Source of the DNA: Spirochaetales bacterium
GTDB taxonomy: Bacteria; Spirochaetota; Spirochaetia; SZUA-6; DRHE01
Direction: 5' to 3'
Length of the DNA: 64,000 nt
NCBI GenBank assembly: GCA_030615505.1
Contig: JAUWZD010000003.1
Coordinates: forward strand, 5,736-69,735
Shown here in pieces: positions 1 to 64,000 of this stretch. A program made the position numbers and the translations under genes. The notes beneath the pieces were generated by a model, which made no database searches, had not been told where the DNA came from, and saw nothing but the letters and a program-made list of their open reading frames with translations. Positions within the stretch are counted from its first letter, which is position 1; each line of letters begins with the position of its first letter.

Positions 1-4
1 GCTT

Positions 5-736
5 ATGAAAGCCCTTATGGCTGAAACTGATAAGTACTTATACCCGCAGTTGGAAGATCTAATAGGCCAACGCTTAGACTATACATTTATCTCTTTCATA
101 CAGACCTACAGTATTCCTGCAGATAAATGCCGGAAAGAAAATCTTGCATTCTTAAAGCGTCTGCTTCAGAAACCCATGGCCAGAAGAGCCTTTTCAGATC
201 CTATTACGGCTGTGCTGTTCAACCTTTCGGACAGATATGTTGATGAATCCTTTTCGCTGAAACAGTATATCAACTTTGAATTGACCAAAGTCCAGAGACT
301 GCACATGAGTAAAGAAGAAATTAAGAATATGGTAAAAGCATCACTCCTGCTCAAAACGGGTATACACTTGCTAACCGTAGGGGATGCAGAAAGAAAACAA
401 GAACTGGTATCCGGGGTTGTACAGACTCAATTTGCTGAAAAGGCATTTACCGTACTCAAAGAGCAGTTAAAAATCCTGCCACCCGCTCTTCTAAAAAGCG
501 CGCTGAACAGTAATGTATCCTTTCAGGATAATAAAAATATTGAAGCTACTGCCCGTATAGCTTCCATCTTTGCCGCCCGGGCAAAAAATTATAAACAAAA
601 GATCAGAATTGACCGGGGTGCCAATACACCTGACAGAAGCTGGTTTAATATTGCCCGGAAAAACTATAAATATTATGGTTTCGATATTAAGATGCTGGAC
701 GAATTCTATAAAATTGCAGCGGAAAATGGATGGTAG
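5..736 (+). CDS. hypothetical protein (frame is open to the window edge, so possibly 5' truncated)
   Basis: 243-aa ORF with a 6-nt gap to the next gene on the same strand. I recognise no motif. Confidence 0.45.
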   Translation: MKALMAETDKYLYPQLEDLIGQRLDYTFISFIQTYSIPADKCRKENLAFLKRLLQKPMARRAFSDPITAVLFNLSDRYVDESFSLKQYINFELTKVQRLHMSKEEIKNMVKASLLLKTGIHLLTVGDAERKQELVSGVVQTQFAEKAFTVLKEQLKILPPALLKSALNSNVSFQDNKNIEATARIASIFAARAKNYKQKIRIDRGANTPDRSWFNIARKNYKYYGFDIKMLDEFYKIAAENGW

Positions 737-742
737 AAATAT

Positions 743-1873
743 ATGAGTAAGCGCGTTGTTAATTTTCTTGAGTCTTTAGTTATTACAGCTATTCTGCTGG
801 TTCTGATTCAGACCTTTTTTGAGGATTTTGCCATTCTGGCAGGATGGAAGTGGAGTATGCGCCAGAAAATTCTGCTTGCCGGGTTTTTCTTCGATCTGTT
901 CTTTACACTGGAGTTTTTAATAAGATTCTACTATGCGCTCATAAATAAAAGAAGCGTTCATTACATTATGCAGGAGAGGGGATGGATTGATTTTCTGGCC
1001 TCAGTGCCCCTGCTCATGTTTAGCTCGGGACCCATCGCCCTTGCCATTCTCACGGGAGAGGCGGCATTCTTAGGATTGGGAGGCATGCTGAATCTTCTAA
1101 AAGTTATTAAGGTAATCAGAATCGCCCGTGTCTTAAGATTTTTGCGTATTATCAAGATCTTCAGGCGAATTAAGAATGTTGAGTCTCCCATGGCACAGCG
1201 GCATGTGGCCTCTATTACCGCGATCAGTATAACGGTTTTAGTTTTCTCTCTCTTAGTGTTCTCAGTATTCTCCGGGAGTATGGGACTGGGTGGTCTCGAT
1301 TACTCCTTTTTCGATCACCACCAGAAAATCATAGCTAAACTTGATGCCAGTCATAACAACCCGGCTGACTTTGTCCGGGTCATGAGAGTATTTGAAAAAA
1401 CCGAAAAAAGCCTGCTTCTTGTGAAGTGCAGGGAAGAAACACGCTTCTCGCGCTATGGGAACGGTTATTATACCGATTTCTTTGGTCCGGGAGATTACAG
1501 CTATACTAAACAGGGTGATTTAGAGATATTTTTTGATCTGCGACCATATGTAAAGCAGCTATCCAGGGAAAGTCTATTGTTCTTTTTCATCGTCATTTTA
1601 ATTGTACTGGCTTACTTGATTATATACAGTCCGAATTTTGCTCTTACAGTCAGCGATCCGATCCATGTCATGCGTAAGGGACTGCAAGAGAAGAATTATA
1701 ATCTGGAGGTAAAGATCCCCGGAAAATATCAAAATGAGGACGTGTTCCAGCTTGCCAAATTGTACAATGAAAATTTTCTTCCCTTAAAGGATATAAGCAC
1801 TCAGGAAGAAGGTTCTATGCTCGATTTAAACAGCAGGGATATAAAGAACCTGCTTGAAGAGGAGAATTCCTGA
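743..1873 (+). CDS. voltage-sensor-domain (ion_trans S1-S4-like) membrane protein with C-terminal HAMP-like domain and no recognisable pore
   Basis: Four N-terminal TM helices. The fourth (KVIKVIRIARVLRFLRIIKIFRRIK) has Arg/Lys at every third position, the S4 signature. One more TM follows, then a ~105-aa loop lacking GYG/TxExW filter motifs, then a last TM followed by a HAMP-like segment (SDPIHVMRKGL...EDVFQLAKLYNENF). Confidence 0.6.
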   Translation: MSKRVVNFLESLVITAILLVLIQTFFEDFAILAGWKWSMRQKILLAGFFFDLFFTLEFLIRFYYALINKRSVHYIMQERGWIDFLASVPLLMFSSGPIALAILTGEAAFLGLGGMLNLLKVIKVIRIARVLRFLRIIKIFRRIKNVESPMAQRHVASITAISITVLVFSLLVFSVFSGSMGLGGLDYSFFDHHQKIIAKLDASHNNPADFVRVMRVFEKTEKSLLLVKCREETRFSRYGNGYYTDFFGPGDYSYTKQGDLEIFFDLRPYVKQLSRESLLFFFIVILIVLAYLIIYSPNFALTVSDPIHVMRKGLQEKNYNLEVKIPGKYQNEDVFQLAKLYNENFLPLKDISTQEEGSMLDLNSRDIKNLLEEENS

Positions 1874-1876
1874 TTC

Positions 1877-2164
1877 TTGGTCGTCTCAATTCTACATTTT
1901 ATTATTGATCTGCCCGATATTGACTCTATAAAAGAAAAGCGTCAGATCGTCTGCTCCGTTAAAGATCGAATTCAAAGAAAATTTAAAATCTCCATAGCCG
2001 AAGTGGATCTACAGGATTCATTAAGATTTGCCCAAATAGGAGCGGTTATTGTCTCTAACTCTAAAAAGTACGGAGAATCCGTGCTCCATAAGGTGCTTCA
2101 TTTTGCCGAGGAAACAGTTCCCGGAAGGATCAGGGACACAACCATCTTTTCGGAGTTTTATTAA
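1877..2164 (+). CDS. DUF503 (YlxP-like) family protein
   Basis: 95 aa with a TTG start. Pattern IDLPDIDSIKEKRQIV...ISIAEVDLQD...AQIGAVIVSNS matches the DUF503 consensus as I remember it. Confidence 0.6.
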   Translation: MVVSILHFIIDLPDIDSIKEKRQIVCSVKDRIQRKFKISIAEVDLQDSLRFAQIGAVIVSNSKKYGESVLHKVLHFAEETVPGRIRDTTIFSEFY

Positions 2165-2179
2165 CCCTTACGCTACAGT

Positions 2180-2875
2180 CTATTTGTCTGGATTGAGGTA
2201 AAGGTCTTTCATAGAATGCACCCGGTCACCACTGCCTAATTCTAAAAAACTGCCCCTTGCCTCTAAACTCACAGTAAAATAGTGGTGAAAGATCTCATAA
2301 TCATCTTCATCAACCAGGATTTCCAGCTCGACCTGACTCTTCTGCCCTACAAATTCAGCGCTTTTAGGATATGGCCAGAAAGAAAAGATTCCGGCTGTGG
2401 GCGGAACACATAAATAGGGGTTCTGCCAGTTGAAATCGACCATCTTAACCAGCTTGCCATTTTCTAGCAGTGATATTTTAACTCCACACATTGGCTCAAA
2501 ATTAACACTATTAAAAAACCTGCCGGTAATATGTGGGAAATTGAAGAACGGACCTTTTGGCATAGATACTTCCTTTTCCTGCTCATGGGGGAAATGGGGC
2601 CTTTTGGCTGCCATAACATGTTCAATTCCCTGGCGAATTTGGGATACTAAATCCGCCTCCCTTTGAAGTCTTTCCTTGTAATCGGTCTGAAAATAAGCTA
2701 ATCCTCTGCCGGATATCATATAAACAGGTTTTATCCTGTTCAGTACATAACATGCCACATCCATACGACACTGGGAACATGTACAGAATCCGCTTTCCTC
2801 CCTGGTCTCTTCCTCCTGGAAAAACTCATGCACCTTTTCCAACACAATATCTTCCATCATATTATGTATTCTCAT
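2180..2875 (-). CDS. ComFB-domain protein with ~130-aa C-terminal extension
   Basis: N-terminus EDIVLEKV...CTCSQCRMDVACYVLNRIKPVY is the ComFB Cys motif (CxCxxC...LN..kP.Y). Confidence 0.6.
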   Translation of the reverse strand: MRIHNMMEDIVLEKVHEFFQEEETREESGFCTCSQCRMDVACYVLNRIKPVYMISGRGLAYFQTDYKERLQREADLVSQIRQGIEHVMAAKRPHFPHEQEKEVSMPKGPFFNFPHITGRFFNSVNFEPMCGVKISLLENGKLVKMVDFNWQNPYLCVPPTAGIFSFWPYPKSAEFVGQKSQVELEILVDEDDYEIFHHYFTVSLEARGSFLELGSGDRVHSMKDLYLNPDK

Positions 2876-2889
2876 GGCTTACCCCGTTT

Positions 2890-3339
2890 TTATTGTTTTT
2901 CTTCTTTGAAAATTTGCATAAGATCCGTAATGGCTTCAACGCACTGTCTGAACTCTCTTACAGTATCTTTAAGCGAGCTGTAGTTTAATCCTGAATAATA
3001 TATCTTGGCAAAAACGGAAAAGGCAATTTCCTTCCTGCTCGTTTGAATGTTTACATAAGATCCATATTCGTAACATACCTTGAGCATCTCTTCTAATCGG
3101 CTTTTCACAAAATCAGCCATGGAAGGTGAAAATGAAAATGTGTAAGCAACCTCCAAAAACTTGCTAGATCGATCAATAAAAAAGCCACCCTGCAAACCTT
3201 CCTTATTTTCAAAACCTGCTGAAAAGGTTTCATTAGTACGCTCTGTCTCGAGAATTTTATAGCCGAGCTCCTTAAAGAGGATTATAACGCGCCTGATTCG
3301 CTCTTCCATCACCTTTGAATTCTTCATAGAACCCCTCAT
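2890..3339 (-). CDS. hypothetical protein
   Basis: ORF 2890..3399. I place the start at the internal ATG 3339, which lies just after the stop of the upstream gene (3347). Confidence 0.45.
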   Translation of the reverse strand: MRGSMKNSKVMEERIRRVIILFKELGYKILETERTNETFSAGFENKEGLQGGFFIDRSSKFLEVAYTFSFSPSMADFVKSRLEEMLKVCYEYGSYVNIQTSRKEIAFSVFAKIYYSGLNYSSLKDTVREFRQCVEAITDLMQIFKEEKQ

Positions 3340-3346
3340 ATATATA

Positions 3347-4081
3347 TCACTTTCCCAATGCCAGTCTTTCCGCCAGAAATCGTGGCAAACCCGCATCAAG
3401 AATTTTTTTCTGTGTTTCTTTCAGGGGATACGGTATTCTGAAATGCTCGTATGTGCTATTTTCATCATCAAAGATACCAAATGAAGCCAGTGGAATTCCA
3501 TCTCGGGCTTGTCCAACCGAACCGGGATTAATTAAATAGCATCGTTTCTCTTCAGGGCTAAAAACCGGAGGTGGAGTATAGGCTCTGCCGTTTTCCTCGA
3601 TAATGGCCGGAATATGTGTATGCCCGAAGAAACAAATCTTTATATCCGGATAATATGTGTTAATGTACTGAAAGCTCTCCTCGACTGTACTTTCATATAA
3701 TATATATAAATCTTCGTCCATCGGCGAACCGTGACATATGAGAAATTTTTCTTCTATTAACAATGGTCCTTTTTTCAGCTCTTTTAATTGGGTTATATTT
3801 TTTTCTTTCAAGCTCTTACGTGTCCAGCGAATAGCTTTTCCGGCAACTTCGTTGAAACATCCTGTACTTACGAGACCGGAAACTGCCTTATCATGATTAC
3901 CTCGAATCATATCATCTGCCCGAACAAAAATCTTATCCATACAGATTTGCGGATCTGCATTATAACCCACGATATCACCCAGGCAGATAATTTTTTCTGC
4001 TTCCAGGACATCAATCTTCCTTAGAACCTCAGAAAATGCTTCCCAGTTACTGTGGATATCACTCAGGATGGCGAACCGCAT
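3347..4081 (-). CDS. metallophosphoesterase (YfcE/MJ0936-like)
   Basis: Motifs SDIHSN, GDIVGY, GNHD and GHTH occur in canonical order. Confidence 0.8.
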   Translation of the reverse strand: MRFAILSDIHSNWEAFSEVLRKIDVLEAEKIICLGDIVGYNADPQICMDKIFVRADDMIRGNHDKAVSGLVSTGCFNEVAGKAIRWTRKSLKEKNITQLKELKKGPLLIEEKFLICHGSPMDEDLYILYESTVEESFQYINTYYPDIKICFFGHTHIPAIIEENGRAYTPPPVFSPEEKRCYLINPGSVGQARDGIPLASFGIFDDENSTYEHFRIPYPLKETQKKILDAGLPRFLAERLALGK

Positions 4082-4176
4082 CAGCCACTCTATTCCAGAA
4101 TTGCTCTTGATTCAAGCAGATAGAAAGATAACTTAGAGTTAATAGACAAGGGTGAAAGCGCCCCTGTTATAATCAC

Positions 4177-5475
4177 TTATAAGCCCTTCTCCAATATTTC
4201 TATCCCACCCATTTTTTTTAAGGCTCCTATAATCTCCTCATCCCGTCTAGAAATTAAAGAGATGCAGCGCAGGGAACTGGTGAATCCCTCAACAACCCTT
4301 TTATCAAATACGGTATCGGATTCCTTAAAACTGCCCCCTCCTCTTCCTTCGGAATCAAGTACCGGCAGATCAATTTCAAATGAAATCGGTTCGGGGATAT
4401 CTATAATAATCTCCTCGGGTGAAATATTTTTACCGAGACTCTTTCCAACCTCTTTACTGAGTATCTCTTCGAACCGTGATCTTTCCTCAAGGTTGATTAA
4501 ATATGTATGAAACGGGTTTTCCGATGAAAATGTAATTCTGTACAGGGCTTTATAGAGCTTGCGCTGTGTGACATACCTGATCATCCTGAAGGGTGGATAA
4601 TCAAAAGAATCGGTAAATTCAATAAAGTCCCGGTCATCCAGCCAGTAAAGGCTTTGGGGTTGAATAATACCCGCGGACAATCCCATGAGTATGGCCTTTT
4701 TGATCATCGCGGTAGCGATCCGTACGGTTTTATGCCAATATACTGCCCTGTACATCAAGTATTTTGAAAATAGAATGCTTTCTACTGCGGTTAGTCCCTT
4801 CTGAGAGATGGCCAGGCCGCAGCTATGATGCGGATAAATTTCATTCAGTATGAAATCCACATCCTGCATACCGTAGGGGATTCCGCAAAAGTAGGCATCC
4901 CGGTTCATATAATCCAGTTTGTCAGGATCAAGCACTCCGGACAGCAGACTGCGAAAGAATTTAATATTCTCTGATCCACTATAATCCAGGGAAGGATCGA
5001 TGATGGAGGCGACTAAGAAGGGATCAGCACCCACTTCCGCTTTAATAAGGGTGGAAAAATCATCCTCGCATATCCTATTAGCAGTTAAGGATTCATGGCT
5101 CTCCACCTCAAGTTCTTTAAGAGAATGGGCATAGGGATAGTGTCCTAAATCGTGTAGTAAGGCAGCACAGAGAAAAGCCTTAACTCCGTGTATAGTACAA
5201 CCCGGAATAGCTTCCTTTTTTAGCAGATGAGTTATCATCCGGTGAGCAATATGAAATACTCCCAGGCTGTGACTCAAGCGGGTGTGTGTGGCTCCGGGAT
5301 AGACCAAATAGGACGGACCAAGCTGTTTTATACCGTTCAGCTTTTGAAATGCGGGTATGGCCATCAGCTTCAATAGAGAATTTGACAGGGATATGTTCTT
5401 CCAGATCGGGTCTCTGAGTGGTTCAGAATAATCCTGGTTGAGATGCCTGAGCACCTCCTCCCTTTCGTCCAACAT
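4177..5475 (-). CDS. HD-domain phosphohydrolase (dNTP triphosphohydrolase-like)
   Basis: HSLGVFH ... LLHDLGHYPYAH ... DKLDYMNRD. The track start at 5511 is TTG and the first ATG is at 5475, so the start is uncertain. Confidence 0.7.
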   Translation of the reverse strand: MLDEREEVLRHLNQDYSEPLRDPIWKNISLSNSLLKLMAIPAFQKLNGIKQLGPSYLVYPGATHTRLSHSLGVFHIAHRMITHLLKKEAIPGCTIHGVKAFLCAALLHDLGHYPYAHSLKELEVESHESLTANRICEDDFSTLIKAEVGADPFLVASIIDPSLDYSGSENIKFFRSLLSGVLDPDKLDYMNRDAYFCGIPYGMQDVDFILNEIYPHHSCGLAISQKGLTAVESILFSKYLMYRAVYWHKTVRIATAMIKKAILMGLSAGIIQPQSLYWLDDRDFIEFTDSFDYPPFRMIRYVTQRKLYKALYRITFSSENPFHTYLINLEERSRFEEILSKEVGKSLGKNISPEEIIIDIPEPISFEIDLPVLDSEGRGGGSFKESDTVFDKRVVEGFTSSLRCISLISRRDEEIIGALKKMGGIEILEKGL

Positions 5476-5553
5476 CTTCCATAAATATACTGAAATGTAT
5501 ATAATTCTCAATAATATGTTTGATTATTTTATCTTATTTTGATAGAAATTAGT

Positions 5554-6243
5554 GTGAGAAAGTGGTCATGTGCCATACTAATTCTGCTTCTCTCATTGTC
5601 TTCCTGCAGAAAACGGGAATCCCCATCGGATGAGCCAATGCCCACCAGTACTGCACGAGAGCTTTTAAAAATTAAACCTAAAAGAGAAATAACCCTGACT
5701 AAAGAAGAAACTAAAGCAGGAGAGACCGCCGGTGTTCAGAAAACAGAAGAGATTAAAGATCTGCTTCTCCTTATAACTGAAAGGCGCACTCTGCCTGAAG
5801 ACTTTAAGATCGGCAGGCTCCAGGATATACTTGAAGGGAGCAGAGATCAAAAAGGGATAATCTCAGCAGCACAGAAATTCCTGGAAGCTTTGGCCAAAGG
5901 TAAGATTGAGGAAGACAGTCTGCTGCAAAGCAAAAGAGAGAGGATCTCCCACTCTCTCTCCTACTTTATAGAGCAGAAAATCTTACTGAAATCTTACCGT
6001 CTCGGTCATGTTTCCCTTCAGGAAGAGGAAACTTCCGATGGATCTGGAATCGGGAACAGCGCTTCTATGAATATCAGATTGTTTGGAGAAGTTGGGGTAA
6101 GCGAGGGAGAATTATACTTCTCCAGGCACGATATGAAATGGTATATTGAAGATATCCTGATCAGCCTGGAGCTTTTAAGCCAAAGCTACTCAAGGCAAGA
6201 GGAAAAGTTCATACCGTCGCCCTATAACTGGAGAAATCCATGA
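5554..6243 (+). CDS. putative lipoprotein
   Basis: A GTG start at 5554 gives MRKWSCAILILLLSLSSC, a signal peptide plus lipobox. The track TTG start at 5539 is also possible. Confidence 0.5.
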   Translation: MRKWSCAILILLLSLSSCRKRESPSDEPMPTSTARELLKIKPKREITLTKEETKAGETAGVQKTEEIKDLLLLITERRTLPEDFKIGRLQDILEGSRDQKGIISAAQKFLEALAKGKIEEDSLLQSKRERISHSLSYFIEQKILLKSYRLGHVSLQEEETSDGSGIGNSASMNIRLFGEVGVSEGELYFSRHDMKWYIEDILISLELLSQSYSRQEEKFIPSPYNWRNP

Positions 6244-6791
6244 CCAAAAAAGAAGCGGAAGAGCTTCTCAATCAATACATAAGCAGTAACTGGCTGAAAA
6301 AACACAGTATTGCAACTGCTGCCGTGATGGCCGCCCTGGCAGAGAGACTTAAACAGGATGTTGAGACCTGGTGGATTATTGGTATGATTCATGATCTTGA
6401 CTTTGATATGACCCAGGACCCTGCTGTTCACGGGAAAAAAACGGCTGAAATCCTTAAAAAGCGCGGAGAGTCGGAGGAGACTATACATGCCATCATGGCT
6501 CATAATGCCGAAGGACTTGGTATAGTGCGTGAAACAACTTTAGATTACGCCCTAACCTGTGGAGAGAGCATTACAGGGCTAATTGTAGCCACCGCCTTAG
6601 TCATGCCGGATAAGAAGCTATCCTCCGTTAAACCCTCTTCAGTAATAAAGCGGATGAAAAAAAAGGATTTTGCCCGTAAAGTATCACGGGAATGTATAAT
6701 GCTCTGTGAGAGGATAGGACTCGATATTGAAGAGTTTGCAGAGATATCAGTCAGGGCTATGCAGAATGTTTCCGGTGAATTAGGATTATAG
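6240..6791 (+). CDS. HD-domain hydrolase (COG2316-like)
   Basis: KKHSIATAAVM...IGMIHDLDFD gives the H...HD metal-binding pattern. ATGA overlap with the upstream gene. Confidence 0.6.
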   Translation: MTKKEAEELLNQYISSNWLKKHSIATAAVMAALAERLKQDVETWWIIGMIHDLDFDMTQDPAVHGKKTAEILKKRGESEETIHAIMAHNAEGLGIVRETTLDYALTCGESITGLIVATALVMPDKKLSSVKPSSVIKRMKKKDFARKVSRECIMLCERIGLDIEEFAEISVRAMQNVSGELGL

Positions 6792-6792
6792 A

Positions 6793-8247
6793 ATGAAACG
6801 GTACATGATCATTCTATTACTGCTTGGCAGTATTATTTTTCTAATGGCCAGTGCACTGGATGATATTGACCGTGCCGTAGAGAGCCTGGGAAGCTTTGTT
6901 ACTCGTTCTATTCCCGATAGAGCCGCTCAAACAATAACAGTTACTCCTTTCCTCTCCGATAAGAGTGGAAGAATTCTTTTGGGTGAGCGGTTGAAGAGTG
7001 AGCTGGAATTGTATCTTGCCGGAAATTTTAAAAATACTCATATTGTGGATCAACCGGAAGGATTCAACAACTACACCCTCAAGGGTGAAATTCAGGTCTA
7101 TTCAGAGAAAATACGGATCATAGTTAAGATAATAAAGCCTGACGGCTCCCTTGGAGGAGGCTCGAAGATTGATTTGCAGTCAACGCCCGAATTAAAAGCA
7201 CTTCTATACACATCTTTAGGACCGGCGGGCATAATTTTTAAGCCTGGAGAGGACCCCTACGAGCCGGACGATCTAGCAGGTTATGAGGTTATGGTGGAAG
7301 AGGGTGATGTCAGCAGATTTGAGCGATTTCTTAATCCTGGAGATATTGACCGGTTCAGGTTCTACATTCCTTTACAAAGCACCGTGTTTTTAGAAACTAT
7401 TACTCCCCTTGAAACACAGCTCCTCATCTATAGAGAAGGAGAAACTATTCCATTTTTAGTTTATGACAATGAGGCAGGCTCCGGTTCATTACGTGTTGAA
7501 ACCAGGCTTGAAGAGGGCTACTACATTGTAGAGGTTTTAGCCTATGATTTTAATATCGAGGGCGCCTATACCCTGGTGATCAATCTGGCGGACAGAGCCA
7601 AAGATGAGTTTGAACCGGATGACAGTATTGAGGAGGCATCAGCCATAAGGCCAGGGAGCAGACAGGAACGATCACTTCTCTCCGGTGATATAGATTGGGT
7701 TGAGCTTTCCTATCGTTTACCCGGCTTCTACACGATCTATACTATTGGCTCACAGATCGATACTATCATTTCTCTCTATCTTGATGAGTACAGGGAAATC
7801 CTGAGTGACGATGACAGCGGAGAACTATTCAACTCCCATATGGGTCTTTTTTTAGGTACGCGGAGAATCTTCTCCAGAATTTCCAGCAAGGACCTAAAGG
7901 ACTCAGGTTCATACACCCTCATATTTGAAGAGCTGAAACCACTGCAGATATATCCCAACGGCATTGTTCATAAATTCGCAGGTCAGGAGCAGCCATATTA
8001 TTTAAAATTACGGATATTACAATCCGGCAACTATGTAATTATGAAGAGCGGGCAAATTAATCCCGTAAGTATTGAAATATATTCCCTTCCCAATATGATA
8101 CCCGAAGAGAGTCCCACAGGCTCCCTCTTTTTTCTTTCCACCGGGGATTACCTGATTACCCTAAAGGGGAGGGAAGAAGAGACTATCAGGCTGTGTGTTG
8201 CGCCGGAGGCGGAAGCAGGCAACTGTGAAAGGATCATCAAAGAATAA
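6793..8247 (+). CDS. secreted protein with two PPC (pre-peptidase C-terminal)-like domains
   Basis: N-terminal signal-like helix. The signature is repeated: YEPDD...GDIDRFRF and FEPDDSIEEA...SGDIDWVEL. Confidence 0.45.
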   Translation: MKRYMIILLLLGSIIFLMASALDDIDRAVESLGSFVTRSIPDRAAQTITVTPFLSDKSGRILLGERLKSELELYLAGNFKNTHIVDQPEGFNNYTLKGEIQVYSEKIRIIVKIIKPDGSLGGGSKIDLQSTPELKALLYTSLGPAGIIFKPGEDPYEPDDLAGYEVMVEEGDVSRFERFLNPGDIDRFRFYIPLQSTVFLETITPLETQLLIYREGETIPFLVYDNEAGSGSLRVETRLEEGYYIVEVLAYDFNIEGAYTLVINLADRAKDEFEPDDSIEEASAIRPGSRQERSLLSGDIDWVELSYRLPGFYTIYTIGSQIDTIISLYLDEYREILSDDDSGELFNSHMGLFLGTRRIFSRISSKDLKDSGSYTLIFEELKPLQIYPNGIVHKFAGQEQPYYLKLRILQSGNYVIMKSGQINPVSIEIYSLPNMIPEESPTGSLFFLSTGDYLITLKGREEETIRLCVAPEAEAGNCERIIKE

Positions 8248-8250
8248 AAA

Positions 8251-9516
8251 ATGGGAATAAAGGTTGGCAGAATCGTAAAAGAGTTCGTATTTAATTCTCT
8301 TATAGACCAGGAAATTGAGATAGAAATTCATGGAAATAAAAAAGAACTTACCGGAATAATTACCTCTGTGGAAGAGGACATCCTTTCTTTAAACATCATC
8401 CGGGGAGAACTGAAAAGTTTCAGCGCAGGAGAAAGTGTCAGAATCTTTTTCTTCTTTCAAAACAATTACCATACCTTTGATTCGATAATTGTTGAAATAG
8501 AGGAAAGCCTTCTCAAAATACAACATCCGGACGGGGTTTATAAAAATCCTCAGCGTAAATTCGAACGGATCAAGATAACAGAGCAGATCCAGGTCTTTTT
8601 TACACTTAAAGGAAAAAAAGTAGAACTGAATTTCCCTGAGTCCCGGCAGAAAAATACGATGGCAGAACCGGAAGTCCCTGAAGATTTTGATTTTTCAAGC
8701 ATCCAGGAACTGAATAAAAATTTCCGGAAAAAGATGTCGGAGTCTGTCTCCTATAACCAAGTTAGAATGCTCCGAAATAAAATTCCATCTTCATATGAGG
8801 AAAAAGTAATGGTGGCCACTGGGAAAATTGTATGGATACCATCCTCCGAGGAGGACTTTCCCTTTAAGGATCCCTTTCCGGATAAACGTGTAATCACTAA
8901 AAGAGAATTAGTAAAGTATGAGGAATCTTTCGATACCCCTGCTTATATTATTACCAGCAAGTTGGGAAACCTTCTCTATGAAAAACAGAAGAAAAAGATA
9001 TTTTCTGAAGTTTACTGCCCGATCCTCTACAATCAGTACATAATCGGCTATATCTACTGTGTCAACAGAGATGAAAAGAAGGAAAAGATCTCCGGTGAAT
9101 TGGTTGATTATATATATCAGTTTTCCAAGGTATTAAGCTACTCATTGCAGCTCAGCGGCTATTTCTCAACTGAAACGGGAGGGGAGAGCCGTTATGAGGC
9201 TACGATTCTTGAAATGAGCGCTTCGGGTCTGCTCTTCTGCTATCCCGGAGAGGAACTGGCCAAAGACCTAATAATTCATACGGACCTGGATTTAACCATC
9301 AAGCTTCAAGACCGCAGCATTGTCATCGGCTCCCGGGTAAGGAGAAAATTCAAGGATAAAGAGTTTTACTACTACGGTGTTCAATTCCTTAAACTCGATC
9401 CGGACGATTTTAACTTCATCTTTGAAATGCTGTATGGCCGACCTATCTCCGCCGATGAAGAGGATAGGTGGGAGGGAGGAGCTCCTCCCCCACCCCTGGA
9501 TTTATTTGGCGAGTAG
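8251..9516 (+). CDS. PilZ-domain-like protein (YcgR/flagellar-brake architecture)
   Basis: C-terminal ...[11 protein letters not shown] resembles the D/NxSxxG half of the PilZ motif, and RKFERIKI occurs mid-protein. Weak motif-level call. Confidence 0.35.
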
Positions 9517-9517
9517 G

Positions 9518-10627
9518 ATGTACGCCTATATTATTCGCAGGTTGCTTCTTATTATCCCAACCTTGTTTGGAATCATGCTAATCAATTTTTTTGTAATACA
9601 GGTTGTGCCGGGCGGGCCTGTTGAGCAAATGATCGCTCAACTTTCAGGCGTTGCGGTGGAAGCTACTGCCCGTTTCTCCGGCATGGGAGAAACCGGCAAA
9701 TTGCAGCAAGAACAATCACTTCAAGATAGGTCCGGCGTTGAAAGTAAATACCGCGGTGCCAGAGGTCTGGATCCCGCGTTCATTAAAGAAATTGAAAAGA
9801 TGTACGGGCTGGATAAGCCAATCCATATCCGCTTTTTTAATATGATAATAAAGTACATAACCTTCGACTTTGGTGAGAGCTTTTACCAGAACCGTAAGGT
9901 TGTTGATTTAGTGTTAGACAAAATGCCTGTTTCGATCTCTTTAGGACTTTGGACCACCATACTTGTCTACCTTATATCTATACCACTTGGGATCGCCAAG
10001 GCTGTTCGGGATGGTACAAAATTCGACCTGGCGACCAGCGGTGTCATAACTGTCGCTTATGCAATTCCGAGTTACTTATTCGCTATTCTATTAATCGTAC
10101 TTTTCTCAGGCGGGCGATACTTCAACTGGTTTCCATTGCGGGGGATTGTCTCTGCAAACTGGAGAGAGCTTAGTTTTTTTGGTAAGATCATTGATTATTT
10201 CTGGCATATGGCCTTACCTGTCCTGGCAATGGTCATTGGCGGCTTTGCCGGGCTCACCATGCTGACGAAGAATTTCTTCATCGACCAGATAAAACAACAG
10301 TATGTAACGACAGCCCGGGCGAAGGGACTGACTGAAAGAAGAGTGCTGTACGGTCATGTCTTTCGTAATGCAATGCTTTTAATCATTGCCGGTTTACCGA
10401 GTGCTTTCATTAGTATTCTATTTACCGGTTCTCTTCTTATAGAAGTGATTTTCTCGCTTGACGGCCTGGGGCTTCTAGGTTTCGAAGCGGCACTCAAACG
10501 AGATTACCCTGTGATGTTTGCATCCTTGTATTTCTTCTCTCTATTAGGTCTCGTTATGCGTATCATTGGAGACCTTATGTACGTTGTAATTGATCCTCGA
10601 ATTGATTTCGAATCAAGGAAAGTTTAA
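9518..10627 (+). CDS. yejB: ABC peptide/microcin-type transporter permease (YejB-like)
   Basis: [24 protein letters not shown] is the typical OppB/YejB N-terminus. The ATG at 9518 lies directly after the upstream stop. Confidence 0.8.
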
Positions 10628-10630
10628 TTT

Positions 10631-11665
10631 ATGAGACCTCTTAACCGACGCAGACTTTCCAACTTCAAAGCGAATCGCCGGGGTTATATCTCTCTATGGA
10701 TTTTCTGTGTTCTGTTCTTTATAAGTCTTTTTGCAGAATTTGTCGCAAACGATAAGCCTCTAATTGTCTATTACGATGGCCGCATTTTATTTCCTGTCTT
10801 CAAGGCCTATCCGGAAACGCGTTTTGGCGGCGAGTTCCCATCAGAAGCCGATTATCATGATACTTACGTTGTGAGCCTAATAGAGGGAAAAGGCTGGATG
10901 ATCTGGCCGCTGATTCCTTACTCCTATGACACGGTAGTTTATGGCTTGCCTGCACCGGCATCACCATCTGTACAAAATTGGCTCGGCACAGACGATCAAT
11001 CCCGAGATGTACTCGCCCGGCTTATCTACGGTTTTCGCATCTCAGTGTTGTTTGGTCTCACTCTAACCTTTTTCTCAATCATAATCGGTGTTTCGGCGGG
11101 AGCCGTTCAAGGATATTTCGGAGGATTGGTCGATCTTAGTTTTCAGCGCTTTATGGAAATCTGGTCCGCCATGCCTACTCTCTATCTTCTTATCATTCTC
11201 GCCAGCATTGTGCAGCCAAACTTCTGGTGGCTGCTTGGTATTATGCTGCTTTTTAGCTGGATGGGCTATGTTGGAGTTGTCCGTGCAGAATTCTTAAGAG
11301 CAAGGAATTTTAATTATGTCCGTGCCGCGAAGGCTCTGGGTGTGTCAAACAGTTTGATTATATTTAGACATATTCTACCGAACGCAACGGTTGCGACCGT
11401 CACCTTTTTGCCGTTCAACCTGAGCGGGGCTATCACAGCCCTTACAGCCTTAGACTTTCTTGGTTTCGGACTGCCGCCGGGTTCCCCTTCTTTAGGTGAA
11501 ATGGTAACCCAGGCTCGTAACAACTTACATGCCCCGTGGCTTGGACTGACGAGTTTCTTCGCACTCGCCATCATGCTTAGTCTCCTTATATTTATCGGCG
11601 AAGCCATCCGGGATGCTTTTGATCCACGAAAGACTTTCTCAAGCAGAAGGGATGATGGCAAATGA
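10631..11665 (+). CDS. yejE: ABC peptide transporter permease (YejE-like)
   Basis: OppC/YejE-like: WLGTDDQSRDVLARLIYG and multiple TM helices. Confidence 0.8.
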   Translation: MRPLNRRRLSNFKANRRGYISLWIFCVLFFISLFAEFVANDKPLIVYYDGRILFPVFKAYPETRFGGEFPSEADYHDTYVVSLIEGKGWMIWPLIPYSYDTVVYGLPAPASPSVQNWLGTDDQSRDVLARLIYGFRISVLFGLTLTFFSIIIGVSAGAVQGYFGGLVDLSFQRFMEIWSAMPTLYLLIILASIVQPNFWWLLGIMLLFSWMGYVGVVRAEFLRARNFNYVRAAKALGVSNSLIIFRHILPNATVATVTFLPFNLSGAITALTALDFLGFGLPPGSPSLGEMVTQARNNLHAPWLGLTSFFALAIMLSLLIFIGEAIRDAFDPRKTFSSRRDDGK

Positions 11666-13284
11666 CTCCGTTATTAAGAGTTAAGAAACTGTCGGTTAAC
11701 TTCTCCGTTGAAGGCGGAACTCTTCATGCTGTAAAGAAAGTTTCCTTCTCTATCAAACGGGGGGAAACTTTGGCTTTAGTCGGCGAGTCCGGGGCGGGAA
11801 AGTCAGTTACGGCATTAAGCATCTTGCAGCTTTTACCGTATCCCACTGCAAGTCATCCGAGCGGCAGCATTAAACTCGAAGGACAGGAGCTTCTTGGCGC
11901 CTCCGCATCAGTTCTTAGCAAGGTGCGCGGCAATCGTATCTCTATGATCTTTCAAGAACCCATGACTTCTCTAAACCCTCTACACACTATCGAAAAGCAG
12001 GTGAGCGAGGTTTTGATACTTCACAGGAAAATGTCCAGAGAAGCGGCGCGTAATCATACCCTTGAGCTTCTTCATCTGGCTGGTCTTTATGAAGCTGAAG
12101 CACGACTTAAAGCTTTTCCCCATGAACTATCCGGTGGACAGCGGCAGCGTGTAATGATCGCCATGGCCCTTGCTAATGAGCCTGATATGCTAATCGCCGA
12201 TGAGCCTGCTACTGCGTTGGATGTGACGATTCAAGCCCAGATTCTTAAGCTCCTGAAAGACCTGCAGAGTCGTTTTGATATGGCCATGCTTTACATCACC
12301 CATGATCTTGCTGTGGTGCGAAAAGTGTCTGATCAGGTATGCATCATGAAGGATGGTGAAATCGTAGAGAGCGGGCCAAAATCCAAAATCTTTACTTCCC
12401 CATCTCATCCATACACTCGCCATCTCTTAGCTTCTGAACCCAGGGATGTTGCCACTTCAAATCCTGGCACAACGCCGATCATTCAATCCGACAATTTGCG
12501 CGTATGGTTCCCGATCAAGGCAGGAATACTCCGTCGTACAGTCGATTATGTGAAAGCGGTTGACGGCGTCACAGTGAAAGTTAATGCCGGGCAGACAGTA
12601 GGTGTTGTAGGTGAGTCGGGTTCCGGTAAGACGACTCTTGCTCTTGCACTATTACGGCTTATCTCTTCTAAGGGAACTATTTACTTCAAAGATCATCTGA
12701 TTCAAGGATTGAGATACCGCAAATTACGACCCCTTCGCCGTGAAATACAGATCATATTTCAGGATCCTTTCGGGAGCCTCAGCCCTCGTATGTCTATTGG
12801 GCAGATTATTGAAGAGGGACTTAAGGTTCATAGAATTGGCAGCACTCCTGAGCAGCGGGAAGCTCTTATTCTCAGGGCCATGAAAGAGGTCGGTCTTGAT
12901 CCTGCAAGTAAGGATCGCTATCCGCATGAGTTCTCCGGCGGCCAGAGACAGCGTGTAGCAATTGCCAGAGCAATAGTATTAAAGCCAAAACTTATCGTGC
13001 TTGATGAGCCTACATCCGCATTGGATGCGAGTGTGCAGGCTCAATTTCTGGAGCTGCTGCATGACTTACAGCGCGAGCACGGACTGGCTTATCTCTTCAT
13101 CAGTCATGATTTAAAAGTTATTCGTTCAATGGCGAATTATATTGTTGTGATGCAGAACGGCAAAGTGATAGAACAGGGTCTCCCGAATGAGATCTTTGAA
13201 AAGCCGCGCCAGGATTATACGAAGGCTCTCATGGCAGCGGCTTTCGAACTGGAAAGTGTGGGCAAAAATTCAGTAAGGACATGA
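11662..13284 (+). CDS. yejF: ABC transporter ATP-binding protein with duplicated ATPase domains (YejF-like)
   Basis: Two Walker A motifs ([16 protein letters not shown]), two LSGGQRQR signatures and two Walker B motifs (LIADEP, LVLDEP). Confidence 0.9.
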
Positions 13285-13373
13285 AACTTTAGCGAATTTT
13301 TGTTATAATTATATTTTAATAGCAATGAAGCAAGTTCGTTTTTGAAGTAGCCGTGATAAAGTGGAGGGATATT

Positions 13374-15281
13374 ATGCTATTAATACTTAAAATCTTGTTT
13401 TTTTGCAAACATTTTAGTCCAGGGCGGCCGACAGGTCGCACTGGGAAAAAATTATTGCTCATTATGAGTATGAGTATGGCCATACTTATATGTTTTAATG
13501 CTCCTGCCGGTGCCGAGGAGGGCTACAAAGCACATGCGATAGCAATGCACGGCCGGCCTAAGTACGGACCCGGCTTTAAGCATTTCGACTACGTTAATCC
13601 AGCAGCACCCAAAGGCGGCAGAATTGTATTCGGCGCTTTTGGAAGTTACGATAGTCTTAACCCCTTCATCCTGAAAGGTCGGACAGCAGCAGGTATCGGA
13701 GCATTATTCGAATCTCTTATGACTTCATCCGCGGACGAAGCGTTTACGGAGTATTGTCTACTGGCCGAAACGATCGAATGGCCTGTGGATAGATCATGGG
13801 TAACTTTCACTCTCCGTTCTGAGGCTCGCTGGCATGACGGCAGGCCCGTTACCGTGGAGGACGTAATCTGGACTCTCGAAACGCTCAAGACCAAGGGCCA
13901 TCCTTTTTATCGCTACTACTATGAGAATATAGCCAAAGCGGAAAAAATTGGGGAGCGCAAGGTGAAGTTTTTCTTTACAGGCGATCCAAACCCCGAGCTG
14001 CCGCTGATTACCGGTCAGCTTCCCGTCTTACCGAAGCACTATTGGGAAGATCGTGATTTCGAGGCCACCACTTTAGAGCCGCCGGTCGGCAGCGGTCCTT
14101 ACAGGATCAAAAGCCTGGATCCAGGCCGCTCCATCACATATGAACTCGATAAGAACTACTGGGGCAAGGATCTTCCGGTGAATGTCGGACAGGACAATGT
14201 TGCCGTGATTCGTTACGATTACTACAGAGATCGTGCTGTTGAAAGAGAGGCGTTTAAAGCGGGTGAAATCGACTTCTTCAGCGAAAATACCGCCAAGGAG
14301 TGGGCCACAGGATATGATATTCCAGCCGTTAAGAAAGGCCTTATTATCAAGCGTGAAATACCGCATGAGAATCCACAGGGCATGCAGGCCTTCGTTTTCA
14401 ACACACGGCTTGAAATCTTTAAAGACCCAAGAGTTCGTCAGGCTATCGGCTATGCATTTGACTTTGAATGGACGAACAAGAACCTGTTCTACGGTGCATA
14501 TAAGCGATCGGCCAGTTATTTCTCAAACTCAGAGCTCGCCTCAAGCGGTCTGCCAGGTACAGAAGAACTTAAGATCCTGAATCAATTCCGCGGTCGAATT
14601 CCGGAGGAAGTGTTTACCCGTTCGTACTCCCCACCGAAAACAGATGGGTCAGGTAATATTCGTTCAAACATTCGTACTGCGCTTAAGCTTCTTAGAGAAG
14701 CAGGCTGGGAGATTGTTGACGGAAAATTAACGCACGCGGGTACAGGAACGGGTATTAGTTTCGAGATTCTCCTGGTCTCTCCGGCATTTGAGAGAATCGT
14801 TCTTCCTTTCAAAAAAAATCTGGAAAAGCTTGGAATTACGACCAGGGTTAATACGGTAGATACAGCACAGTATCAGAACCGCTTGGACAGCTTCGACTTC
14901 GATATGATCATAACCACCTGGAGTCAGTCCCTCTCGCCGGGAAATGAACAGCGTGATTTCTGGAGCACAGATGCTGCCAATACCAATGGGTCCAGAAACC
15001 TTGCAGGTATCAAGGACTCCGTGGTCGATGAGCTGATTGATTTAATCATTTCGGCGCCGGATCGTGAATCTCTGATCCATCGGACCAGGGCGCTTGACCG
15101 TGTTCTCCTTTGGAGTCATTACGTTATCCCACAGTGGCATATTTCAATCTACCGCGTGGCGTATTGGGACAAGTTCGCAACCCCTAAGATAAGGCCCAAA
15201 TACAGTCTCGGTCTAAATTCCTGGTGGATAGACCCCAGGTTAGAAGCCGGCCTGGCTGATCGCAAACGTGGCGTTAAGTAA
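13374..15281 (+). CDS. yejA: family-5 extracellular solute-binding protein (YejA-like)
   Basis: Signal peptide plus SBP_bac_5-like length and sequence. The ATG at 13374 is preceded by GGAGGG, whereas the track start at 13353 is GTG. Confidence 0.8.
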   Translation: MLLILKILFFCKHFSPGRPTGRTGKKLLLIMSMSMAILICFNAPAGAEEGYKAHAIAMHGRPKYGPGFKHFDYVNPAAPKGGRIVFGAFGSYDSLNPFILKGRTAAGIGALFESLMTSSADEAFTEYCLLAETIEWPVDRSWVTFTLRSEARWHDGRPVTVEDVIWTLETLKTKGHPFYRYYYENIAKAEKIGERKVKFFFTGDPNPELPLITGQLPVLPKHYWEDRDFEATTLEPPVGSGPYRIKSLDPGRSITYELDKNYWGKDLPVNVGQDNVAVIRYDYYRDRAVEREAFKAGEIDFFSENTAKEWATGYDIPAVKKGLIIKREIPHENPQGMQAFVFNTRLEIFKDPRVRQAIGYAFDFEWTNKNLFYGAYKRSASYFSNSELASSGLPGTEELKILNQFRGRIPEEVFTRSYSPPKTDGSGNIRSNIRTALKLLREAGWEIVDGKLTHAGTGTGISFEILLVSPAFERIVLPFKKNLEKLGITTRVNTVDTAQYQNRLDSFDFDMIITTWSQSLSPGNEQRDFWSTDAANTNGSRNLAGIKDSVVDELIDLIISAPDRESLIHRTRALDRVLLWSHYVIPQWHISIYRVAYWDKFATPKIRPKYSLGLNSWWIDPRLEAGLADRKRGVK

Positions 15282-15291
15282 ATGGCTCTAA

Positions 15292-15365
15292 CTGCACTGG
15301 GCGGTCGGCAGGAAAAATTAACTTTCACCTTCTTCATTAGAAAGTAAATATTTGAATTCTTCTTC
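15292..15365. repeat. 74-bp direct repeat, copy 1 (orphan copy of the 3' end of gene 16305..16763)
   Basis: Identical to 16279..16352 at 73 of 74 positions, compared by eye base by base (g/a mismatch at repeat position 16). Confidence 0.9.
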
Positions 15366-15442
15366 GAAGTTCTGATTCCCGATGAGCCTGCCATGCGACA
15401 GATCGTATTGCAAGAATTATCCGGAAACTGAACCATAACAGG

Positions 15443-15883
15443 TTAATATACCTGTATATTCTCAGGCAAAACATTAAATCCTTCCTTCTGCATCGCTGTA
15501 TGAAGGGTTTTATCTAAACAAACAACCGTGTTATCTTTTGGTTTTTTCCCAGCCCAGATATGAGCTGCAGCAAGTTGCAAGGAATCAGCAGCTTTTATAG
15601 GATGAACAGAAATCAGACGTATTGCTTGATCCTTTACTTCTTGGACCGGAATAATTTCATTCCAACTTGATGCCAGCTCATAGAGCAGTTTTTTTATACC
15701 TTGTAACTCTTCATGGCTGAGAATTCCGTCTCTCTGAAGTCGGGAGAATGCCGAATAGCATTCTATCAGGGTTCCCCACCAGACAATAATAAACGGATCT
15801 TTTATTAAATAAGACTTCATTTCTTCTGAAGCATGTTCCTCAACACAAAGTGGTAGAATAGCCGATGCATCCCAGAACATCAT
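15443..15883 (-). CDS. vapC: PIN-domain toxin VapC
   Basis: N-terminal FWDASAILPL, later AADSLQLAAA and CLDKTL acidic positions. 4-nt ATGA overlap with the upstream antitoxin. Confidence 0.8.
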   Translation of the reverse strand: MMFWDASAILPLCVEEHASEEMKSYLIKDPFIIVWWGTLIECYSAFSRLQRDGILSHEELQGIKKLLYELASSWNEIIPVQEVKDQAIRLISVHPIKAADSLQLAAAHIWAGKKPKDNTVVCLDKTLHTAMQKEGFNVLPENIQVY

Positions 15884-16173
15884 TTTGATTCGTCTCTTTC
15901 TTTGCGTAATAAGCGCCTGGCCATGCTATTCTGATCTTTCCACCTGGGCATATCCCAGAAATTTCCTGGTATTTTTCCTGAACCAAACTTAATAATTCCC
16001 GTTCGTTCTAATTCCTTTAGATGGGCGTTCATATTCCGATTAGATCTTTTTATAGGTACTATTTTGGCAATTGGATTTCCTCGATCTGTTATTATTATAT
16101 CCTCGCCAGTTTTGACGATACTGATATAGCGACTCAAGTATGCTTTTAGGTGAGAAATCGATGTACTTTCCAT
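15880..16173 (-). CDS. Phd/YefM-type antitoxin
   Basis: 97 aa. ISHLKAYLSRYISIVKTGEDIIITDRGNPIAKIVP is the typical Phd/YefM N-terminus. Confidence 0.75.
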   Translation of the reverse strand: MESTSISHLKAYLSRYISIVKTGEDIIITDRGNPIAKIVPIKRSNRNMNAHLKELERTGIIKFGSGKIPGNFWDMPRWKDQNSMARRLLRKERDESK

Positions 16174-16278
16174 AATAAATAGTCTCCATAGTCATTTCAA
16201 TATAACCTTAATGTCTACATTTTAAGATACTTATAACTTTAAATCTCATCAAGTGAAATCTCAGGTTGAGGATTCAAT

Positions 16279-16352
16279 CTGCACTGGGCGGTCAGCAGGA
16301 AAAATTAACTTTCACCTTCTTCATTAGAAAGTAAATATTTGAATTCTTCTTC
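16279..16352. repeat. 74-bp direct repeat, copy 2 (covers the last 15 codons plus stop of gene 16305..16763 and 26 nt downstream)
   Basis: See copy 1. Confidence 0.9.
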
Positions 16353-16763
16353 AGACACAATCTGCTCCATTTCCTCTTTTGAAGCCAAAGACCCGATGAT
16401 GATCTCCTTGATCTCTGTAATTTCCTGCAGACGATTCTCTTTTATGCTTTTAAATTCCTCAAAATGCCCTTTCATGTGATGAAAAAAAGGCAGCTCCTCG
16501 CTGATAGTATCTTCAAGGAACTGAATAAACTGCCCGTTAAATTTTTGAAGGTTTTTCAGATAATCCAATCTGTTAATCAATTGAGTGTTCATCTTTAAGG
16601 AAATGAAAATTTTCTCTACGGTTCCGCTAAGAAAATTAATATCTCCAATAATCTTTTCATAGAATACTTCTGCATCCATATTCAGCTTGGAAGCGCTTTT
16701 AATCTGTTTCAAAATCAAGTCGAGAAAAAAGATATTATCTTCATAATTTACCCGTTTGGTCAT
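16305..16763 (-). CDS. hypothetical protein
   Basis: 152-aa ORF, divergent from the rpsF operon. Confidence 0.5.
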   Translation of the reverse strand: MTKRVNYEDNIFFLDLILKQIKSASKLNMDAEVFYEKIIGDINFLSGTVEKIFISLKMNTQLINRLDYLKNLQKFNGQFIQFLEDTISEELPFFHHMKGHFEEFKSIKENRLQEITEIKEIIIGSLASKEEMEQIVSEEEFKYLLSNEEGES

Positions 16764-16932
16764 ACGTTTTACATTTTCGGAGAATTCTCAAGAATCCTTG
16801 ACAATCTTAAACAAGATAAAAGCGAGAAGCAATAACAGAACTATTGACTTTGAGAGTTCTACGTGTTAGCTTAAATCCGCCTCTTTATCCATTCCCGTAG
16901 GTATGGATCATTATGGCCACAAGGAGGAATAA

Positions 16933-17214
16933 ATGAGAACGTACGAGGCAGTACTGATTTTTCGACCTGAAGATGAGTTCCTTGTAACTGGCAAGGAATT
17001 CCTTAAAAGCCTGTTTAAGACAACAAAATGCAAGGTCATCAAAGAGAAAGAAATGGGCAATCGGGAGCTTGCATATGAAATCAAAAAGAATAAGCGGGGA
17101 TTCTACCTATACTATGAAATTGAAACGGAACCCGATAGTATTACTTCTTTAGACAAATCTCTGAAACTTCGAAATGAAATCCTGAAATATGTATTCTTCC
17201 GCAAGGAAGATTGA
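16933..17214 (+). CDS. rpsF: 30S ribosomal protein S6
   Basis: MRTYEAVLIFRPE... is the canonical S6 start. AGGAGG lies upstream. Confidence 0.9.
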   Translation: MRTYEAVLIFRPEDEFLVTGKEFLKSLFKTTKCKVIKEKEMGNRELAYEIKKNKRGFYLYYEIETEPDSITSLDKSLKLRNEILKYVFFRKED

Positions 17215-17238
17215 TTAAATTTAACAGGAGATTATAAA

Positions 17239-17688
17239 ATGGCGGACATCAATCATGTGGTTCTAGTTGGCCGTCTGACTAAAGACGCAGAGTTAAAATA
17301 CACAAATACCGGTTTTGCTATTGCAAATTTCTCACTGGCTGTAAACCGCAGAATAAAGAAGGACGATAACTGGCAGGAAGAAGTCAGCTTTTTTAATGCC
17401 GTTCTTTTCGGTAAGCGGGCCGAAGGGATTCATCAATATCTTGTTAAAGGCAAACAGATAGGAATTCAGGGAGAATTACGGCAGAATCGATGGGAACAAG
17501 AGGGTCAGCCGCGCAGTAAAGTGGAGATAATCGTAAATGATATCCAGCTTCTCGGAGGCAGAGGGTCGGACCAGACTCAGCCCGATTTCACTTCCCAGGG
17601 TTCCCAGGGTTCCCAGGTTTCCCAGGGTGTTCCACCCCGCCAGGAACGACCCACGGCGGATGATTTCGATGATGATATACCTTTTTAA
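17239..17688 (+). CDS. ssb: single-stranded DNA-binding protein
   Basis: [21 protein letters not shown] fold and acidic C-terminal tip DDDIPF. Confidence 0.95.
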
Positions 17689-17708
17689 GCAGAGTGGAGG
17701 AACATGTA

Positions 17709-18218
17709 ATGTCAGATAATTCCGTAAATACTAAAGAAGACAAGGAGGTTCGTACCTCCGAAGCTCCTGTCGTCAAAGACGACAGGAAGACCGTCGAAAA
17801 CGACACGAAGACGGTCGTTAAAGACGACACGAAGACGGAACACGAAAAGAAGCCATCCAAAATGAAGCCTTCATTAAATGAGAAGGAAACTGCGCCTTCG
17901 TCCCCAGCGGCGCCTTCGTCCGCCGCGGCGCCTTATCCCAGGGTTGCGGGAAGAAGTGACACGTCTCCGGACCGGTATGAAAGGTCGCACGGCAAGACAA
18001 GATACAAACCATTTTTTAGACGCAAAGTTTGCAAATTCTGTACTAAAAAATTGACAATTGATTATAAGGAACCGGAGATCCTGCGGCGATTTACAACGGA
18101 TAGGGGCAAAATCCTACCCCGCCGTATAACAGGTACCTGCGCTAAGCATCAGCGTAAGCTGGCTATAGCCGTTAAAAGAGCGAGAATCCTTGCTTTACTA
18201 CCATTTGTTGCGAAATAA
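17709..18218 (+). CDS. rpsR: 30S ribosomal protein S18 with ~95-aa low-complexity N-terminal extension
   Basis: C-terminal core RRKVCKFC...[43 protein letters not shown]. The ATG at 17709 sits 8 nt after GGAGG, whereas the track start at 17694 is GTG. Confidence 0.85.
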
Positions 18219-18220
18219 AG

Positions 18221-19192
18221 GTGATAGAAATAATCATCTTTTCCATAATCTCAAGTTTTCTCTATCACCTGGGAACAGGATTTCTCTTTTTCCTGATTCC
18301 GCTGCAAATATTATTTGTGAGGAAAGGGGAAAGGGGGTTTGTTAACGCCTTAGTAATTACTTTTGCATTAATCTTTATCATCAGGCTGTTTAACATATTA
18401 CGCTCTACTGAAGGATTGAGTGAATCCGGTCCCTTTGTGCTGATTGAAATATTTTCAGTATTGTTCCTCATGGGCGGACTGGCTTTTATTAACCTCTGGC
18501 ATAAACCAGGGTTTTACCGTGTGTTAAAATTATTGGCCGCTACGGGAGTAACAGGATTATTTTGTATTCCCCTTATACTCTATCTTAAGGGAAGTGAAAG
18601 CTTTGCCGCCACCGCACAAAAAGAATTTGAAAGCTTATCAAAATACTTTAATCAAATCTTTGTCCGATCGGATAATTTCAGGCTTATCGATGCTGAACAG
18701 CTTTTCAGGCCGGATGTACTAATGGCAATCACTAAGGAATTCTTTTTAAGAAGCTTTCTGTTCAGTTATTTTATACTCCTGACTTTCTCCTGGTGGATAG
18801 GCTCCATCTCAGGTGCCCGTTCAATAGGGAAAAAAGCGAACATCACAAAACTCATAAGCTTTAAGCTCCCAGAAATCTATATATGGCCGCTCATCGGAAG
18901 TCTAGCTTTAGTACTTCTGGATACTGCCGTAGAACTTAGCGCCTTAGGGTTTTTTGCATGGAATATTTGTTTAATATTCCTTTTTTTATACGGACTGGAA
19001 GGAATTGGAATCATTAAATTTCTGTTAAAAAAGCATCGTCTACCCAGAGGAGTAAAATGGCTGTTCCTCTCAGCTTTTTGCATTCTCCTGTTATCCCCAA
19101 GGATAAACATTGTGATTTTTATGCTCATTCCCGGTCTGGGAATCTCAGAAATCTGGGTAAAATATAGAAAAGAAGAAAGGAGTAAAGAATAA
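18221..19192 (+). CDS. polytopic membrane protein (YybS/DUF2232-like by position)
   Basis: About 8 TM helices. It sits between rpsR and rplI, as yybS does in Bacillus. Confidence 0.5.
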   Translation: MIEIIIFSIISSFLYHLGTGFLFFLIPLQILFVRKGERGFVNALVITFALIFIIRLFNILRSTEGLSESGPFVLIEIFSVLFLMGGLAFINLWHKPGFYRVLKLLAATGVTGLFCIPLILYLKGSESFAATAQKEFESLSKYFNQIFVRSDNFRLIDAEQLFRPDVLMAITKEFFLRSFLFSYFILLTFSWWIGSISGARSIGKKANITKLISFKLPEIYIWPLIGSLALVLLDTAVELSALGFFAWNICLIFLFLYGLEGIGIIKFLLKKHRLPRGVKWLFLSAFCILLLSPRINIVIFMLIPGLGISEIWVKYRKEERSKE

Positions 19193-19194
19193 AG

Positions 19195-19644
19195 ATGAAG
19201 ATTATTCTTAACCAGGATATTGCAGGATTGGGTGAAGAGGGCGATGTTAAAGAAGTAGCTAATGGATATGCCCGGAATTACCTCATACCCGGGAAAATGG
19301 CTTCCCACTATAACAAACAAAACGCCCTTCTCCTGGAACAGAGGAGAGCGGCTATTGAAAAGAGAAAGGAAGAGAAGCGGCATGAAGCCATGAGCCTGAA
19401 AGAAAAACTGGAATCAGAAGAGCTCCTCTTTACAATGCCTGCAGGCGAGAATGGAAAGCTTTTCGGCTCTGTCAACAATGCCCTGATTGCCTCTGAGCTT
19501 GAAAAAAAAGGATACTCGATTGAGCGAAAACGGATTGAGGTTCCTGATCACAATATCCGGATGCTAGGCAATCATACAGTTATGATAAAGCTCTATGGAA
19601 ACGAAGAAGCATCGGTTAGAATAATAATTGAACCTGCCGAATAA
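19195..19644 (+). CDS. rplI: 50S ribosomal protein L9
   Basis: MKIILNQDIAGLGEEGDVKEVANGYARNYLIP is the canonical L9 start. Confidence 0.9.
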   Translation: MKIILNQDIAGLGEEGDVKEVANGYARNYLIPGKMASHYNKQNALLLEQRRAAIEKRKEEKRHEAMSLKEKLESEELLFTMPAGENGKLFGSVNNALIASELEKKGYSIERKRIEVPDHNIRMLGNHTVMIKLYGNEEASVRIIIEPAE

Positions 19645-19662
19645 TAGGCTATACTTATAATT

Positions 19663-21009
19663 ATGGTAACTGCCGACCTTAAAGATAAAATACCTCCTAA
19701 TAATACGGAGGCTGAGGTGGCAACCCTGGGGGCTCTGCTTCTGGATCCCGAAGCCCTTTCAATAGTCCTGCGATATCTACGCCCGGAAGACTTTTATAAG
19801 ACATCCCATCAGAGAGTGTATGAATCAATATTGAATCTATTCGAGCGCAATGAAGCTATTGACCTGATCACTCTCGCCGAGGAACTCAAGACAAACGGAT
19901 TACTGGAAGCATGCGGGGGTGCCGCATACATATCACGCCTGACCTCTGCTGTCCCGACCAGTGCAAATGTCAAATACTATGCAAAGATCGTTCAGGAATG
20001 CAGTATTCGCAGGACTCTATCAAGGATTGCTTCGAAAATAATTTCCAATGCACATGAAGAATCTCTTGATGTCCGTTTTATTATTGAAGAAGCGGAACGC
20101 CATATATTTGAGATAACCGATAAGCAGTATAGTGGTAGCTTTCAGGCAGCCAAAGATATTGTGGCAAAAACTATTGAAGCCATTGAAAAACTGTATCGTA
20201 CCAAAGACAGCTATATAGGAATTCCCTCTGGTTTCCCCGATCTTGACAATCTTACAAGTGGATTCCAGAACTCGGAGTTTATAGTAATAGGCGCCCGTCC
20301 GTCCGTTGGTAAGACAGCCTTAGCCCTGAATATGGCTGCTAATATATCCATAAAGCATAAAATCCCCGTGGGGTTCTTTACCCTTGAAATGTCGAATATG
20401 GCGCTTATGCAGAGACTCTTAAGCAGTGAGGCCAGAATAAAATCAACAAAACTTCGTTCTGGCTTTTTAAAGCCGTCGGATTTCCACAAGCTCACAGATG
20501 CGGCGGGTAAAATATATGAAGCTCCACTATATATAGAAGACGCTCCGAGCCTGAAGCTTCTGGATCTGCGCGCTCTGGCTCGAAGAATGAAATCTCATTA
20601 TAACGTAGCCATCATATTTATTGATTATCTGACCCTGATTTCCTCTGAAAACAGAGATCTTCCCCGACATGAACAGATTGCCGAAATCAGCCGCTCCTTA
20701 AAGGCTTTAGCCCGGGAGCTTGATATACCGGTAGTCGCTCTATCTCAGGTACGTCGTGAGAGTGAAGGGAAACGGCCTTCCTTAGCAGATTTAAGGGAAT
20801 CAGGCTCCATCGAGCAGGATGCTGATCTTGTTATATTTCTTCATCGAGAATTGTATAGAGGTTCATCTGACGAGGATACTCCCCAGGACGTATTAACAGA
20901 ACTGATTATCGCAAAACAGCGTAACGGTCCCGTAGGCACACTTAAAATTGTTTTTATCCCGGACTATACCAAATTCGAGAGCATGACTAAAAGAGAGGAT
21001 GGCGCTTAA
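19663..21009 (+). CDS. dnaB: replicative DNA helicase DnaB (no intein)
   Basis: PPNNTEAEVATLGALLLD, Walker A GARPSVGKT, and LSQVRRE...LADLRESGSIEQDAD. Confidence 0.95.
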   Translation: MVTADLKDKIPPNNTEAEVATLGALLLDPEALSIVLRYLRPEDFYKTSHQRVYESILNLFERNEAIDLITLAEELKTNGLLEACGGAAYISRLTSAVPTSANVKYYAKIVQECSIRRTLSRIASKIISNAHEESLDVRFIIEEAERHIFEITDKQYSGSFQAAKDIVAKTIEAIEKLYRTKDSYIGIPSGFPDLDNLTSGFQNSEFIVIGARPSVGKTALALNMAANISIKHKIPVGFFTLEMSNMALMQRLLSSEARIKSTKLRSGFLKPSDFHKLTDAAGKIYEAPLYIEDAPSLKLLDLRALARRMKSHYNVAIIFIDYLTLISSENRDLPRHEQIAEISRSLKALARELDIPVVALSQVRRESEGKRPSLADLRESGSIEQDADLVIFLHRELYRGSSDEDTPQDVLTELIIAKQRNGPVGTLKIVFIPDYTKFESMTKREDGA

Positions 21010-21038
21010 TAGCCTTCTTAAGAAGGAGGAAAAAGCTC

Positions 21039-21329
21039 ATGAGCTTAAGAGAAATCTATAATTTTGAAAATCTGGTTAATGAAGCAGAGAGACTTGTAAT
21101 CGAAGAGTTGGAAAGACAATTTAAAAAGCGTGATGATATCTGCACTTGTGAGGAGTGTACCCTCGATATGGTGGCCTATGCTTTGAACAATGTAAAACCC
21201 TACTACCGTGTGTCGTTAATGGGCACTCTCTATGCCCATTCTCAAGATAATACCGACTATGCCAAACAAATAAAAAAAGCCGTTATTGAAGCCATCGAAA
21301 AAATCAGCAGGAATCCTTTACACGACTAA
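21039..21329 (+). CDS. ComFB-family protein (stand-alone domain)
   Basis: CTCEECTLDMVAYALNNVKPYY is the same Cys motif as in 2180..2875. Confidence 0.6.
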   Translation: MSLREIYNFENLVNEAERLVIEELERQFKKRDDICTCEECTLDMVAYALNNVKPYYRVSLMGTLYAHSQDNTDYAKQIKKAVIEAIEKISRNPLHD

Positions 21330-23342
21330 TTAAAGGTGGCGGCTGAGATGCTTACCACTGGTGGAAGAGGAGAAAACCTTCCCGTCAGATGATAGCGCGA
21401 CCCATGATGCATCCCTGAAAATGTAGATATTAAATAGAATACGCCGGGACTTTAGGTCCCAGACTGTGATCGAGGAATCCCTGTTTAAGGAAAACAGCTT
21501 TCCTCCGGCAATATATAGTTTTCGTGGTATATGATTGGAGCGCTCAAGCTCAAATATCCGTCTCCCATTCCACACAGTCACTGAATTATAGCTTAAAGAA
21601 GTGTATACATTTCCTGAGCGGTCAGATGCCATGGAGGCAGACAAATCCTCTCCATAAAATCGATAGATCGCTTTTTGCTTTTGATAACCCGCACCCGAAT
21701 GGACTTTTAAAATAGTAGTGGAATCATTCTTACTCCTCTCAACACCCAGGGAGAAAAGCAGGCGGGTTTTTTTAACATAAAGTAGATCATATATAAAGAG
21801 GCCGGGATCAGGAATGGACACAGTCTCACCGGTGATCTGATTTAGCTGTAATAATGGGCTGCCGAAGGCAGAGGCACTGCTCTTTCCTCCAATTAAAATG
21901 TTGTCTTCAGTTGATATTAGCTTATTCATACCGGGAGACAGATATTGAAATCGAGATAAATAGGTTTCACTATTTATTATTTTACAAAGGCCGCTCTTTT
22001 CAACGGTTAAAATACCCTGTTTTAAAACTTCCAGTTGAATGATAGGTGAACTGAAATCTGAGATTGTATTCTCAATCTTTCCTGTTTTCCGATTCAAGAC
22101 GGCTATAATCCCGGGTTCATCATTTTTTTTCCATAAGAGTAGATTTGCATTATCCAAAAAATCCAAGCCGACTGGTACAGAAAGTGGATTTCTGAAATTA
22201 TCTCGATCTATATGCAAAGCATCACCCCTGCCTAAGACTGAATCTGCAGAAAAAAAAGCGGAAGAGAAGACAAGAATTCGATCCGCACTTCCGACAGCCA
22301 TGGAATCATCCCTGAAGGCTAAATCGGATATGGGCAGCAGTGAATTTTTAAAGATTAATGTATAACTACCGCCAGGCCTAAGGACAGTGATTCCCCCCTC
22401 CCGATCAGCCAGATAGAGCTGCTTTTGGCCATAGGTAACACAACTTAAAACGGGACAAACTTTCATATTCGCCATAGGAATTTCGCTTAAGGATTTCTCA
22501 TTAAAATAGTACTGCTTCAGAATTGTTCCCTTATCTCTTTCAACAATAGCTGTAATTGCATTACCCTGCATAGACATTGCCAGCCTTTTGATTCCGGGAA
22601 GATCTGTCTGAGCGGCAACGGCTCCGGTTAACAGGTCCACCACAACTATCTTTTCACCTGTAGATGCTGTAATGAAACGCTTACTGGGAGAAACTACTAT
22701 TGCCGTCATATTTGGAATAGTTTTAACCTGTTTTAAATTCTTACCGCTTCGTATATCCCAATAGGATATCCACCCCGAGGGCTGATAGGTCATGATATTT
22801 CGCTCATTTCCGGACACTACAAAATAGGAGACAATTCCAAATCCTTTTCTCAAATAGGGGAGCTTTTTCCCTGTTTGCGGATTGAGTACGGAAAGGCCGT
22901 TATATTTAGCCCTGCTGTAAATTAAATACTTACCCTGGGGAGAGTAATCAAGAAACAAAGGCTGTTCTGTAATATTGAAAGAATAGAGTTTGTTTCCGCT
23001 CAGCCAATCCCAAACACTTATGCTGAAGGTATTAAGACTATCCTCTACCAGCACTGCAATTTGGGTCAACTGTGGATGTACGGCGATTTTTTGAACAGGT
23101 TGATGCGAGACACGTACATAGCAGAGAAGATCCTCAGTAGATAGGTCCCATATTCTGACTGTACCGTCTTCGCCTCCGCTTAATAGAAGATTCCTGATCT
23201 CATCGTAAATGATATCATTTATAACACCCGGATGGCTTGAGTTTACTAATATGGCCTGTTTATCTGCCTGTACAACAGATGTCAATAGTGAACAGTATGT
23301 AAATAGAATACAAAGGAATATACTGAACAGAGCCTTTTTCAA
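21330..23342 (-). CDS. secreted WD40/beta-propeller repeat protein
   Basis: Signal peptide. GGEDGTVRIWDL and repeated ...W(D) blade endings. Confidence 0.55.
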   Translation of the reverse strand: MKKALFSIFLCILFTYCSLLTSVVQADKQAILVNSSHPGVINDIIYDEIRNLLLSGGEDGTVRIWDLSTEDLLCYVRVSHQPVQKIAVHPQLTQIAVLVEDSLNTFSISVWDWLSGNKLYSFNITEQPLFLDYSPQGKYLIYSRAKYNGLSVLNPQTGKKLPYLRKGFGIVSYFVVSGNERNIMTYQPSGWISYWDIRSGKNLKQVKTIPNMTAIVVSPSKRFITASTGEKIVVVDLLTGAVAAQTDLPGIKRLAMSMQGNAITAIVERDKGTILKQYYFNEKSLSEIPMANMKVCPVLSCVTYGQKQLYLADREGGITVLRPGGSYTLIFKNSLLPISDLAFRDDSMAVGSADRILVFSSAFFSADSVLGRGDALHIDRDNFRNPLSVPVGLDFLDNANLLLWKKNDEPGIIAVLNRKTGKIENTISDFSSPIIQLEVLKQGILTVEKSGLCKIINSETYLSRFQYLSPGMNKLISTEDNILIGGKSSASAFGSPLLQLNQITGETVSIPDPGLFIYDLLYVKKTRLLFSLGVERSKNDSTTILKVHSGAGYQKQKAIYRFYGEDLSASMASDRSGNVYTSLSYNSVTVWNGRRIFELERSNHIPRKLYIAGGKLFSLNRDSSITVWDLKSRRILFNIYIFRDASWVALSSDGKVFSSSTSGKHLSRHL

Positions 23343-23962
23343 GCGTCTACCCCGGAAAGTATTTTATTAATGGAGACATAAGGAGCTTCTAAAATAGTCA
23401 AGAAGGGTTCCTCATTTTTTTTATTCTCCAACTGGAGTGTGACCTTCTCAACCATCCCCATATCTACCCGCAGAATGCCGACTTCACTTTTCCTTAAGCC
23501 TTTTGCATGAAAAATAAGGGAATTACCCTCTTTGCCGTAAAAAAGAATTCGAACCTCCATATCCGACTCAGAATCTTCTAATGCCTTTTTTAAAAGGTAA
23601 TATTTAATTATTTCAATCACCCGATCGTTTAAGTCATTCTTGAATAGTAATATTTTTTCAACCAACTCGTCATAACCTATTACAACGCGTTTTGAATTTA
23701 CAACCTTATATTCCAGCTTATCTCTCAAGAAAGCCATTCTGTCCAGCTCGGGAATAAAAAAAATATCCATTTCTCTTGAAGGATAAATTATGTGCACAGG
23801 GAATTCCGGTTTGATCAATTTTCCGCATGCCGGACAGGTGACAGCCATGAATTTACCCTTCAGAATGTCTTCTTCAATTTCCGGCTCTTTAGAAAAATCC
23901 ACCAATTTCGGTATATCAGCATTAAATTCGGCTTCACAAAAGCAGACTATCTTTTTTTTCAT
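23339..23962 (-). CDS. zinc-ribbon protein (possibly CpXC-type)
   Basis: CFCEAEF ... CPACGK cysteine pairs near the N-terminus. Weak call. Confidence 0.3.
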   Translation of the reverse strand: MKKKIVCFCEAEFNADIPKLVDFSKEPEIEEDILKGKFMAVTCPACGKLIKPEFPVHIIYPSREMDIFFIPELDRMAFLRDKLEYKVVNSKRVVIGYDELVEKILLFKNDLNDRVIEIIKYYLLKKALEDSESDMEVRILFYGKEGNSLIFHAKGLRKSEVGILRVDMGMVEKVTLQLENKKNEEPFLTILEAPYVSINKILSGVDA

Positions 23963-23965
23963 TTT

Positions 23966-25309
23966 CTATCGCCCCATAAAAAAGAGAATGTCACTGAAAG
24001 TGACAGCTATAAATACTAAAATCAAAATAGAAAAACCTACAACCTGGATTTTATATACGATTTTTGGATTAACCGGTTTCCCTCGAAAAATTTCCAATAA
24101 AAAGATCATAATCTGTCCACCATCTAAAGCGGGAATTGGTAAAAGATTCATTAAGAACAGGACAATGCTTAAAAGACAGAGAAAGCGGAAAAAAGAGACT
24201 AAGCCTTCTGAAATTCCGAAGGCAAAACCGCTTGTAGCTACAGTGCCTACGTAATAAGTAATTCTTAAAGGTCCTGCTACTGCATTACGTAGATTCACTC
24301 CCCGGAAGAGCAGGCTTATACCTTTAACAGTAAGACTTAGGGTCCTGGCAGTCTCCTGCACACCCTTGACGATCGCTCCAGGAAGGCGAACATCAGGCGA
24401 TGGATAGACGGAAAGTTTAAAGGTGATACCAGGATCAGGAATTCCATCTTCGCCATAATGGAGCACTACATTCCGGTTGTACTTAACATTATCTCTTAAA
24501 AATACTAATTCCAATTCTTCCGGCTTTTCATTTATTATTTGATAAAAGTCTATGGTATGATGAATTTCTCTGCCATTTAAGCTGATGATTCTGTCGCCCT
24601 TCATAAGGCTGGCCAGGCCTGCAGACCCATCAGGCCGGACTTTATCAATAACCGGATATCTCCATGCATAGACACCGATTTTTCCGGCGCCGGTTTCGGT
24701 GTCCAACTCCGGTACTACTTCTAAAGTCATCATGCGGCCCTCTCGCTCTATCAGTAAAACAAGCTTTTCACCGGGAGAGATAGAAACTTTTACTAAAATG
24801 TTCTGAAAGTTTTCGATTGCTTGACCATTTATATCGAAAATTCTATCTCCTGTCTTCAATCCCGCAGTAGTGGCGGGGAGTTGAGTATTTAAAGCATCAA
24901 GGCTGTAATCAGAGACTAAAACAATACGATTCTCGTCGGAGTAAACTTTAAATCCAATCCACCATATAAGAGTCAGCACTAATACAGCGAACAGGATATT
25001 GGCCAACGGACCAGCCGCTGCAACCATAATTCGTCTGTAGGGAGTGGCGGCAAAAAAAGATCCCTGCTTCTGGGTTCCATCAGATTTCAAAGGATCATCT
25101 CCTTTCATTCTACAGTAGCCCCCGATGGGAAACCAGGATATCTGGTAACTGGTTCCTCCGCGCTCAAAACCAATCATCTTTTTTCCCCAGCCTAAAGAAA
25201 ACACCTCAACCTCAATACCAACCAGCTTCGCTACTATGAAGTGCCCAAACTCATGAACAAAGACCATAATACCAAATCCCAGTACTCCGAAAAATATAGT
25301 CAATACCAT
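23966..25309 (-). CDS. rseP: RIP metalloprotease RseP (site-2 protease)
   Basis: HEFGHF zinc motif in TM1, PDZ-like central repeats, and C-terminal NLLPIPALDGG. Confidence 0.85.
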   Translation of the reverse strand: MVLTIFFGVLGFGIMVFVHEFGHFIVAKLVGIEVEVFSLGWGKKMIGFERGGTSYQISWFPIGGYCRMKGDDPLKSDGTQKQGSFFAATPYRRIMVAAAGPLANILFAVLVLTLIWWIGFKVYSDENRIVLVSDYSLDALNTQLPATTAGLKTGDRIFDINGQAIENFQNILVKVSISPGEKLVLLIEREGRMMTLEVVPELDTETGAGKIGVYAWRYPVIDKVRPDGSAGLASLMKGDRIISLNGREIHHTIDFYQIINEKPEELELVFLRDNVKYNRNVVLHYGEDGIPDPGITFKLSVYPSPDVRLPGAIVKGVQETARTLSLTVKGISLLFRGVNLRNAVAGPLRITYYVGTVATSGFAFGISEGLVSFFRFLCLLSIVLFLMNLLPIPALDGGQIMIFLLEIFRGKPVNPKIVYKIQVVGFSILILVFIAVTFSDILFFMGR

Positions 25310-26493
25310 TAAACTGTCCTTTTTATTTTTTTCATTACGCCCTCAGCCCTCTCTCTGGCCAATCTGTCGATTGAAAGAATCTCGTCCACAGTCCCTGGGG
25401 TGGAATCCCATTCACTTCCTAAAGTTTCTTCAACAAGTGAAGCAATATCCAGGAAGGAAATTCTTTCTTTTAAAAATTTTTCCACTGCAACCTCATTTGC
25501 AGCATTATAGACTATCGGATACGCGCCTTCCCGTTCCGTCGCCTGACAGGCCAGATCCAACATTTTATATTTTCTCTTATCTACCGGATAGAAGGTGAAT
25601 TCCGTGCCGGAAAGATCCAGATCTCCAAAATCTGCAGGCTTAAGAGCAGGAAAAGTTAAGGCATTATGAATTGACATGCGCATATCAGGCCTGCTGATCT
25701 GTGCATATAGGAAGCCATCAATGGTTCTGATAAATGAGTGGACAAAGCTCTGCGGGTGTATGACCACCTTAATCCTGGAGGTCTCGAAACCGTATAGGAA
25801 ATGAGCTTCAATGAACTCCAATCCCTTATTAGCCATAGTAGCTGAATCCACTGTGATTTTAGGCCCCATGCGCCAATTAGGATGATGCAAAGCATCCTTA
25901 ACCCGGACGTTTTGCAGGTTCTCATAAGTTAGATCGCGAAATGCACCGCCGGACGCGGTGAGAATGATTTCTTTCACATTCTCAAGCTCAAAATTTTTAA
26001 GCATCTGAAATAGGGCATAATGCTCAGAATCTATAGGAATCAGGTCTACCTCATTCTTTCTGGCAGCTTCCAGAATCAATGGACCTGCCATGACAACAGT
26101 CTCTTTATTGGCCAGGGCCAGATTCTTTCCCTGCTCCAGAGTTCTCAATGAGGGCAGCAGTCCACTGGAACCGGATATTCCATTTACAACAATATCTGCC
26201 TCACACTCTTCAATCATACGCAGCTGGCCTGCCTCGCCCTCGTAGAATGATATTAAATGAGAGTTAAGCATTTCCCGCAGGGATTCTAAATTGGTAGATT
26301 GACCGGTTACGGATACTGCCTTTGGAGATAATTCCTGGATCTGCCTTTTTAATTTTTCAATATTGCCTCGGCAGGAGAGGGCTGCTACTTCAAAGAATTC
26401 AATCTTTTCACGGATCACATCTAATGTATTTTCACCTATGGAGCCGGTGCTTCCCAGTACAATAACTCTCTTTTTAACATGGATCTGATTCAT
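25309..26493 (-). CDS. dxr: 1-deoxy-D-xylulose-5-phosphate reductoisomerase
   Basis: VLGSTGSIG NADPH motif, LANKE, and DSEH ... HPNW. Confidence 0.9.
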   Translation of the reverse strand: MNQIHVKKRVIVLGSTGSIGENTLDVIREKIEFFEVAALSCRGNIEKLKRQIQELSPKAVSVTGQSTNLESLREMLNSHLISFYEGEAGQLRMIEECEADIVVNGISGSSGLLPSLRTLEQGKNLALANKETVVMAGPLILEAARKNEVDLIPIDSEHYALFQMLKNFELENVKEIILTASGGAFRDLTYENLQNVRVKDALHHPNWRMGPKITVDSATMANKGLEFIEAHFLYGFETSRIKVVIHPQSFVHSFIRTIDGFLYAQISRPDMRMSIHNALTFPALKPADFGDLDLSGTEFTFYPVDKRKYKMLDLACQATEREGAYPIVYNAANEVAVEKFLKERISFLDIASLVEETLGSEWDSTPGTVDEILSIDRLARERAEGVMKKIKRTV

Positions 26494-26497
26494 ATGT

Positions 26498-27355
26498 TTA
26501 ATTTACTCTAAAAATGAAGTTTAAGACAAAGTAAAATATGGGTGCACTGATGATCATAGAGTCTAATGAATCCAACATACCTCCCCGGCCGGGAATAATA
26601 CTGCTGGAATCCTTGATATGGGCTGATCGTTTCAAGGCTGACTCAACTAAGTCTCCAAGAATTACAGCAGCCCCCATTACGGCCCCGAATAATCCGGCTG
26701 TGAAGGTGCTGAATGTCAGGATGTGGGGAAAAAGGAACTTAAACAGCACAGCAACAGCGATGGAACAGATAAATCCAGCAATAAAACCAATGCCAGTTTT
26801 ATTGGGACTTATCAGCAGCTTCAGCCTGGATTTTTTACCCAGAAACTTTCCTGCCAAGTAGGCCATAATGTCATTACCGAATACAAGGCTAAAGAAAAAT
26901 AGGAGAGCTATTGATGGGTATTCTAAGCTCGATAATTTGACAATAAATGAGGTAAACAGGGCAGGATAGATCAGAATAAACAGCGATGAACTTACAAGCT
27001 GGAGCAGAGATTGGATGTCCGATCTATTTCTAATCCATGCTGCTCTTAAAAGAACCAGACTTACCACTATGATAAACCAGGCGGTGTACCAACTTCTTTC
27101 GATGATTCCCGCAATCTCCAGATAGGTAGCCAGGAGAAGTGTTCCGCTTAAGAATGAAAATATAAACCGGGATATGGGTATGCCTTTTTTCCTGAATAGA
27201 TTTTCAACTTCCAGGGCGCCCGCAATTGTAGCTGCAACAGTGCATAAATTGAACACCAGGTGATTATGATAGGGCAGAACAAATATCAGAATATAAAAAA
27301 AAGGTACAGTAAAAAAAAGTAAAGTTGTCCGTACCCAAAACTTGGCCAGGCTCAT
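26498..27355 (-). CDS. cdsA: phosphatidate cytidylyltransferase
   Basis: Polytopic. C-terminal KRSAHIKDSSSIIPGRGGMLDSLDS is the CTP-transferase signature. Confidence 0.8.
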   Translation of the reverse strand: MSLAKFWVRTTLLFFTVPFFYILIFVLPYHNHLVFNLCTVAATIAGALEVENLFRKKGIPISRFIFSFLSGTLLLATYLEIAGIIERSWYTAWFIIVVSLVLLRAAWIRNRSDIQSLLQLVSSSLFILIYPALFTSFIVKLSSLEYPSIALLFFFSLVFGNDIMAYLAGKFLGKKSRLKLLISPNKTGIGFIAGFICSIAVAVLFKFLFPHILTFSTFTAGLFGAVMGAAVILGDLVESALKRSAHIKDSSSIIPGRGGMLDSLDSMIISAPIFYFVLNFIFRVN

Positions 27356-28107
27356 TTAAAACCGTCCTGTGCAGCGCCTACGCTGCCATCCTGTGCAGCG
27401 CCTACGCTGCCAAATTTTCGTTCCCTCTTTTGAAACTGTTTGATTGTTTCAGCCAGATCATCTCCATCCCAATCAGGCCAGAGTTTAGAACTGAAGTAAA
27501 GCTCAGAATAGGCAAGTTCCCATAACAAAAAGTTGCTTATGCGGAATTCTCCTCCAGTTCGAATGATGAGATCAGGGTACGGCACATCCGGGTGATCAAG
27601 ATATTGTATAAAATTATCTTCAGTGATTGGGGCTCGAACTGGACCTTGCTTAAGCAGCCTGTTGACGGCCCTGATTATTTCATCCCGGCCGCCGTAATTA
27701 ACAGCCAGATTTACGGTTAAGCCCTTAAAATGAGAAGTATCCAAAGTGACCTTTTCGATCTCCTCAATTACATCCTGCGGCAGCTTATTCAGATCTCCGG
27801 AATGTACCACCCGGATATGATTATTACGGTAAAAGTTATATTCCTTTTTAAGGTGGGACTTGATAAGAAACATGAGGTAAGAAACCTCTTTTTCGGCACG
27901 CTTCCAGTTTTCCGTAGAAAATACATATAGTGTTATGAATTTGATCCCAGCTTCAGAAGCAGCCTTGACAACTCTTTTAGCGGCTTTCAAGCCCTCAAGA
28001 TGCCCCTGGCGGCGGTTCTTCCCTCTCTGCTGCGCCCATCTCCCATTGCCATCCATGATGATGCCGATATGTAGGGGGAGTCGCTGGGGAACATCCCGTT
28101 CAGACAT
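27352..28107 (-). CDS. uppS: isoprenyl transferase (undecaprenyl diphosphate synthase)
   Basis: HIGIIMDGNGRWA ... IRTGGEFRISNFLLWELAYSELYF. Confidence 0.9.
   Translation of the reverse strand: MSERDVPQRLPLHIGIIMDGNGRWAQQRGKNRRQGHLEGLKAAKRVVKAASEAGIKFITLYVFSTENWKRAEKEVSYLMFLIKSHLKKEYNFYRNNHIRVVHSGDLNKLPQDVIEEIEKVTLDTSHFKGLTVNLAVNYGGRDEIIRAVNRLLKQGPVRAPITEDNFIQYLDHPDVPYPDLIIRTGGEFRISNFLLWELAYSELYFSSKLWPDWDGDDLAETIKQFQKRERKFGSVGAAQDGSVGAAQDGFK
27365..27412. repeat. perfect 2 x 24-bp tandem duplication at the 3' end of uppS
   Basis: tcctgtgcagcgcctacgctgcca occurs twice back to back and encodes GSVGAAQD x2. Confidence 0.9.
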
Positions 28108-28670
28108 TAGATTTCCAGTATTTCCTTTTCCTTTGAATCAAGCACTGAGTTAATTTCATCAATATATTTATCAGTTAATTTCTGAGTGTCTTCCATGCCC
28201 CGTTTTGCCTGATCCTCACTTAGCTCGGAAGTCTTTTGCCTCTTTTTAAAGTCCTCGTTAGTTTCCCTGCGGATATTCCGTATAGAAATCCTGTTCTTCT
28301 CCGCCATATTCTTAGCTACCTTTACCAGCTCTTTCCTGCGTTCCTCTGTCAGTGGCGGAATGTTAATCCGTATAACCTTGCCATCGCTGTTTGGATTAAC
28401 AGAAAGCTCAGACTTCATAATAGCCTTTTCAATTTCCGGCAGTACCGACCGGTCCCAAGGTTGAATAATGACCAATCTGGCTTCAGGTACAGATATGGTT
28501 GCAACCTGATTCAATGGGACCTTTTGATCATAATAATCTACTCTGATATTCTCAAAGAGAGCACTTGAAGCACGGCCGGTTCGAATGGTTTTAAACTCGT
28601 CCTGAAGGGCTTTAACACTTTTCTTCATTTTTTCTTCAGCATTCTTTATTGCTTTTTCCATATAGGACAC
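28107..28670 (-). CDS. frr: ribosome recycling factor
   Basis: TIRTGRASSALFENIRVDYY ... NIPPLTEERRKELVK. Confidence 0.95.
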   Translation of the reverse strand: MSYMEKAIKNAEEKMKKSVKALQDEFKTIRTGRASSALFENIRVDYYDQKVPLNQVATISVPEARLVIIQPWDRSVLPEIEKAIMKSELSVNPNSDGKVIRINIPPLTEERRKELVKVAKNMAEKNRISIRNIRRETNEDFKKRQKTSELSEDQAKRGMEDTQKLTDKYIDEINSVLDSKEKEILEI

Positions 28671-28721
28671 TCCTCTGAAATCATTACTATGAACTCCTTA
28701 TAGGAAGCTCATATATACAAG

Positions 28722-29567
28722 TTAGTCAAAATCCTCACCTATTTTGTAATAGAGATAATCTTTAATCTCTATTTTTCCACCAATTTCTTTACCTAGGTCG
28801 TCTAGTACCTTAGAAACTTTTATACTCTGGTTTTTTACAAATGCCTGGTCTAGCAGACAGATCTCGGAAAGGTGCTTATTGATTTTCCCCTGGACGATGC
28901 CCTTTATTACTTTTTCTGGTTTACCCAGACTTTCTGCCTGTTTAAGAAAAATTTCTTCCTGTTCTTTTATATAAGAATCTTGAACCTTGTCTTTTGAGAT
29001 GTACTGAGGCGCTGAAGCAGCAGTGTGAAGTGCCATATCGAAAGCCACTTCCTTAACTCTGGGATTCTCCTTCAATGAATCTTCAGACAAGGATAGCTTA
29101 ACGATGACCCCGATATTCCCCTCCCCATGGATGTAATCTACCAGTATAGTTTTTTGACCCGCTGATAATACATTGAATCTGCGCAGCCCAATATTTTCTT
29201 TAATCTTTCCGACTGCTTCCTTAATATAAGGATCAAAATCCTCTTTTCCCACTCCGTTGTTCTTCCCCAATACGACTTCAGTCAGTTTCTCGCCCAAAGC
29301 CTTAAATTCACTGTTTTTAGCTACGAAATCGGTTTCACAGGAGAGCTCTAAGAGTACTCCTTTATCAGGCTTTATTTTTGAGAATATTCTTCCTTCTTTT
29401 GTTGTCCTTCCTGCCCGCTTCTTAGCAGCGGCCAAGCCCATCTCTTTTAATATCTTTTCTGCTCTAACAAAATCTCCATCGGCTTCAACTAAAGCTTTTT
29501 TACAGTCCATCATGCCTGCGCCTGTTTTTTCGCGCAGCTTTTTCACATCGATTGCTTTTACTTCCAC
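28722..29567 (-). CDS. tsf: elongation factor Ts
   Basis: VKKLREKTGAGMMDCKKAL. The GTG at 29567 lies 7 nt after AGGAG. The track start at 29597 would overlap rpsB. Confidence 0.85.
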   Translation of the reverse strand: MEVKAIDVKKLREKTGAGMMDCKKALVEADGDFVRAEKILKEMGLAAAKKRAGRTTKEGRIFSKIKPDKGVLLELSCETDFVAKNSEFKALGEKLTEVVLGKNNGVGKEDFDPYIKEAVGKIKENIGLRRFNVLSAGQKTILVDYIHGEGNIGVIVKLSLSEDSLKENPRVKEVAFDMALHTAASAPQYISKDKVQDSYIKEQEEIFLKQAESLGKPEKVIKGIVQGKINKHLSEICLLDQAFVKNQSIKVSKVLDDLGKEIGGKIEIKDYLYYKIGEDFD

Positions 29568-29577
29568 CTGTGATCTC

Positions 29578-30564
29578 CTATTCTTTGTAAAGCTCATCTT
29601 CGTTTACATTATGCTCATCAACCAGGTCCTGACTGCCTGTCGGGGCGGTCTCTTCCGCCGGCTTGTCATCCTCGGGTTTATAATCTGAGTAATCCTTATC
29701 CGTAAAACCCGAGCCTTCTTCCTCTTCAACTGTCTCTCCAATGCTGGTTCCTACCGCTACCTTCTCTGCAGCACTTTCATCTTCATATTTCTTGGAAGCC
29801 TCAAAATCGGTCTTATCCACATATGAAGTGAACTCTTCATCGGCTGTTTCATCCTGTAAAGTCTCAATAACCTCAAGACCTACTTCATTTTCTGCTTCAA
29901 TAACTGCATTAGCAATTATCTGGCTGAATAGATTTATGGCACGAATGGCATCATCATTTCCGGGAATCGGGTAATCTATTCCTTCAGGATTACAATTTGT
30001 ATCAACAATAGCGACAATGGGTATATCCATCCGCTTTGCTTCTGCAACTGCGATTGCTTCCTTACGGGGATCAATAATAAACACAATCCCCGGAAGCTCC
30101 TTCATTTCCTTTATCCCACCCAGATTCTTTTCTAAACGAGTCCTTTCCTTTTGGAGACGTGCAATTTCTTTCTTTGTCAGATTCTCGAAAGTGCCGTCTA
30201 CTTCCATCTTTTCGATTTTCTTAAGGCGCACAAGTGATTTTTTAATTGTGGAAAAATTGGTAAGCATGCCGCCCAGCCAGCGATTGTTAATAAAAAACAT
30301 TCCGCAGCGGTTTGCTTCACGCTCAACCGCCTGCTGTGCCTGCTTCTTGGTTCCTACGAACAGAATTCCTTTTGAATCCAGTACCGATTTACGGACAATT
30401 TCGTAGGCTTCCTTAATCGAAACAATTGTCTTTTGAAGATCAATAATATGGATCCCATTCCTCTCAGCAAAGATATACCTCTTCATTCTGGGATCCCACC
30501 GCTTAGTCTGATGGCCAAAATGTACACCAGATTCAAGCAAATTTTTCATAGTAACAACTGCCAA
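29578..30564 (-). CDS. rpsB: 30S ribosomal protein S2 with ~85-aa acidic C-terminal tail
   Basis: [23 protein letters not shown] start 5 nt after GGAGG. Confidence 0.9.
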
Positions 30565-30641
30565 ATCTTCCTCCTCTTTTCCTTCTCTCTTTCTCAGGCA
30601 GGAATATTTAATTTCTTACCCTGCCGGAAGATAGCTAGTCC

Positions 30642-31226
30642 TCAATACAGAGGACATTTATTGTCCTTTAACATGCCATAAAAAGTTGAGATAGGCAACC
30701 CCACTACATTACTGTAACTGCCTTTAATCCACTCAATAAAAAAAGCGCCCCGTTCCTGAATCCTGTAGGCTCCGGTAACACCTGACCATTCGCCGGTCAT
30801 CAGGTAATATTCGATCTCTTCTTCGCACAACTGGGTAAATTTTACGTCCGTGCGGACACTGCGCAGATCTACACTTTCACCCTTACGCGGTAATAATCCT
30901 ATACCCGTATACACCCTGTGAACTTTCCCGGATAGACTCCTGAGAATTATCTCGGCCTCTTCGATGCTTCCCGGCTTTCCAAGGGCCTTACCACCTAGCT
31001 CGATTAAGGTATCCACACCCAAAATCCAGCGGGGCGATTCTTTTGTAAGTGAAGAGCAAACCATTTCAATCTTTTTTAAAGCTATTTTTTTTACCCGCTC
31101 TTCTACGCTCTCAGCCTGTATCTGATCCTCATCAATTTGGGGCGGAATAACCTTAAAAGGGATTCGAACGCTATTTAACAGCTCCTGTCTGCGTGGAGAT
31201 CCTGATGCCAATATAATAGTTTCCAT
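30642..31226 (-). CDS. maf: Maf-like nucleoside triphosphate pyrophosphatase
   Basis: ILASGSPRRQELL ... GAYRIQ ... GSYSNVVGLP. Confidence 0.85.
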   Translation of the reverse strand: METIILASGSPRRQELLNSVRIPFKVIPPQIDEDQIQAESVEERVKKIALKKIEMVCSSLTKESPRWILGVDTLIELGGKALGKPGSIEEAEIILRSLSGKVHRVYTGIGLLPRKGESVDLRSVRTDVKFTQLCEEEIEYYLMTGEWSGVTGAYRIQERGAFFIEWIKGSYSNVVGLPISTFYGMLKDNKCPLY

Positions 31227-31237
31227 ATATAGCTTTT

Positions 31238-31474
31238 CTATATTAATCTGAAGAGCAGAATTCCTGCCAGTACACCTAAAAATGACCCAGGATTTAAAGT
31301 CAAATAGACGGCTAAAACTGAGAGATCAAAACCAATAGGTCCAACTCCTAAGGAAAGCTCCATTCCCAGATAATAACAGATTCTTTCGAATATTTCCCAG
31401 GCGAGACTACCACCAAGGGCTCCGAAGATAATGACCAACCAAAAGATGGAACGGTTCCTGCTGCTCAGCTTCAT
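31238..31474 (-). CDS. small membrane protein (DUF4321-like)
   Basis: 78 aa with 2-3 TM helices, adjacent to maf. Confidence 0.4.
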   Translation of the reverse strand: MKLSSRNRSIFWLVIIFGALGGSLAWEIFERICYYLGMELSLGVGPIGFDLSVLAVYLTLNPGSFLGVLAGILLFRLI

Positions 31475-31586
31475 TCGTGGATTTAATCCGTAGATAAAGA
31501 ATATATAAGAGAAGACCGGATTCTGTCAACCTAAAAGAGCGTTGGAAAATCGATGTGCACCGTGCATCTGCCGGAACTGACAAACA

Positions 31587-31615
31587 TTGACATCATCATA
31601 CATAAAAGGTATGGT
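31587..31615 (+). promoter_or_regulatory. candidate sigma70-type promoter of tRNA-Arg
   Basis: TTGACA (31587-31592), 17-nt spacer, TATGGT (31610-31615). The tRNA 5' end lies 17 nt downstream of the -10 hexamer (first base 31633). Confidence 0.35.
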
Positions 31616-31632
31616 CATAAATAATCTGACCG

Positions 31633-31706
31633 GGGCAATTAGCTCAGCTGGATAGAGCGCTGGCCTCCGGAGCCAGAGGCCGTGGGTTCGAATCCCGCAT
31701 TGCCCG
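31633..31706 (+). tRNA. tRNA-Arg (anticodon CCG)
   Basis: Hand-folded cloverleaf: acceptor GGGCAAT/ATTGCCC, D arm GCTC/GAGC, anticodon stem CTGGC/GCCAG with loop CT-CCG-GA, 5-nt variable loop, T arm GTGGG-TTCGAAT-CCCGC, discriminator G. No encoded CCA. Confidence 0.9.
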
Positions 31707-31833
31707 CTTAAATGTTTATGGTGGAAGGAATAAAAATATAGTTGATTTCTCCTGAATCATCTATTAGGCTTATTATGCCTAATGCTACCAAAACGCTACC
31801 TATTATTTTTCTATTTTATCGGGAGAAACAGCT

Positions 31834-33009
31834 ATGAAACGTGAATATACCATTTTCAAGCCCAAAAACCGTAAAACCTATCAGTATCGACTAGGAAATG
31901 ACCCTAAACGCATAGCAAGATCTACACATCAAACTACCCATGCTCGAGCCGACAAATGGGTTAGAGAACATCTGGAAAATTTTTTAAAACAAAAAAAAGA
32001 GAAAATTAATCCTACATTCAGAGATTATGCAGAGCCTTTTTATACCTGGGACGATTGTCCGCATGTTACTCGTTATCGAGCCGATGATAAGTCCATAACC
32101 ATCGATCACGTAAAAATTGCCCGCGGACGATTAGAAAACTATATCTTCCCCCATCCTATAGCCCAGAAGAAAATCAAGGATATCACTATTGACGATATAG
32201 AAAACTTCAAAATCGATCTCAGGACTAAACATGATCTATCCAAATCCTCAGTTAATCGGATAATGAGTGTATTGAAAGTCATTTTCAATGAAGCCTATCA
32301 TCGCAATCATATTCAATATAATCCTACACTAGGAGTCGGTATAATATCGGAATCCCCCAGAGAGCGAGATATCTTCACACCCCAAGAATTAATCATATTA
32401 TTTCCAGATAGAAGTCCAGGTCCTTGGCAGAATCATGAACTCTATACCTGTTTCCTAATCGCAGCAACTACCGGCATGTGTAGAAGTGAAATATTGGCCC
32501 TGCAGTGGAAGAGAATTGATTTTGACAAGCAAATTATTTGCGTAGAAATCGCCAAAAAAGTCTCAGAGATGGGAAATCCCAAATGGAATCGTTTCAGAGA
32601 ACCGCCTCTTACGCCACGTACCATGAAAGCAGTAAAAAAATTGTATGCGGAAGCTTCTTTCAAAGAACAGGAGGATTATCTTTTCAGTCAAATTGACCAC
32701 AATCCTAGGGGATTCACCTGGTGGCGGAAAAACTTCAATAAGACGATAGACAAATTAAGCTGGAATCGCACAAATCGCAACCTTACACCGCATAGTTTCA
32801 GGCATACGCTGATCACCTATTTGCGTTCAAGAGGCTACGACTTGGATCTCATACAGAAATTGATAGGCCACTCGGATGGCGATAGAAAAGAGAGAAGAAA
32901 AACCAAAGTAACCAATATATATACTCATTGGCAGCCAAAAGATATTCAGCAACTAATAAAGCCAATTGAAAGACTTTTCCAGGTAAATCAAATAAAAGAT
33001 AAAGAATAG
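31834..33009 (+). CDS. int: tyrosine-type site-specific integrase
   Basis: GMCRSEILALQW (Arg), TPHSFRHTLITYL (HxxR), LIGHS, and IYTH (Tyr nucleophile). Confidence 0.85.
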   Translation: MKREYTIFKPKNRKTYQYRLGNDPKRIARSTHQTTHARADKWVREHLENFLKQKKEKINPTFRDYAEPFYTWDDCPHVTRYRADDKSITIDHVKIARGRLENYIFPHPIAQKKIKDITIDDIENFKIDLRTKHDLSKSSVNRIMSVLKVIFNEAYHRNHIQYNPTLGVGIISESPRERDIFTPQELIILFPDRSPGPWQNHELYTCFLIAATTGMCRSEILALQWKRIDFDKQIICVEIAKKVSEMGNPKWNRFREPPLTPRTMKAVKKLYAEASFKEQEDYLFSQIDHNPRGFTWWRKNFNKTIDKLSWNRTNRNLTPHSFRHTLITYLRSRGYDLDLIQKLIGHSDGDRKERRKTKVTNIYTHWQPKDIQQLIKPIERLFQVNQIKDKE

Positions 33010-33018
33010 GAGAATAAC

Positions 33019-33867
33019 ATGGCAAGACAGAGGGCAATACAGAACATACCCCTTGAAACAACTAAAGAAGTTCTAGAGGCACCGACAGATCAATATTCAT
33101 TAGATTTCTATAATTCAGATAATCTGGCAGAGGTAGAAAATGGTATAAAAGATGTGCAAACAGGCATTCTCACATCTCATCTGGCAGTCTCATTGGGCAT
33201 TGCCAACATAGATAGAAAAGCCTTATATATTCAAGCAGGATATAAAACCTATACCAAATATTTTAAAGAGGCAGATATAAAGCTTAATATGCCGAAACAG
33301 ACAATCAGTGATTACAAAAAAATAGGTGAGGCTTATTTAAGAAACAGATCAGAATTAAAAAGGATAGGATTTCAGAGGGAGGGCAATCTGCACAAGCTAA
33401 GATTCTTAGATCAAGCCCTGCAAAAACATGATCCTGATGAAGTTTTTAAGAGGTTCAAATCTGAATCTTTTAGAAAATTCAAAGAATATGCTGAAGAGTC
33501 TGAACGTTCGGACTCTATCACAAGAGTACCCCAAGATTATACGATTAGCACCACAAAAGACAGGATTAGCCTAGACGGCAATCCTGTACTTTCTTTTGAC
33601 CCCGAACTTCCTGAGTTGGAGAGAAAGGGAGTTTCTGCCGCCGTCAGAGAATACTATCGTACATTCAAGAGAAATCTCAGAACCGTTGTTTTTGATGTGG
33701 ATTCTGAAGATGAAGAGAAAGAAACAACAAAATATCTCAAGAGAATCTTCAAAATCAAAGGGGACGGAGACACACCCTGTATACTGAGTGTTTATGATGA
33801 GGGAGAGGGAAAGGCGGTAAAACGGAAAGTTAGCATTTTCTTGAAAGAATATAGAGGCAGAAAGTAA
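33019..33867 (+). CDS. hypothetical prophage protein, possible HTH DNA-binding protein
   Basis: AGGAG lies 6 nt upstream, and it is co-oriented with int. MPKQTISDYKKIGEAY looks HTH-like, which is weak evidence. Confidence 0.45.
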   Translation: MARQRAIQNIPLETTKEVLEAPTDQYSLDFYNSDNLAEVENGIKDVQTGILTSHLAVSLGIANIDRKALYIQAGYKTYTKYFKEADIKLNMPKQTISDYKKIGEAYLRNRSELKRIGFQREGNLHKLRFLDQALQKHDPDEVFKRFKSESFRKFKEYAEESERSDSITRVPQDYTISTTKDRISLDGNPVLSFDPELPELERKGVSAAVREYYRTFKRNLRTVVFDVDSEDEEKETTKYLKRIFKIKGDGDTPCILSVYDEGEGKAVKRKVSIFLKEYRGRK

Positions 33868-33870
33868 GAA

Positions 33871-34275
33871 TTATTTGATAATCAGAATGCCTGATACTAG
33901 GCCGCCTACAAAGATTCCTACTCCGCCGAGTATATACCAGACAGGACTGATTTTGTTCTCAGGACGGAAGCCAACCTCTACATGCGGTTTGAGCTTGAAA
34001 GTATATGTTATGTGGTAAGGAGGCTCACCAACCATCAGATTTCCTTCACCTATATACTCAATCCTCAGATCGCCGTTTTTCAAGATTATGATATTTCTTT
34101 CGGGTAAATTGAAGACGACCTTTGATCGTGTAACTGCATACCCGAATCGGATCATTTCGTAAATTGCATATGGATTGTCCCTGTAGATTCTTTCTATAGC
34201 TTCATCTGTCGGTAGTTCGCCAAAAACAGGACTAATTAAAAAAAATGTAAATAAAATAAATATTAATCTTTTCAT
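33871..34275 (-). CDS. membrane-anchored/secreted small protein
   Basis: The ATG at 34275 follows GGAGG and overlaps the upstream HNH stop (ATGA). N-terminal signal helix plus C-terminal TM. Confidence 0.5.
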   Translation of the reverse strand: MKRLIFILFTFFLISPVFGELPTDEAIERIYRDNPYAIYEMIRFGYAVTRSKVVFNLPERNIIILKNGDLRIEYIGEGNLMVGEPPYHITYTFKLKPHVEVGFRPENKISPVWYILGGVGIFVGGLVSGILIIK

Positions 34276-34814
34276 ACCGCCTCCTTCCATCTTTCACCTC
34301 TAATAATAAAACAAATGTTTGTTTTAGTAACTCCAAACATTTTGGCAATCTCGCGATAAGAATATTTCCCTGTTTCATATAAACATCTTATTTCTCTTGC
34401 TTTGTCCATCGTTAACTTTACTATCCTTGAATTCCGTATATTTTCTATACGAGCCGCCCATCGACAGTTCTCTGGTTCATAATTGCCGTCATTATCAATC
34501 CGATCAATTTCATGCTTCGGGGATGGTCTTGACCCCATATCCTCTAAAAATGCTTTAAACGATTTTTTCCATCTCTGGCAGACAGTAATTCCTCGGCCGC
34601 CATAATACTTATATTCATTATTGTTAGGATTACTGCATCTATTTTTCATGTGAAACCATACTCCATACTCGGGCAGATCAGTCATTCCATGACGTTCTAT
34701 GATCGTGCAAAGAGGATCTCTATGTATATACCATCTTTGATAGTGTTTTGTGCAAAATCCTCTTGCAAAAGTTTTATTATCACATTCTGGTATTTTACAT
34801 AAATTCATGATCAC
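34272..34814 (-). CDS. free-standing HNH-family homing-endonuclease-like protein with C-terminal HTH
   Basis: N-terminal Cys cluster CKIPECDN...CTKHYQRW. YYGGRGITVCQRW...HEIDRIDNDGNYEPENCRWA. C-terminal SYREIAKMFGVTKTNI. Confidence 0.7.
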   Translation of the reverse strand: MIMNLCKIPECDNKTFARGFCTKHYQRWYIHRDPLCTIIERHGMTDLPEYGVWFHMKNRCSNPNNNEYKYYGGRGITVCQRWKKSFKAFLEDMGSRPSPKHEIDRIDNDGNYEPENCRWAARIENIRNSRIVKLTMDKAREIRCLYETGKYSYREIAKMFGVTKTNICFIIRGERWKEAV

Positions 34815-34820
34815 TCCAAA

Positions 34821-35207
34821 TTATTTTTTCTGATCAAAGATATCAAATATTTTCGACATTTTACTAGGTTTTACTATTACATCATAAATTTCTGTATGTT
34901 CAATTATTATCGTCTTCACATCGATATCCTGAACGCCCGGAGGAAGATCAATAACATCGCCGTTTTCTAGTTCTAATTTCGATTTATCTCTGAAAGGATT
35001 CTTGTTCGGTTTGATAGCCACTGCCTCGCCAACTACATTCCCCCCAGAATCCAGTATATTAGGCTTCTTTCCCGGTTTTTTTAGTCCTAAAATTGAAGCC
35101 AGAATTCCACCGATGTTAAACCTGAACAATACCAACCATCCGAGGAAAATAATTACAAGGATTGCAAGTATCCATTTAGCTACCGTTTTGATCATTTTTT
35201 TCCTCAT
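34821..35207 (-). CDS. membrane protein (lysis-cassette associated)
   Basis: N-terminal TM helices, then a soluble domain. Confidence 0.4.
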   Translation of the reverse strand: MRKKMIKTVAKWILAILVIIFLGWLVLFRFNIGGILASILGLKKPGKKPNILDSGGNVVGEAVAIKPNKNPFRDKSKLELENGDVIDLPPGVQDIDVKTIIIEHTEIYDVIVKPSKMSKIFDIFDQKK

Positions 35208-35514
35208 GGAAAAACTTAAAATCTTTTTCGCTTGGCATTGCTAGCTTCCCGGTCTGGTAGAGTATGCTCGCTGCCCCTGCATGAAGGATACCACCGATTA
35301 AGATTTTATTCCAGTGAATCAGATTGAAAGGACTATAAGCCAGACAGCCTGCTATAAATCCTAGGACTAAGACTGCTACTATATAAAATCCTCTTGCCAA
35401 AGGCTTTTTGAACAACCATTTTAGATTGCCCAATGTGTCCAGTCTGCGGACTACCAATAATAAGGCGATGATCGCCAATATTAATCCACCATTAATATTT
35501 GCAGCTAAATTCAT
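35176..35514 (-). CDS. holin-like membrane protein
   Basis: 112 aa with 3 predicted TM helices and a charged C-terminus, immediately downstream of the peptidase gene. Confidence 0.45.
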   Translation of the reverse strand: MNLAANINGGLILAIIALLLVVRRLDTLGNLKWLFKKPLARGFYIVAVLVLGFIAGCLAYSPFNLIHWNKILIGGILHAGAASILYQTGKLAMPSEKDFKFFHEEKNDQNGS

Positions 35515-36125
35515 AAGATCCTCCTCTTTTTATATTCTTCGGGCCATATATCTTTCGGGTCTGGCCTTAAATGATGTTTCAAGTATTCTCTTCTCCTATG
35601 GATTTCCATATGGATATGAGGACCCGTAGAATAGCCGGCATTTCCAGAATATGCAATCAGATCTCTTTGCATAACACGGATAGGGCAGACCCAGTTCATC
35701 CAGGAGAATATTGATCCATCTTTTTCCATTTCCTCCCTATAATTAAGTTCCATTTGCCGGAAAATGCCGTTAAAAATATCTTTCCCCTCAATATGAGCAA
35801 AAAGATAGGTATAACCACTTATTCCCTCCAGGATTACACATCCACCGAACATATCATAGAAGTAGTTACTGAAAGCAAACCATTTTTTATCATCCCAGTA
35901 AAGATTCCAGTAAAGATTGTGGTTTCTCTTCTTACCAAAACGTAATTGATAAAGGTAATAAAGTAAACCATCTTCAGGAGCGAAAATCTTCGTTCCTATT
36001 GGAACACTGAGGTCCCAAGCACCATGTACGTGAGTTCTTTTCCGAGGCGGTAAACTCAACGGCCGCATTTGATCGAAGTCGGAGCTTATTCTGCCTTCAA
36101 TCATTATGGGAAATAACCTTTTCAT
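35511..36125 (-). CDS. M23-family peptidoglycan peptidase (probable endolysin)
   Basis: HGAWD (HxxxD) and GPHIHMEIH (HxH) zinc motifs. Confidence 0.7.
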   Translation of the reverse strand: MKRLFPIMIEGRISSDFDQMRPLSLPPRKRTHVHGAWDLSVPIGTKIFAPEDGLLYYLYQLRFGKKRNHNLYWNLYWDDKKWFAFSNYFYDMFGGCVILEGISGYTYLFAHIEGKDIFNGIFRQMELNYREEMEKDGSIFSWMNWVCPIRVMQRDLIAYSGNAGYSTGPHIHMEIHRRREYLKHHLRPDPKDIWPEEYKKRRIL

Positions 36126-36126
36126 C

Positions 36127-36486
36127 TTAACCTCCTATCCATCCTAAAGCTACTCCCGCTAGCGCACAGTAGGCGACAGCGGTAACAATATAGAAAATAA
36201 ACATGAGCTTAAATCTCCAGTCTTTTTTCTTGGCATCCTGTTCCCTGCTTATTTTTTTAAAATTTTTATTTATCTCTTCCCTCTCTTTTTCACAATCATC
36301 ATGTTTAACATATTCAGGCAGGACAACTTCAACTCTTTCAATTCTTTTTTCCATTTTTCTGACAGTGGTAATTAGTCCAACACCATCATTAAGCTGACCT
36401 TCTATATTACCGATACGGTCTTTGATTTCACCTAGTTGATTGAGGATTTGAGTATTTTGTGTTAAGAGCTGTTGTTCCAGACTCAT
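36127..36486 (-). CDS. coiled-coil protein with C-terminal TM anchor (holin/spanin-like)
   Basis: Heptad-rich N-terminus. C-terminal FKLMFIFYIVTAVAYCALAGVALGWI. Confidence 0.4.
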   Translation of the reverse strand: MSLEQQLLTQNTQILNQLGEIKDRIGNIEGQLNDGVGLITTVRKMEKRIERVEVVLPEYVKHDDCEKEREEINKNFKKISREQDAKKKDWRFKLMFIFYIVTAVAYCALAGVALGWIGG

Positions 36487-36532
36487 AATGCTATTCTTTT
36501 ATAAAGTTTGACCAGTTTCAACTTCGTATAAA

Positions 36533-36694
36533 TTATTTAATTAATACTTTTCCAGACCATCTAATTGACAGTTTTCCAAACCACATCATAATTCGTCCCC
36601 CAGTAAACGGTATTTGGATAATCCAGCCTGATCGAACCGCCTCTTTGTGCTTACCACAACTATACAGCCAAGAAAAGAATTTAGCATATTTCAT
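36533..36694 (-). CDS. small ORF (53 aa) not in the supplied track
   Basis: The ATG at 36694 is preceded by AGGAGG with a 5-nt spacer that overlaps the upstream stop codon. Hand translation: MKYAKFFSWLYSCGKHKEAVRSGW...KVLIK*. Confidence 0.4.
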   Translation of the reverse strand: MKYAKFFSWLYSCGKHKEAVRSGWIIQIPFTGGRIMMWFGKLSIRWSGKVLIK

Positions 36695-36703
36695 AGTTTC
36701 CTC

Positions 36704-37012
36704 CTATTTTTTAAACATACTCCATATCAAAACACAGTCTCCAGTTCCATTATCAATAAAATATAAAGAACATTTTTCTCCAATACACTTTCTATGTCTA
36801 AATGGACATCTTTTTATAATTCGGTTGTATCCATATTTCAAATAATTTTGAATTACTTTAAATCCTTTTAAATATTCTACTAATTTACCTTCATTGGTTT
36901 TTACCATTATTACGGGTATTTCAACGTTATCATCATAAGTAATTGTTATATCTACTTTTGTTTTTTGTTTTTTTAGTTTTTTATAATCTCTATTTTTAGC
37001 CCTAATTTCCAT
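36704..37012 (-). CDS. hypothetical prophage protein
   Basis: 102-aa ORF downstream of the tail fibre gene. Confidence 0.45.
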   Translation of the reverse strand: MEIRAKNRDYKKLKKQKTKVDITITYDDNVEIPVIMVKTNEGKLVEYLKGFKVIQNYLKYGYNRIIKRCPFRHRKCIGEKCSLYFIDNGTGDCVLIWSMFKK

Positions 37013-37021
37013 AATCGACTC

Positions 37022-38407
37022 CTAAGCACATTTACGGATGTAAATTGCTGTGTAATTTGCTGATCTTAAATCCATAGCATTACCACCACCTTGTGCTGAT
37101 ATTGAATGTGCATGATTTCCAGTATAAGTACTTAATGTACCAATGTTTGATGCTTCAATCATACCACTTTGAACTATCCAGTTTTTATTTATAAATCTTT
37201 CAATAGCATAATAAGATCCACCTACCGGACCATAGTTTATATTATGGCTATGGCTTCCGCCGGTATGTGTGTGACTCACATTTTGATCACCCGTACTCCC
37301 ACCATGATTATGTGAGGGTAATTCATTTATAGTTATAGCATGACTATTATTTCCTCCAATACTTCCTGTCCCTGCAACAACTTTTCCCATCACAAATCTA
37401 TCAACCATATCAGGGCAGCCATGATCGGAATTTCCAGCGATACAAGCATACCAACCAAACATAGTAACGTTATCCTGCCAAGCTCCACTTGCTCCCCCTG
37501 GAGATCCCCCACCACTAGGCCTATTCGCATCAAACATTAAAATAGTACCAATAGGTAAATTAACTGCATCAGCTAACTTTTGAAGCATTGCTCTAATCTT
37601 AGTTGTAGCAGGATTATCCCCTACTGTCGTATTATTGATTGCCGTTCCTATCGGTATCAAATCTCCATCTACTTGTTCTGCTCCCGTTCCCCAGTCAACA
37701 TGTTGATCCTTAACAACATCATCTCCATGATCGCCGTCTTCTTTGTGTTTGGCCCTAAACTTTGTTTTTACATCCGATAAAGATTCCAGTCTGAAAGTAG
37801 CATCTGTTTCTGCAGTCCAATTTGCTGTCGTTTCTCCATCTTTACCCGCTGTGCAGTTTTTAATATCAGCATCCAGTATTGAAACATTCTCTCCAGCCTC
37901 AACAAATATTTCTGCCAGTTTAATCCAACCAGCCGTATGATTAGGCGCAACTCCAGCACCCTCAGTTCCCTGAATGACCTGAGCTTCCATTTCGTACCTT
38001 GCTTTTGTATCGAAATCTTGATAGCTAATGTCGCCAGTTGCAGGATCTTTGTAGGCCCGTTGCTGGGTATCAAATGTCGTTTCTTTATATCTCACTTCCA
38101 GGGTATCTAGTCTATCCTGTGCCCCTCCGTTTGCGATAGATACCGGTCCCAAAATCGAGCCTGCTTGGATGAACTTTCCAGAACTTTTTATAAAGGCTAA
38201 GATAGGGTCAATATCCACGTTCATAGACGGCGTAGACCGTTCTCTGACTGTACCGCCGCTTATAATCATATCCTTAGATGAAGGCTTCAATAGATATTCC
38301 AATAATGTGCTTAAATTCTCTATTTCTCTGGTTTCGCTATGAATAAAGTCTACATTCTTACTCATTTCATTTACATCGTATCTGCTTTTTAATATCTGAC
38401 CCATCAT
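37022..38407 (-). CDS. tail fibre protein with C-terminal tail-collar domain
   Basis: ELPSHNHGGSTGDQNVSHTHTGGSHSHN is the phage tail-collar/MdpB His motif. Distal position in the tail module. Confidence 0.65.
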   Translation of the reverse strand: MMGQILKSRYDVNEMSKNVDFIHSETREIENLSTLLEYLLKPSSKDMIISGGTVRERSTPSMNVDIDPILAFIKSSGKFIQAGSILGPVSIANGGAQDRLDTLEVRYKETTFDTQQRAYKDPATGDISYQDFDTKARYEMEAQVIQGTEGAGVAPNHTAGWIKLAEIFVEAGENVSILDADIKNCTAGKDGETTANWTAETDATFRLESLSDVKTKFRAKHKEDGDHGDDVVKDQHVDWGTGAEQVDGDLIPIGTAINNTTVGDNPATTKIRAMLQKLADAVNLPIGTILMFDANRPSGGGSPGGASGAWQDNVTMFGWYACIAGNSDHGCPDMVDRFVMGKVVAGTGSIGGNNSHAITINELPSHNHGGSTGDQNVSHTHTGGSHSHNINYGPVGGSYYAIERFINKNWIVQSGMIEASNIGTLSTYTGNHAHSISAQGGGNAMDLRSANYTAIYIRKCA

Positions 38408-38413
38408 ATCCTC

Positions 38414-40057
38414 CTATACAGTTCTACCGATAATTTCAAAATTAGACTTAGACCCAGCCTCCTTTATTTTCTTCAATATCTTTTCATAGATATCGGAAGG
38501 GAACCTTCCGCCGGGACCTCCTATAAAGTCATTGTCAAAAAACGAGGCATACTCAAGATTCCCAACATCTCCTTCAACGACTCTTATATCATCAATATTA
38601 AAGTATTCGTTTAAGGCTGCATCACTTTCAGCTTTTAATCTTAAGATTGCACCGGTTGCTCCGGTTCTAAGAGTTTTGAGAACCTTTACATATTGCCATT
38701 CGTCATAGGTTAACGCACAAACTTGTTCCTCTATCTCCCAGGAAGAAACATAATCATGTATCTGGATCTTGATTTCTGATCCCAAGATTCCTCCTGATGG
38801 TATTTTAATTCGTACTATAAATGAATACTGTTTTTCGGCCTCTAAGCCGTGTAAATCGGTTGTTAAGTTATTGTCTACTAAGTCTACTGTCGCTTCTGTG
38901 CCAGATACAATATTTTTCGTAAACTTGTAACTATAATCTCCCCAGTATTTTTCTGTTCCATCCCTAGCCCAGAGAGCATTAGAAAGCACAGGAGTAGTCT
39001 CATCGAAAATCATCGGAGAGGTGGTTTCCTCACATTCTCCCCTATCCGCTAGGTTATCATCCTCTCCCGCCCAGAAAGACATATACTCTCCACTCTGGCC
39101 TGCTGAAACTACCAATATTTTTATAGAAGGATAGGTTTTCCACAATCCGAACCTAATCCTGTCGATATAAAATTTATATGCCTGTCCCGAAGCACCTGCA
39201 TTGCTGATTTTCAGCGTTAGATTAGCCTGAGTATCGTTATTAACGTATATTCCAGAATAACCGTAATTTGTTCCATGTACGGGAAAAGTTTTGCTCGTAT
39301 CCCCAGCTTGCCAGGTGTTGGTTGAGAAATTGTAATAGTAACTATCAGTCGAACGCTGAATTCTAACTTTTACGATAGGATCGGTTACTACCTCATCATC
39401 CTTATGAAACAAACTTAGCTTATAATCCCCCACTGCTACACTGTTAATCGTCTGGCTTAATGAGGCTTCGCTGTTACTCGCATCTATACTGTATTCAGGA
39501 CACCGCGCATCCTGAAACATCTCGGTCGTACTAATGTTTATCACCGAACTTCCACTTACCTGCTTAGTCCAGTCATCAAAATCAGCCCCAGTTACTTCTT
39601 CAAAGTTGCCATTTAAGATTAAATCATCGCCGTCTTCTGTGTAATTTTCAATCACATAAATGTTTGCTGGATTAAAGAAATAGGAGAATACATCTTTAAA
39701 TGACCATTTTGTAGACCAGCGCTTATTTGCTTTTCTTCTTATCAAAGAAAAAAAGCGATTTCTTAAACCACTATCCTCTTCATCATAAATACGTTTCATA
39801 TTGATGAAAAACTTTATGATTTTTTCAAGGAAAATTGATTCAACAGCATCAACATCGACCGCATTGACAACATATTTTGTATATGCTCTTAAATACTCCA
39901 ACTCGTTCGCCAAAGCCCCGCAGGAAAAATCCGAGCTGCTTTCAATAGGGTCGTTGGGCGTGAAAATTTTTTTCCCCCAGATAGCTTCATATTCTTTCCC
40001 AGTTTTGTTAAGTGCTTGAGGCATTCTTTCATTTATTAATTCGATTATACTCTTCAC
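38414..40057 (-). CDS. baseplate/tail-fibre-associated protein
   Basis: Positioned directly after the baseplate J gene. The jelly-roll-like middle region (NGNFE...W) is a weak indicator. Confidence 0.4.
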   Translation of the reverse strand: MKSIIELINERMPQALNKTGKEYEAIWGKKIFTPNDPIESSSDFSCGALANELEYLRAYTKYVVNAVDVDAVESIFLEKIIKFFINMKRIYDEEDSGLRNRFFSLIRRKANKRWSTKWSFKDVFSYFFNPANIYVIENYTEDGDDLILNGNFEEVTGADFDDWTKQVSGSSVINISTTEMFQDARCPEYSIDASNSEASLSQTINSVAVGDYKLSLFHKDDEVVTDPIVKVRIQRSTDSYYYNFSTNTWQAGDTSKTFPVHGTNYGYSGIYVNNDTQANLTLKISNAGASGQAYKFYIDRIRFGLWKTYPSIKILVVSAGQSGEYMSFWAGEDDNLADRGECEETTSPMIFDETTPVLSNALWARDGTEKYWGDYSYKFTKNIVSGTEATVDLVDNNLTTDLHGLEAEKQYSFIVRIKIPSGGILGSEIKIQIHDYVSSWEIEEQVCALTYDEWQYVKVLKTLRTGATGAILRLKAESDAALNEYFNIDDIRVVEGDVGNLEYASFFDNDFIGGPGGRFPSDIYEKILKKIKEAGSKSNFEIIGRTV

Positions 40058-40065
40058 AGATTCTC

Positions 40066-41145
40066 CTATTCTGCAAATGTTATGGCAATAGTACCAGTAC
40101 GAGCAATCTGATTATCCCCAATATCCGTATTTCCCGTCGGTTGAGTGATTGAGATATCTAATATACCGTCTACACTCATTATGACTTTTCTTAATTTATT
40201 CAAAATTACATCTTCGCCAATATGAAGATTATTTATATAATTACAAATAGCCTGGTAAACATTATATTCGATTACTGTCTGTGAAAGCAAACCATCATCA
40301 GTAATTTCTACCGTAACGTTAATGGTCACTTTAGTCGGTGCTAAGACTCTAATGTTAATCCCCCCGCCTTTGCGGCCGGGTTTTTCTTCAGTTCCTTCGC
40401 CAATCAATACTTCTTCAACGGCATCAATAAGTTCTTGCGAAGCCTCACCTGCACCATCATCTATATATACAGTGAGATTATAACTGCTTGATGGAGGAAA
40501 ATGTTCTACTACCGATGCAGACTGGACACCCGTTACTTTTTTAGCCCCCGAAATTAATCCTGCATTATTTGATTTACCCAATCCTTCTATGAATTCTTGA
40601 AAGCGTTCTAGAAACTCAGCATCGCTTTCCTGATTCAGTCCACCACTAGTTGCAGAAGGATTATTGACCGTTTCAACTCCAGGTACAGGAGTATAAATCA
40701 CAGTTATCGTATTCGCAGGCACATTATAATCTCGACCTTCTTTTTCGGCTTGAATTGAAACAGAATTAGAATCGGTATTACCATCTTGTATGGTACCCAC
40801 CGAAGTAGTTAAATATTTTAAACCAGCAGGTGTACTGATAATCGTTCCTATCGGAATCGGTTTTTCTCCGCTAGTACCAGTTCTTGAGAAAATAACCGCA
40901 CCTGAAGCTTTCTGCCCACCCTTTTGAGGAAAATCAAAGGCATTAAACGGTACTTCAACTAAGCCCTTGTCAAATCCTACTCGTGTTTCAATATATAGAT
41001 TTTCCATAACTCTTGAGAAGGCTTCGCATTCACTTGTCAGAACAGCACCCTCATTGAAATCGGTAACTTTATCTTGATTGGCTATAATGTAGTTGAGTAT
41101 ATCATCCAATATAGTCGCGTATTGTTTAATTGCGAATGCCATCAA
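40066..41145 (-). CDS. baseplate J/gp47-family protein
   Basis: Length, position, and N-terminus ILDDILNYI...TDFNEGAVLTSECEA are typical of Baseplate_J. Confidence 0.6.
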   Translation of the reverse strand: MMAFAIKQYATILDDILNYIIANQDKVTDFNEGAVLTSECEAFSRVMENLYIETRVGFDKGLVEVPFNAFDFPQKGGQKASGAVIFSRTGTSGEKPIPIGTIISTPAGLKYLTTSVGTIQDGNTDSNSVSIQAEKEGRDYNVPANTITVIYTPVPGVETVNNPSATSGGLNQESDAEFLERFQEFIEGLGKSNNAGLISGAKKVTGVQSASVVEHFPPSSSYNLTVYIDDGAGEASQELIDAVEEVLIGEGTEEKPGRKGGGINIRVLAPTKVTINVTVEITDDGLLSQTVIEYNVYQAICNYINNLHIGEDVILNKLRKVIMSVDGILDISITQPTGNTDIGDNQIARTGTIAITFAE

Positions 41146-42824
41146 ATTCCTCCCCTAAAAGGAATTGTATCGCCTACCTTTATCGTATGCGCGTCGAAAG
41201 AAATATATAGTTTATCACCATCGCCCCTAAGTGAAATATTTAATATATCGTTAATCCTGGGATCTTGCATTATAGTTTCTTTAAGATTTGCTAAAATATA
41301 AGAAATGGGTGCAAATTTATTGGAAGCACTGCCTATATTTGCGATTATTCCGTAGACTGTAAGTCTTAATCTTGGACCCAGACTTTGATTTAATCGCAAG
41401 TTAAGTGCTTGCACAATATTTTCAGGTCCGCCGATTGTAAGATAATCTCCCGATTCTCCGATAACAGGATTACCCTGTCCATTCAGTAATATATCTTCAC
41501 CATATATATCAATAAGATTTTCAGAATAAATAAAGTTATTAGAAGGAACATTCCCCTGAATCAAAACGGGTATTTTTAGCGTAGAGCCAATTTCTAAATC
41601 AGTCACATCTTCTAACTGATTGTAAACAGCGATCAGTTCTTGAAAAGACGCATCACCATAATATCCTAAAGCAAGCCTTTCCAAAGAAGTGGAAGCATCA
41701 ATTTTTATTAAAATATGACCGTAAATATATACCACATTCTGATCAGCTATGGCTCTGTCCATAAGATTTTCTGGAATTTCTGCCTCCGTCTCTGTTAAAT
41801 CAGCTAATCTTTTTGCAGGGGATTCAGCAAATGAAGGTTGACTGTAATATTTGATGACACCACGACCTGCCGCATTCGGTGTTTTCCCAAATGTTACTAT
41901 GGCGGCTGCGGCGGCCATTGACTCGGTTGCCATCGAAATCATTTTATAATAATCCTCAACAATCATACCCTTAGTTTCCGCCCAAGTTTCTCCCAAACTG
42001 CCAATAGCATCGACAATATCTTTTACTCTGGAAAACAATAAGGTAGCCAGCGAAGTCGGATATGTAATTATATCTATAGCCTGCTGAAAAAATGAATTGA
42101 TTTGTTCGGATAATTGATCAATAAGATTTATAGCATTTTCTATTTGGTCTTTAACGTTTTTTACAGTTGTAAATTTAGCTTGGATTGTTCTGATTAATCT
42201 CCTTAGATCCTGAATCAGATTTCTGGGATTTGACGTGGCTACTGGAGGTCGAGAAATTCCTGTTGCCGTTCCCAAAGTTCTTAGTACTATTAATTCAATT
42301 GAATAATTATAGAAAAGAGGTTTTTCTTTATTCCTGGACATTTTAAATTTTTCCAGTGATACAACATATGCCTCGGCTTCATGTTTAGGCATAGATTCTT
42401 TTGCTGTAAATAAATCTTCTGGAACTGTGCTTAGATCATAGATAATTAGATCAAAATCTGCATAATTTGGAAGAAACTTTTTTCGATTTTTATATCTCAT
42501 CATCTGATTTCTGAAATAAAAGAATGCTCCTCGTCCATCTAACTTTTCCGGCACAGAAGCCACAAGAGAGGGTGGAACATAAGTTCTTCTTATATCTACT
42601 CCGCCTGTATTCCCAGCTATGGTAATTTTGGGATTATCAGGTCCATGATCATCAATAAATAATCCACCGAAAGTTTTTGTCCTAGATACTCTCTGATCTT
42701 CCTCTATTTCTGTACTTTCCGGGGGTATTGTCAGGGTAAATGCTTCTACGGGAGTAGACGGATCTTTCCTGTTTACAATTTCAAAGAGGATTGATTTTTT
42801 ATAAACGTCCTGGACTATTGGCAT
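41142..42824 (-). CDS. baseplate protein: N-terminal domain + LysM + C-terminal GPW/gp25-like wedge domain
   Basis: LysM-like YYGDASFQELIAVYNQ...GSTLKIPV. C-terminal IVQALNLRL...ETIMQDPRINDILNISL...LYISFDAHT resembles gp25. Confidence 0.5.
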   Translation of the reverse strand: MPIVQDVYKKSILFEIVNRKDPSTPVEAFTLTIPPESTEIEEDQRVSRTKTFGGLFIDDHGPDNPKITIAGNTGGVDIRRTYVPPSLVASVPEKLDGRGAFFYFRNQMMRYKNRKKFLPNYADFDLIIYDLSTVPEDLFTAKESMPKHEAEAYVVSLEKFKMSRNKEKPLFYNYSIELIVLRTLGTATGISRPPVATSNPRNLIQDLRRLIRTIQAKFTTVKNVKDQIENAINLIDQLSEQINSFFQQAIDIITYPTSLATLLFSRVKDIVDAIGSLGETWAETKGMIVEDYYKMISMATESMAAAAAIVTFGKTPNAAGRGVIKYYSQPSFAESPAKRLADLTETEAEIPENLMDRAIADQNVVYIYGHILIKIDASTSLERLALGYYGDASFQELIAVYNQLEDVTDLEIGSTLKIPVLIQGNVPSNNFIYSENLIDIYGEDILLNGQGNPVIGESGDYLTIGGPENIVQALNLRLNQSLGPRLRLTVYGIIANIGSASNKFAPISYILANLKETIMQDPRINDILNISLRGDGDKLYISFDAHTIKVGDTIPFRGGI

Positions 42825-42855
42825 ATTTTCCTCTATATATTTAATTGTTTCGTTT

Positions 42856-43578
42856 TTAACTTACCATTTTTTGTGGTATTTCCGAAATTACTTTGGGTTC
42901 TTGTAACTCTTCACAACACCCATATCCCCCTATATAGGGTAAATCATAACTTTCAATTCGCTCAACGAAATCATCAACCAAATCTTGGGGTTTTAGATTA
43001 AGTTGAAGCTCATTATTTAATCCTGTCTTACCATGCTCAGGACCTTTAACTAATTCCATGAGTTCCTCGTCCAAATCCAACCTAATTTCTAAAAGCTCAT
43101 ATGTAAAACCTTCTTTCTGAATTGAATAAATCATTCCAAATTTTTCACCCTTCTGAGTTACAATATCATTGTCTTCGATTTCAAAAGTAATTCCAAAACG
43201 GGTACTTAGCATATCTATCGCTGTAAGTCTAGTAGTTATAATCGGCTGAAAGTGTTGGTATCGCACCATGAAAGAACCCGGTGCAAGCACAGTAGGAACA
43301 TTTGAAACTTTCTGTGTAGGCGTACTCCAAATATATGGATAAGATGGATTTTCTGGCGGTTCTATTCGGGGTGGAAAAACGACAATATTTTCCCCCAGAG
43401 AACAACAATACAAGTATTCCCAAGTATTTATATTTAACTTCCCATAAATTGGCTTCTTTATAAGAGCTGTTAGTCCCATATCTTGCCAGCTTGTTGGGTT
43501 CTTTAATGCATTCATAGGATCAAATAGCATTTTAACAGCTCGTTTTCCTGTTATATCCCATTCTGTAACTATTTTCAT
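42856..43578 (-). CDS. hypothetical tail/baseplate protein
   Basis: 240-aa ORF within the baseplate block. Confidence 0.4.
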   Translation of the reverse strand: MKIVTEWDITGKRAVKMLFDPMNALKNPTSWQDMGLTALIKKPIYGKLNINTWEYLYCCSLGENIVVFPPRIEPPENPSYPYIWSTPTQKVSNVPTVLAPGSFMVRYQHFQPIITTRLTAIDMLSTRFGITFEIEDNDIVTQKGEKFGMIYSIQKEGFTYELLEIRLDLDEELMELVKGPEHGKTGLNNELQLNLKPQDLVDDFVERIESYDLPYIGGYGCCEELQEPKVISEIPQKMVS

Positions 43579-43581
43579 ATC

Positions 43582-44682
43582 TTAATCCTTCTTACAAAAT
43601 AATAATGCTCGGTGTAATGGAATGTTATTAGCTGACGCATGATTTCCAGATGGCCAGTTATGGGTGTGATTATACGGTGTGTAACCCGAAACACCAGATG
43701 TATTAGTACATCCTCCCGTATTGGTAGCACCAGAGGACATTCCATTGTGGTTATGAATATGAGTATTTGCACCCCCACTACCTCCTGAACTCGATTTACC
43801 CTGTATAAAATCATTATCTCGTGCCGAATACTGGGTCCACCCTTCTGGTACCTCATTGCCCTTAAAGAAACAGCATACCCCCGAAGGAATGTCTTTAATG
43901 TCCTTATCAGCCCTAATAGAAATTAAACCATACCATATAGGATAATTGTTTCCGCCCGCATGATTATGATTTATTGTATGACGGTGATTTGCTATAGCCG
44001 CATTATAGGTTCCTGAAACGGATGGAAGAGAGCCTGGGTTGGTATAGCCAGAATAGCCAGTATAAGAATGTAAATGACTGGCTGCTCCCCCGTTAATTCC
44101 TCCATTACTTGAACATTTCAAAAACCTATTATATAATTCTGTATATGCCGAAAAATCTGAAGGTACGCTTCCCTCAACAAATACTACACCACCTATAGGA
44201 ATTACCAATCCACCACAAGCTGGAATCATTTTTCGGTACAATGGCTGATGATCAACAGGAGTTGTATGTCCATGATTAGCAGTGTGATTATGTATGTTCA
44301 TTGAACTACACGGTGCATCTTTAGGAATTTGGCTACTAATTTGTTGATTTGAATTATTTGCCAGATTGAAGGATGAACTATTATGAGTATGAGTATGTGA
44401 TCCAGCTTCACTTCCTTCAGCAGAACCACCACGTAAATAAACTTGATTAGTTGTCAAATCTGGGGAAGCATCTACTCCATTAAGAACTTTCCAAGGTGAA
44501 GCAGGCGTATTTTCAAAGAACGCTATTAGGTTTTCAGGAATACCAACCGCGCTATAAAATTCTTTCCAAACCCCGGAAACCTTTACATGACCACTTTCAA
44601 TCTTTTTCCATGTTCCAGATATTTTGATCCAAATATCTGTTATTTCTTTCCATATATCTGTGATTTTATTATATAATGGCAT
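43582..44682 (-). CDS. tail-collar-repeat fibre protein (His-rich)
   Basis: Four His clusters (SHTHTHN, HNHTANHGH, NHRHTINHNH, NTHIHNHN/YNHTHNW). N-terminal 7-aa Trp repeats ITDIWKE/ITDIWIK/ISGTWKK/VSGVWKE. Confidence 0.55.
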   Translation of the reverse strand: MPLYNKITDIWKEITDIWIKISGTWKKIESGHVKVSGVWKEFYSAVGIPENLIAFFENTPASPWKVLNGVDASPDLTTNQVYLRGGSAEGSEAGSHTHTHNSSSFNLANNSNQQISSQIPKDAPCSSMNIHNHTANHGHTTPVDHQPLYRKMIPACGGLVIPIGGVVFVEGSVPSDFSAYTELYNRFLKCSSNGGINGGAASHLHSYTGYSGYTNPGSLPSVSGTYNAAIANHRHTINHNHAGGNNYPIWYGLISIRADKDIKDIPSGVCCFFKGNEVPEGWTQYSARDNDFIQGKSSSGGSGGANTHIHNHNGMSSGATNTGGCTNTSGVSGYTPYNHTHNWPSGNHASANNIPLHRALLFCKKD

Positions 44683-44885
44683 TATGCTTCTCTCTTAAGC
44701 CAAATATCACCGTTTTCTCCATCTTCTGCCGTCGGATCTGAAATAGATACCCAATGTTTACCCGAAAAGAAAACTTCTATCTCATTTCCCATAGCCCTCA
44801 TTGTTTTAATTCTATCTCGCTTATCAGCCTCAGAAAGAGCATCTATAGCAGTTTTTATATTATCACCTAACCTATTCGTTCCCAT
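44682..44885 (-). CDS. hypothetical small protein
   Basis: 67-aa ORF whose stop (TAA) overlaps the downstream gene's ATG by one base (ATAATG). Confidence 0.4.
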   Translation of the reverse strand: MGTNRLGDNIKTAIDALSEADKRDRIKTMRAMGNEIEVFFSGKHWVSISDPTAEDGENGDIWLKREA

Positions 44886-45536
44886 TTATGGTACCTTTAC
44901 AGTTTGTAGAGTATCTAAACAATGATTTGCCCCCGAAAAGAGACAAAGCGGTAAATCATTTGCCCCTTGTGTTCCATTATTTAACGTTATTGATTGACCC
45001 GCTGCTGGCTTCACATTTACAGCACCTGTAGCTGTGATTTCAATTTCTGCACCATTTATTTCCAACAAACGAGTCCCGGTATCCTTGTTATATGTCTCCT
45101 TTACTCCAGCTTCGGTTATTCTTAATTTCTCTCTCTCTTTTCCCGAGACTGCTAATTCTTCTTTAGCCTTCTCCCCTACTTCCCAGACAGTATCAATCAC
45201 TGAACATAGTACAAATGCTGTGTCGAGATTATCAGGTCCATCTGGAAGCATGATAAACACCTTTGAATCAAGAGGGGGAAGATCTCTTTCTCCGAAAGCT
45301 CTACTGCTATTGTATCCAGACCATTCTAAACTTCTTACTTTGATATGCCGTAATTCGATCCCATTTCTCATCTTAACATCTACAGTTACATCCGCTGAAT
45401 TCTGTTTAGTCACTATTCCCCAGATTCCCCCAATATAAGAGGCTAAACTTGATTTATTGAATTCTCTTTTGTACTTAACAGAGGAATTCTGAATAACATT
45501 AGTAGGCTTACGGATTTTAGTAATGTTAACCTTCAA
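44886..45536 (-). CDS. baseplate central spike/gpV-like protein
   Basis: OB-like N-terminal half (ADVTVDVKMRNGIELRHIKV) and position after the hub gene. Inference. Confidence 0.4.
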   Translation of the reverse strand: MKVNITKIRKPTNVIQNSSVKYKREFNKSSLASYIGGIWGIVTKQNSADVTVDVKMRNGIELRHIKVRSLEWSGYNSSRAFGERDLPPLDSKVFIMLPDGPDNLDTAFVLCSVIDTVWEVGEKAKEELAVSGKEREKLRITEAGVKETYNKDTGTRLLEINGAEIEITATGAVNVKPAAGQSITLNNGTQGANDLPLCLFSGANHCLDTLQTVKVP

Positions 45537-46944
45537 GAACTACCTCCTGGGATATCGCTTCTAATTTCCTCGATACTTGATCCAAGGGGCCTTCCATGTT
45601 GCCTGAAGCATCATATTTATAACCGCGGGTAATCGTTAATTTTGTTACCATTGGTCCGCCGTATTCCCAGGAATGATCGGAAGATTCTAAGTAGAATTCT
45701 CCTTCTAAGAATTTTATTTTCTCACCTATCCGCGGGTTGCGTTTCATGAAATTCTTATTATCCGATGTCATAATCGCTAGGCTGCCAGAATAGAATTCAT
45801 CGTTATGCTCAAACCAGCGCTTAAGCATTTCAGAGACTTCCCGCATTATTACACTTGCCCCAACCCCTGTTTTGCTCCTGTCGTAATATTTGAATTCAAC
45901 AATCATAGGTTGATATCCGTAGATTTTCCATTTTTCCCTATCAACTATATAATTTTTTCCCGTATCATTAGCTGAAATTATTGCTAGATTCTGACTGATT
46001 CCCGATCCAGGTAACATTCCCAGATAAAACGTAAACACTTCCGCATCGGATGTGCCGATATCATGATCCGTAATTATGATCGATGGTATCTCTATAAAAT
46101 CTAATTTAGACCATTTTTTGGGTTCAAAAGGAGATAATCTGTATACTATTTCATATTTCTTCGATTCTGGATTCCAGCGCCCAAACAACTCGTTTACTGG
46201 TGGGAAAATAAAATTTGACAATAAATGCCACAAACTGTTTTCTCCCACTCGATATAGAGAGAAGGCTACAGGATAGATGGTTTTCAAATCGTCTGAGATT
46301 TCAGAATCAAAATCAAGAAAATGATCCAGAATAGGCTTGATTCCTATATTCACGCCTTCCAAGCCTATTTTCATTATCAAATCAATAAAATGCTGGTAAA
46401 TTACTTTTATCAAAGCACCAACATCTCTGTCTTTCTCAATTTCTGCCGCTAGAGTTGTACTCAAACTGGCAGCTGCTCCACTGGCTATAGTTGAAGCCGC
46501 ATACATGGCTTGATTTAACACCAGTTTGAAAGAAGATAGATATTCCCCTAATCCACCACCGGAAATTCTGATTTTTCTGTTCGGTTTTCCGTCACTACCC
46601 ATACGAGCTGCATATCTGTTAGATTTCACATAACCAGCAAATCTTAATTCTCCAAATTCATAGATGAAAACTAGATCCCGTTTCCGTATCTTTTCAAGCC
46701 AACTTTTTCCGTTTCTATCAAGGCTGGGTACTAATTCTAGGCTAAATTCGGAATTGACAGTCGCTAAAGACTCTGAAAATTGATAAGAAATCAGATCGTT
46801 AGAGATAATTTCAGTCTCAGAATAACCGGAAATAGACGAGGACACAAAACGAATCACTGGAGGAACGGTTTGATAGCTAGAAGCAGAGTAATTAGGTCGT
46901 ACAATTTCAACAATAAAATCTGGTTTTCTGATAACAACCTTCAT
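45526..46944 (-). CDS. baseplate hub/distal tail protein
   Basis: First gene after the tape measure, which is the position of gpD/XkdQ-type hub proteins. Inference. Confidence 0.4.
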   Translation of the reverse strand: MKVVIRKPDFIVEIVRPNYSASSYQTVPPVIRFVSSSISGYSETEIISNDLISYQFSESLATVNSEFSLELVPSLDRNGKSWLEKIRKRDLVFIYEFGELRFAGYVKSNRYAARMGSDGKPNRKIRISGGGLGEYLSSFKLVLNQAMYAASTIASGAAASLSTTLAAEIEKDRDVGALIKVIYQHFIDLIMKIGLEGVNIGIKPILDHFLDFDSEISDDLKTIYPVAFSLYRVGENSLWHLLSNFIFPPVNELFGRWNPESKKYEIVYRLSPFEPKKWSKLDFIEIPSIIITDHDIGTSDAEVFTFYLGMLPGSGISQNLAIISANDTGKNYIVDREKWKIYGYQPMIVEFKYYDRSKTGVGASVIMREVSEMLKRWFEHNDEFYSGSLAIMTSDNKNFMKRNPRIGEKIKFLEGEFYLESSDHSWEYGGPMVTKLTITRGYKYDASGNMEGPLDQVSRKLEAISQEVVLEG

Positions 46945-46954
46945 TATTAATCCT

Positions 46955-48937
46955 TTACCAACTCATCACGTCCAGTCCCGCTCCAGAACTCGGAGTAGGT
47001 GATTCCTCAGTCACACCAATTTCAAGCTTACCGGCTTTATCTACCGTCTTGTCCATGCTTTCAACAATTGTGCGTAAAGCAACTAAAAATTTATTTAATT
47101 CTTCGGCAACTACCCGGGTACCCCCTTCTGAATATGGAGACATAACTCCCGGTCTTCCTTCGGTACCCAGCAATGCTCCAACAAACTTTTCTGGGAAACC
47201 CTTCCAGGAACCCGTCATTACATCTGGAATATTCATCATCTCTTCTAGAATGCCCAAGGCCGCTTCTTGTCCCAGTCCACCTCCTGCGGCTCCTGCGATT
47301 GTTCTTTTCAGCTCATCTGCTGCATGAGCTATATGAGCGGGTAGAGGCGATCCGGGTCTGCCCCTAACTCCTGTTGTTATTAATTCTGCAAGCGGTTGCA
47401 AACCCACCTCACGTTCCAGTCTAATACGTTTAGCCTGTTCTTTAGCCTGCCCCTCTTCGCCTATTCCCAATAAATTATTCAGAGTTTCAACAATACTCCC
47501 AGCACCTTCTACAATTCCAGCCTTAATCGGTATCAATTCCTTTGCTGAATCTCTGATCTCGCCCATGATAGCATTTTGAGCCGTCAAAAGTCGTACTTCT
47601 GGAGTTTCTGCCATAGCAGTCCAACCAGAAGGCAATGCTGCAATCATCGCTTCCCCGCCTTTTTCTCTTGCTCTCCAAATCGCTCTAGCTTTGATAGTAT
47701 TAATATTGAAAGCTTCTTTAATCATTTGAACCGCATCAAATTCTTTTCCACCGGTTAGTTCTCTAATCAATCCGACAGTTTCCTCCATCATTGTTTTTGA
47801 GGGCCCTTTTTCCATTCTTTCCATGATATCCAGTACACCGACTGGTTTTCCTTCCGTTCTAAGTGCCCTCATGGCACCTCGGTATAACAAAACATCACCT
47901 TCTCTTTGAAGTGCGGTAGCTCCAGCAAATGCTGATGACATCTGCTGATATAAACCCACACCATATTGACCCTTAAAAGCATCTCCCAGCTCGGCCATCC
48001 AGGTCTGCATCAATTCAATATCTTCAAATCCTTTCACAATCCCTTTAGAAAGCCCCTCTTCAAATATTTTCAATGTCGCTTGTAGATATTCTTCATACTG
48101 TGCTCTTCCCATGCCAGCCTGTTGCAAACCACCGGCAGCCAAACCTAAAAGATTTCCTTGCTGACCGAACCTTAAACCCATTCCCATATATCTGGACAAT
48201 AATCCTGGATCTGCCCCAAAACCCCGGGCATATTCCATTACCCTGCCCGCAGCCGGTCCTAATCCTTCTCCAGTCACTCCTGATACCCACGCAAGAGTTC
48301 CAAAAATATCTATTCCTTTTTCGAGACTCATTCCAAATTCAGCAGCCTTGTCTCCGACTTCGTCCATTGTCCTGCCGAAATTTCTGCTTGTTTCCTCTGA
48401 AGTTTCTCCCAACCTTCCCAAAGAAGCCGTTAATCCCATAATGGGTTCCATGACTTTTTCATATTGTTTCGCCAAAGCGTTGCCGGCAAAGGCTATTCCC
48501 CCCGCAACAGCGGCGATACCGGCTATTACTTTTCCTACTGCAGGAATACCCTCAAATGTTTTCCCAAGAGTACCCAGAACATCGGGGGCGGCACCAACTA
48601 CATCTCCACCCGCCCCTAAAACTTGTACTGTTCTCCCGCCGGTTCTCAAGGCAGCCGTTACGCCACCAGAAATAGCTGGTAAACCGGCTCTTCCTGCTAC
48701 AGCAGGCTGGTAATCTGGTGTCCGAGTTCCAATTTCTGCCTGCCGTGTTCTTTGCTGATCGTATATACGTTCTTCACGTTCAGCGAATCTCTTATATTGT
48801 TCTTCAATATCGCCGAGGTCTAATGCTTTCTGGATTTCTTCCCCTGCTTTGGCAATTGTGCGGAGAGAATCGGTAACTTTAGGCGCTATAGAAGAAACAT
48901 TTTCTGTCGCAGAAATCCGTAACCCAACTTCAGCCAT
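46955..48937 (-). CDS. tail tape measure protein
   Basis: 660 aa, Gly/Ala-rich with hydrophobic stretches, located directly after the frameshifted chaperone pair. Confidence 0.7.
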   Translation of the reverse strand: MAEVGLRISATENVSSIAPKVTDSLRTIAKAGEEIQKALDLGDIEEQYKRFAEREERIYDQQRTRQAEIGTRTPDYQPAVAGRAGLPAISGGVTAALRTGGRTVQVLGAGGDVVGAAPDVLGTLGKTFEGIPAVGKVIAGIAAVAGGIAFAGNALAKQYEKVMEPIMGLTASLGRLGETSEETSRNFGRTMDEVGDKAAEFGMSLEKGIDIFGTLAWVSGVTGEGLGPAAGRVMEYARGFGADPGLLSRYMGMGLRFGQQGNLLGLAAGGLQQAGMGRAQYEEYLQATLKIFEEGLSKGIVKGFEDIELMQTWMAELGDAFKGQYGVGLYQQMSSAFAGATALQREGDVLLYRGAMRALRTEGKPVGVLDIMERMEKGPSKTMMEETVGLIRELTGGKEFDAVQMIKEAFNINTIKARAIWRAREKGGEAMIAALPSGWTAMAETPEVRLLTAQNAIMGEIRDSAKELIPIKAGIVEGAGSIVETLNNLLGIGEEGQAKEQAKRIRLEREVGLQPLAELITTGVRGRPGSPLPAHIAHAADELKRTIAGAAGGGLGQEAALGILEEMMNIPDVMTGSWKGFPEKFVGALLGTEGRPGVMSPYSEGGTRVVAEELNKFLVALRTIVESMDKTVDKAGKLEIGVTEESPTPSSGAGLDVMSW

Positions 48938-49292
48938 TAACTAGATCCTTTCTGATCTGTTCAATCTCTTCCTCTGAATATTTCATTTCCCTCAACTTGT
49001 CTTCTGGCAGGCTTTGTGCCTTGGATTCATCACTTTTGTATTTTCTGTATACGTTTTTCAGTTCATCGGAAGACAAGGACATCAAGTGGTTGAGGAATAA
49101 TATTTCAATCTGATCGTTCGTCAGTTTCTTGTATCTCGTCTCCGTGGGTAATACCTGAAAATAGTCCATCACCCACAGGCGCATTTTTAACTCTGGCCTT
49201 GCCGATTTCAGAATTTCCTCGAAATCCTGATTTGGATATAGATTTCTGTGTTTCCCGGTAAAGCTGAAGGTACCTCCGGTATAACACGCCAA
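48930..49292 (-). CDS. frameshift extension of the tail assembly chaperone (gpGT-like, +1 frame)
   Basis: The frame opens right after a TGA, has no ATG or SD of its own, overlaps ORF 49105..49587 by 188 nt, and ends overlapping the tape-measure ATG. Confidence 0.5.
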   Translation of the reverse strand: MACYTGGTFSFTGKHRNLYPNQDFEEILKSARPELKMRLWVMDYFQVLPTETRYKKLTNDQIEILFLNHLMSLSSDELKNVYRKYKSDESKAQSLPEDKLREMKYSEEEIEQIRKDLVNG

Positions 49293-49587
49293 TCAATTCA
49301 TCATCAGGACAATCCTCGGCAGATTCCAGCTCATGCCACCATTCAGGCCCTTCGATTACAATACGGTCAAGAGTAGCATATGCTCTAAAACTTCTTATCG
49401 CATCTCCTGAAAAAGAATTTTGAGGTAGGCCCTCTAACATTCGTGCTATATCAGCCTCAATCAACCTGATGTCCTTCGGAAGCGGGAAAGCAAGTACAAA
49501 TTTCCCTCGTTTTGTGGAAACTATCTCTGTAATCCGCTCCCCCTTTAAGATTAATTCCAGAATATCTTGAGCTTTTTTTCGACCCAC
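49105..49587 (-). CDS. tail assembly chaperone (gpG-like, zero frame)
   Basis: Sits between the tube and tape measure genes and overlaps a second open frame. Confidence 0.6.
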   Translation of the reverse strand: MGRKKAQDILELILKGERITEIVSTKRGKFVLAFPLPKDIRLIEADIARMLEGLPQNSFSGDAIRSFRAYATLDRIVIEGPEWWHELESAEDCPDDELIGVLYRRYLQLYRETQKSISKSGFRGNSEIGKARVKNAPVGDGLFSGITHGDEIQETDERSD

Positions 49588-49597
49588 TTTATTCTCC

Positions 49598-50068
49598 TTA
49601 TGCCGCTATTGGATTTTTATCCCTTTTAATGGCCATAAATCTTATATTAGCAGTTACATAAGCATTTGGAGAGATTTGTTTACCATTACTTGCTATAACC
49701 ACACCTGAAAAACTATCTTCCACCTTTTGAGTAGCCGTATTCAGAAATACAAGCTGATCAAATCCTCGGCCTTTACCATCGCGCTGCACCTCATCTCGAC
49801 TGGGCAGGATATCATTAATCGTGATCTCCCCGCCATCCGCGTAAAGTGTAATCGTCTTCTCAGGTACGAAAGAACCCATATTCATCGTACAAGTATAACC
49901 CTGAGAATCCAAAGAGATTGGCCCTAAATGATTCAGGACAAGCCCCTGTACGATATTCCAGTCCTCATCATAGGAACAACTATTGGCAAGACCTATACTT
50001 TTAAGTTTACGGTCTATCATGACAAGCACTTGAACCCAAGCGCCGCCGACAATTAATTTTTCTGCCAT
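49598..50068 (-). CDS. tail tube protein
   Basis: 156 aa, immediately downstream of the sheath gene. Confidence 0.6.
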   Translation of the reverse strand: MAEKLIVGGAWVQVLVMIDRKLKSIGLANSCSYDEDWNIVQGLVLNHLGPISLDSQGYTCTMNMGSFVPEKTITLYADGGEITINDILPSRDEVQRDGKGRGFDQLVFLNTATQKVEDSFSGVVIASNGKQISPNAYVTANIRFMAIKRDKNPIAA

Positions 50069-50082
50069 TTTAATTTACCTCC

Positions 50083-51789
50083 TTATGCTACCATCGCATA
50101 TATGTGCATATGCGAAGTAATGAATATGAAGTTCGTCGGTGGAGTAAGATTCGCATTATATTCAATCCTAATCTGATCCCCGACCACTGTTTTCACATAA
50201 CCCCAGTAAGGCGGTTCTCCGTTAAACAGTCCCATGTCGTAATACTGAGAAAGTTTACCCATAGCAATAGCATCTACCCGTCCAAGCAGAGAGTTTTGCA
50301 TACCCTTGCCGATGAAAGTTTCCTCAACGGCAACCCTGAGATCCCGACTCACAAACAAAGCTTCCCTCATAATGCTGAACTCACACCGTTGTAAATCACT
50401 ACCCTGATAGGTAGTTATTGACCGAGCGGTTACTAAGCGTCCAGCCTTATTCTGAAAGCCTACACATACGCCGTTTTTAATCAGTTGTTCTACTTCCGTA
50501 TCTGTACGTTTTGTTGCCCATCCCAGAATATTGACTCGCTTGTTCGTAGTAGGCTCTGACAGGGCGAGACACGTATACTGTGCCATTTGCATACAGGCAT
50601 AATAGCTCGGCGCCCATGTCTGTATGATACCCTCGCCATCAAATGCATAGAAATTAGGATCGCAGAGCATTCCAGATTCACTACTCAGGGCTTTCGCTCT
50701 GGTTATAACCTGAGCTACTGTTTCGCCTGCAGCGCCACCTAGTAAGAACTGTCTTTCATTTCTCCCGTTGACAGAGTTCATCAGCTCACAGTGATTCTTA
50801 ATCAGCGTATGGATAGCTTCATCCGTAACTGGAGAACTACCGAGCTGGATATCCTCATTCTGTAATGCAGTTAGACTAGTAGGCCATTCGTCTACAGTAT
50901 AAGCCCCATCCGTACCACCTGAGAAATAGACCCAATCTGTATCAGGATCAGGCACTAATCTACTGGTAGTAGCATCATGAAAAGCAGCCTTGCCAATCCA
51001 AGGCATCACATTTAGCTGATCAATAATCGCCTGCAGATCGCTTTTTGCTATATAAGCCAAAGTTTTGATATCCTGAGCACTCACACTATCGAGTTCAATG
51101 CTCTTGTCTTTGGGATTGCTGGTCTTTATCGAGCAAGAATAATTGGCCTGATCATTGATGTAATTAACTATGTCTTCTATTGTGGGAAATGTGGAAAATA
51201 GAACTGTAAGATCATCCGTTGGAGCATCCGTACACGTTGTGGTAAGCTGAGTTTTTGTGATTGTCATGGCAGCAGCAGTACCAGAATTAGAATACTGAAT
51301 CTCAAAACTTTCCTTTTCTATATTATCTTCTACCACCGCTTTGTTAGTCTGAAATTGAATAGTAAGTTTCATTCCAGGAGTAGCATCTTCCAGTTTCATC
51401 TTGACCTGATTACCGTGTAAACCCCAATCCCAGACTGTAACATCGATCATAACATCAGAACTGCTTTTTAATTCTCTGGATGCTTGCTCACCCGGATTGA
51501 CTCTCAAAGCTGCTAATCTCTGAGGTACTAATCCTTCACCTGGATTGAAAGCTAACCGTATTGCATCCAGCAAAGGACCTCCTCTCAGAATTTCCTCTGC
51601 CTCTGCTGGGGAACCGAACCATAGCAATTTATTTGGCTCTCCACCTCGACAATCGCCCATAATTACGCCATTACTGGCACTGACTAGCCCTCCTGCTCCC
51701 TTTACGAAATCCAGTCTTGAATATGCTCCAGGGATATAATGCTGGCTAATCTGCCCACCTGATTGAAATACTGCTGGTTGTACACCCAT
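50083..51789 (-). CDS. contractile tail sheath protein
   Basis: 568 aa. N-terminal IPGAYSRLD... is sheath-like. It precedes the tube gene. Confidence 0.7.
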   Translation of the reverse strand: MGVQPAVFQSGGQISQHYIPGAYSRLDFVKGAGGLVSASNGVIMGDCRGGEPNKLLWFGSPAEAEEILRGGPLLDAIRLAFNPGEGLVPQRLAALRVNPGEQASRELKSSSDVMIDVTVWDWGLHGNQVKMKLEDATPGMKLTIQFQTNKAVVEDNIEKESFEIQYSNSGTAAAMTITKTQLTTTCTDAPTDDLTVLFSTFPTIEDIVNYINDQANYSCSIKTSNPKDKSIELDSVSAQDIKTLAYIAKSDLQAIIDQLNVMPWIGKAAFHDATTSRLVPDPDTDWVYFSGGTDGAYTVDEWPTSLTALQNEDIQLGSSPVTDEAIHTLIKNHCELMNSVNGRNERQFLLGGAAGETVAQVITRAKALSSESGMLCDPNFYAFDGEGIIQTWAPSYYACMQMAQYTCLALSEPTTNKRVNILGWATKRTDTEVEQLIKNGVCVGFQNKAGRLVTARSITTYQGSDLQRCEFSIMREALFVSRDLRVAVEETFIGKGMQNSLLGRVDAIAMGKLSQYYDMGLFNGEPPYWGYVKTVVGDQIRIEYNANLTPPTNFIFITSHMHIYAMVA

Positions 51790-51805
51790 ATATAACCTCC
51801 TCTTT

Positions 51806-51991
51806 TTATTCTATTTTTCTAGTGAGCGTGGTTTGAATAAGTTCTTTCCACTCTTTTTCGGTTCTAAGATTTTTTCCAAGAAGATCTATAAGCATTTTCT
51901 CAATTTGCTGATCATATTTTTCCTCTTGTTTATTGAGATATTTCTGAATACTGAGCTTGATTATTAACCTTTCTTTTTTAGGACGACCCAT
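51806..51991 (-). CDS. hypothetical small protein
   Basis: 61-aa ORF. Confidence 0.35.
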   Translation of the reverse strand: MGRPKKERLIIKLSIQKYLNKQEEKYDQQIEKMLIDLLGKNLRTEKEWKELIQTTLTRKIE

Positions 51992-52694
51992 ATCCTATCT
52001 CCTTATACGTATGATCAACCCCAGCTATAGTCTTAATCTCCGTATTAACAAAATATTGATTCAAAGGATAATCAGCGGGAATGCCGATCATTCCCCCGAA
52101 ATACATCTTGCCGAAATCAAAATTATAATTACCGGATCGCTGTCCATTTAACTGTTCTTCAAACAATTTCACGCTATAGATTTCATCTATTTCGTATCGT
52201 TTTTTGCCGACAAAAAAGGCATAAACTAAATCGTATATTTTATTTTTTAGCTGAGGATTATCTGTCCAGACCTCAATAGAAATCGCAGCCCTTCTCATTG
52301 TACCCGTCCCTTCACTCCAACTGTACTCATTTGCTTGAATAAAGGTCTTTAAAGCTTCCAGATCAGCATCAGGAACCAAATATAGTTCCCGATTGTTTTC
52401 AATATCCTTAATCTCATCTATAGTGATTTTCTTCGGATGAAGTAAAGGTTTAAGCTCCACAGGTTTCGTATCATTTGTTACAACTATGGTTATTGAGGGA
52501 AAGAGATCATTTGGAATAGGAGTGTTGTTAATCTCCTTATCAAAAAGAAAGGCAAACGGATGAGTAAGGTCTATCCTGATATTGGCATAGTTAGGATACA
52601 TACTCCCGAACTTAATCTCATCCCTGAAATACTCTCTCATTTGTTTTAATAGTATTTCCTCAACATCTGGACAGAAGGTTATTACATACTTCAT
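51978..52694 (-). CDS. neck/tail-completion protein (by position)
   Basis: 238-aa ORF between the head and sheath modules. Confidence 0.35.
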   Translation of the reverse strand: MKYVITFCPDVEEILLKQMREYFRDEIKFGSMYPNYANIRIDLTHPFAFLFDKEINNTPIPNDLFPSITIVVTNDTKPVELKPLLHPKKITIDEIKDIENNRELYLVPDADLEALKTFIQANEYSWSEGTGTMRRAAISIEVWTDNPQLKNKIYDLVYAFFVGKKRYEIDEIYSVKLFEEQLNGQRSGNYNFDFGKMYFGGMIGIPADYPLNQYFVNTEIKTIAGVDHTYKEIGYGSS

Positions 52695-53533
52695 AAGCCC
52701 AGATCCTTTCTTAAACCGTATTCAATCAGATTTTCCACATCTTCCTTTGAAACATCCCAGATAGCCTGAGTAATGTGCATGGCTGGCATAGCAGGTTTCA
52801 TCCAGGACCCCTCGGGAGAATCTTCGCTGATCACCCGGAAGGTAAAATAGGTACTATGTGTAGCCCTGGGAGTCCCCGTATCAAAGACAACCATACCCTC
52901 AAGATTGGCAAACTCTACCTTCAGTCCTCTTAACCGACCTCCCCAGGAATAAGTCGCCCGGGGTATCATCTCACCGCTGATATTCGGTTCATATTTGCCA
53001 GATCCTTCGGGTGCGGCCGTTACAGCACTCTTTTCAAACTCCCCCTTTTTGATTAATCCCTGAATCATCCTGTAAATAATGTCTGGCATGGGATTGCCCT
53101 GAGCTTTGGGCGTATGATGTCTAAAGGGAATGATTAAATAGCCTACTTTTCTCTCTCCTCCTCCTTTGATTTTCTTGATAGCTACCCTGGACTTTCTGCC
53201 AAAAGGATGAGTTGTTTTAAAATCAACCCCTCTGGTTCCCTCTTCCAGCCATTTAGCAACGTCGGCCTCCGAGTAAACTTCCCAGTCAAAGGGAGAAAAT
53301 TGTCTGACTTTGATTGACCTTGCGTACCCTCCAGAGGGATTTTTTAACCGATGGGGGAACCCTTTTAATGGATTACCCGAGGCAAAAGATTTCCACTGTG
53401 GCATTAGTATCTTAGTAACTGCATATCGGAAAGCATCTGCAGTGGCCGGCATGCTCTTCTTGCCTACGGCTTCTAGGTTGCTTATGAGATTAGAGAAGTT
53501 TTCGTCCATAGCACTGACAGTAATTCTTATCAT
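52691..53533 (-). CDS. neck/head-tail joining protein (by position)
   Basis: The ATG at 53533 is preferred. The track TTG start at 53611 would read through an intrinsic terminator hairpin. Confidence 0.4.
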   Translation of the reverse strand: MIRITVSAMDENFSNLISNLEAVGKKSMPATADAFRYAVTKILMPQWKSFASGNPLKGFPHRLKNPSGGYARSIKVRQFSPFDWEVYSEADVAKWLEEGTRGVDFKTTHPFGRKSRVAIKKIKGGGERKVGYLIIPFRHHTPKAQGNPMPDIIYRMIQGLIKKGEFEKSAVTAAPEGSGKYEPNISGEMIPRATYSWGGRLRGLKVEFANLEGMVVFDTGTPRATHSTYFTFRVISEDSPEGSWMKPAMPAMHITQAIWDVSKEDVENLIEYGLRKDLGL

Positions 53534-53544
53534 GGCCCCAAAAT

Positions 53545-53587
53545 AAAAAAGCCGAGAAATTCCAAATTTCCCTTGAAATCTCTCGGC
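53545..53587 (-). terminator. rho-independent terminator (bidirectional shape)
   Basis: Stem GCCGAGA (53551-57) / TCTCGGC (53581-87) with 3 further pairs after one mismatch. Flanked by A6 and T7 runs. Confidence 0.55.
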
Positions 53588-53663
53588 TTTTTTTGCAATA
53601 CCGAATTTCAAAAAATATTTACTATACGTTAATATTTTACTCTTTTATTCTGTTCTAATCAAG

Positions 53664-55199
53664 CTATATTCCCTCGTTTACATTCCCTCCCGCACTAAAC
53701 AGTTTAATTGCCACCCTTTTAGGCAGTCTCTGATTCTCAGCCGACCTTACCCCCGGAAACTCCCGTAAAACCCGGTATGTGGGATAAAAATCGAATAAAA
53801 CGTACATATTCTCCCCCGCAACCGGAGTATTACCGATCCATTTAATCCTATTTCTGTCAAACAGAATATAGTCGGTTCCCTTTACATATTCTGCGGCCAG
53901 AGTCTCAATAGATTGTACTTCAGACACATAAAATTCCGGGATCCTATCATAGTAGCCTATAATATCGTCTACTACATTCGTCGAGTCTGCGGCGCCATGC
54001 ACATCATCGGTCGTTAATATCCTGTGAGCTTCATATCCAGTCTTGATCGCCCCGGCCATGGTAGAAATTTCAGTCCAGGTGGCACCTTCCTCGAGATCCT
54101 CTTCTGTAACGGGATTAGTTTCATCAGCCGCCCCATGTACGCTGTCTACCAGCGCACAGTGAGCGTTGAACTGTGTTTTCAAATCATTTGTCAGCGTAAT
54201 AGCCGTTGCCTTTGTATCTGCATCGGCCGCGGTCACTGCATTTGTATTATCAGCCGCCCCATGAACTCCACCCGTAGTAAAGACTCGGTGAGCTTCATAC
54301 TCTACTTTCAACTCATTTAATAGAGCATATATCTCTTCTGGTACCGTACTATCGGACTCAGCCGTTGATTTCGTTAGGATTCTCTTCTGTGTTTGAGTAC
54401 CTATCAGTAGGGTAATCACGTCCCCCTCGCCCACCCTGCAATAACTGGGGAAGGTCAAAGATGCGTCCCCACCGAGCTCGGCCAGCCATTCTTGATCGGT
54501 TTTCCTCGCCATTTGACTGACAACCAGAAACTTAAACGGGGGCAGATAGGTAATCTCTGCCTTAATAACATCCGTTGGCTCCGGTTCTATTGATGGTTCT
54601 TCGGTGATTATCTTGTTTCTGTAGAAACTGAATACGGTATATTCTTCTGCCTTAGTCTCGTTCTCAATCTTGACCACGGACAGAATATCTCCGGTTATTT
54701 CCCCATATTCAGTAAGAATGTAAATATCAGCCTCAAACTGATTATTTCCCAGATACTTACAGTCTACGGTTAGGGTTTCATATAGTAATCTGGTATAAGA
54801 CGCTTTGAGGAATTCGTTTTTATACGGCTTTCTCTCGCCCAAGAAAGTAATATAGTTCCCCTCAACGCTTACGATTGTATATTTTTCTTCCCTTCGATAA
54901 TCCATTAGCGAAATCACGCTATTAATGGTATCCTCAGTCCTAACCCTGCAGACCCAATCGCTCGTTACAACCGCGTCTTGATCGTAAATATCTGCACTTT
55001 TCTGAAAGTCATATTTAAAACCATCACCTTTGCAATATTGACAATGTAAATCAGGTCTACCAGTATCAAGTATGCATGAGCATTTCTCCCCTATCATCCA
55101 GCGTATCCACTGACCTTGGCGAGTTATTAAGGCTTCATGGGTTTCTCGGGATAATCTTAGTTTGATGGGTGAATATTTGCTAAGACCTTTAATACTCAT
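53664..55199 (-). CDS. virion-module protein with N-terminal Cys4 cluster and 3 x ~40-aa VHGAAD repeats
   Basis: CSC...CQYC. Repeats YEAHRVFTTGGVHGAADNTNAV / FNAHCALVDSVHGAADETNPV / YEAHRILTTDDVHGAADSTNVV. Confidence 0.45.
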   Translation of the reverse strand: MSIKGLSKYSPIKLRLSRETHEALITRQGQWIRWMIGEKCSCILDTGRPDLHCQYCKGDGFKYDFQKSADIYDQDAVVTSDWVCRVRTEDTINSVISLMDYRREEKYTIVSVEGNYITFLGERKPYKNEFLKASYTRLLYETLTVDCKYLGNNQFEADIYILTEYGEITGDILSVVKIENETKAEEYTVFSFYRNKIITEEPSIEPEPTDVIKAEITYLPPFKFLVVSQMARKTDQEWLAELGGDASLTFPSYCRVGEGDVITLLIGTQTQKRILTKSTAESDSTVPEEIYALLNELKVEYEAHRVFTTGGVHGAADNTNAVTAADADTKATAITLTNDLKTQFNAHCALVDSVHGAADETNPVTEEDLEEGATWTEISTMAGAIKTGYEAHRILTTDDVHGAADSTNVVDDIIGYYDRIPEFYVSEVQSIETLAAEYVKGTDYILFDRNRIKWIGNTPVAGENMYVLFDFYPTYRVLREFPGVRSAENQRLPKRVAIKLFSAGGNVNEGI

Positions 55200-56326
55200 A
55201 TTGAACCTATGATAAATCTCGCAAACTTATTTCTATTATTTTTAATATATCTCTCTATTTCGTCACCATAGATTTTAATACGCGCGCCAAAATATGGGTT
55301 CTCAACGCCCTGCGTACTCGAGAAACTTTCTGCAATACCATCCATAGACAAACTACTTGATGAAAAACCTGCCAGTAAACCATCACCTACAATCGCCAGA
55401 AGCCTCATGGCAGCCCATTTGCCCATTACATCTCTAAGGTCATCTGGAATCAATCCTGCGTGCTTCCGTCCCACGCAATAGTCCACGCGGTAGGCGTGAG
55501 GATAATTGACGCCTGAGAAATATAATCCCGCAGCGGTAAAATGGATACCCAGACTTGTCTGTATCGTACCGGTCGGTCCAGCTTTAGGAAAGAAATGAAT
55601 AACTCCCTTCCGATGATCAATCCGTATCCATGGTAATAGATTCAATATTCTTAGGCCAGTTATAGCACAAAAATCAAATCTTTCCACGGATAGAATGGGT
55701 GCTCTCCGCAAGGTGATATGTCCGACTCTCGTCCATCTGTGCGGATTATACGGATATGGATCCTCCGCAAAATCATAATCCAATCCCTCAGTAAGTGAAT
55801 CATCTGGCTGGCAAAGCACTTTCTTTTTATGGATTTTTATATTCAGAGTTCGCTCAAACTCAGCTACCGTAGATTTGATTGTATATCGTATCTGTTGATC
55901 CGTAAAACTCTCACCGTTTGAAGCTCTGAAATCAATGCCCCAAAGGAAATGAAACCTCAAATCGTCCGCAGTCAACACCTCCCCAAATTGCTCTTCAGGC
56001 GGTTCATAGTTCTCAAACGTCCAGCCTACTTTCTCATCACCGATATTCACCCAATCGCCGTATTCATAATCTGAGGGATCGCCGACTGTGTATTCTATTC
56101 GATAGCGGTATTGATAGAGTCCTGCAGGTAAGTCATAGTCTGTGAATCGGGTAGAGGTTAAGAGTTCGGGGTCCCCAATGTCGGTCCACTGAGTACCGTC
56201 CCAGAATAACCAGGATCCATCAAGTATCTTTCTTTCCAGACGATAACCTGAAAAGTTATCTTGTCCTGAAGCATCTTCTAATGTTATGACAACATCTAGA
56301 TTAATCTTGATTGCTGTGATTTGCAT
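55196..56326 (-). CDS. virion-module protein with N-terminal FN3-like domain
   Basis: YRLERK...YQYRYRIEY beta-sandwich-like pattern. ATGA coupling to the next gene. Confidence 0.4.
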   Translation of the reverse strand: MQITAIKINLDVVITLEDASGQDNFSGYRLERKILDGSWLFWDGTQWTDIGDPELLTSTRFTDYDLPAGLYQYRYRIEYTVGDPSDYEYGDWVNIGDEKVGWTFENYEPPEEQFGEVLTADDLRFHFLWGIDFRASNGESFTDQQIRYTIKSTVAEFERTLNIKIHKKKVLCQPDDSLTEGLDYDFAEDPYPYNPHRWTRVGHITLRRAPILSVERFDFCAITGLRILNLLPWIRIDHRKGVIHFFPKAGPTGTIQTSLGIHFTAAGLYFSGVNYPHAYRVDYCVGRKHAGLIPDDLRDVMGKWAAMRLLAIVGDGLLAGFSSSSLSMDGIAESFSSTQGVENPYFGARIKIYGDEIERYIKNNRNKFARFIIGSI

Positions 56327-56343
56327 GAGATTAGCCTTTTGAG

Positions 56344-56369
56344 AAAAAAGGGGAAGTCAAACTTCCCCC
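56344..56369 (-). terminator. rho-independent terminator
   Basis: On the minus strand, GGGGAAGT-TTG-ACTTCCCC followed by T6, 5 nt after the stop of 56374..56679. Confidence 0.6.
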
Positions 56370-56373
56370 GATA

Positions 56374-56679
56374 TTAAACTTTCTTATAGCCTGGCACCTT
56401 CAAAAAGTGCTCATATTCTGCTTTGCTCACCACCGCAATTCCATCTTCGTCAAATACGGCTGGTTTCCCCGGTGTTATTCCATAAACGGATTGACCTGCT
56501 CTCACAAGATTTTTAATCTGAAATTTAGAACTTCCAGATTTTTTATCTTTTTTATCGTCCTTGGGATCGAGAGCTGAAGGATTCTCCGGGAGGTCGGTTT
56601 CGGGATTATCATTCTGATCACCCGAAGGATTTACGGGAAGATCAGCTTGCGGATTATCATTCTTATTTTTTCTCTTCAT
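56374..56679 (-). CDS. hypothetical protein with NDNP-x-DLP-x-NPS repeat
   Basis: 101-aa ORF. NDNPQADLPVNPS / NDNPETDLPENPS. Confidence 0.4.
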   Translation of the reverse strand: MKRKNKNDNPQADLPVNPSGDQNDNPETDLPENPSALDPKDDKKDKKSGSSKFQIKNLVRAGQSVYGITPGKPAVFDEDGIAVVSKAEYEHFLKVPGYKKV

Positions 56680-56689
56680 TAATTACTCC

Positions 56690-57139
56690 TTATCTCTTGA
56701 CCGCTAGTATGGTTACTAAGCCTTTTACTCCAGCAATACCATTACCAGAAGCGCAGACAATTTCCAGGGTATCACCCTTTGAAATTGTTGAGTAGTCATC
56801 ATCAATAGTACCAGCCCGATCTATGGCATTGTCAGTCGCACAGACTATTGCATCCGTAATAACGTCGGCACCTTTTAATTGCATGGTTCCACCCGTAACA
56901 GTTCCCCTGGCCTGAATAATCACATCCAGGATTTCAAAATCAAACGGAGCATCGGCATTAAAAATCTCTAAACCGCTGGCCGCACCGATTGTAACCTCAT
57001 ATTCTATGATGATCGGGAAAAAGACTTCAGTCTCTAACTCGCCCTTTTCCAGTTTTTCCAGTTTATTACCCAGTTTGACCCCGCCCAGCATCGGACAACT
57101 GCGATTAAGCCTAGCTAACTCTTTTTCACTGAATATCAT
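56690..57139 (-). CDS. possible head decoration/accessory protein
   Basis: 149 aa, immediately downstream of the major capsid gene. Positional inference only. Confidence 0.35.
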   Translation of the reverse strand: MIFSEKELARLNRSCPMLGGVKLGNKLEKLEKGELETEVFFPIIIEYEVTIGAASGLEIFNADAPFDFEILDVIIQARGTVTGGTMQLKGADVITDAIVCATDNAIDRAGTIDDDYSTISKGDTLEIVCASGNGIAGVKGLVTILAVKR

Positions 57140-57204
57140 AATTGTCTCCTTTAAAGTTAAAGTAAGGAAGGGAGAATATTCCCCTCCTTATTCCTCCTTT
57201 CTCC

Positions 57205-58602
57205 TTAGAACCAGTTCATGGTCCGATAGCCGACGTTCTTGACCATCCCGTGATACCAAGGAACCTTGATATCTAATGCGCCAAATAAAACGATCAAGAA
57301 TGGGATAATTGCTGCGTTGGTTGGAAATAAATCAAATTTCATGAGCGGCATGAACTGATCCCACTGGGCGGCTGGTTGCATACTGTCCTCGCTAACCATA
57401 ACAAGCTCACCGGTCCCCGGTAACCACTCGTCTACGTCATTCGTAATAACGTCTGTGGCCGCCGTAGCTGAAGTTGCAACTTTATACATCTCACGGCAAT
57501 CCGTACCATCCGCAGCATCTTTCTTAGACCGACAGACGATATATCCGGTTTGATCATCATCCGCATGAGGAGTAATGGTGATCTCTACCATTTGTCCAGC
57601 GGTTGGAGCCGCAGAAGCCGCCACACACCCAGCAGAAATACCGGTCTTGCTGATAGCGAAAACCTGATAGTAGTAAGTTCCGGCAGTTTCAGCGGTAAAC
57701 CCACAAGCTCCAGCAGTTTTAGCCTTAGCCAGCAGAGCCATAGTAGGCGCACCAGGTGGTTCATCACCTATAGTCACTGGCAGGGCTTTCACCCTGAAGA
57801 ACTTGTCCGGTCCAGCAGCCTCCCCAGCGACTAGAATATCACCACTGAATGGCGTAGGATAAGCTTCGATTACCATCGAACCCAGCCGATCATTCGGGTT
57901 AGTTCTTAATCTGTCTTTGATCAGATCTTGAATATCCCGAGAGATAACAGGCGGCGTAAAAGCGTGAGTAGCATAACCACCGGCTTCATAAATCATCCGG
58001 GCAAGATCAGATATAGCATTTTCTCCGTCGGCCGCGGTCATATCTTTACCGCGCAGGTCTACAATATTTTGCTTGGTTGTAGCGGCGGCAAGAATCTGGT
58101 TCTGAATGCTGTCAAACTGCTCGGGTACAGCATCTTTGTCACCGTGAAAACAACCTAACTCACAACCTTTCAGAATTGTAAGAGTCCCAGCCTCTTTTTC
58201 AGAAGCTTCAGCATCTTCCAGGGTGGTGGCAGCTCTCATCTGCAGGGTAAGCTTACGGTAAGTCTGCATGTACTTCATCGGCATGGTGATTCTTGCGAGA
58301 GTCTGAGAGGTCTCAATCGAATCTTCACCTTCTCCGACGAAGATCAGTCTTTCATCCCCAACATCCTCTCGGCGGGTATACTCATGAATGGTAGAAGTAA
58401 CAGGCTGTTTCTTCAGCAAGTTCATGAGCTTGAAATCCTGTCGTTTGAATGTTAGAGCATGAACTAGAGTTTTTTCGATATCTTGCGGAATAAGCGCACG
58501 ACCACCTGCCATGGCAGCCGCATCGGTTTCATATCCCGCTTCCAGGGCTTTCATTAAGTCGTTGACTGCCCCGACCTTAAAATCAACATCGTGTAAAAAC
58601 AT
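57205..58602 (-). CDS. major capsid protein
   Basis: 465 aa, directly after the protease/scaffold gene, followed by hairpins. The N-terminal motif is shared with the scaffold protein. Confidence 0.6.
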   Translation of the reverse strand: MFLHDVDFKVGAVNDLMKALEAGYETDAAAMAGGRALIPQDIEKTLVHALTFKRQDFKLMNLLKKQPVTSTIHEYTRREDVGDERLIFVGEGEDSIETSQTLARITMPMKYMQTYRKLTLQMRAATTLEDAEASEKEAGTLTILKGCELGCFHGDKDAVPEQFDSIQNQILAAATTKQNIVDLRGKDMTAADGENAISDLARMIYEAGGYATHAFTPPVISRDIQDLIKDRLRTNPNDRLGSMVIEAYPTPFSGDILVAGEAAGPDKFFRVKALPVTIGDEPPGAPTMALLAKAKTAGACGFTAETAGTYYYQVFAISKTGISAGCVAASAAPTAGQMVEITITPHADDDQTGYIVCRSKKDAADGTDCREMYKVATSATAATDVITNDVDEWLPGTGELVMVSEDSMQPAAQWDQFMPLMKFDLFPTNAAIIPFLIVLFGALDIKVPWYHGMVKNVGYRTMNWF

Positions 58603-58625
58603 ATTCTATAACCTCCTTTTCTTCT

Positions 58626-60038
58626 TTAATCAATAGATTTCAAAATCCGAAGATCTTCGTCGGCGATAGCGATTCCCTTGTTGAGTCTATCTTCAAGAAT
58701 GCTGTGTTTCCTCAACGTTATTTTCCCTTTTTCTAGAGCGAGTCCAGCCTTCTTTAAGATTTCCTGTCGGCCCATGACAACCTCTTTGCCGTCATCACCG
58801 AGAAACTTACGTTCGGATTTCTTGAGGACAGATTTCCGGGCTTCTGGCTTATCGCCCAAGCTCTTGGTAAACTTCATGGTTGCACCGAGAGCTTTACCAA
58901 TAGCCTCATTCTTCTGTTCCTGAGCGTCAAATCGTTTTTCAAGAGCCTCAAACTTATCAGACATGCTCTTAACAAAACTTTTCAGAAACTTTGAAACGTC
59001 AAGGAGTTCCTCTTCTTCCTCTTCAACCTTTTCAAGAAGAGATTTTTTAGCCGTTTTCTTCAATCTTTCCTCTTCTTCCTTCTTCTTCTTCTCTTCCTCT
59101 TCTTCAGGCGATAGAGGCGGAGTCTCGGGCGGAATCTCAGGAGGGATAGTAGGCTCCTCTTCCTTCTTTTTCTCGCCCTTCATAGCCTTTTCGAGTTCCT
59201 CTATAGACTCGTCAAAGGCTTTTTCAAGAGTTTCATCACCCATAATATTCACTCCTTTTTTTACAAAATTTTTCTTCTGCACTATTAACTTGAGAATCTG
59301 GTCGGTATCCTCTTCTGAATACCCTCGATTCTTCAAAAATTGCCTTGCTTCATCTACAGTCTTTATGTCTCCAAAAGTTAGAGCCATAACTACCGCAGTA
59401 ATATTTTTCTTATCTTTGCCGCCTTCAAGATCCTCTGGAATCAAAGCCTGTCCACCTGTCATTTTGGCGGCATCCGTTTCATAGCCTGCCTGCAGGCTCT
59501 TAACAAAACCTTTTGAAGATAAACTTGCAGGCATCAACGTTTGATTGACTGGCTTGTATGTTAAAGCCAATTCATCCCATGCCACGCTTACCACTTTTTC
59601 CACAAACTTTCTTAATTTGTTATCAAAGACTTTCTTTATGACAGGTTTTTTCCCGGCTATACTTGTTTTAACAAGCTTAGAACCGTCTTTAAGCTTGCTA
59701 ATGATTTCCTGTACAATCTTGTTTGATTTATATAAAAGAGCTTTTACAAAAGTCTTATCTCCAGATTTTTTAACTTCTAGTGGCTCCCCGATGATATATT
59801 TCTCAGAATTCCAGTCTTTCTCCCCCGGAACCGGTTTTAGATGCCTATGATCGTAAGAGACTAGACCATTTTGAAGAAAGTAATCCTTCGATTCTAACAG
59901 CGCACGTTGTAGAACCTGCTGTTCTTCATAATCAAGATTCTCATTTGAAGCCTCGGCCCAGATGATATAATTACCATTGGCATCCGTTTCGATAGACTTT
60001 GAGAGTATAAGTTCTAAAAAGACTTCTTTTTCTTCCAT
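58626..60038 (-). CDS. prohead protease / scaffold fusion protein
   Basis: N-terminal ...NYIIWAEASNENLDYEEQ...VSYDHRH resembles S78/U35-type prohead proteases. The C-terminal E/K-rich coiled coil is scaffold-like. The track TTG start at 60080 lies inside a terminator hairpin, so I use the ATG at 60038. Confidence 0.5.
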   Translation of the reverse strand: MEEKEVFLELILSKSIETDANGNYIIWAEASNENLDYEEQQVLQRALLESKDYFLQNGLVSYDHRHLKPVPGEKDWNSEKYIIGEPLEVKKSGDKTFVKALLYKSNKIVQEIISKLKDGSKLVKTSIAGKKPVIKKVFDNKLRKFVEKVVSVAWDELALTYKPVNQTLMPASLSSKGFVKSLQAGYETDAAKMTGGQALIPEDLEGGKDKKNITAVVMALTFGDIKTVDEARQFLKNRGYSEEDTDQILKLIVQKKNFVKKGVNIMGDETLEKAFDESIEELEKAMKGEKKKEEEPTIPPEIPPETPPLSPEEEEEKKKKEEEERLKKTAKKSLLEKVEEEEEELLDVSKFLKSFVKSMSDKFEALEKRFDAQEQKNEAIGKALGATMKFTKSLGDKPEARKSVLKKSERKFLGDDGKEVVMGRQEILKKAGLALEKGKITLRKHSILEDRLNKGIAIADEDLRILKSID

Positions 60039-60052
60039 AAAGCCCGGAAAAT

Positions 60053-60086
60053 AAAAAAAGCCAGCTGCCCCGAAGGACAATCGGCC
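60053..60086 (-). terminator. candidate rho-independent terminator
   Basis: On the minus strand, GGCC..TGTCC-TTCG-GGGCA..GGC followed by T7 (60059-60053). Imperfect lower stem. Confidence 0.4.
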
Positions 60087-60186
60087 TGTTCCTTAAAACC
60101 GTTTTGGCGTGGGAATAAGAACCTCTTTTCCCCACAATCTTTAATAAAATAATGTATTCTTAGTTTATGTTAAACAATAATTTATT

Positions 60187-60408
60187 TTATGTCAACAGTT
60201 TCCTTTGCCTCAATAAATTCGTATAGGCAGTTTTTTCTTTTTCACCGCCAGTTTCGGCTTTTCGCTTAAAAATCTCAATCTGATTCTGAACCATATTATA
60301 CCAGCGGTTTTTTGTTTTGGCAACCCCTTTTTTGACATTAAGACCGCGTTTTCTTAATACTTCGGTATGGGAGAGTAATTTGATTAGTTTATCTCTGTCA
60401 TCTTTCAT
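60187..60408 (-). CDS. hypothetical basic protein
   Basis: 73-aa ORF. Confidence 0.4.
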   Translation of the reverse strand: MKDDRDKLIKLLSHTEVLRKRGLNVKKGVAKTKNRWYNMVQNQIEIFKRKAETGGEKEKTAYTNLLRQRKLLT

Positions 60409-60417
60409 ATTGTCTTT

Positions 60418-60693
60418 TTATACGAGCGTTATTTTATACCCTTTTTCTTCAAGCAATTTTTTGAGTTGATTAGACATATCTCTTGCATGATCTATACTAA
60501 ATACCGCACCACTGATGTAAAATGAATTGCCTCCCTCTTTGGGTTTAGTAATATCTACGGCACAACTCCAACCCCAGTCATTCTCACGACAATGAGAACG
60601 ACCCTTTAATAATTCTGGCAGATTTTCAATACATGATTCCAGATCATCAATTTTAACTGGTTTATTAGCTACAATATCTATACTCCAGCTCAT
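60418..60693 (-). CDS. hypothetical protein
   Basis: 91-aa ORF with ATGA overlap with the small upstream ORF. Confidence 0.45.
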   Translation of the reverse strand: MSWSIDIVANKPVKIDDLESCIENLPELLKGRSHCRENDWGWSCAVDITKPKEGGNSFYISGAVFSIDHARDMSNQLKKLLEEKGYKITLV

Positions 60694-60791
60694 GTCAACT
60701 TTCCCCTATCTTTGTCTCTTTGGATCTCATCAATATCATAATCTGCTTTTAGCATTTCGATTTTCTTAATCTTAATTCTCTTTTTACCCAT
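60690..60791 (-). CDS. small ORF (33 aa) not in the supplied track
   Basis: The ATG at 60791 abuts the helicase stop (TAGATG), and its TGA overlaps the next ATG (ATGA). Hand translation: MGKKRIKIKKIEMLKADYDIDEIQRDKDRGKLT*. Confidence 0.35.
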   Translation of the reverse strand: MGKKRIKIKKIEMLKADYDIDEIQRDKDRGKLT

Positions 60792-63700
60792 CTACGCTAC
60801 TCCCTCCAGCCCTTGATTATATTTATATTGCTTTACTTGATCAATATATGAGGCCAGCCCTACATCGTCTAGGCTACCAGGGTCAAGTTGAAAAACCGCT
60901 CCTAACTCGGCTTTTCGCTGTATTCTGTCCCATTTAATCTTCTCATGCTCCGTGTCCGTAACAATATCATGATAGTCTATCTCTTCGTGTAGTTGCCCAT
61001 GTCTATCAATACGCCCCATTCTTTGCTCTCGCACCCAGGAAGTATGAGGAAGATCATAATTCATAAGATATTTTGCATTTTGTAGGTTTATTCCCGTTGC
61101 CCCTGCATCTGAACACAGCAAAATATCATATTTTCTATCTTTCGGATTTGGCGGATTAAAAGCATTCTTGACAATATCTTTTTCTTTGCCACTTAATGAA
61201 CCCTGAATTACACCTACTCTCACTCCGTATTCTCCTAGAGCTTTTTGTATTTGGTTAATGGACTCAATATTGTGAGCGAATATTACTCCAGGTTGCATAT
61301 CACCTACTTTAGCTCCACTTGCAGGATGATCTGCCATATATACTTTTTCAGAGATCAGATTCAACACTTTTTGGATTTTCGCATTAGTTCCATGCGGATG
61401 TTGATTGACTACTCTGTTCAAAGCTTCCTCTTTAATTACACCTATAGATTCCTGCAACCTTCTTGTAATATCTTCATGTCTTTCTGAAGATATACCTTTA
61501 AAACTGTTAGGAGAAAGCAGTTTCATAGCCTCAATGTCAGCTTTCCCCGCTCGATGAGCTTTTTGAGTACGTTTAAACGCACTTTCTACTTGTTTGTGTG
61601 CCTCAATCTGTTCTTTAGACAATTTAATTGTTTCTTTTTTCTCATTACGCCTAACCCCAGTAACCGTAGGAGAGGCATAATTGTATCTGGAAATCAATCT
61701 TCTTAAAGATTCTTTCGTAAAAGAAGAGTCAATTCCGTATCGTTTTATAAACTCATTTCTGTCATTAAATTTCTGTGGATCTATCTTTTTGAGCATATCA
61801 AACGCTTCACTTGCATCATTTTTAACCGGCGTAGCAGACTGGTTCATAAAATATGGAGTATTCTGATTCAGAGCATCAAGAACATTCGCTAAGGTACTAT
61901 CTGGCTTACCCTTTCTTTTGGTTGTATAATGAGACTCATCCACAACCAGCATAATGTCTGATTCAATTCCTTCTTTATCCATAACCTCTTTCATCAACTT
62001 TTTTCTTTCAGTCTGAGAAATAGAGTTAAAATATTTTTTCGTTTCATTTTCGCTCTTATTAATATGAGAACTGAGAAGATAAATCATGTCGTCTCTCAAA
62101 GATTGATGGGTAAATACTGCCATATCAAGTTTGTTATCTTTAAGAGCTACTATCCTCTCTTCTCTGGACATTCCAGGATTCGCATTCCAATTATATTTCC
62201 CGGGTTCCGTATATTTCAACATTTCAGAATTATGATTCCAAAATCCTTGACACCAATAATTATGGGTTAGTGGAATCTCAATATCATATACATCTTGACA
62301 ATTTAGTGGAGAAATGCTTATTATCCTATTGGTTCTTAAATATGAGTAGGCTAAAAATCCAAATTGAGAAAACCGTTCTTGTTGAATTGATAAATCAAGA
62401 TCTTTCAGAGCGTGACATTGCTGCAAAACTCGGGATGAATTATACCACTGTTCATCATCGGATAAAAGAATATGGCTTAAAAACCCATAATTGTTGCAAT
62501 TATCACATGGATGAAGATCAATTACGCAAATGGGTTCTACAAGATCATCGTTCTTGCTCCTGGATTGCAAAACAGATTGGTTGTTCCCGGTCTGCTGTTC
62601 GATTAAAACTTGTTGCGATGGGGATTGAGCGTGTTGGTAATATTTATCGCCATCAAGGTAATAAGGCCAATAATTGGCATGGTGGACGTATTTATCGACA
62701 TGATTATGTAAAGATTCTTGTAAAAAATCATCCCCGCGCTGATTCCGCAGGTTATGTTGGTGAACATATCCTCGTAATGGAACGATATTTAAGCCGATAT
62801 CTTCATGACAATGAGGTCGCCCACCATAAAAACGATCAAAAAGATGATAATCAGATTGATAATCTTGAATTGATGGGAGATCGTAAACACAGGTCCCTTC
62901 ATGCATTGAAATATCACCAGAAAAGACGCAAGAACCTTCGTTTAATTCCATAAGATATTCCCATCCTCGCTCTGTCAGAAACCTGTGTTTTCCAGTTACA
63001 ATTATCTTATTTCCATTATCCAGTTTTACTTCATACATTAGATCCTGACCTTTTATAAAAGGAATACTTGCCAGGAGTATTATTAACTTACCACTCTCTG
63101 TTAAACTATATACAAAAGGACGTACTTTCTGATTTTTCATTTCCCTAAAAGTCAAACTCTTATTTCTTATAGGATCATATAATATCGTATCACCCGTTAC
63201 ACATCCAAATTGCGCCTGAACTACAGAAGGAACAGCATATATTGCTCTGCTAACTTTTCCTTTGCTCTTTAAATTTGTAAAAGCTCCAATCGAAACAATT
63301 GACTTTCCTTTACCAGTCCCAAAACTAATATTAATTCGCTTTGCTTTTTCAAACATCTTAATCGCACGTTGTTGCTGGATATGTTTATCGCTGGACATTG
63401 TCATGCCCGCGAATACTTTGACTTTCTCTCCTCTGCGAAAATTAGTCGATACTTCGGGAATCAAAGACTTTAGTTGCACTTCTGCGCGCTTGCCTATAGT
63501 AATGATTTCCGACCCATCATCTTGCTTGACTTCTTCTTCTCCAAACAATCCAAGTTGAGCTTGATCCTGCTTGCGTATCTCTTCTAATAACTGAAGTGCC
63601 CTATCTCTCCGGACACCAGCCGCAAATTTTCCACCCTTTCTTTCTGCTACCTTTGCTGTTGCCGATTGCATTTCAGCCTGTACTTTATTTAGAATGTTAT

Positions 63701-64000
63701 CCCGCATTTCTTTGTCAAGAGTACCCAAGACATGATCTTCCCAATTAGCTATCTTTTTAACTCCTGTTTTTATCGGTTCGCCATGAACTCGACCATGATT
63801 TCTAGCATATTCTTTGAGGAAATCGCCTTTGATTTTATCTAATATAGTTTCTTGTGATCTTTTGACATCTCCATGCATTCGCACATATTCTCCCCAAGAG
63901 GTTTGTTCTCGCCGGACTTCACCTGCTTCCAGCTCGGCTTCTGTGGCGCCGCTCATATATTTGATATAATGATCTCGCATTTGAGATTCATACAATTCGG
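60792..64000 (-). CDS. large SNF2/DEAD-like helicase-domain protein, intein-containing, 5' end outside the window
   Basis: The frame is open to the window edge. Motif I GTGKGKS, Ia AVPSVVQAQFG|...|SEMLKY, II VVDESH, V-VI LLCSDAGATGINL ... QRMGRIDRHGQ. Confidence 0.8.
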   Translation of the reverse strand, partial: ELYESQMRDHYIKYMSGATEAELEAGEVRREQTSWGEYVRMHGDVKRSQETILDKIKGDFLKEYARNHGRVHGEPIKTGVKKIANWEDHVLGTLDKEMRDNILNKVQAEMQSATAKVAERKGGKFAAGVRRDRALQLLEEIRKQDQAQLGLFGEEEVKQDDGSEIITIGKRAEVQLKSLIPEVSTNFRRGEKVKVFAGMTMSSDKHIQQQRAIKMFEKAKRINISFGTGKGKSIVSIGAFTNLKSKGKVSRAIYAVPSVVQAQFGCVTGDTILYDPIRNKSLTFREMKNQKVRPFVYSLTESGKLIILLASIPFIKGQDLMYEVKLDNGNKIIVTGKHRFLTERGWEYLMELNEGSCVFSGDISMHEGTCVYDLPSIQDYQSDYHLFDRFYGGRPHCHEDIGLNIVPLRGYVHQHNLRNQRGDDFLQESLHNHVDKYVHHANYWPYYLDGDKYYQHAQSPSQQVLIEQQTGNNQSVLQSRSKNDDLVEPICVIDLHPCDNCNNYGFLSHILLSDDEQWYNSSRVLQQCHALKDLDLSIQQERFSQFGFLAYSYLRTNRIISISPLNCQDVYDIEIPLTHNYWCQGFWNHNSEMLKYTEPGKYNWNANPGMSREERIVALKDNKLDMAVFTHQSLRDDMIYLLSSHINKSENETKKYFNSISQTERKKLMKEVMDKEGIESDIMLVVDESHYTTKRKGKPDSTLANVLDALNQNTPYFMNQSATPVKNDASEAFDMLKKIDPQKFNDRNEFIKRYGIDSSFTKESLRRLISRYNYASPTVTGVRRNEKKETIKLSKEQIEAHKQVESAFKRTQKAHRAGKADIEAMKLLSPNSFKGISSERHEDITRRLQESIGVIKEEALNRVVNQHPHGTNAKIQKVLNLISEKVYMADHPASGAKVGDMQPGVIFAHNIESINQIQKALGEYGVRVGVIQGSLSGKEKDIVKNAFNPPNPKDRKYDILLCSDAGATGINLQNAKYLMNYDLPHTSWVREQRMGRIDRHGQLHEEIDYHDIVTDTEHEKIKWDRIQRKAELGAVFQLDPGSLDDVGLASYIDQVKQYKYNQGLEGVA
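62295..62324 (+). promoter_or_regulatory. candidate sigma70-type promoter for the antisense HNH gene
   Basis: TTGACA (62295-62300), 18-nt spacer, TATTAT (62319-62324), 17 nt before the ATG at 62342. There is no SD, so the mRNA would be short-leadered. Confidence 0.3.
62342..62953 (+). CDS. HTH-HTH-HNH homing endonuclease encoded antisense inside the intein
   Basis: Two HTH units (LSERDIAAKLGMNYTTVHHRIKEYG, SCSWIAKQIGCSRSAVRLKLVAMG) and the HNH motif GEHILVMERYL...VAHHKNDQKDDNQIDNLELMGDRKHRSLH. The open frame starts at 62270 (GTG), and the ATG at 62342 is preferred. Confidence 0.7.
   Translation: MSRLKIQIEKTVLVELINQDLSERDIAAKLGMNYTTVHHRIKEYGLKTHNCCNYHMDEDQLRKWVLQDHRSCSWIAKQIGCSRSAVRLKLVAMGIERVGNIYRHQGNKANNWHGGRIYRHDYVKILVKNHPRADSAGYVGEHILVMERYLSRYLHDNEVAHHKNDQKDDNQIDNLELMGDRKHRSLHALKYHQKRRKNLRLIP

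What the first reader, a model, noticed from the sequence alone, without database searches (positions are those of the whole stretch)
62229..63203. Intein whose central region is the stop-free antisense strand of a complete HNH homing-endonuclease gene
Seen directly in the sequence:
- The minus-strand helicase ORF carries a textbook class-1 intein (C-VTGDTIL ... TGKH ... DVYDIEIPLTHNY ... GFWNHN|S, 325 aa).
- Between the N- and C-terminal splicing blocks (about aa 360-555 of the ORF) the minus-strand translation is compositionally odd (Q/H/Y/D/N-rich). It has no LAGLIDADG, HNH or GIY-YIG pattern that I can see.
- The plus strand of exactly this segment encodes a well-formed protein of 204-227 aa with two HTH units and a clear HNH motif. 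A TTGACA-N18-TATTAT promoter-like site sits just upstream.
- So about 610-680 bp are open on both strands. The two frames share codon position 1.

In this phase a minus-strand stop requires a plus-strand NTT|A, NCT|A or NTC|A codon junction. Such junctions should be common in AT-rich coding DNA, yet none occurs across the whole HNH gene. That argues for selection to keep the intein translatable.

Established knowledge: intein homing endonucleases are normally in-frame domains of the intein polypeptide. Free-standing HNH genes that cooperate with endonuclease-less group I introns (collaborative homing) are known in phages.

Inference: this looks like a mini-intein that captured, or co-evolved with, an independently transcribed HNH gene in reverse orientation. 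The intein would then be mobilised by an enzyme that is not part of the spliced-out peptide. I do not know of a described case.
Basis: partly seen in the sequence, partly recalled or inferred. Interest (0 to 1): 0.9.

Follow-up and report, generated by a model that had tools for sequence, protein, structure and literature searches.

The report
Intein carrying an antisense HNH homing-endonuclease gene
A self-splicing protein insert (intein) in a prophage helicase gene carries its homing-endonuclease gene on the opposite DNA strand, and about 20 related phage inteins share this layout; the layout is known for other nuclease families but I found no report of it for HNH.

Summary
Window 62229..63203 (-) is a 325-aa class-1 intein, cleanly inserted at ...AQFG|SEML... 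of a 2076-aa SNF2-type prophage helicase. Its centre is the stop-free antisense reading of an intact 2xHTH + HNH_3 gene (62342..62953, +).

- **Not chance:** synonymous shuffles expect 9 stops, and none of 20,000 shuffles stayed open.
- **Recurrent:** about 20 distinct related inteins carry a homologous antisense HNH gene. They sit in helicases, terminase large subunits and other large phage proteins (GC 0.37-0.66), including cultured Pectobacterium phage Ymer. All use the same phase, and the intein frame is always open.
- **Selection switches strand:** substitutions fall on intein wobble positions in the two splicing lobes, but on HNH wobble positions in the centre.
- **Mobility signature:** the 37 closest helicase homologues lack the intein, while two distant helicases (31-39% identity) carry it at the same site with 50-59% identical splicing domains.
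- **Own expression signals:** the HNH start codon and a -10-like hexamer sit at conserved positions.

Its "no described case" is only partly right: antisense LAGLIDADG (1998/2002) and antisense VSR-like (2025 preprint) intein endonucleases are published. I found no report of antisense HNH. Verdict: new variant of a known kind. No experiments were done.

The parts
60792..63995 (-). C-terminal 1067 codons of a 2076-aa SNF2/ResIII-type prophage helicase precursor. The ORF continues beyond the window end.
   Evidence: Helicase_C, ResIII, SNF2-rel_dom; phrog_62 DNA helicase; P0056 is the full-length self match.
62229..63203 (-). Class-1 intein, 325 aa (helicase residues 265-589 in window numbering). 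Cys1 is at 63201-63203, His-Asn at 62229-62234, and the +1 Ser codon at 62226-62228.
   Evidence: coordinates; Intein_splicing, 38.8 bits; clean insertion at QFG|xE against 37 intein-free homologues.
62871..63203 (-). N-terminal splicing (Hint) lobe, intein residues 1 to about 111, including block A Cys1 and block B T70-x-x-H73.
   Evidence: Alignments A1 and A4 with related inteins and mini-intein P0046. In related pairs, substitutions here fall on intein codon position 3.
62343..62870 (-). Intein-frame linker, about 176 aa (intein residues 112-287). It is the antisense reading of the HNH gene. The peptide is not conserved and is only kept free of stops.
   Evidence: No Pfam domain. Intein-frame identity among homologues is 0.21, against 0.41 in the HNH frame. 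Substitutions peak at intein codon position 2. The AF2 model shows no secondary structure here, but the model is low-confidence.
62229..62342 (-). C-terminal splicing lobe, intein residues about 288-325 (RIISISPLNCQDVYDIEIPLTHNYWCQGFWNHN, blocks F and G).
   Evidence: Related pairs show the position-3 substitution pattern here.
62342..62953 (+). HNH homing-endonuclease gene: 203 aa plus stop, with two HTH units and an HNH_3 core. An alternative in-frame GTG lies at 62270.
   Evidence: all family-invariant residues are present. In 17 loci the start codon lies at a conserved 104-152 nt from the intein C-end; here it is 113 nt. AF2 gives mean pLDDT 75.5, with 83-92 in the HNH core.
62360..62602 (+). 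Two helix-turn-helix DNA-binding units: residues 31-70 and 88-111 of the 227-aa ORF.
   Evidence: Pfam HTH_50 (2.5e-8) and HTH_28 (1.2e-6). The AF2 model shows two three-helix bundles.
62765..62902 (+). HNH (His-Me finger) catalytic core: ...EVAHHKNDQKDDNQIDNLELMGDRKHRSLH.
   Evidence: Pfam HNH_3 covers residues 166-207. Invariant H, H, N, N, H, H columns are shared with P0001-P0007 and with 9 antisense homologues.
62903..62953 (.). True dual-coding stretch. The basic C-terminal tail and stop codon of the HNH gene overlap the last strands of the N-terminal splicing lobe (intein residues about 84-101).
   Evidence: Coordinate mapping k = 577 - j and alignments A2 and A4.
62295..62324 (+). Promoter-like site TTGACA-N18-TATTAT, 17 nt upstream of the HNH ATG. 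It lies inside the antisense of the C-terminal splicing lobe.
   Evidence: 11 of 12 matches. A -10-like TANNNT starts between -30 and -10 of the HNH start in 12 of 17 related loci, against 1.7 expected. Function is not shown.

Best explanation
This is a composite mobile element made of two genes on opposite strands of the same DNA.

**Minus strand.** The prophage helicase is translated as a precursor containing a 325-aa class-1 intein. The intein's two splicing lobes (about 111 aa and about 38 aa) are joined by a linker of about 176 aa. The linker is simply the antisense reading of the HNH gene. It has no conserved sequence of its own and only needs to stay free of stop codons, so that the lobes can dock and splice the helicase together. 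This step is inferred from intact motifs.

**Plus strand.** A 203-aa 2xHTH-HNH_3 endonuclease would be made from its own promoter, which lies inside the intein's C-terminal coding region. The protein would recognise the intein-less helicase allele around ...QFG|SE... and nick or cut it. Repair from the intein-containing copy would then carry intein and HNH gene across together (homing). This step is inferred from the comparative signature.

**Origin.** The arrangement probably arose once, when a free-standing phage HNH gene entered the endonuclease slot of an intein. It has since spread among phage helicase, terminase and other genes as one unit.
For: - **Both genes intact.** The intein keeps C1, TxxH, block F, HN and +1 Ser, and scores above the Pfam cut-off. 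The HNH keeps every family-invariant residue.
- **Clean insertion.** Shown against 37 intein-free homologues.
- **Stop-free antisense frame is not chance.** 0 of 20,000 synonymous shuffles stayed open, with 9.1 stops expected. All 40 risk codons (NTT/NCT/NTC) are followed by C, G or T and never by A. Free-standing homologues have 4-7 stops in this phase.
- **Recurrence.** Homologous antisense HTH+HNH_3 ORFs lie inside related inteins in L006, L010, L084, L085, L087, L088, L090, L093, L095, L098, L109, L111-L113, L115-L117, L124, L132, L136 and phage Ymer (L189). All share codon position 1 with the intein frame, and the intein frame is open in every case. Per-locus shuffle P(0) ranges from 0 to 0.04.
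- **Selection switches strand.** In L085/L088, differences at intein codon positions 1, 2, 3 run [5,5,20] and [6,4,20] in the N-lobe, [6,19,3] and [5,27,3] in the centre, and [3,5,12] in the C-lobe. Mean amino-acid identity is 0.41 in the HNH frame against 0.21 in the intein frame.
- **Homing signature.** Helicases 34-73% identical to the window's lack the intein. P0058 and P0059, only 31-39% identical in the exteins, carry it at the same QFG| site with 50-59% Hint identity.
- **Co-divergence.** Hint and HNH identities co-vary (r = 0.50, Mantel p = 0.0015).
- **Conserved expression signals.** The HNH start codon lies 104-152 nt from the intein C-end. A -10-like hexamer is enriched upstream, in 12 of 17 loci against 1.7 expected. 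In six high-GC loci it starts at exactly -12.
- **Viable phages carry it.** Lytic Pectobacterium phages of the Ymer group carry the architecture in their terminase large subunit, so splicing must tolerate such a linker (PMC11445585).
Against: - Nothing here is experimental. There is no evidence that the window's HNH is transcribed or translated, that the intein splices, or that the HNH targets the empty helicase site.
- The window HNH scores just below Pfam's HNH_3 gathering threshold (22.2 against 24.8 bits).
- The ATG at 62342 has no Shine-Dalgarno motif.
- The number of promoter-like sites in the region is not above shuffles (7 against 5.6).
- No close relative (above 60% identity) of this particular copy was found, so recent selection on it cannot be measured. 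The closest Hint domain, in L109/P0058, is 54-58% identical.
- The intein structure model is too poor to show a disordered linker (mean pLDDT 34.9).
- Foldseek and PDB sequence searches gave no HNH structural match.
- The related loci are not all independent, which inflates the phase and promoter counts.
Confidence: 0.7

Rival explanations
1. The antisense HNH gene is functional but does not mobilise the intein. It would simply use the intein's dispensable centre as a safe harbour. Its target would be some other site, for example for its own spread, for phage-phage competition, or for DNA processing.
For: - Its closest relatives are free-standing HNH genes sitting between ordinary phage genes.
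- The target site is unknown.
- The Ymer Hint domain is far more diverged (0.24-0.35) than its HNH (0.38-0.48). This hints at some independent history of the two parts.
Against: - The intein at the same helicase site is better conserved than the host gene and is absent from the closest homologues. That pattern requires a site-specific nuclease.
- The phase is fixed and Hint and HNH co-diverge across about 20 loci.
- No other endonuclease is present in these inteins.
Confidence: 0.13
2. In this particular prophage the arrangement is a relic. The HNH gene is no longer expressed or active. The intein persists only because it still splices, or because the prophage is itself decaying.
For: - The ATG has no SD.
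- Pfam HNH_3 is sub-threshold.
- No close sister copies were found.
- Decay does happen in this family: HNH remnants of 81-90 aa lie in shortened inteins L005 and L092.
Against: - The 203-codon ORF has no stop or frameshift, and all invariant catalytic and structural residues are kept.
- An unexpressed antisense ORF in 37% GC DNA should break quickly. The other two plus-strand frames have 17 and 24 stops.
- The start position and an 11-of-12 promoter match are preserved.
Confidence: 0.12
3. This is a fractured gene. The helicase would be made as two polypeptides joined in trans by a split intein, with a free-standing endonuclease gene between the halves (Dassa et al. 2009 model). On this reading the continuous minus-strand frame is irrelevant.
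For: The topology is the same: N-lobe, then endonuclease gene, then C-lobe. Dassa 2009 is cited in bioRxiv 10.1101/2025.01.02.630785.
Against: - The minus frame is continuous here and in every related locus, despite 2.6-9.1 expected stops. That would need no selection if the halves were translated separately.
- No stop follows the N-lobe.
Confidence: 0.03
4. It is a chance or annotation artefact: a spurious plus-strand ORF, or a pseudogenised helicase.
For: Long antisense ORFs are common in some compositions. High-GC related loci show spurious alternative-frame ORFs with no Pfam hits (L071, L024, L052, L046, L008).
Against: - PHROG HNH hits at 9e-19.
- Homologues with HNH_3.
- Shuffle result of 0 in 20,000.
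- Recurrence in the same phase.
- Codon-position substitution pattern.
Confidence: 0.01

Closest known systems
Inteins with a homing endonuclease encoded on the antisense strand: antisense LAGLIDADG in Synechocystis dnaX and Chloroflexus SpoVR-like inteins (Gorbalenya 1998; Gogarten et al. 2002), and antisense LAGLIDADG and antisense VSR-like endonucleases in actinobacteriophage inteins (Gosselin, Arsenault and Gogarten, bioRxiv 10.1101/2025.01.02.630785)
   Same: - The endonuclease ORF lies between the splicing blocks on the opposite strand.
- The intein frame stays open across it.
- The in-frame peptide has no recognisable fold.
- The endonuclease is related to free-standing phage endonucleases.
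- The context is phage or prophage, and the distribution suggests continued transfer.
   Different: - The nuclease here is a 2xHTH + HNH_3 (His-Me finger) enzyme. In that survey HNH endonucleases were found only in frame.
- The hosts here are not actinophages. They range from a 41% GC bacterium's prophage to Pectobacterium phages and many metagenomic phages.
- The features shown here (fixed phase, strand-switching selection, conserved start and -10 element) do not appear in the sections of that preprint that I read.
   Same: An HNH_3-type nuclease occupies the endonuclease slot between the two Hint lobes of a phage helicase intein.
   Different: There the nuclease is part of the spliced-out peptide. 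Here it is a separate protein read from the other strand.
Fractured genes: split inteins with a free-standing endonuclease gene between the halves (Dassa et al. 2009)
   Same: A free-standing-type endonuclease gene sits at the intein's endonuclease insertion point. The proposed origin is also the same: invasion of an intein by a free-standing homing endonuclease gene.
   Different: The host gene here is not split. The intein frame reads through the endonuclease gene and is kept open.
Collaborative homing: free-standing endonuclease genes that mobilise endonuclease-less group I introns in phages
   Same: A splicing element and a separately encoded endonuclease would cooperate as one mobile unit.
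   Different: The splicing element here is a protein intein, and the endonuclease gene is nested antisense inside it rather than adjacent.
Free-standing phage HNH_3 homing endonucleases (PHROG 20891 and 7545; P0001-P0007)
   Same: They are 31-40% identical over the HTH + HNH core, with the same invariant residues.
   Different: They lie between genes and have 4-7 stops in the corresponding antisense frame.

Membership tests
Class-1 intein (Hint-fold protein-splicing element) | N-terminal Cys/Ser nucleophile, block B TxxH, C-terminal His-Asn, and a +1 Ser/Thr/Cys | tested here: met
   C1 (CVTGDTIL), T70-G-K-H73...FWNHN|S.
Class-1 intein (Hint-fold protein-splicing element) | Significant match to an intein splicing-domain profile | tested here: met
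   PF14890 Intein_splicing, E = 1e-9, 38.8 bits against a cut-off of 35.8. 611 intein-containing proteins matched at E <= 1e-3.
Class-1 intein (Hint-fold protein-splicing element) | Clean in-frame insertion relative to intein-free homologues of the host protein | tested here: met
   37 homologues read ...QFG|xE... with no inserted residues, apart from a 3-residue offset in P0043. The window has 325 extra residues exactly there.
Class-1 intein (Hint-fold protein-splicing element) | Protein-splicing activity | not testable with these tools
   Indirect evidence only: viable lytic Pectobacterium phages carry the same architecture in their terminase large subunit (PMC11445585).
HNH_3 / His-Me finger homing endonuclease | Profile match to HNH endonuclease families | tested here: met
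   PHROG 20891 (9.4e-19) and 7545 (1.7e-16), both annotated HNH endonuclease. Pfam HNH_3 gives only 22.2 bits, below the 24.8 cut-off. The antisense homologues in related inteins score 24-43 bits.
HNH_3 / His-Me finger homing endonuclease | Conserved catalytic and metal-binding His/Asn residues | tested here: met
   Invariant H161, H162, N170, N174, H183 and H187, plus the HPRADSxGYVxEHILVxE motif, are shared with P0001-P0007 and with nine antisense homologues.
HNH_3 / His-Me finger homing endonuclease | Beta-beta-alpha metal-finger fold | tested here: inconclusive
   The AF2 model has strands followed by a helix in the core at pLDDT 83-92. Foldseek against the PDB gave no significant match, and only the HTH parts aligned. 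The PDB profile search found HTH hits only.
HNH_3 / His-Me finger homing endonuclease | Site-specific DNA cleavage or nicking of the empty allele | not testable with these tools
Inteins with an antisense-encoded homing endonuclease (Gorbalenya 1998; Gogarten 2002; bioRxiv 10.1101/2025.01.02.630785) | A complete endonuclease ORF on the opposite strand, located between the N- and C-terminal splicing blocks | tested here: met
   The HNH ORF 62342..62953 (+) lies inside the intein 62229..63203 (-).
Inteins with an antisense-encoded homing endonuclease (Gorbalenya 1998; Gogarten 2002; bioRxiv 10.1101/2025.01.02.630785) | The intein reading frame stays open through the endonuclease gene, beyond chance | tested here: met
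   0 stops against 9.1 expected, and 0 of 20,000 shuffles open. The same holds in all related loci.
Inteins with an antisense-encoded homing endonuclease (Gorbalenya 1998; Gogarten 2002; bioRxiv 10.1101/2025.01.02.630785) | Endonuclease of the LAGLIDADG or VSR-like type, as in the described cases | tested here: not met
   The nuclease is HNH_3 with HTH domains. That is why this is filed as a new variant rather than a further member.
Inteins with an antisense-encoded homing endonuclease (Gorbalenya 1998; Gogarten 2002; bioRxiv 10.1101/2025.01.02.630785) | Distribution consistent with ongoing horizontal transfer | tested here: met
   The intein is absent from the 37 closest helicase homologues. 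It is present at the same site in helicases 31-39% identical, with 50-59% identical Hint domains.
Fractured gene / split intein with an intervening free-standing endonuclease (Dassa et al. 2009) | Host gene broken into two separately translated ORFs | tested here: not met
   There is a single continuous ORF across the intein.

The most novel reading that the evidence does not exclude
A large, previously unrecognised clade of mobile inteins in phages of many bacterial phyla keeps its homing endonuclease (2xHTH-HNH_3) permanently on the antisense strand. On this reading:

- the phase is fixed (shared codon position 1);
- the endonuclease is expressed from a conserved, often leaderless-type promoter embedded in the antisense of the C-terminal splicing lobe;
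- antisense encoding is an evolutionarily stable two-strand gene design that arose once and radiated across helicase, terminase and other phage genes, rather than a short-lived accident on the way to decay or to an in-frame fusion;
- convergent transcription might also couple endonuclease expression inversely to host-gene expression.
Probability: 0.5. Interest if true: 0.7.

Novelty: new variant of a known kind. Interest (0 to 1): 0.6.

Why it matters
- **Scope of the architecture.** Non-canonical intein architecture (endonuclease read from the other strand) is not confined to LAGLIDADG or VSR nucleases or to actinophages. It extends to HNH enzymes and to phages of Gram-negative and low-GC hosts.
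- **A clean example of long overlapping genes.** About 600 bp are shared on opposite strands. One frame is under protein-level selection and the other only under a "no stop codon" constraint. The direction of selection flips at the domain borders.
- **Origin of mobile inteins.** It supports the "splicing element first, endonuclease invades later" model.
- **Annotation.** These HNH genes are invisible to standard gene callers. In GenBank the Ymer terminase is a "hypothetical protein" and its HNH ORF is unannotated. Inteins of this kind are likely to be misfiled as decaying or mini-inteins.
- **Experimental access.** Cultured Pectobacterium phages make the model directly testable.

Tried and rejected
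- **DNA and short-word searches.** Megablast of the helicase region against GenBank phages found nothing. The word-indexed protein search with the intein alone found nothing. The single-protein scan of IMG/VR found nothing. tblastn of the window HNH against phages at 1e-8 found nothing. Relatives appeared only through the exhaustive HMMER search and alignment-based locus searches.
- **Structure of the intein.** The AF2 model from a 3-sequence alignment gave mean pLDDT 34.9. It cannot be used to claim a disordered linker.
- **Structure and PDB searches for the HNH.** Foldseek against the PDB and a PDB profile search returned only weak HTH matches. No HNH structure such as I-HmuI was recovered, so the fold claim rests on profiles and motifs.
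- **Spurious alternative-frame ORFs.** Those in the high-GC related inteins L071, L004, L024, L052, L046 and L008 gave no Pfam hits and were discarded.
- **Is the shared phase intrinsically stop-poor?** No. Free-standing homologues have 4-7 stops in that phase, similar to one of the other two antisense phases and fewer than the third. Common descent is the simpler explanation.
- **GTG 62270 as the start codon.** Rejected in favour of ATG 62342. Homology begins after residue 30, and the start position relative to the intein C-end is conserved in related loci.
- **Literature.** Six full-text searches found no report of an antisense HNH in an intein. The library lacks most subscription journals, so absence is not proof.
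- **Host organism.** I could not identify it.
Full report
**1. What is in the window**

The minus strand carries one long ORF, 60792..63995 (1067 codons), which runs off the window end. The exhaustive protein search found the full-length self match, P0056, at 2076 aa. Pfam finds ResIII/DEAD, SNF2-rel_dom and Helicase_C. Between them it finds Intein_splicing (E = 1e-9, 38.8 bits, cut-off 35.8). PHROGs calls the protein a DNA helicase (phrog_62).

The intein runs from Cys265 to Asn589 of the window ORF, which is 63203..62229, 325 aa. It has Cys1, T70-G-K-H73, DVYDIEI, His-Asn, and a +1 Ser codon at 62226-62228.

The best intein-free homologue, P0008 (62% and 73% identical in the two exteins), reads ...VPSVVQAQFG|EEMLK.... 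The insertion is therefore exact.

The neighbouring genes encode a head protease, major head protein, tail sheath, tape measure and baseplate proteins. This is a myovirus-like prophage or phage module.

**2. The plus-strand gene**

The ORF 62270..62953 (GTG, 227 aa), or 62342..62953 (ATG, 203 aa), lies entirely inside the intein.
- It matches HTH_50 (2.5e-8), HTH_28 (1.2e-6) and HNH_3 (1.1e-4; 22.2 bits, just under the 24.8 cut-off).
- It matches PHROG HNH-endonuclease families at 9.4e-19 and 1.7e-16.
- Seven database homologues (31-45% identity, all with Pfam HNH_3) were found.
- The three homologues whose contigs I read are free-standing genes between ordinary phage genes: scaffold/capsid, RecT/SSB, and next to another HNH gene.
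- The window protein keeps every invariant residue of that family: HPRADSxGYVxEHILVxE ... HH ... N ... N.L ... H ... H.
- An AlphaFold model from this alignment has mean pLDDT 75.5. It shows two three-helix HTH bundles and a strand-strand-helix core at pLDDT 83-92.
- Foldseek and a PDB profile search returned only weak HTH hits. The fold is therefore supported by profiles and motifs, not by a structural match.

**3. Geometry of the overlap**

The two frames share codon position 1, so helicase residue k = 577 - j for plus-ORF residue j.
- The HNH start, ATG 62342, abuts the first residue of the C-terminal splicing lobe.
- The HNH stop, at 62951-62953, lies 11 codons after block B.
- The HNH's basic C-terminal tail therefore shares about 17 codons (62903..62953) with the last strands of the N-terminal lobe.
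- Between the lobes, about 176 intein codons (62343..62870) are merely the antisense reading of the HNH gene. Pfam finds no domain there.
- The AF2 model of the intein was too poor to use (mean pLDDT 34.9). For what it is worth, residues 97-255 have no secondary structure.

**4. Is the double openness more than chance?**

Yes.
- In this phase a minus-strand stop needs a plus-strand NTT|A, NCT|A or NTC|A junction.
- The HNH ORF has 40 such risk codons and 64 A-initial codons, which gives 11.3 expected junction stops. It has none. The bases following risk codons are C 12, G 23, T 5 and A 0.
- Synonymous-codon permutation gives a mean of 9.1 stops, and 0 of 20,000 shuffles stayed open. Codon-order shuffling gives 11.2.
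- ORFs of the window average 6.7 stops per 100 codons in this antisense phase. Apart from this gene pair, the longest open run is 131 codons.
- The free-standing homologous HNH genes have 4-7 stops in the same phase.

**5. The architecture is recurrent**

The exhaustive search with the intein found helicases P0058 and P0059 with an intein at the same QFG| site. Their central regions are compositionally odd.

I used an alignment of N-terminal splicing lobes (A1) to fetch DNA from genomes, IMG/VR and metagenomes. I then listed alternative-frame ORFs nested in the inteins.
- Pfam finds HTH + HNH_3 in the antisense ORFs of L006, L010, L084, L085, L087, L088, L090, L093 and L095.
- An HMM built from these finds further antisense copies in L098, L109, L111, L112, L113, L115, L116, L117, L124/L127, L132 and L136.
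- tblastn against GenBank phages led to Pectobacterium phage Ymer and its relatives.
  - In the GenBank record, a 754-aa "hypothetical protein" next to the portal gene is in fact a terminase large subunit (Terminase_6N/6C) with an intein.
  - An unannotated 232-aa HNH ORF lies on the other strand.
  - The paper describing these lytic phages mentions neither an intein nor an HNH.
- Counting duplicates once, this comes to about 20 distinct elements. They sit in helicases, terminase P-loops and other very large phage proteins, with GC from 0.37 to 0.66.
- In every one, the HNH frame shares codon position 1 with the intein frame, and the intein frame is open across the HNH gene.
- Per-locus synonymous shuffles expect 2.6-9.1 stops, with P(0) between 0 and 0.04.
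- The shared phase is not intrinsically stop-poor in free-standing relatives. Common descent of the composite is therefore the simplest reading.

**6. Which strand is under selection**

The antisense HNH proteins align well over a 147-column core.
- Over the same DNA, mean pairwise identity is 0.41 in the HNH frame and 0.21 in the intein frame.
- Differences by HNH codon position 1, 2, 3 total 3175, 2738 and 4278.
- Along close pairs the pattern flips. For L085/L088, differences at intein positions 1, 2, 3 run as follows:
  - first 60 codons: [5,5,20] and [6,4,20];
  - centre: [6,19,3] and [5,27,3] (intein position 2 is the HNH wobble position);
  - C-terminal lobe: [3,5,12] and [1,0,4].
- L006/L090 behaves the same way.

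So the splicing lobes evolve as intein-coding DNA. The centre evolves as an HNH gene on the other strand. The intein-frame linker is constrained only to avoid stops.

**7. Signs of mobility and of unit behaviour**

- 37 helicase homologues (34-73% identical to the window's exteins) have no insert at QFG|xE, apart from a 3-residue offset in P0043.
- P0058 and P0059, only 31-39% identical in the exteins, carry the intein at exactly that site.
- Their splicing lobes are 50-59% identical to the window's.
- An intein that is better conserved than its host gene and sporadically distributed is the classical homing signature (established knowledge).
- Hint and HNH identities co-vary across 13 elements (r = 0.50, Mantel p = 0.0015).
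- Decay also occurs. The shortened inteins L005 and L092 retain only 81-90-aa HNH remnants.

**8. Expression signals (inference)**

- The likely HNH start lies 104-152 nt inside the intein's C-terminal end in 17 loci. It is 113 nt both in the window and in L084.
- A -10-like TANNNT hexamer starts between -30 and -10 of that start in 12 of 17 loci, against 1.7 expected from each locus's own background.
- In six high-GC loci the hexamer starts at exactly -12. That would fit leaderless mRNAs. Other loci have clear SD motifs.
- In the window the site is TTGACA-18-TATTAT at 62295..62324, 11 of 12 matches.
- Caveats: the loci are related, I chose the start codons myself, the window ATG has no SD, and the total count of promoter-like sites in the region is not above shuffles.

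**9. Mechanism**

Shown:
- two intact genes lie on opposite strands;
- selection acts on each in its own segment;
- the intein frame is kept stop-free;
- the arrangement recurs;
- the distribution is sporadic.

Inferred:
- The helicase precursor splices despite an unconserved linker of about 176 aa. This is plausible because viable Ymer-type phages need their terminase (the same argument is made for actinophages in bioRxiv 10.1101/2025.01.02.630785).
- The HNH is made separately from an internal antisense promoter, cuts or nicks the empty site, and so moves the intein and itself together.

Rivals:
- the HNH is a lodger with another target;
- this copy is a silent relic;
- a split-intein "fractured gene";
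- chance.

These are weighed in the rival list. The last two are contradicted by the conserved open frame.

**10. Comparison with what is known**

Several exist.
- Antisense LAGLIDADG endonucleases in inteins were reported by Gorbalenya (1998) and Gogarten et al. (2002).
[quoted passage not shown] It proposes the same origin, invasion of an intein by a free-standing endonuclease gene.
- In that survey HNH endonucleases were only in frame.
- Six full-text searches found no report of an antisense HNH. The library is incomplete.

I therefore file this as a new variant of a known kind. The architecture is the same, but the nuclease family and host range differ. The comparative evidence here (fixed phase, strand-switching selection, conserved start and -10 element, cultured exemplars) does not appear in the sections of the preprint that I read.

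**11. Verdict**

- Observation: confirmed.
- Interpretation: supported. The novelty claim is reduced, and the start codon is refined to ATG 62342.
- Interest: 0.6. A specialist would not be astonished by an antisense endonuclease in an intein. However, a large and conserved HNH clade of this kind, with experimentally tractable phages, is new and useful.

Noticed in passing
L089:4239-5216 (+), L091:4215-5270 (+), L097:4050-5456 (+): Related inteins in DNA-polymerase-like phage genes carry DUF559/Vsr-like endonuclease ORFs on the same strand, in the +1 frame relative to the open intein frame (Pfam DUF559 1e-9 to 1.6e-13). This resembles the out-of-frame architecture that the 2025 preprint reported for endonuclease VII.
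   Followed up: partly
L096:2230-2847 (+), L107:4021-4764 (+): HNH_3 ORFs lie inside related inteins on the same strand but in the +1 and +2 frames, not in frame with the intein (Pfam HNH_3 1.3e-7 and 9.2e-12). The intein frame stays open in both loci.
   Followed up: partly
L005:4212-4481 (-), L092:4206-4448 (-) (L092 = L128): Shortened inteins of 196 and 199 aa retain only 81-90-aa antisense remnants of the HNH gene. They look like intermediates on the way to mini-inteins.
   Followed up: partly
L189 (Pectobacterium phage Ymer OP748252.2): CDS 1080-3344 (-), ORF 2453-3151 (+): The terminase large subunit of this cultured lytic phage is annotated 'hypothetical protein'. It contains an intein with an unannotated 232-aa antisense HNH ORF in the same phase. 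tblastn finds the same HNH segment (43-45% identity to the L006 query) in relatives Abuela, Koroua, Amona, Taid, Pappous, Sabo and Dickeya phage Setonix, but I checked the context only in Ymer. The genus paper (PMC11445585) does not mention it.
   Followed up: yes
P0057 (two inteins), P0059 / L084 (second intein downstream in the helicase): Other large phage helicase-like proteins carry two inteins each. Their long central regions are R/S/P/A-rich and look like alternative-frame readings of further nested genes. I did not examine the DNA of these second inteins.
   Followed up: no
L084, L006, L090, L093, L095, L098: 12 nt upstream of the inferred HNH start: In these high-GC loci a TANNNT hexamer starts exactly 12 nt before the HNH start codon. 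This suggests leaderless transcripts. In L084 and L109 the hexamer is the antisense of a Tyr-Ser dipeptide in the intein frame.
   Followed up: partly
window 60792..64000: The helicase ORF is cut by the window end. The TTG at 63995 listed by the ORF tool is not the real start. The full protein (P0056) has about 1009 more N-terminal residues.
   Followed up: yes
window about 37000..64000 (-): This is a contiguous minus-strand block of phage structural genes (head protease, major head, sheath, tape measure, baseplate), consistent with a myovirus-like prophage. The left part of the window looks chromosomal. I did not identify the host organism.
   Followed up: partly
Ymer (L189) compared with the other elements: The Ymer splicing domain is much more diverged from the others (0.24-0.35 identity) than its HNH is (0.38-0.48). 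This hints at either unequal rates or exchange of HNH cassettes between inteins.
   Followed up: no
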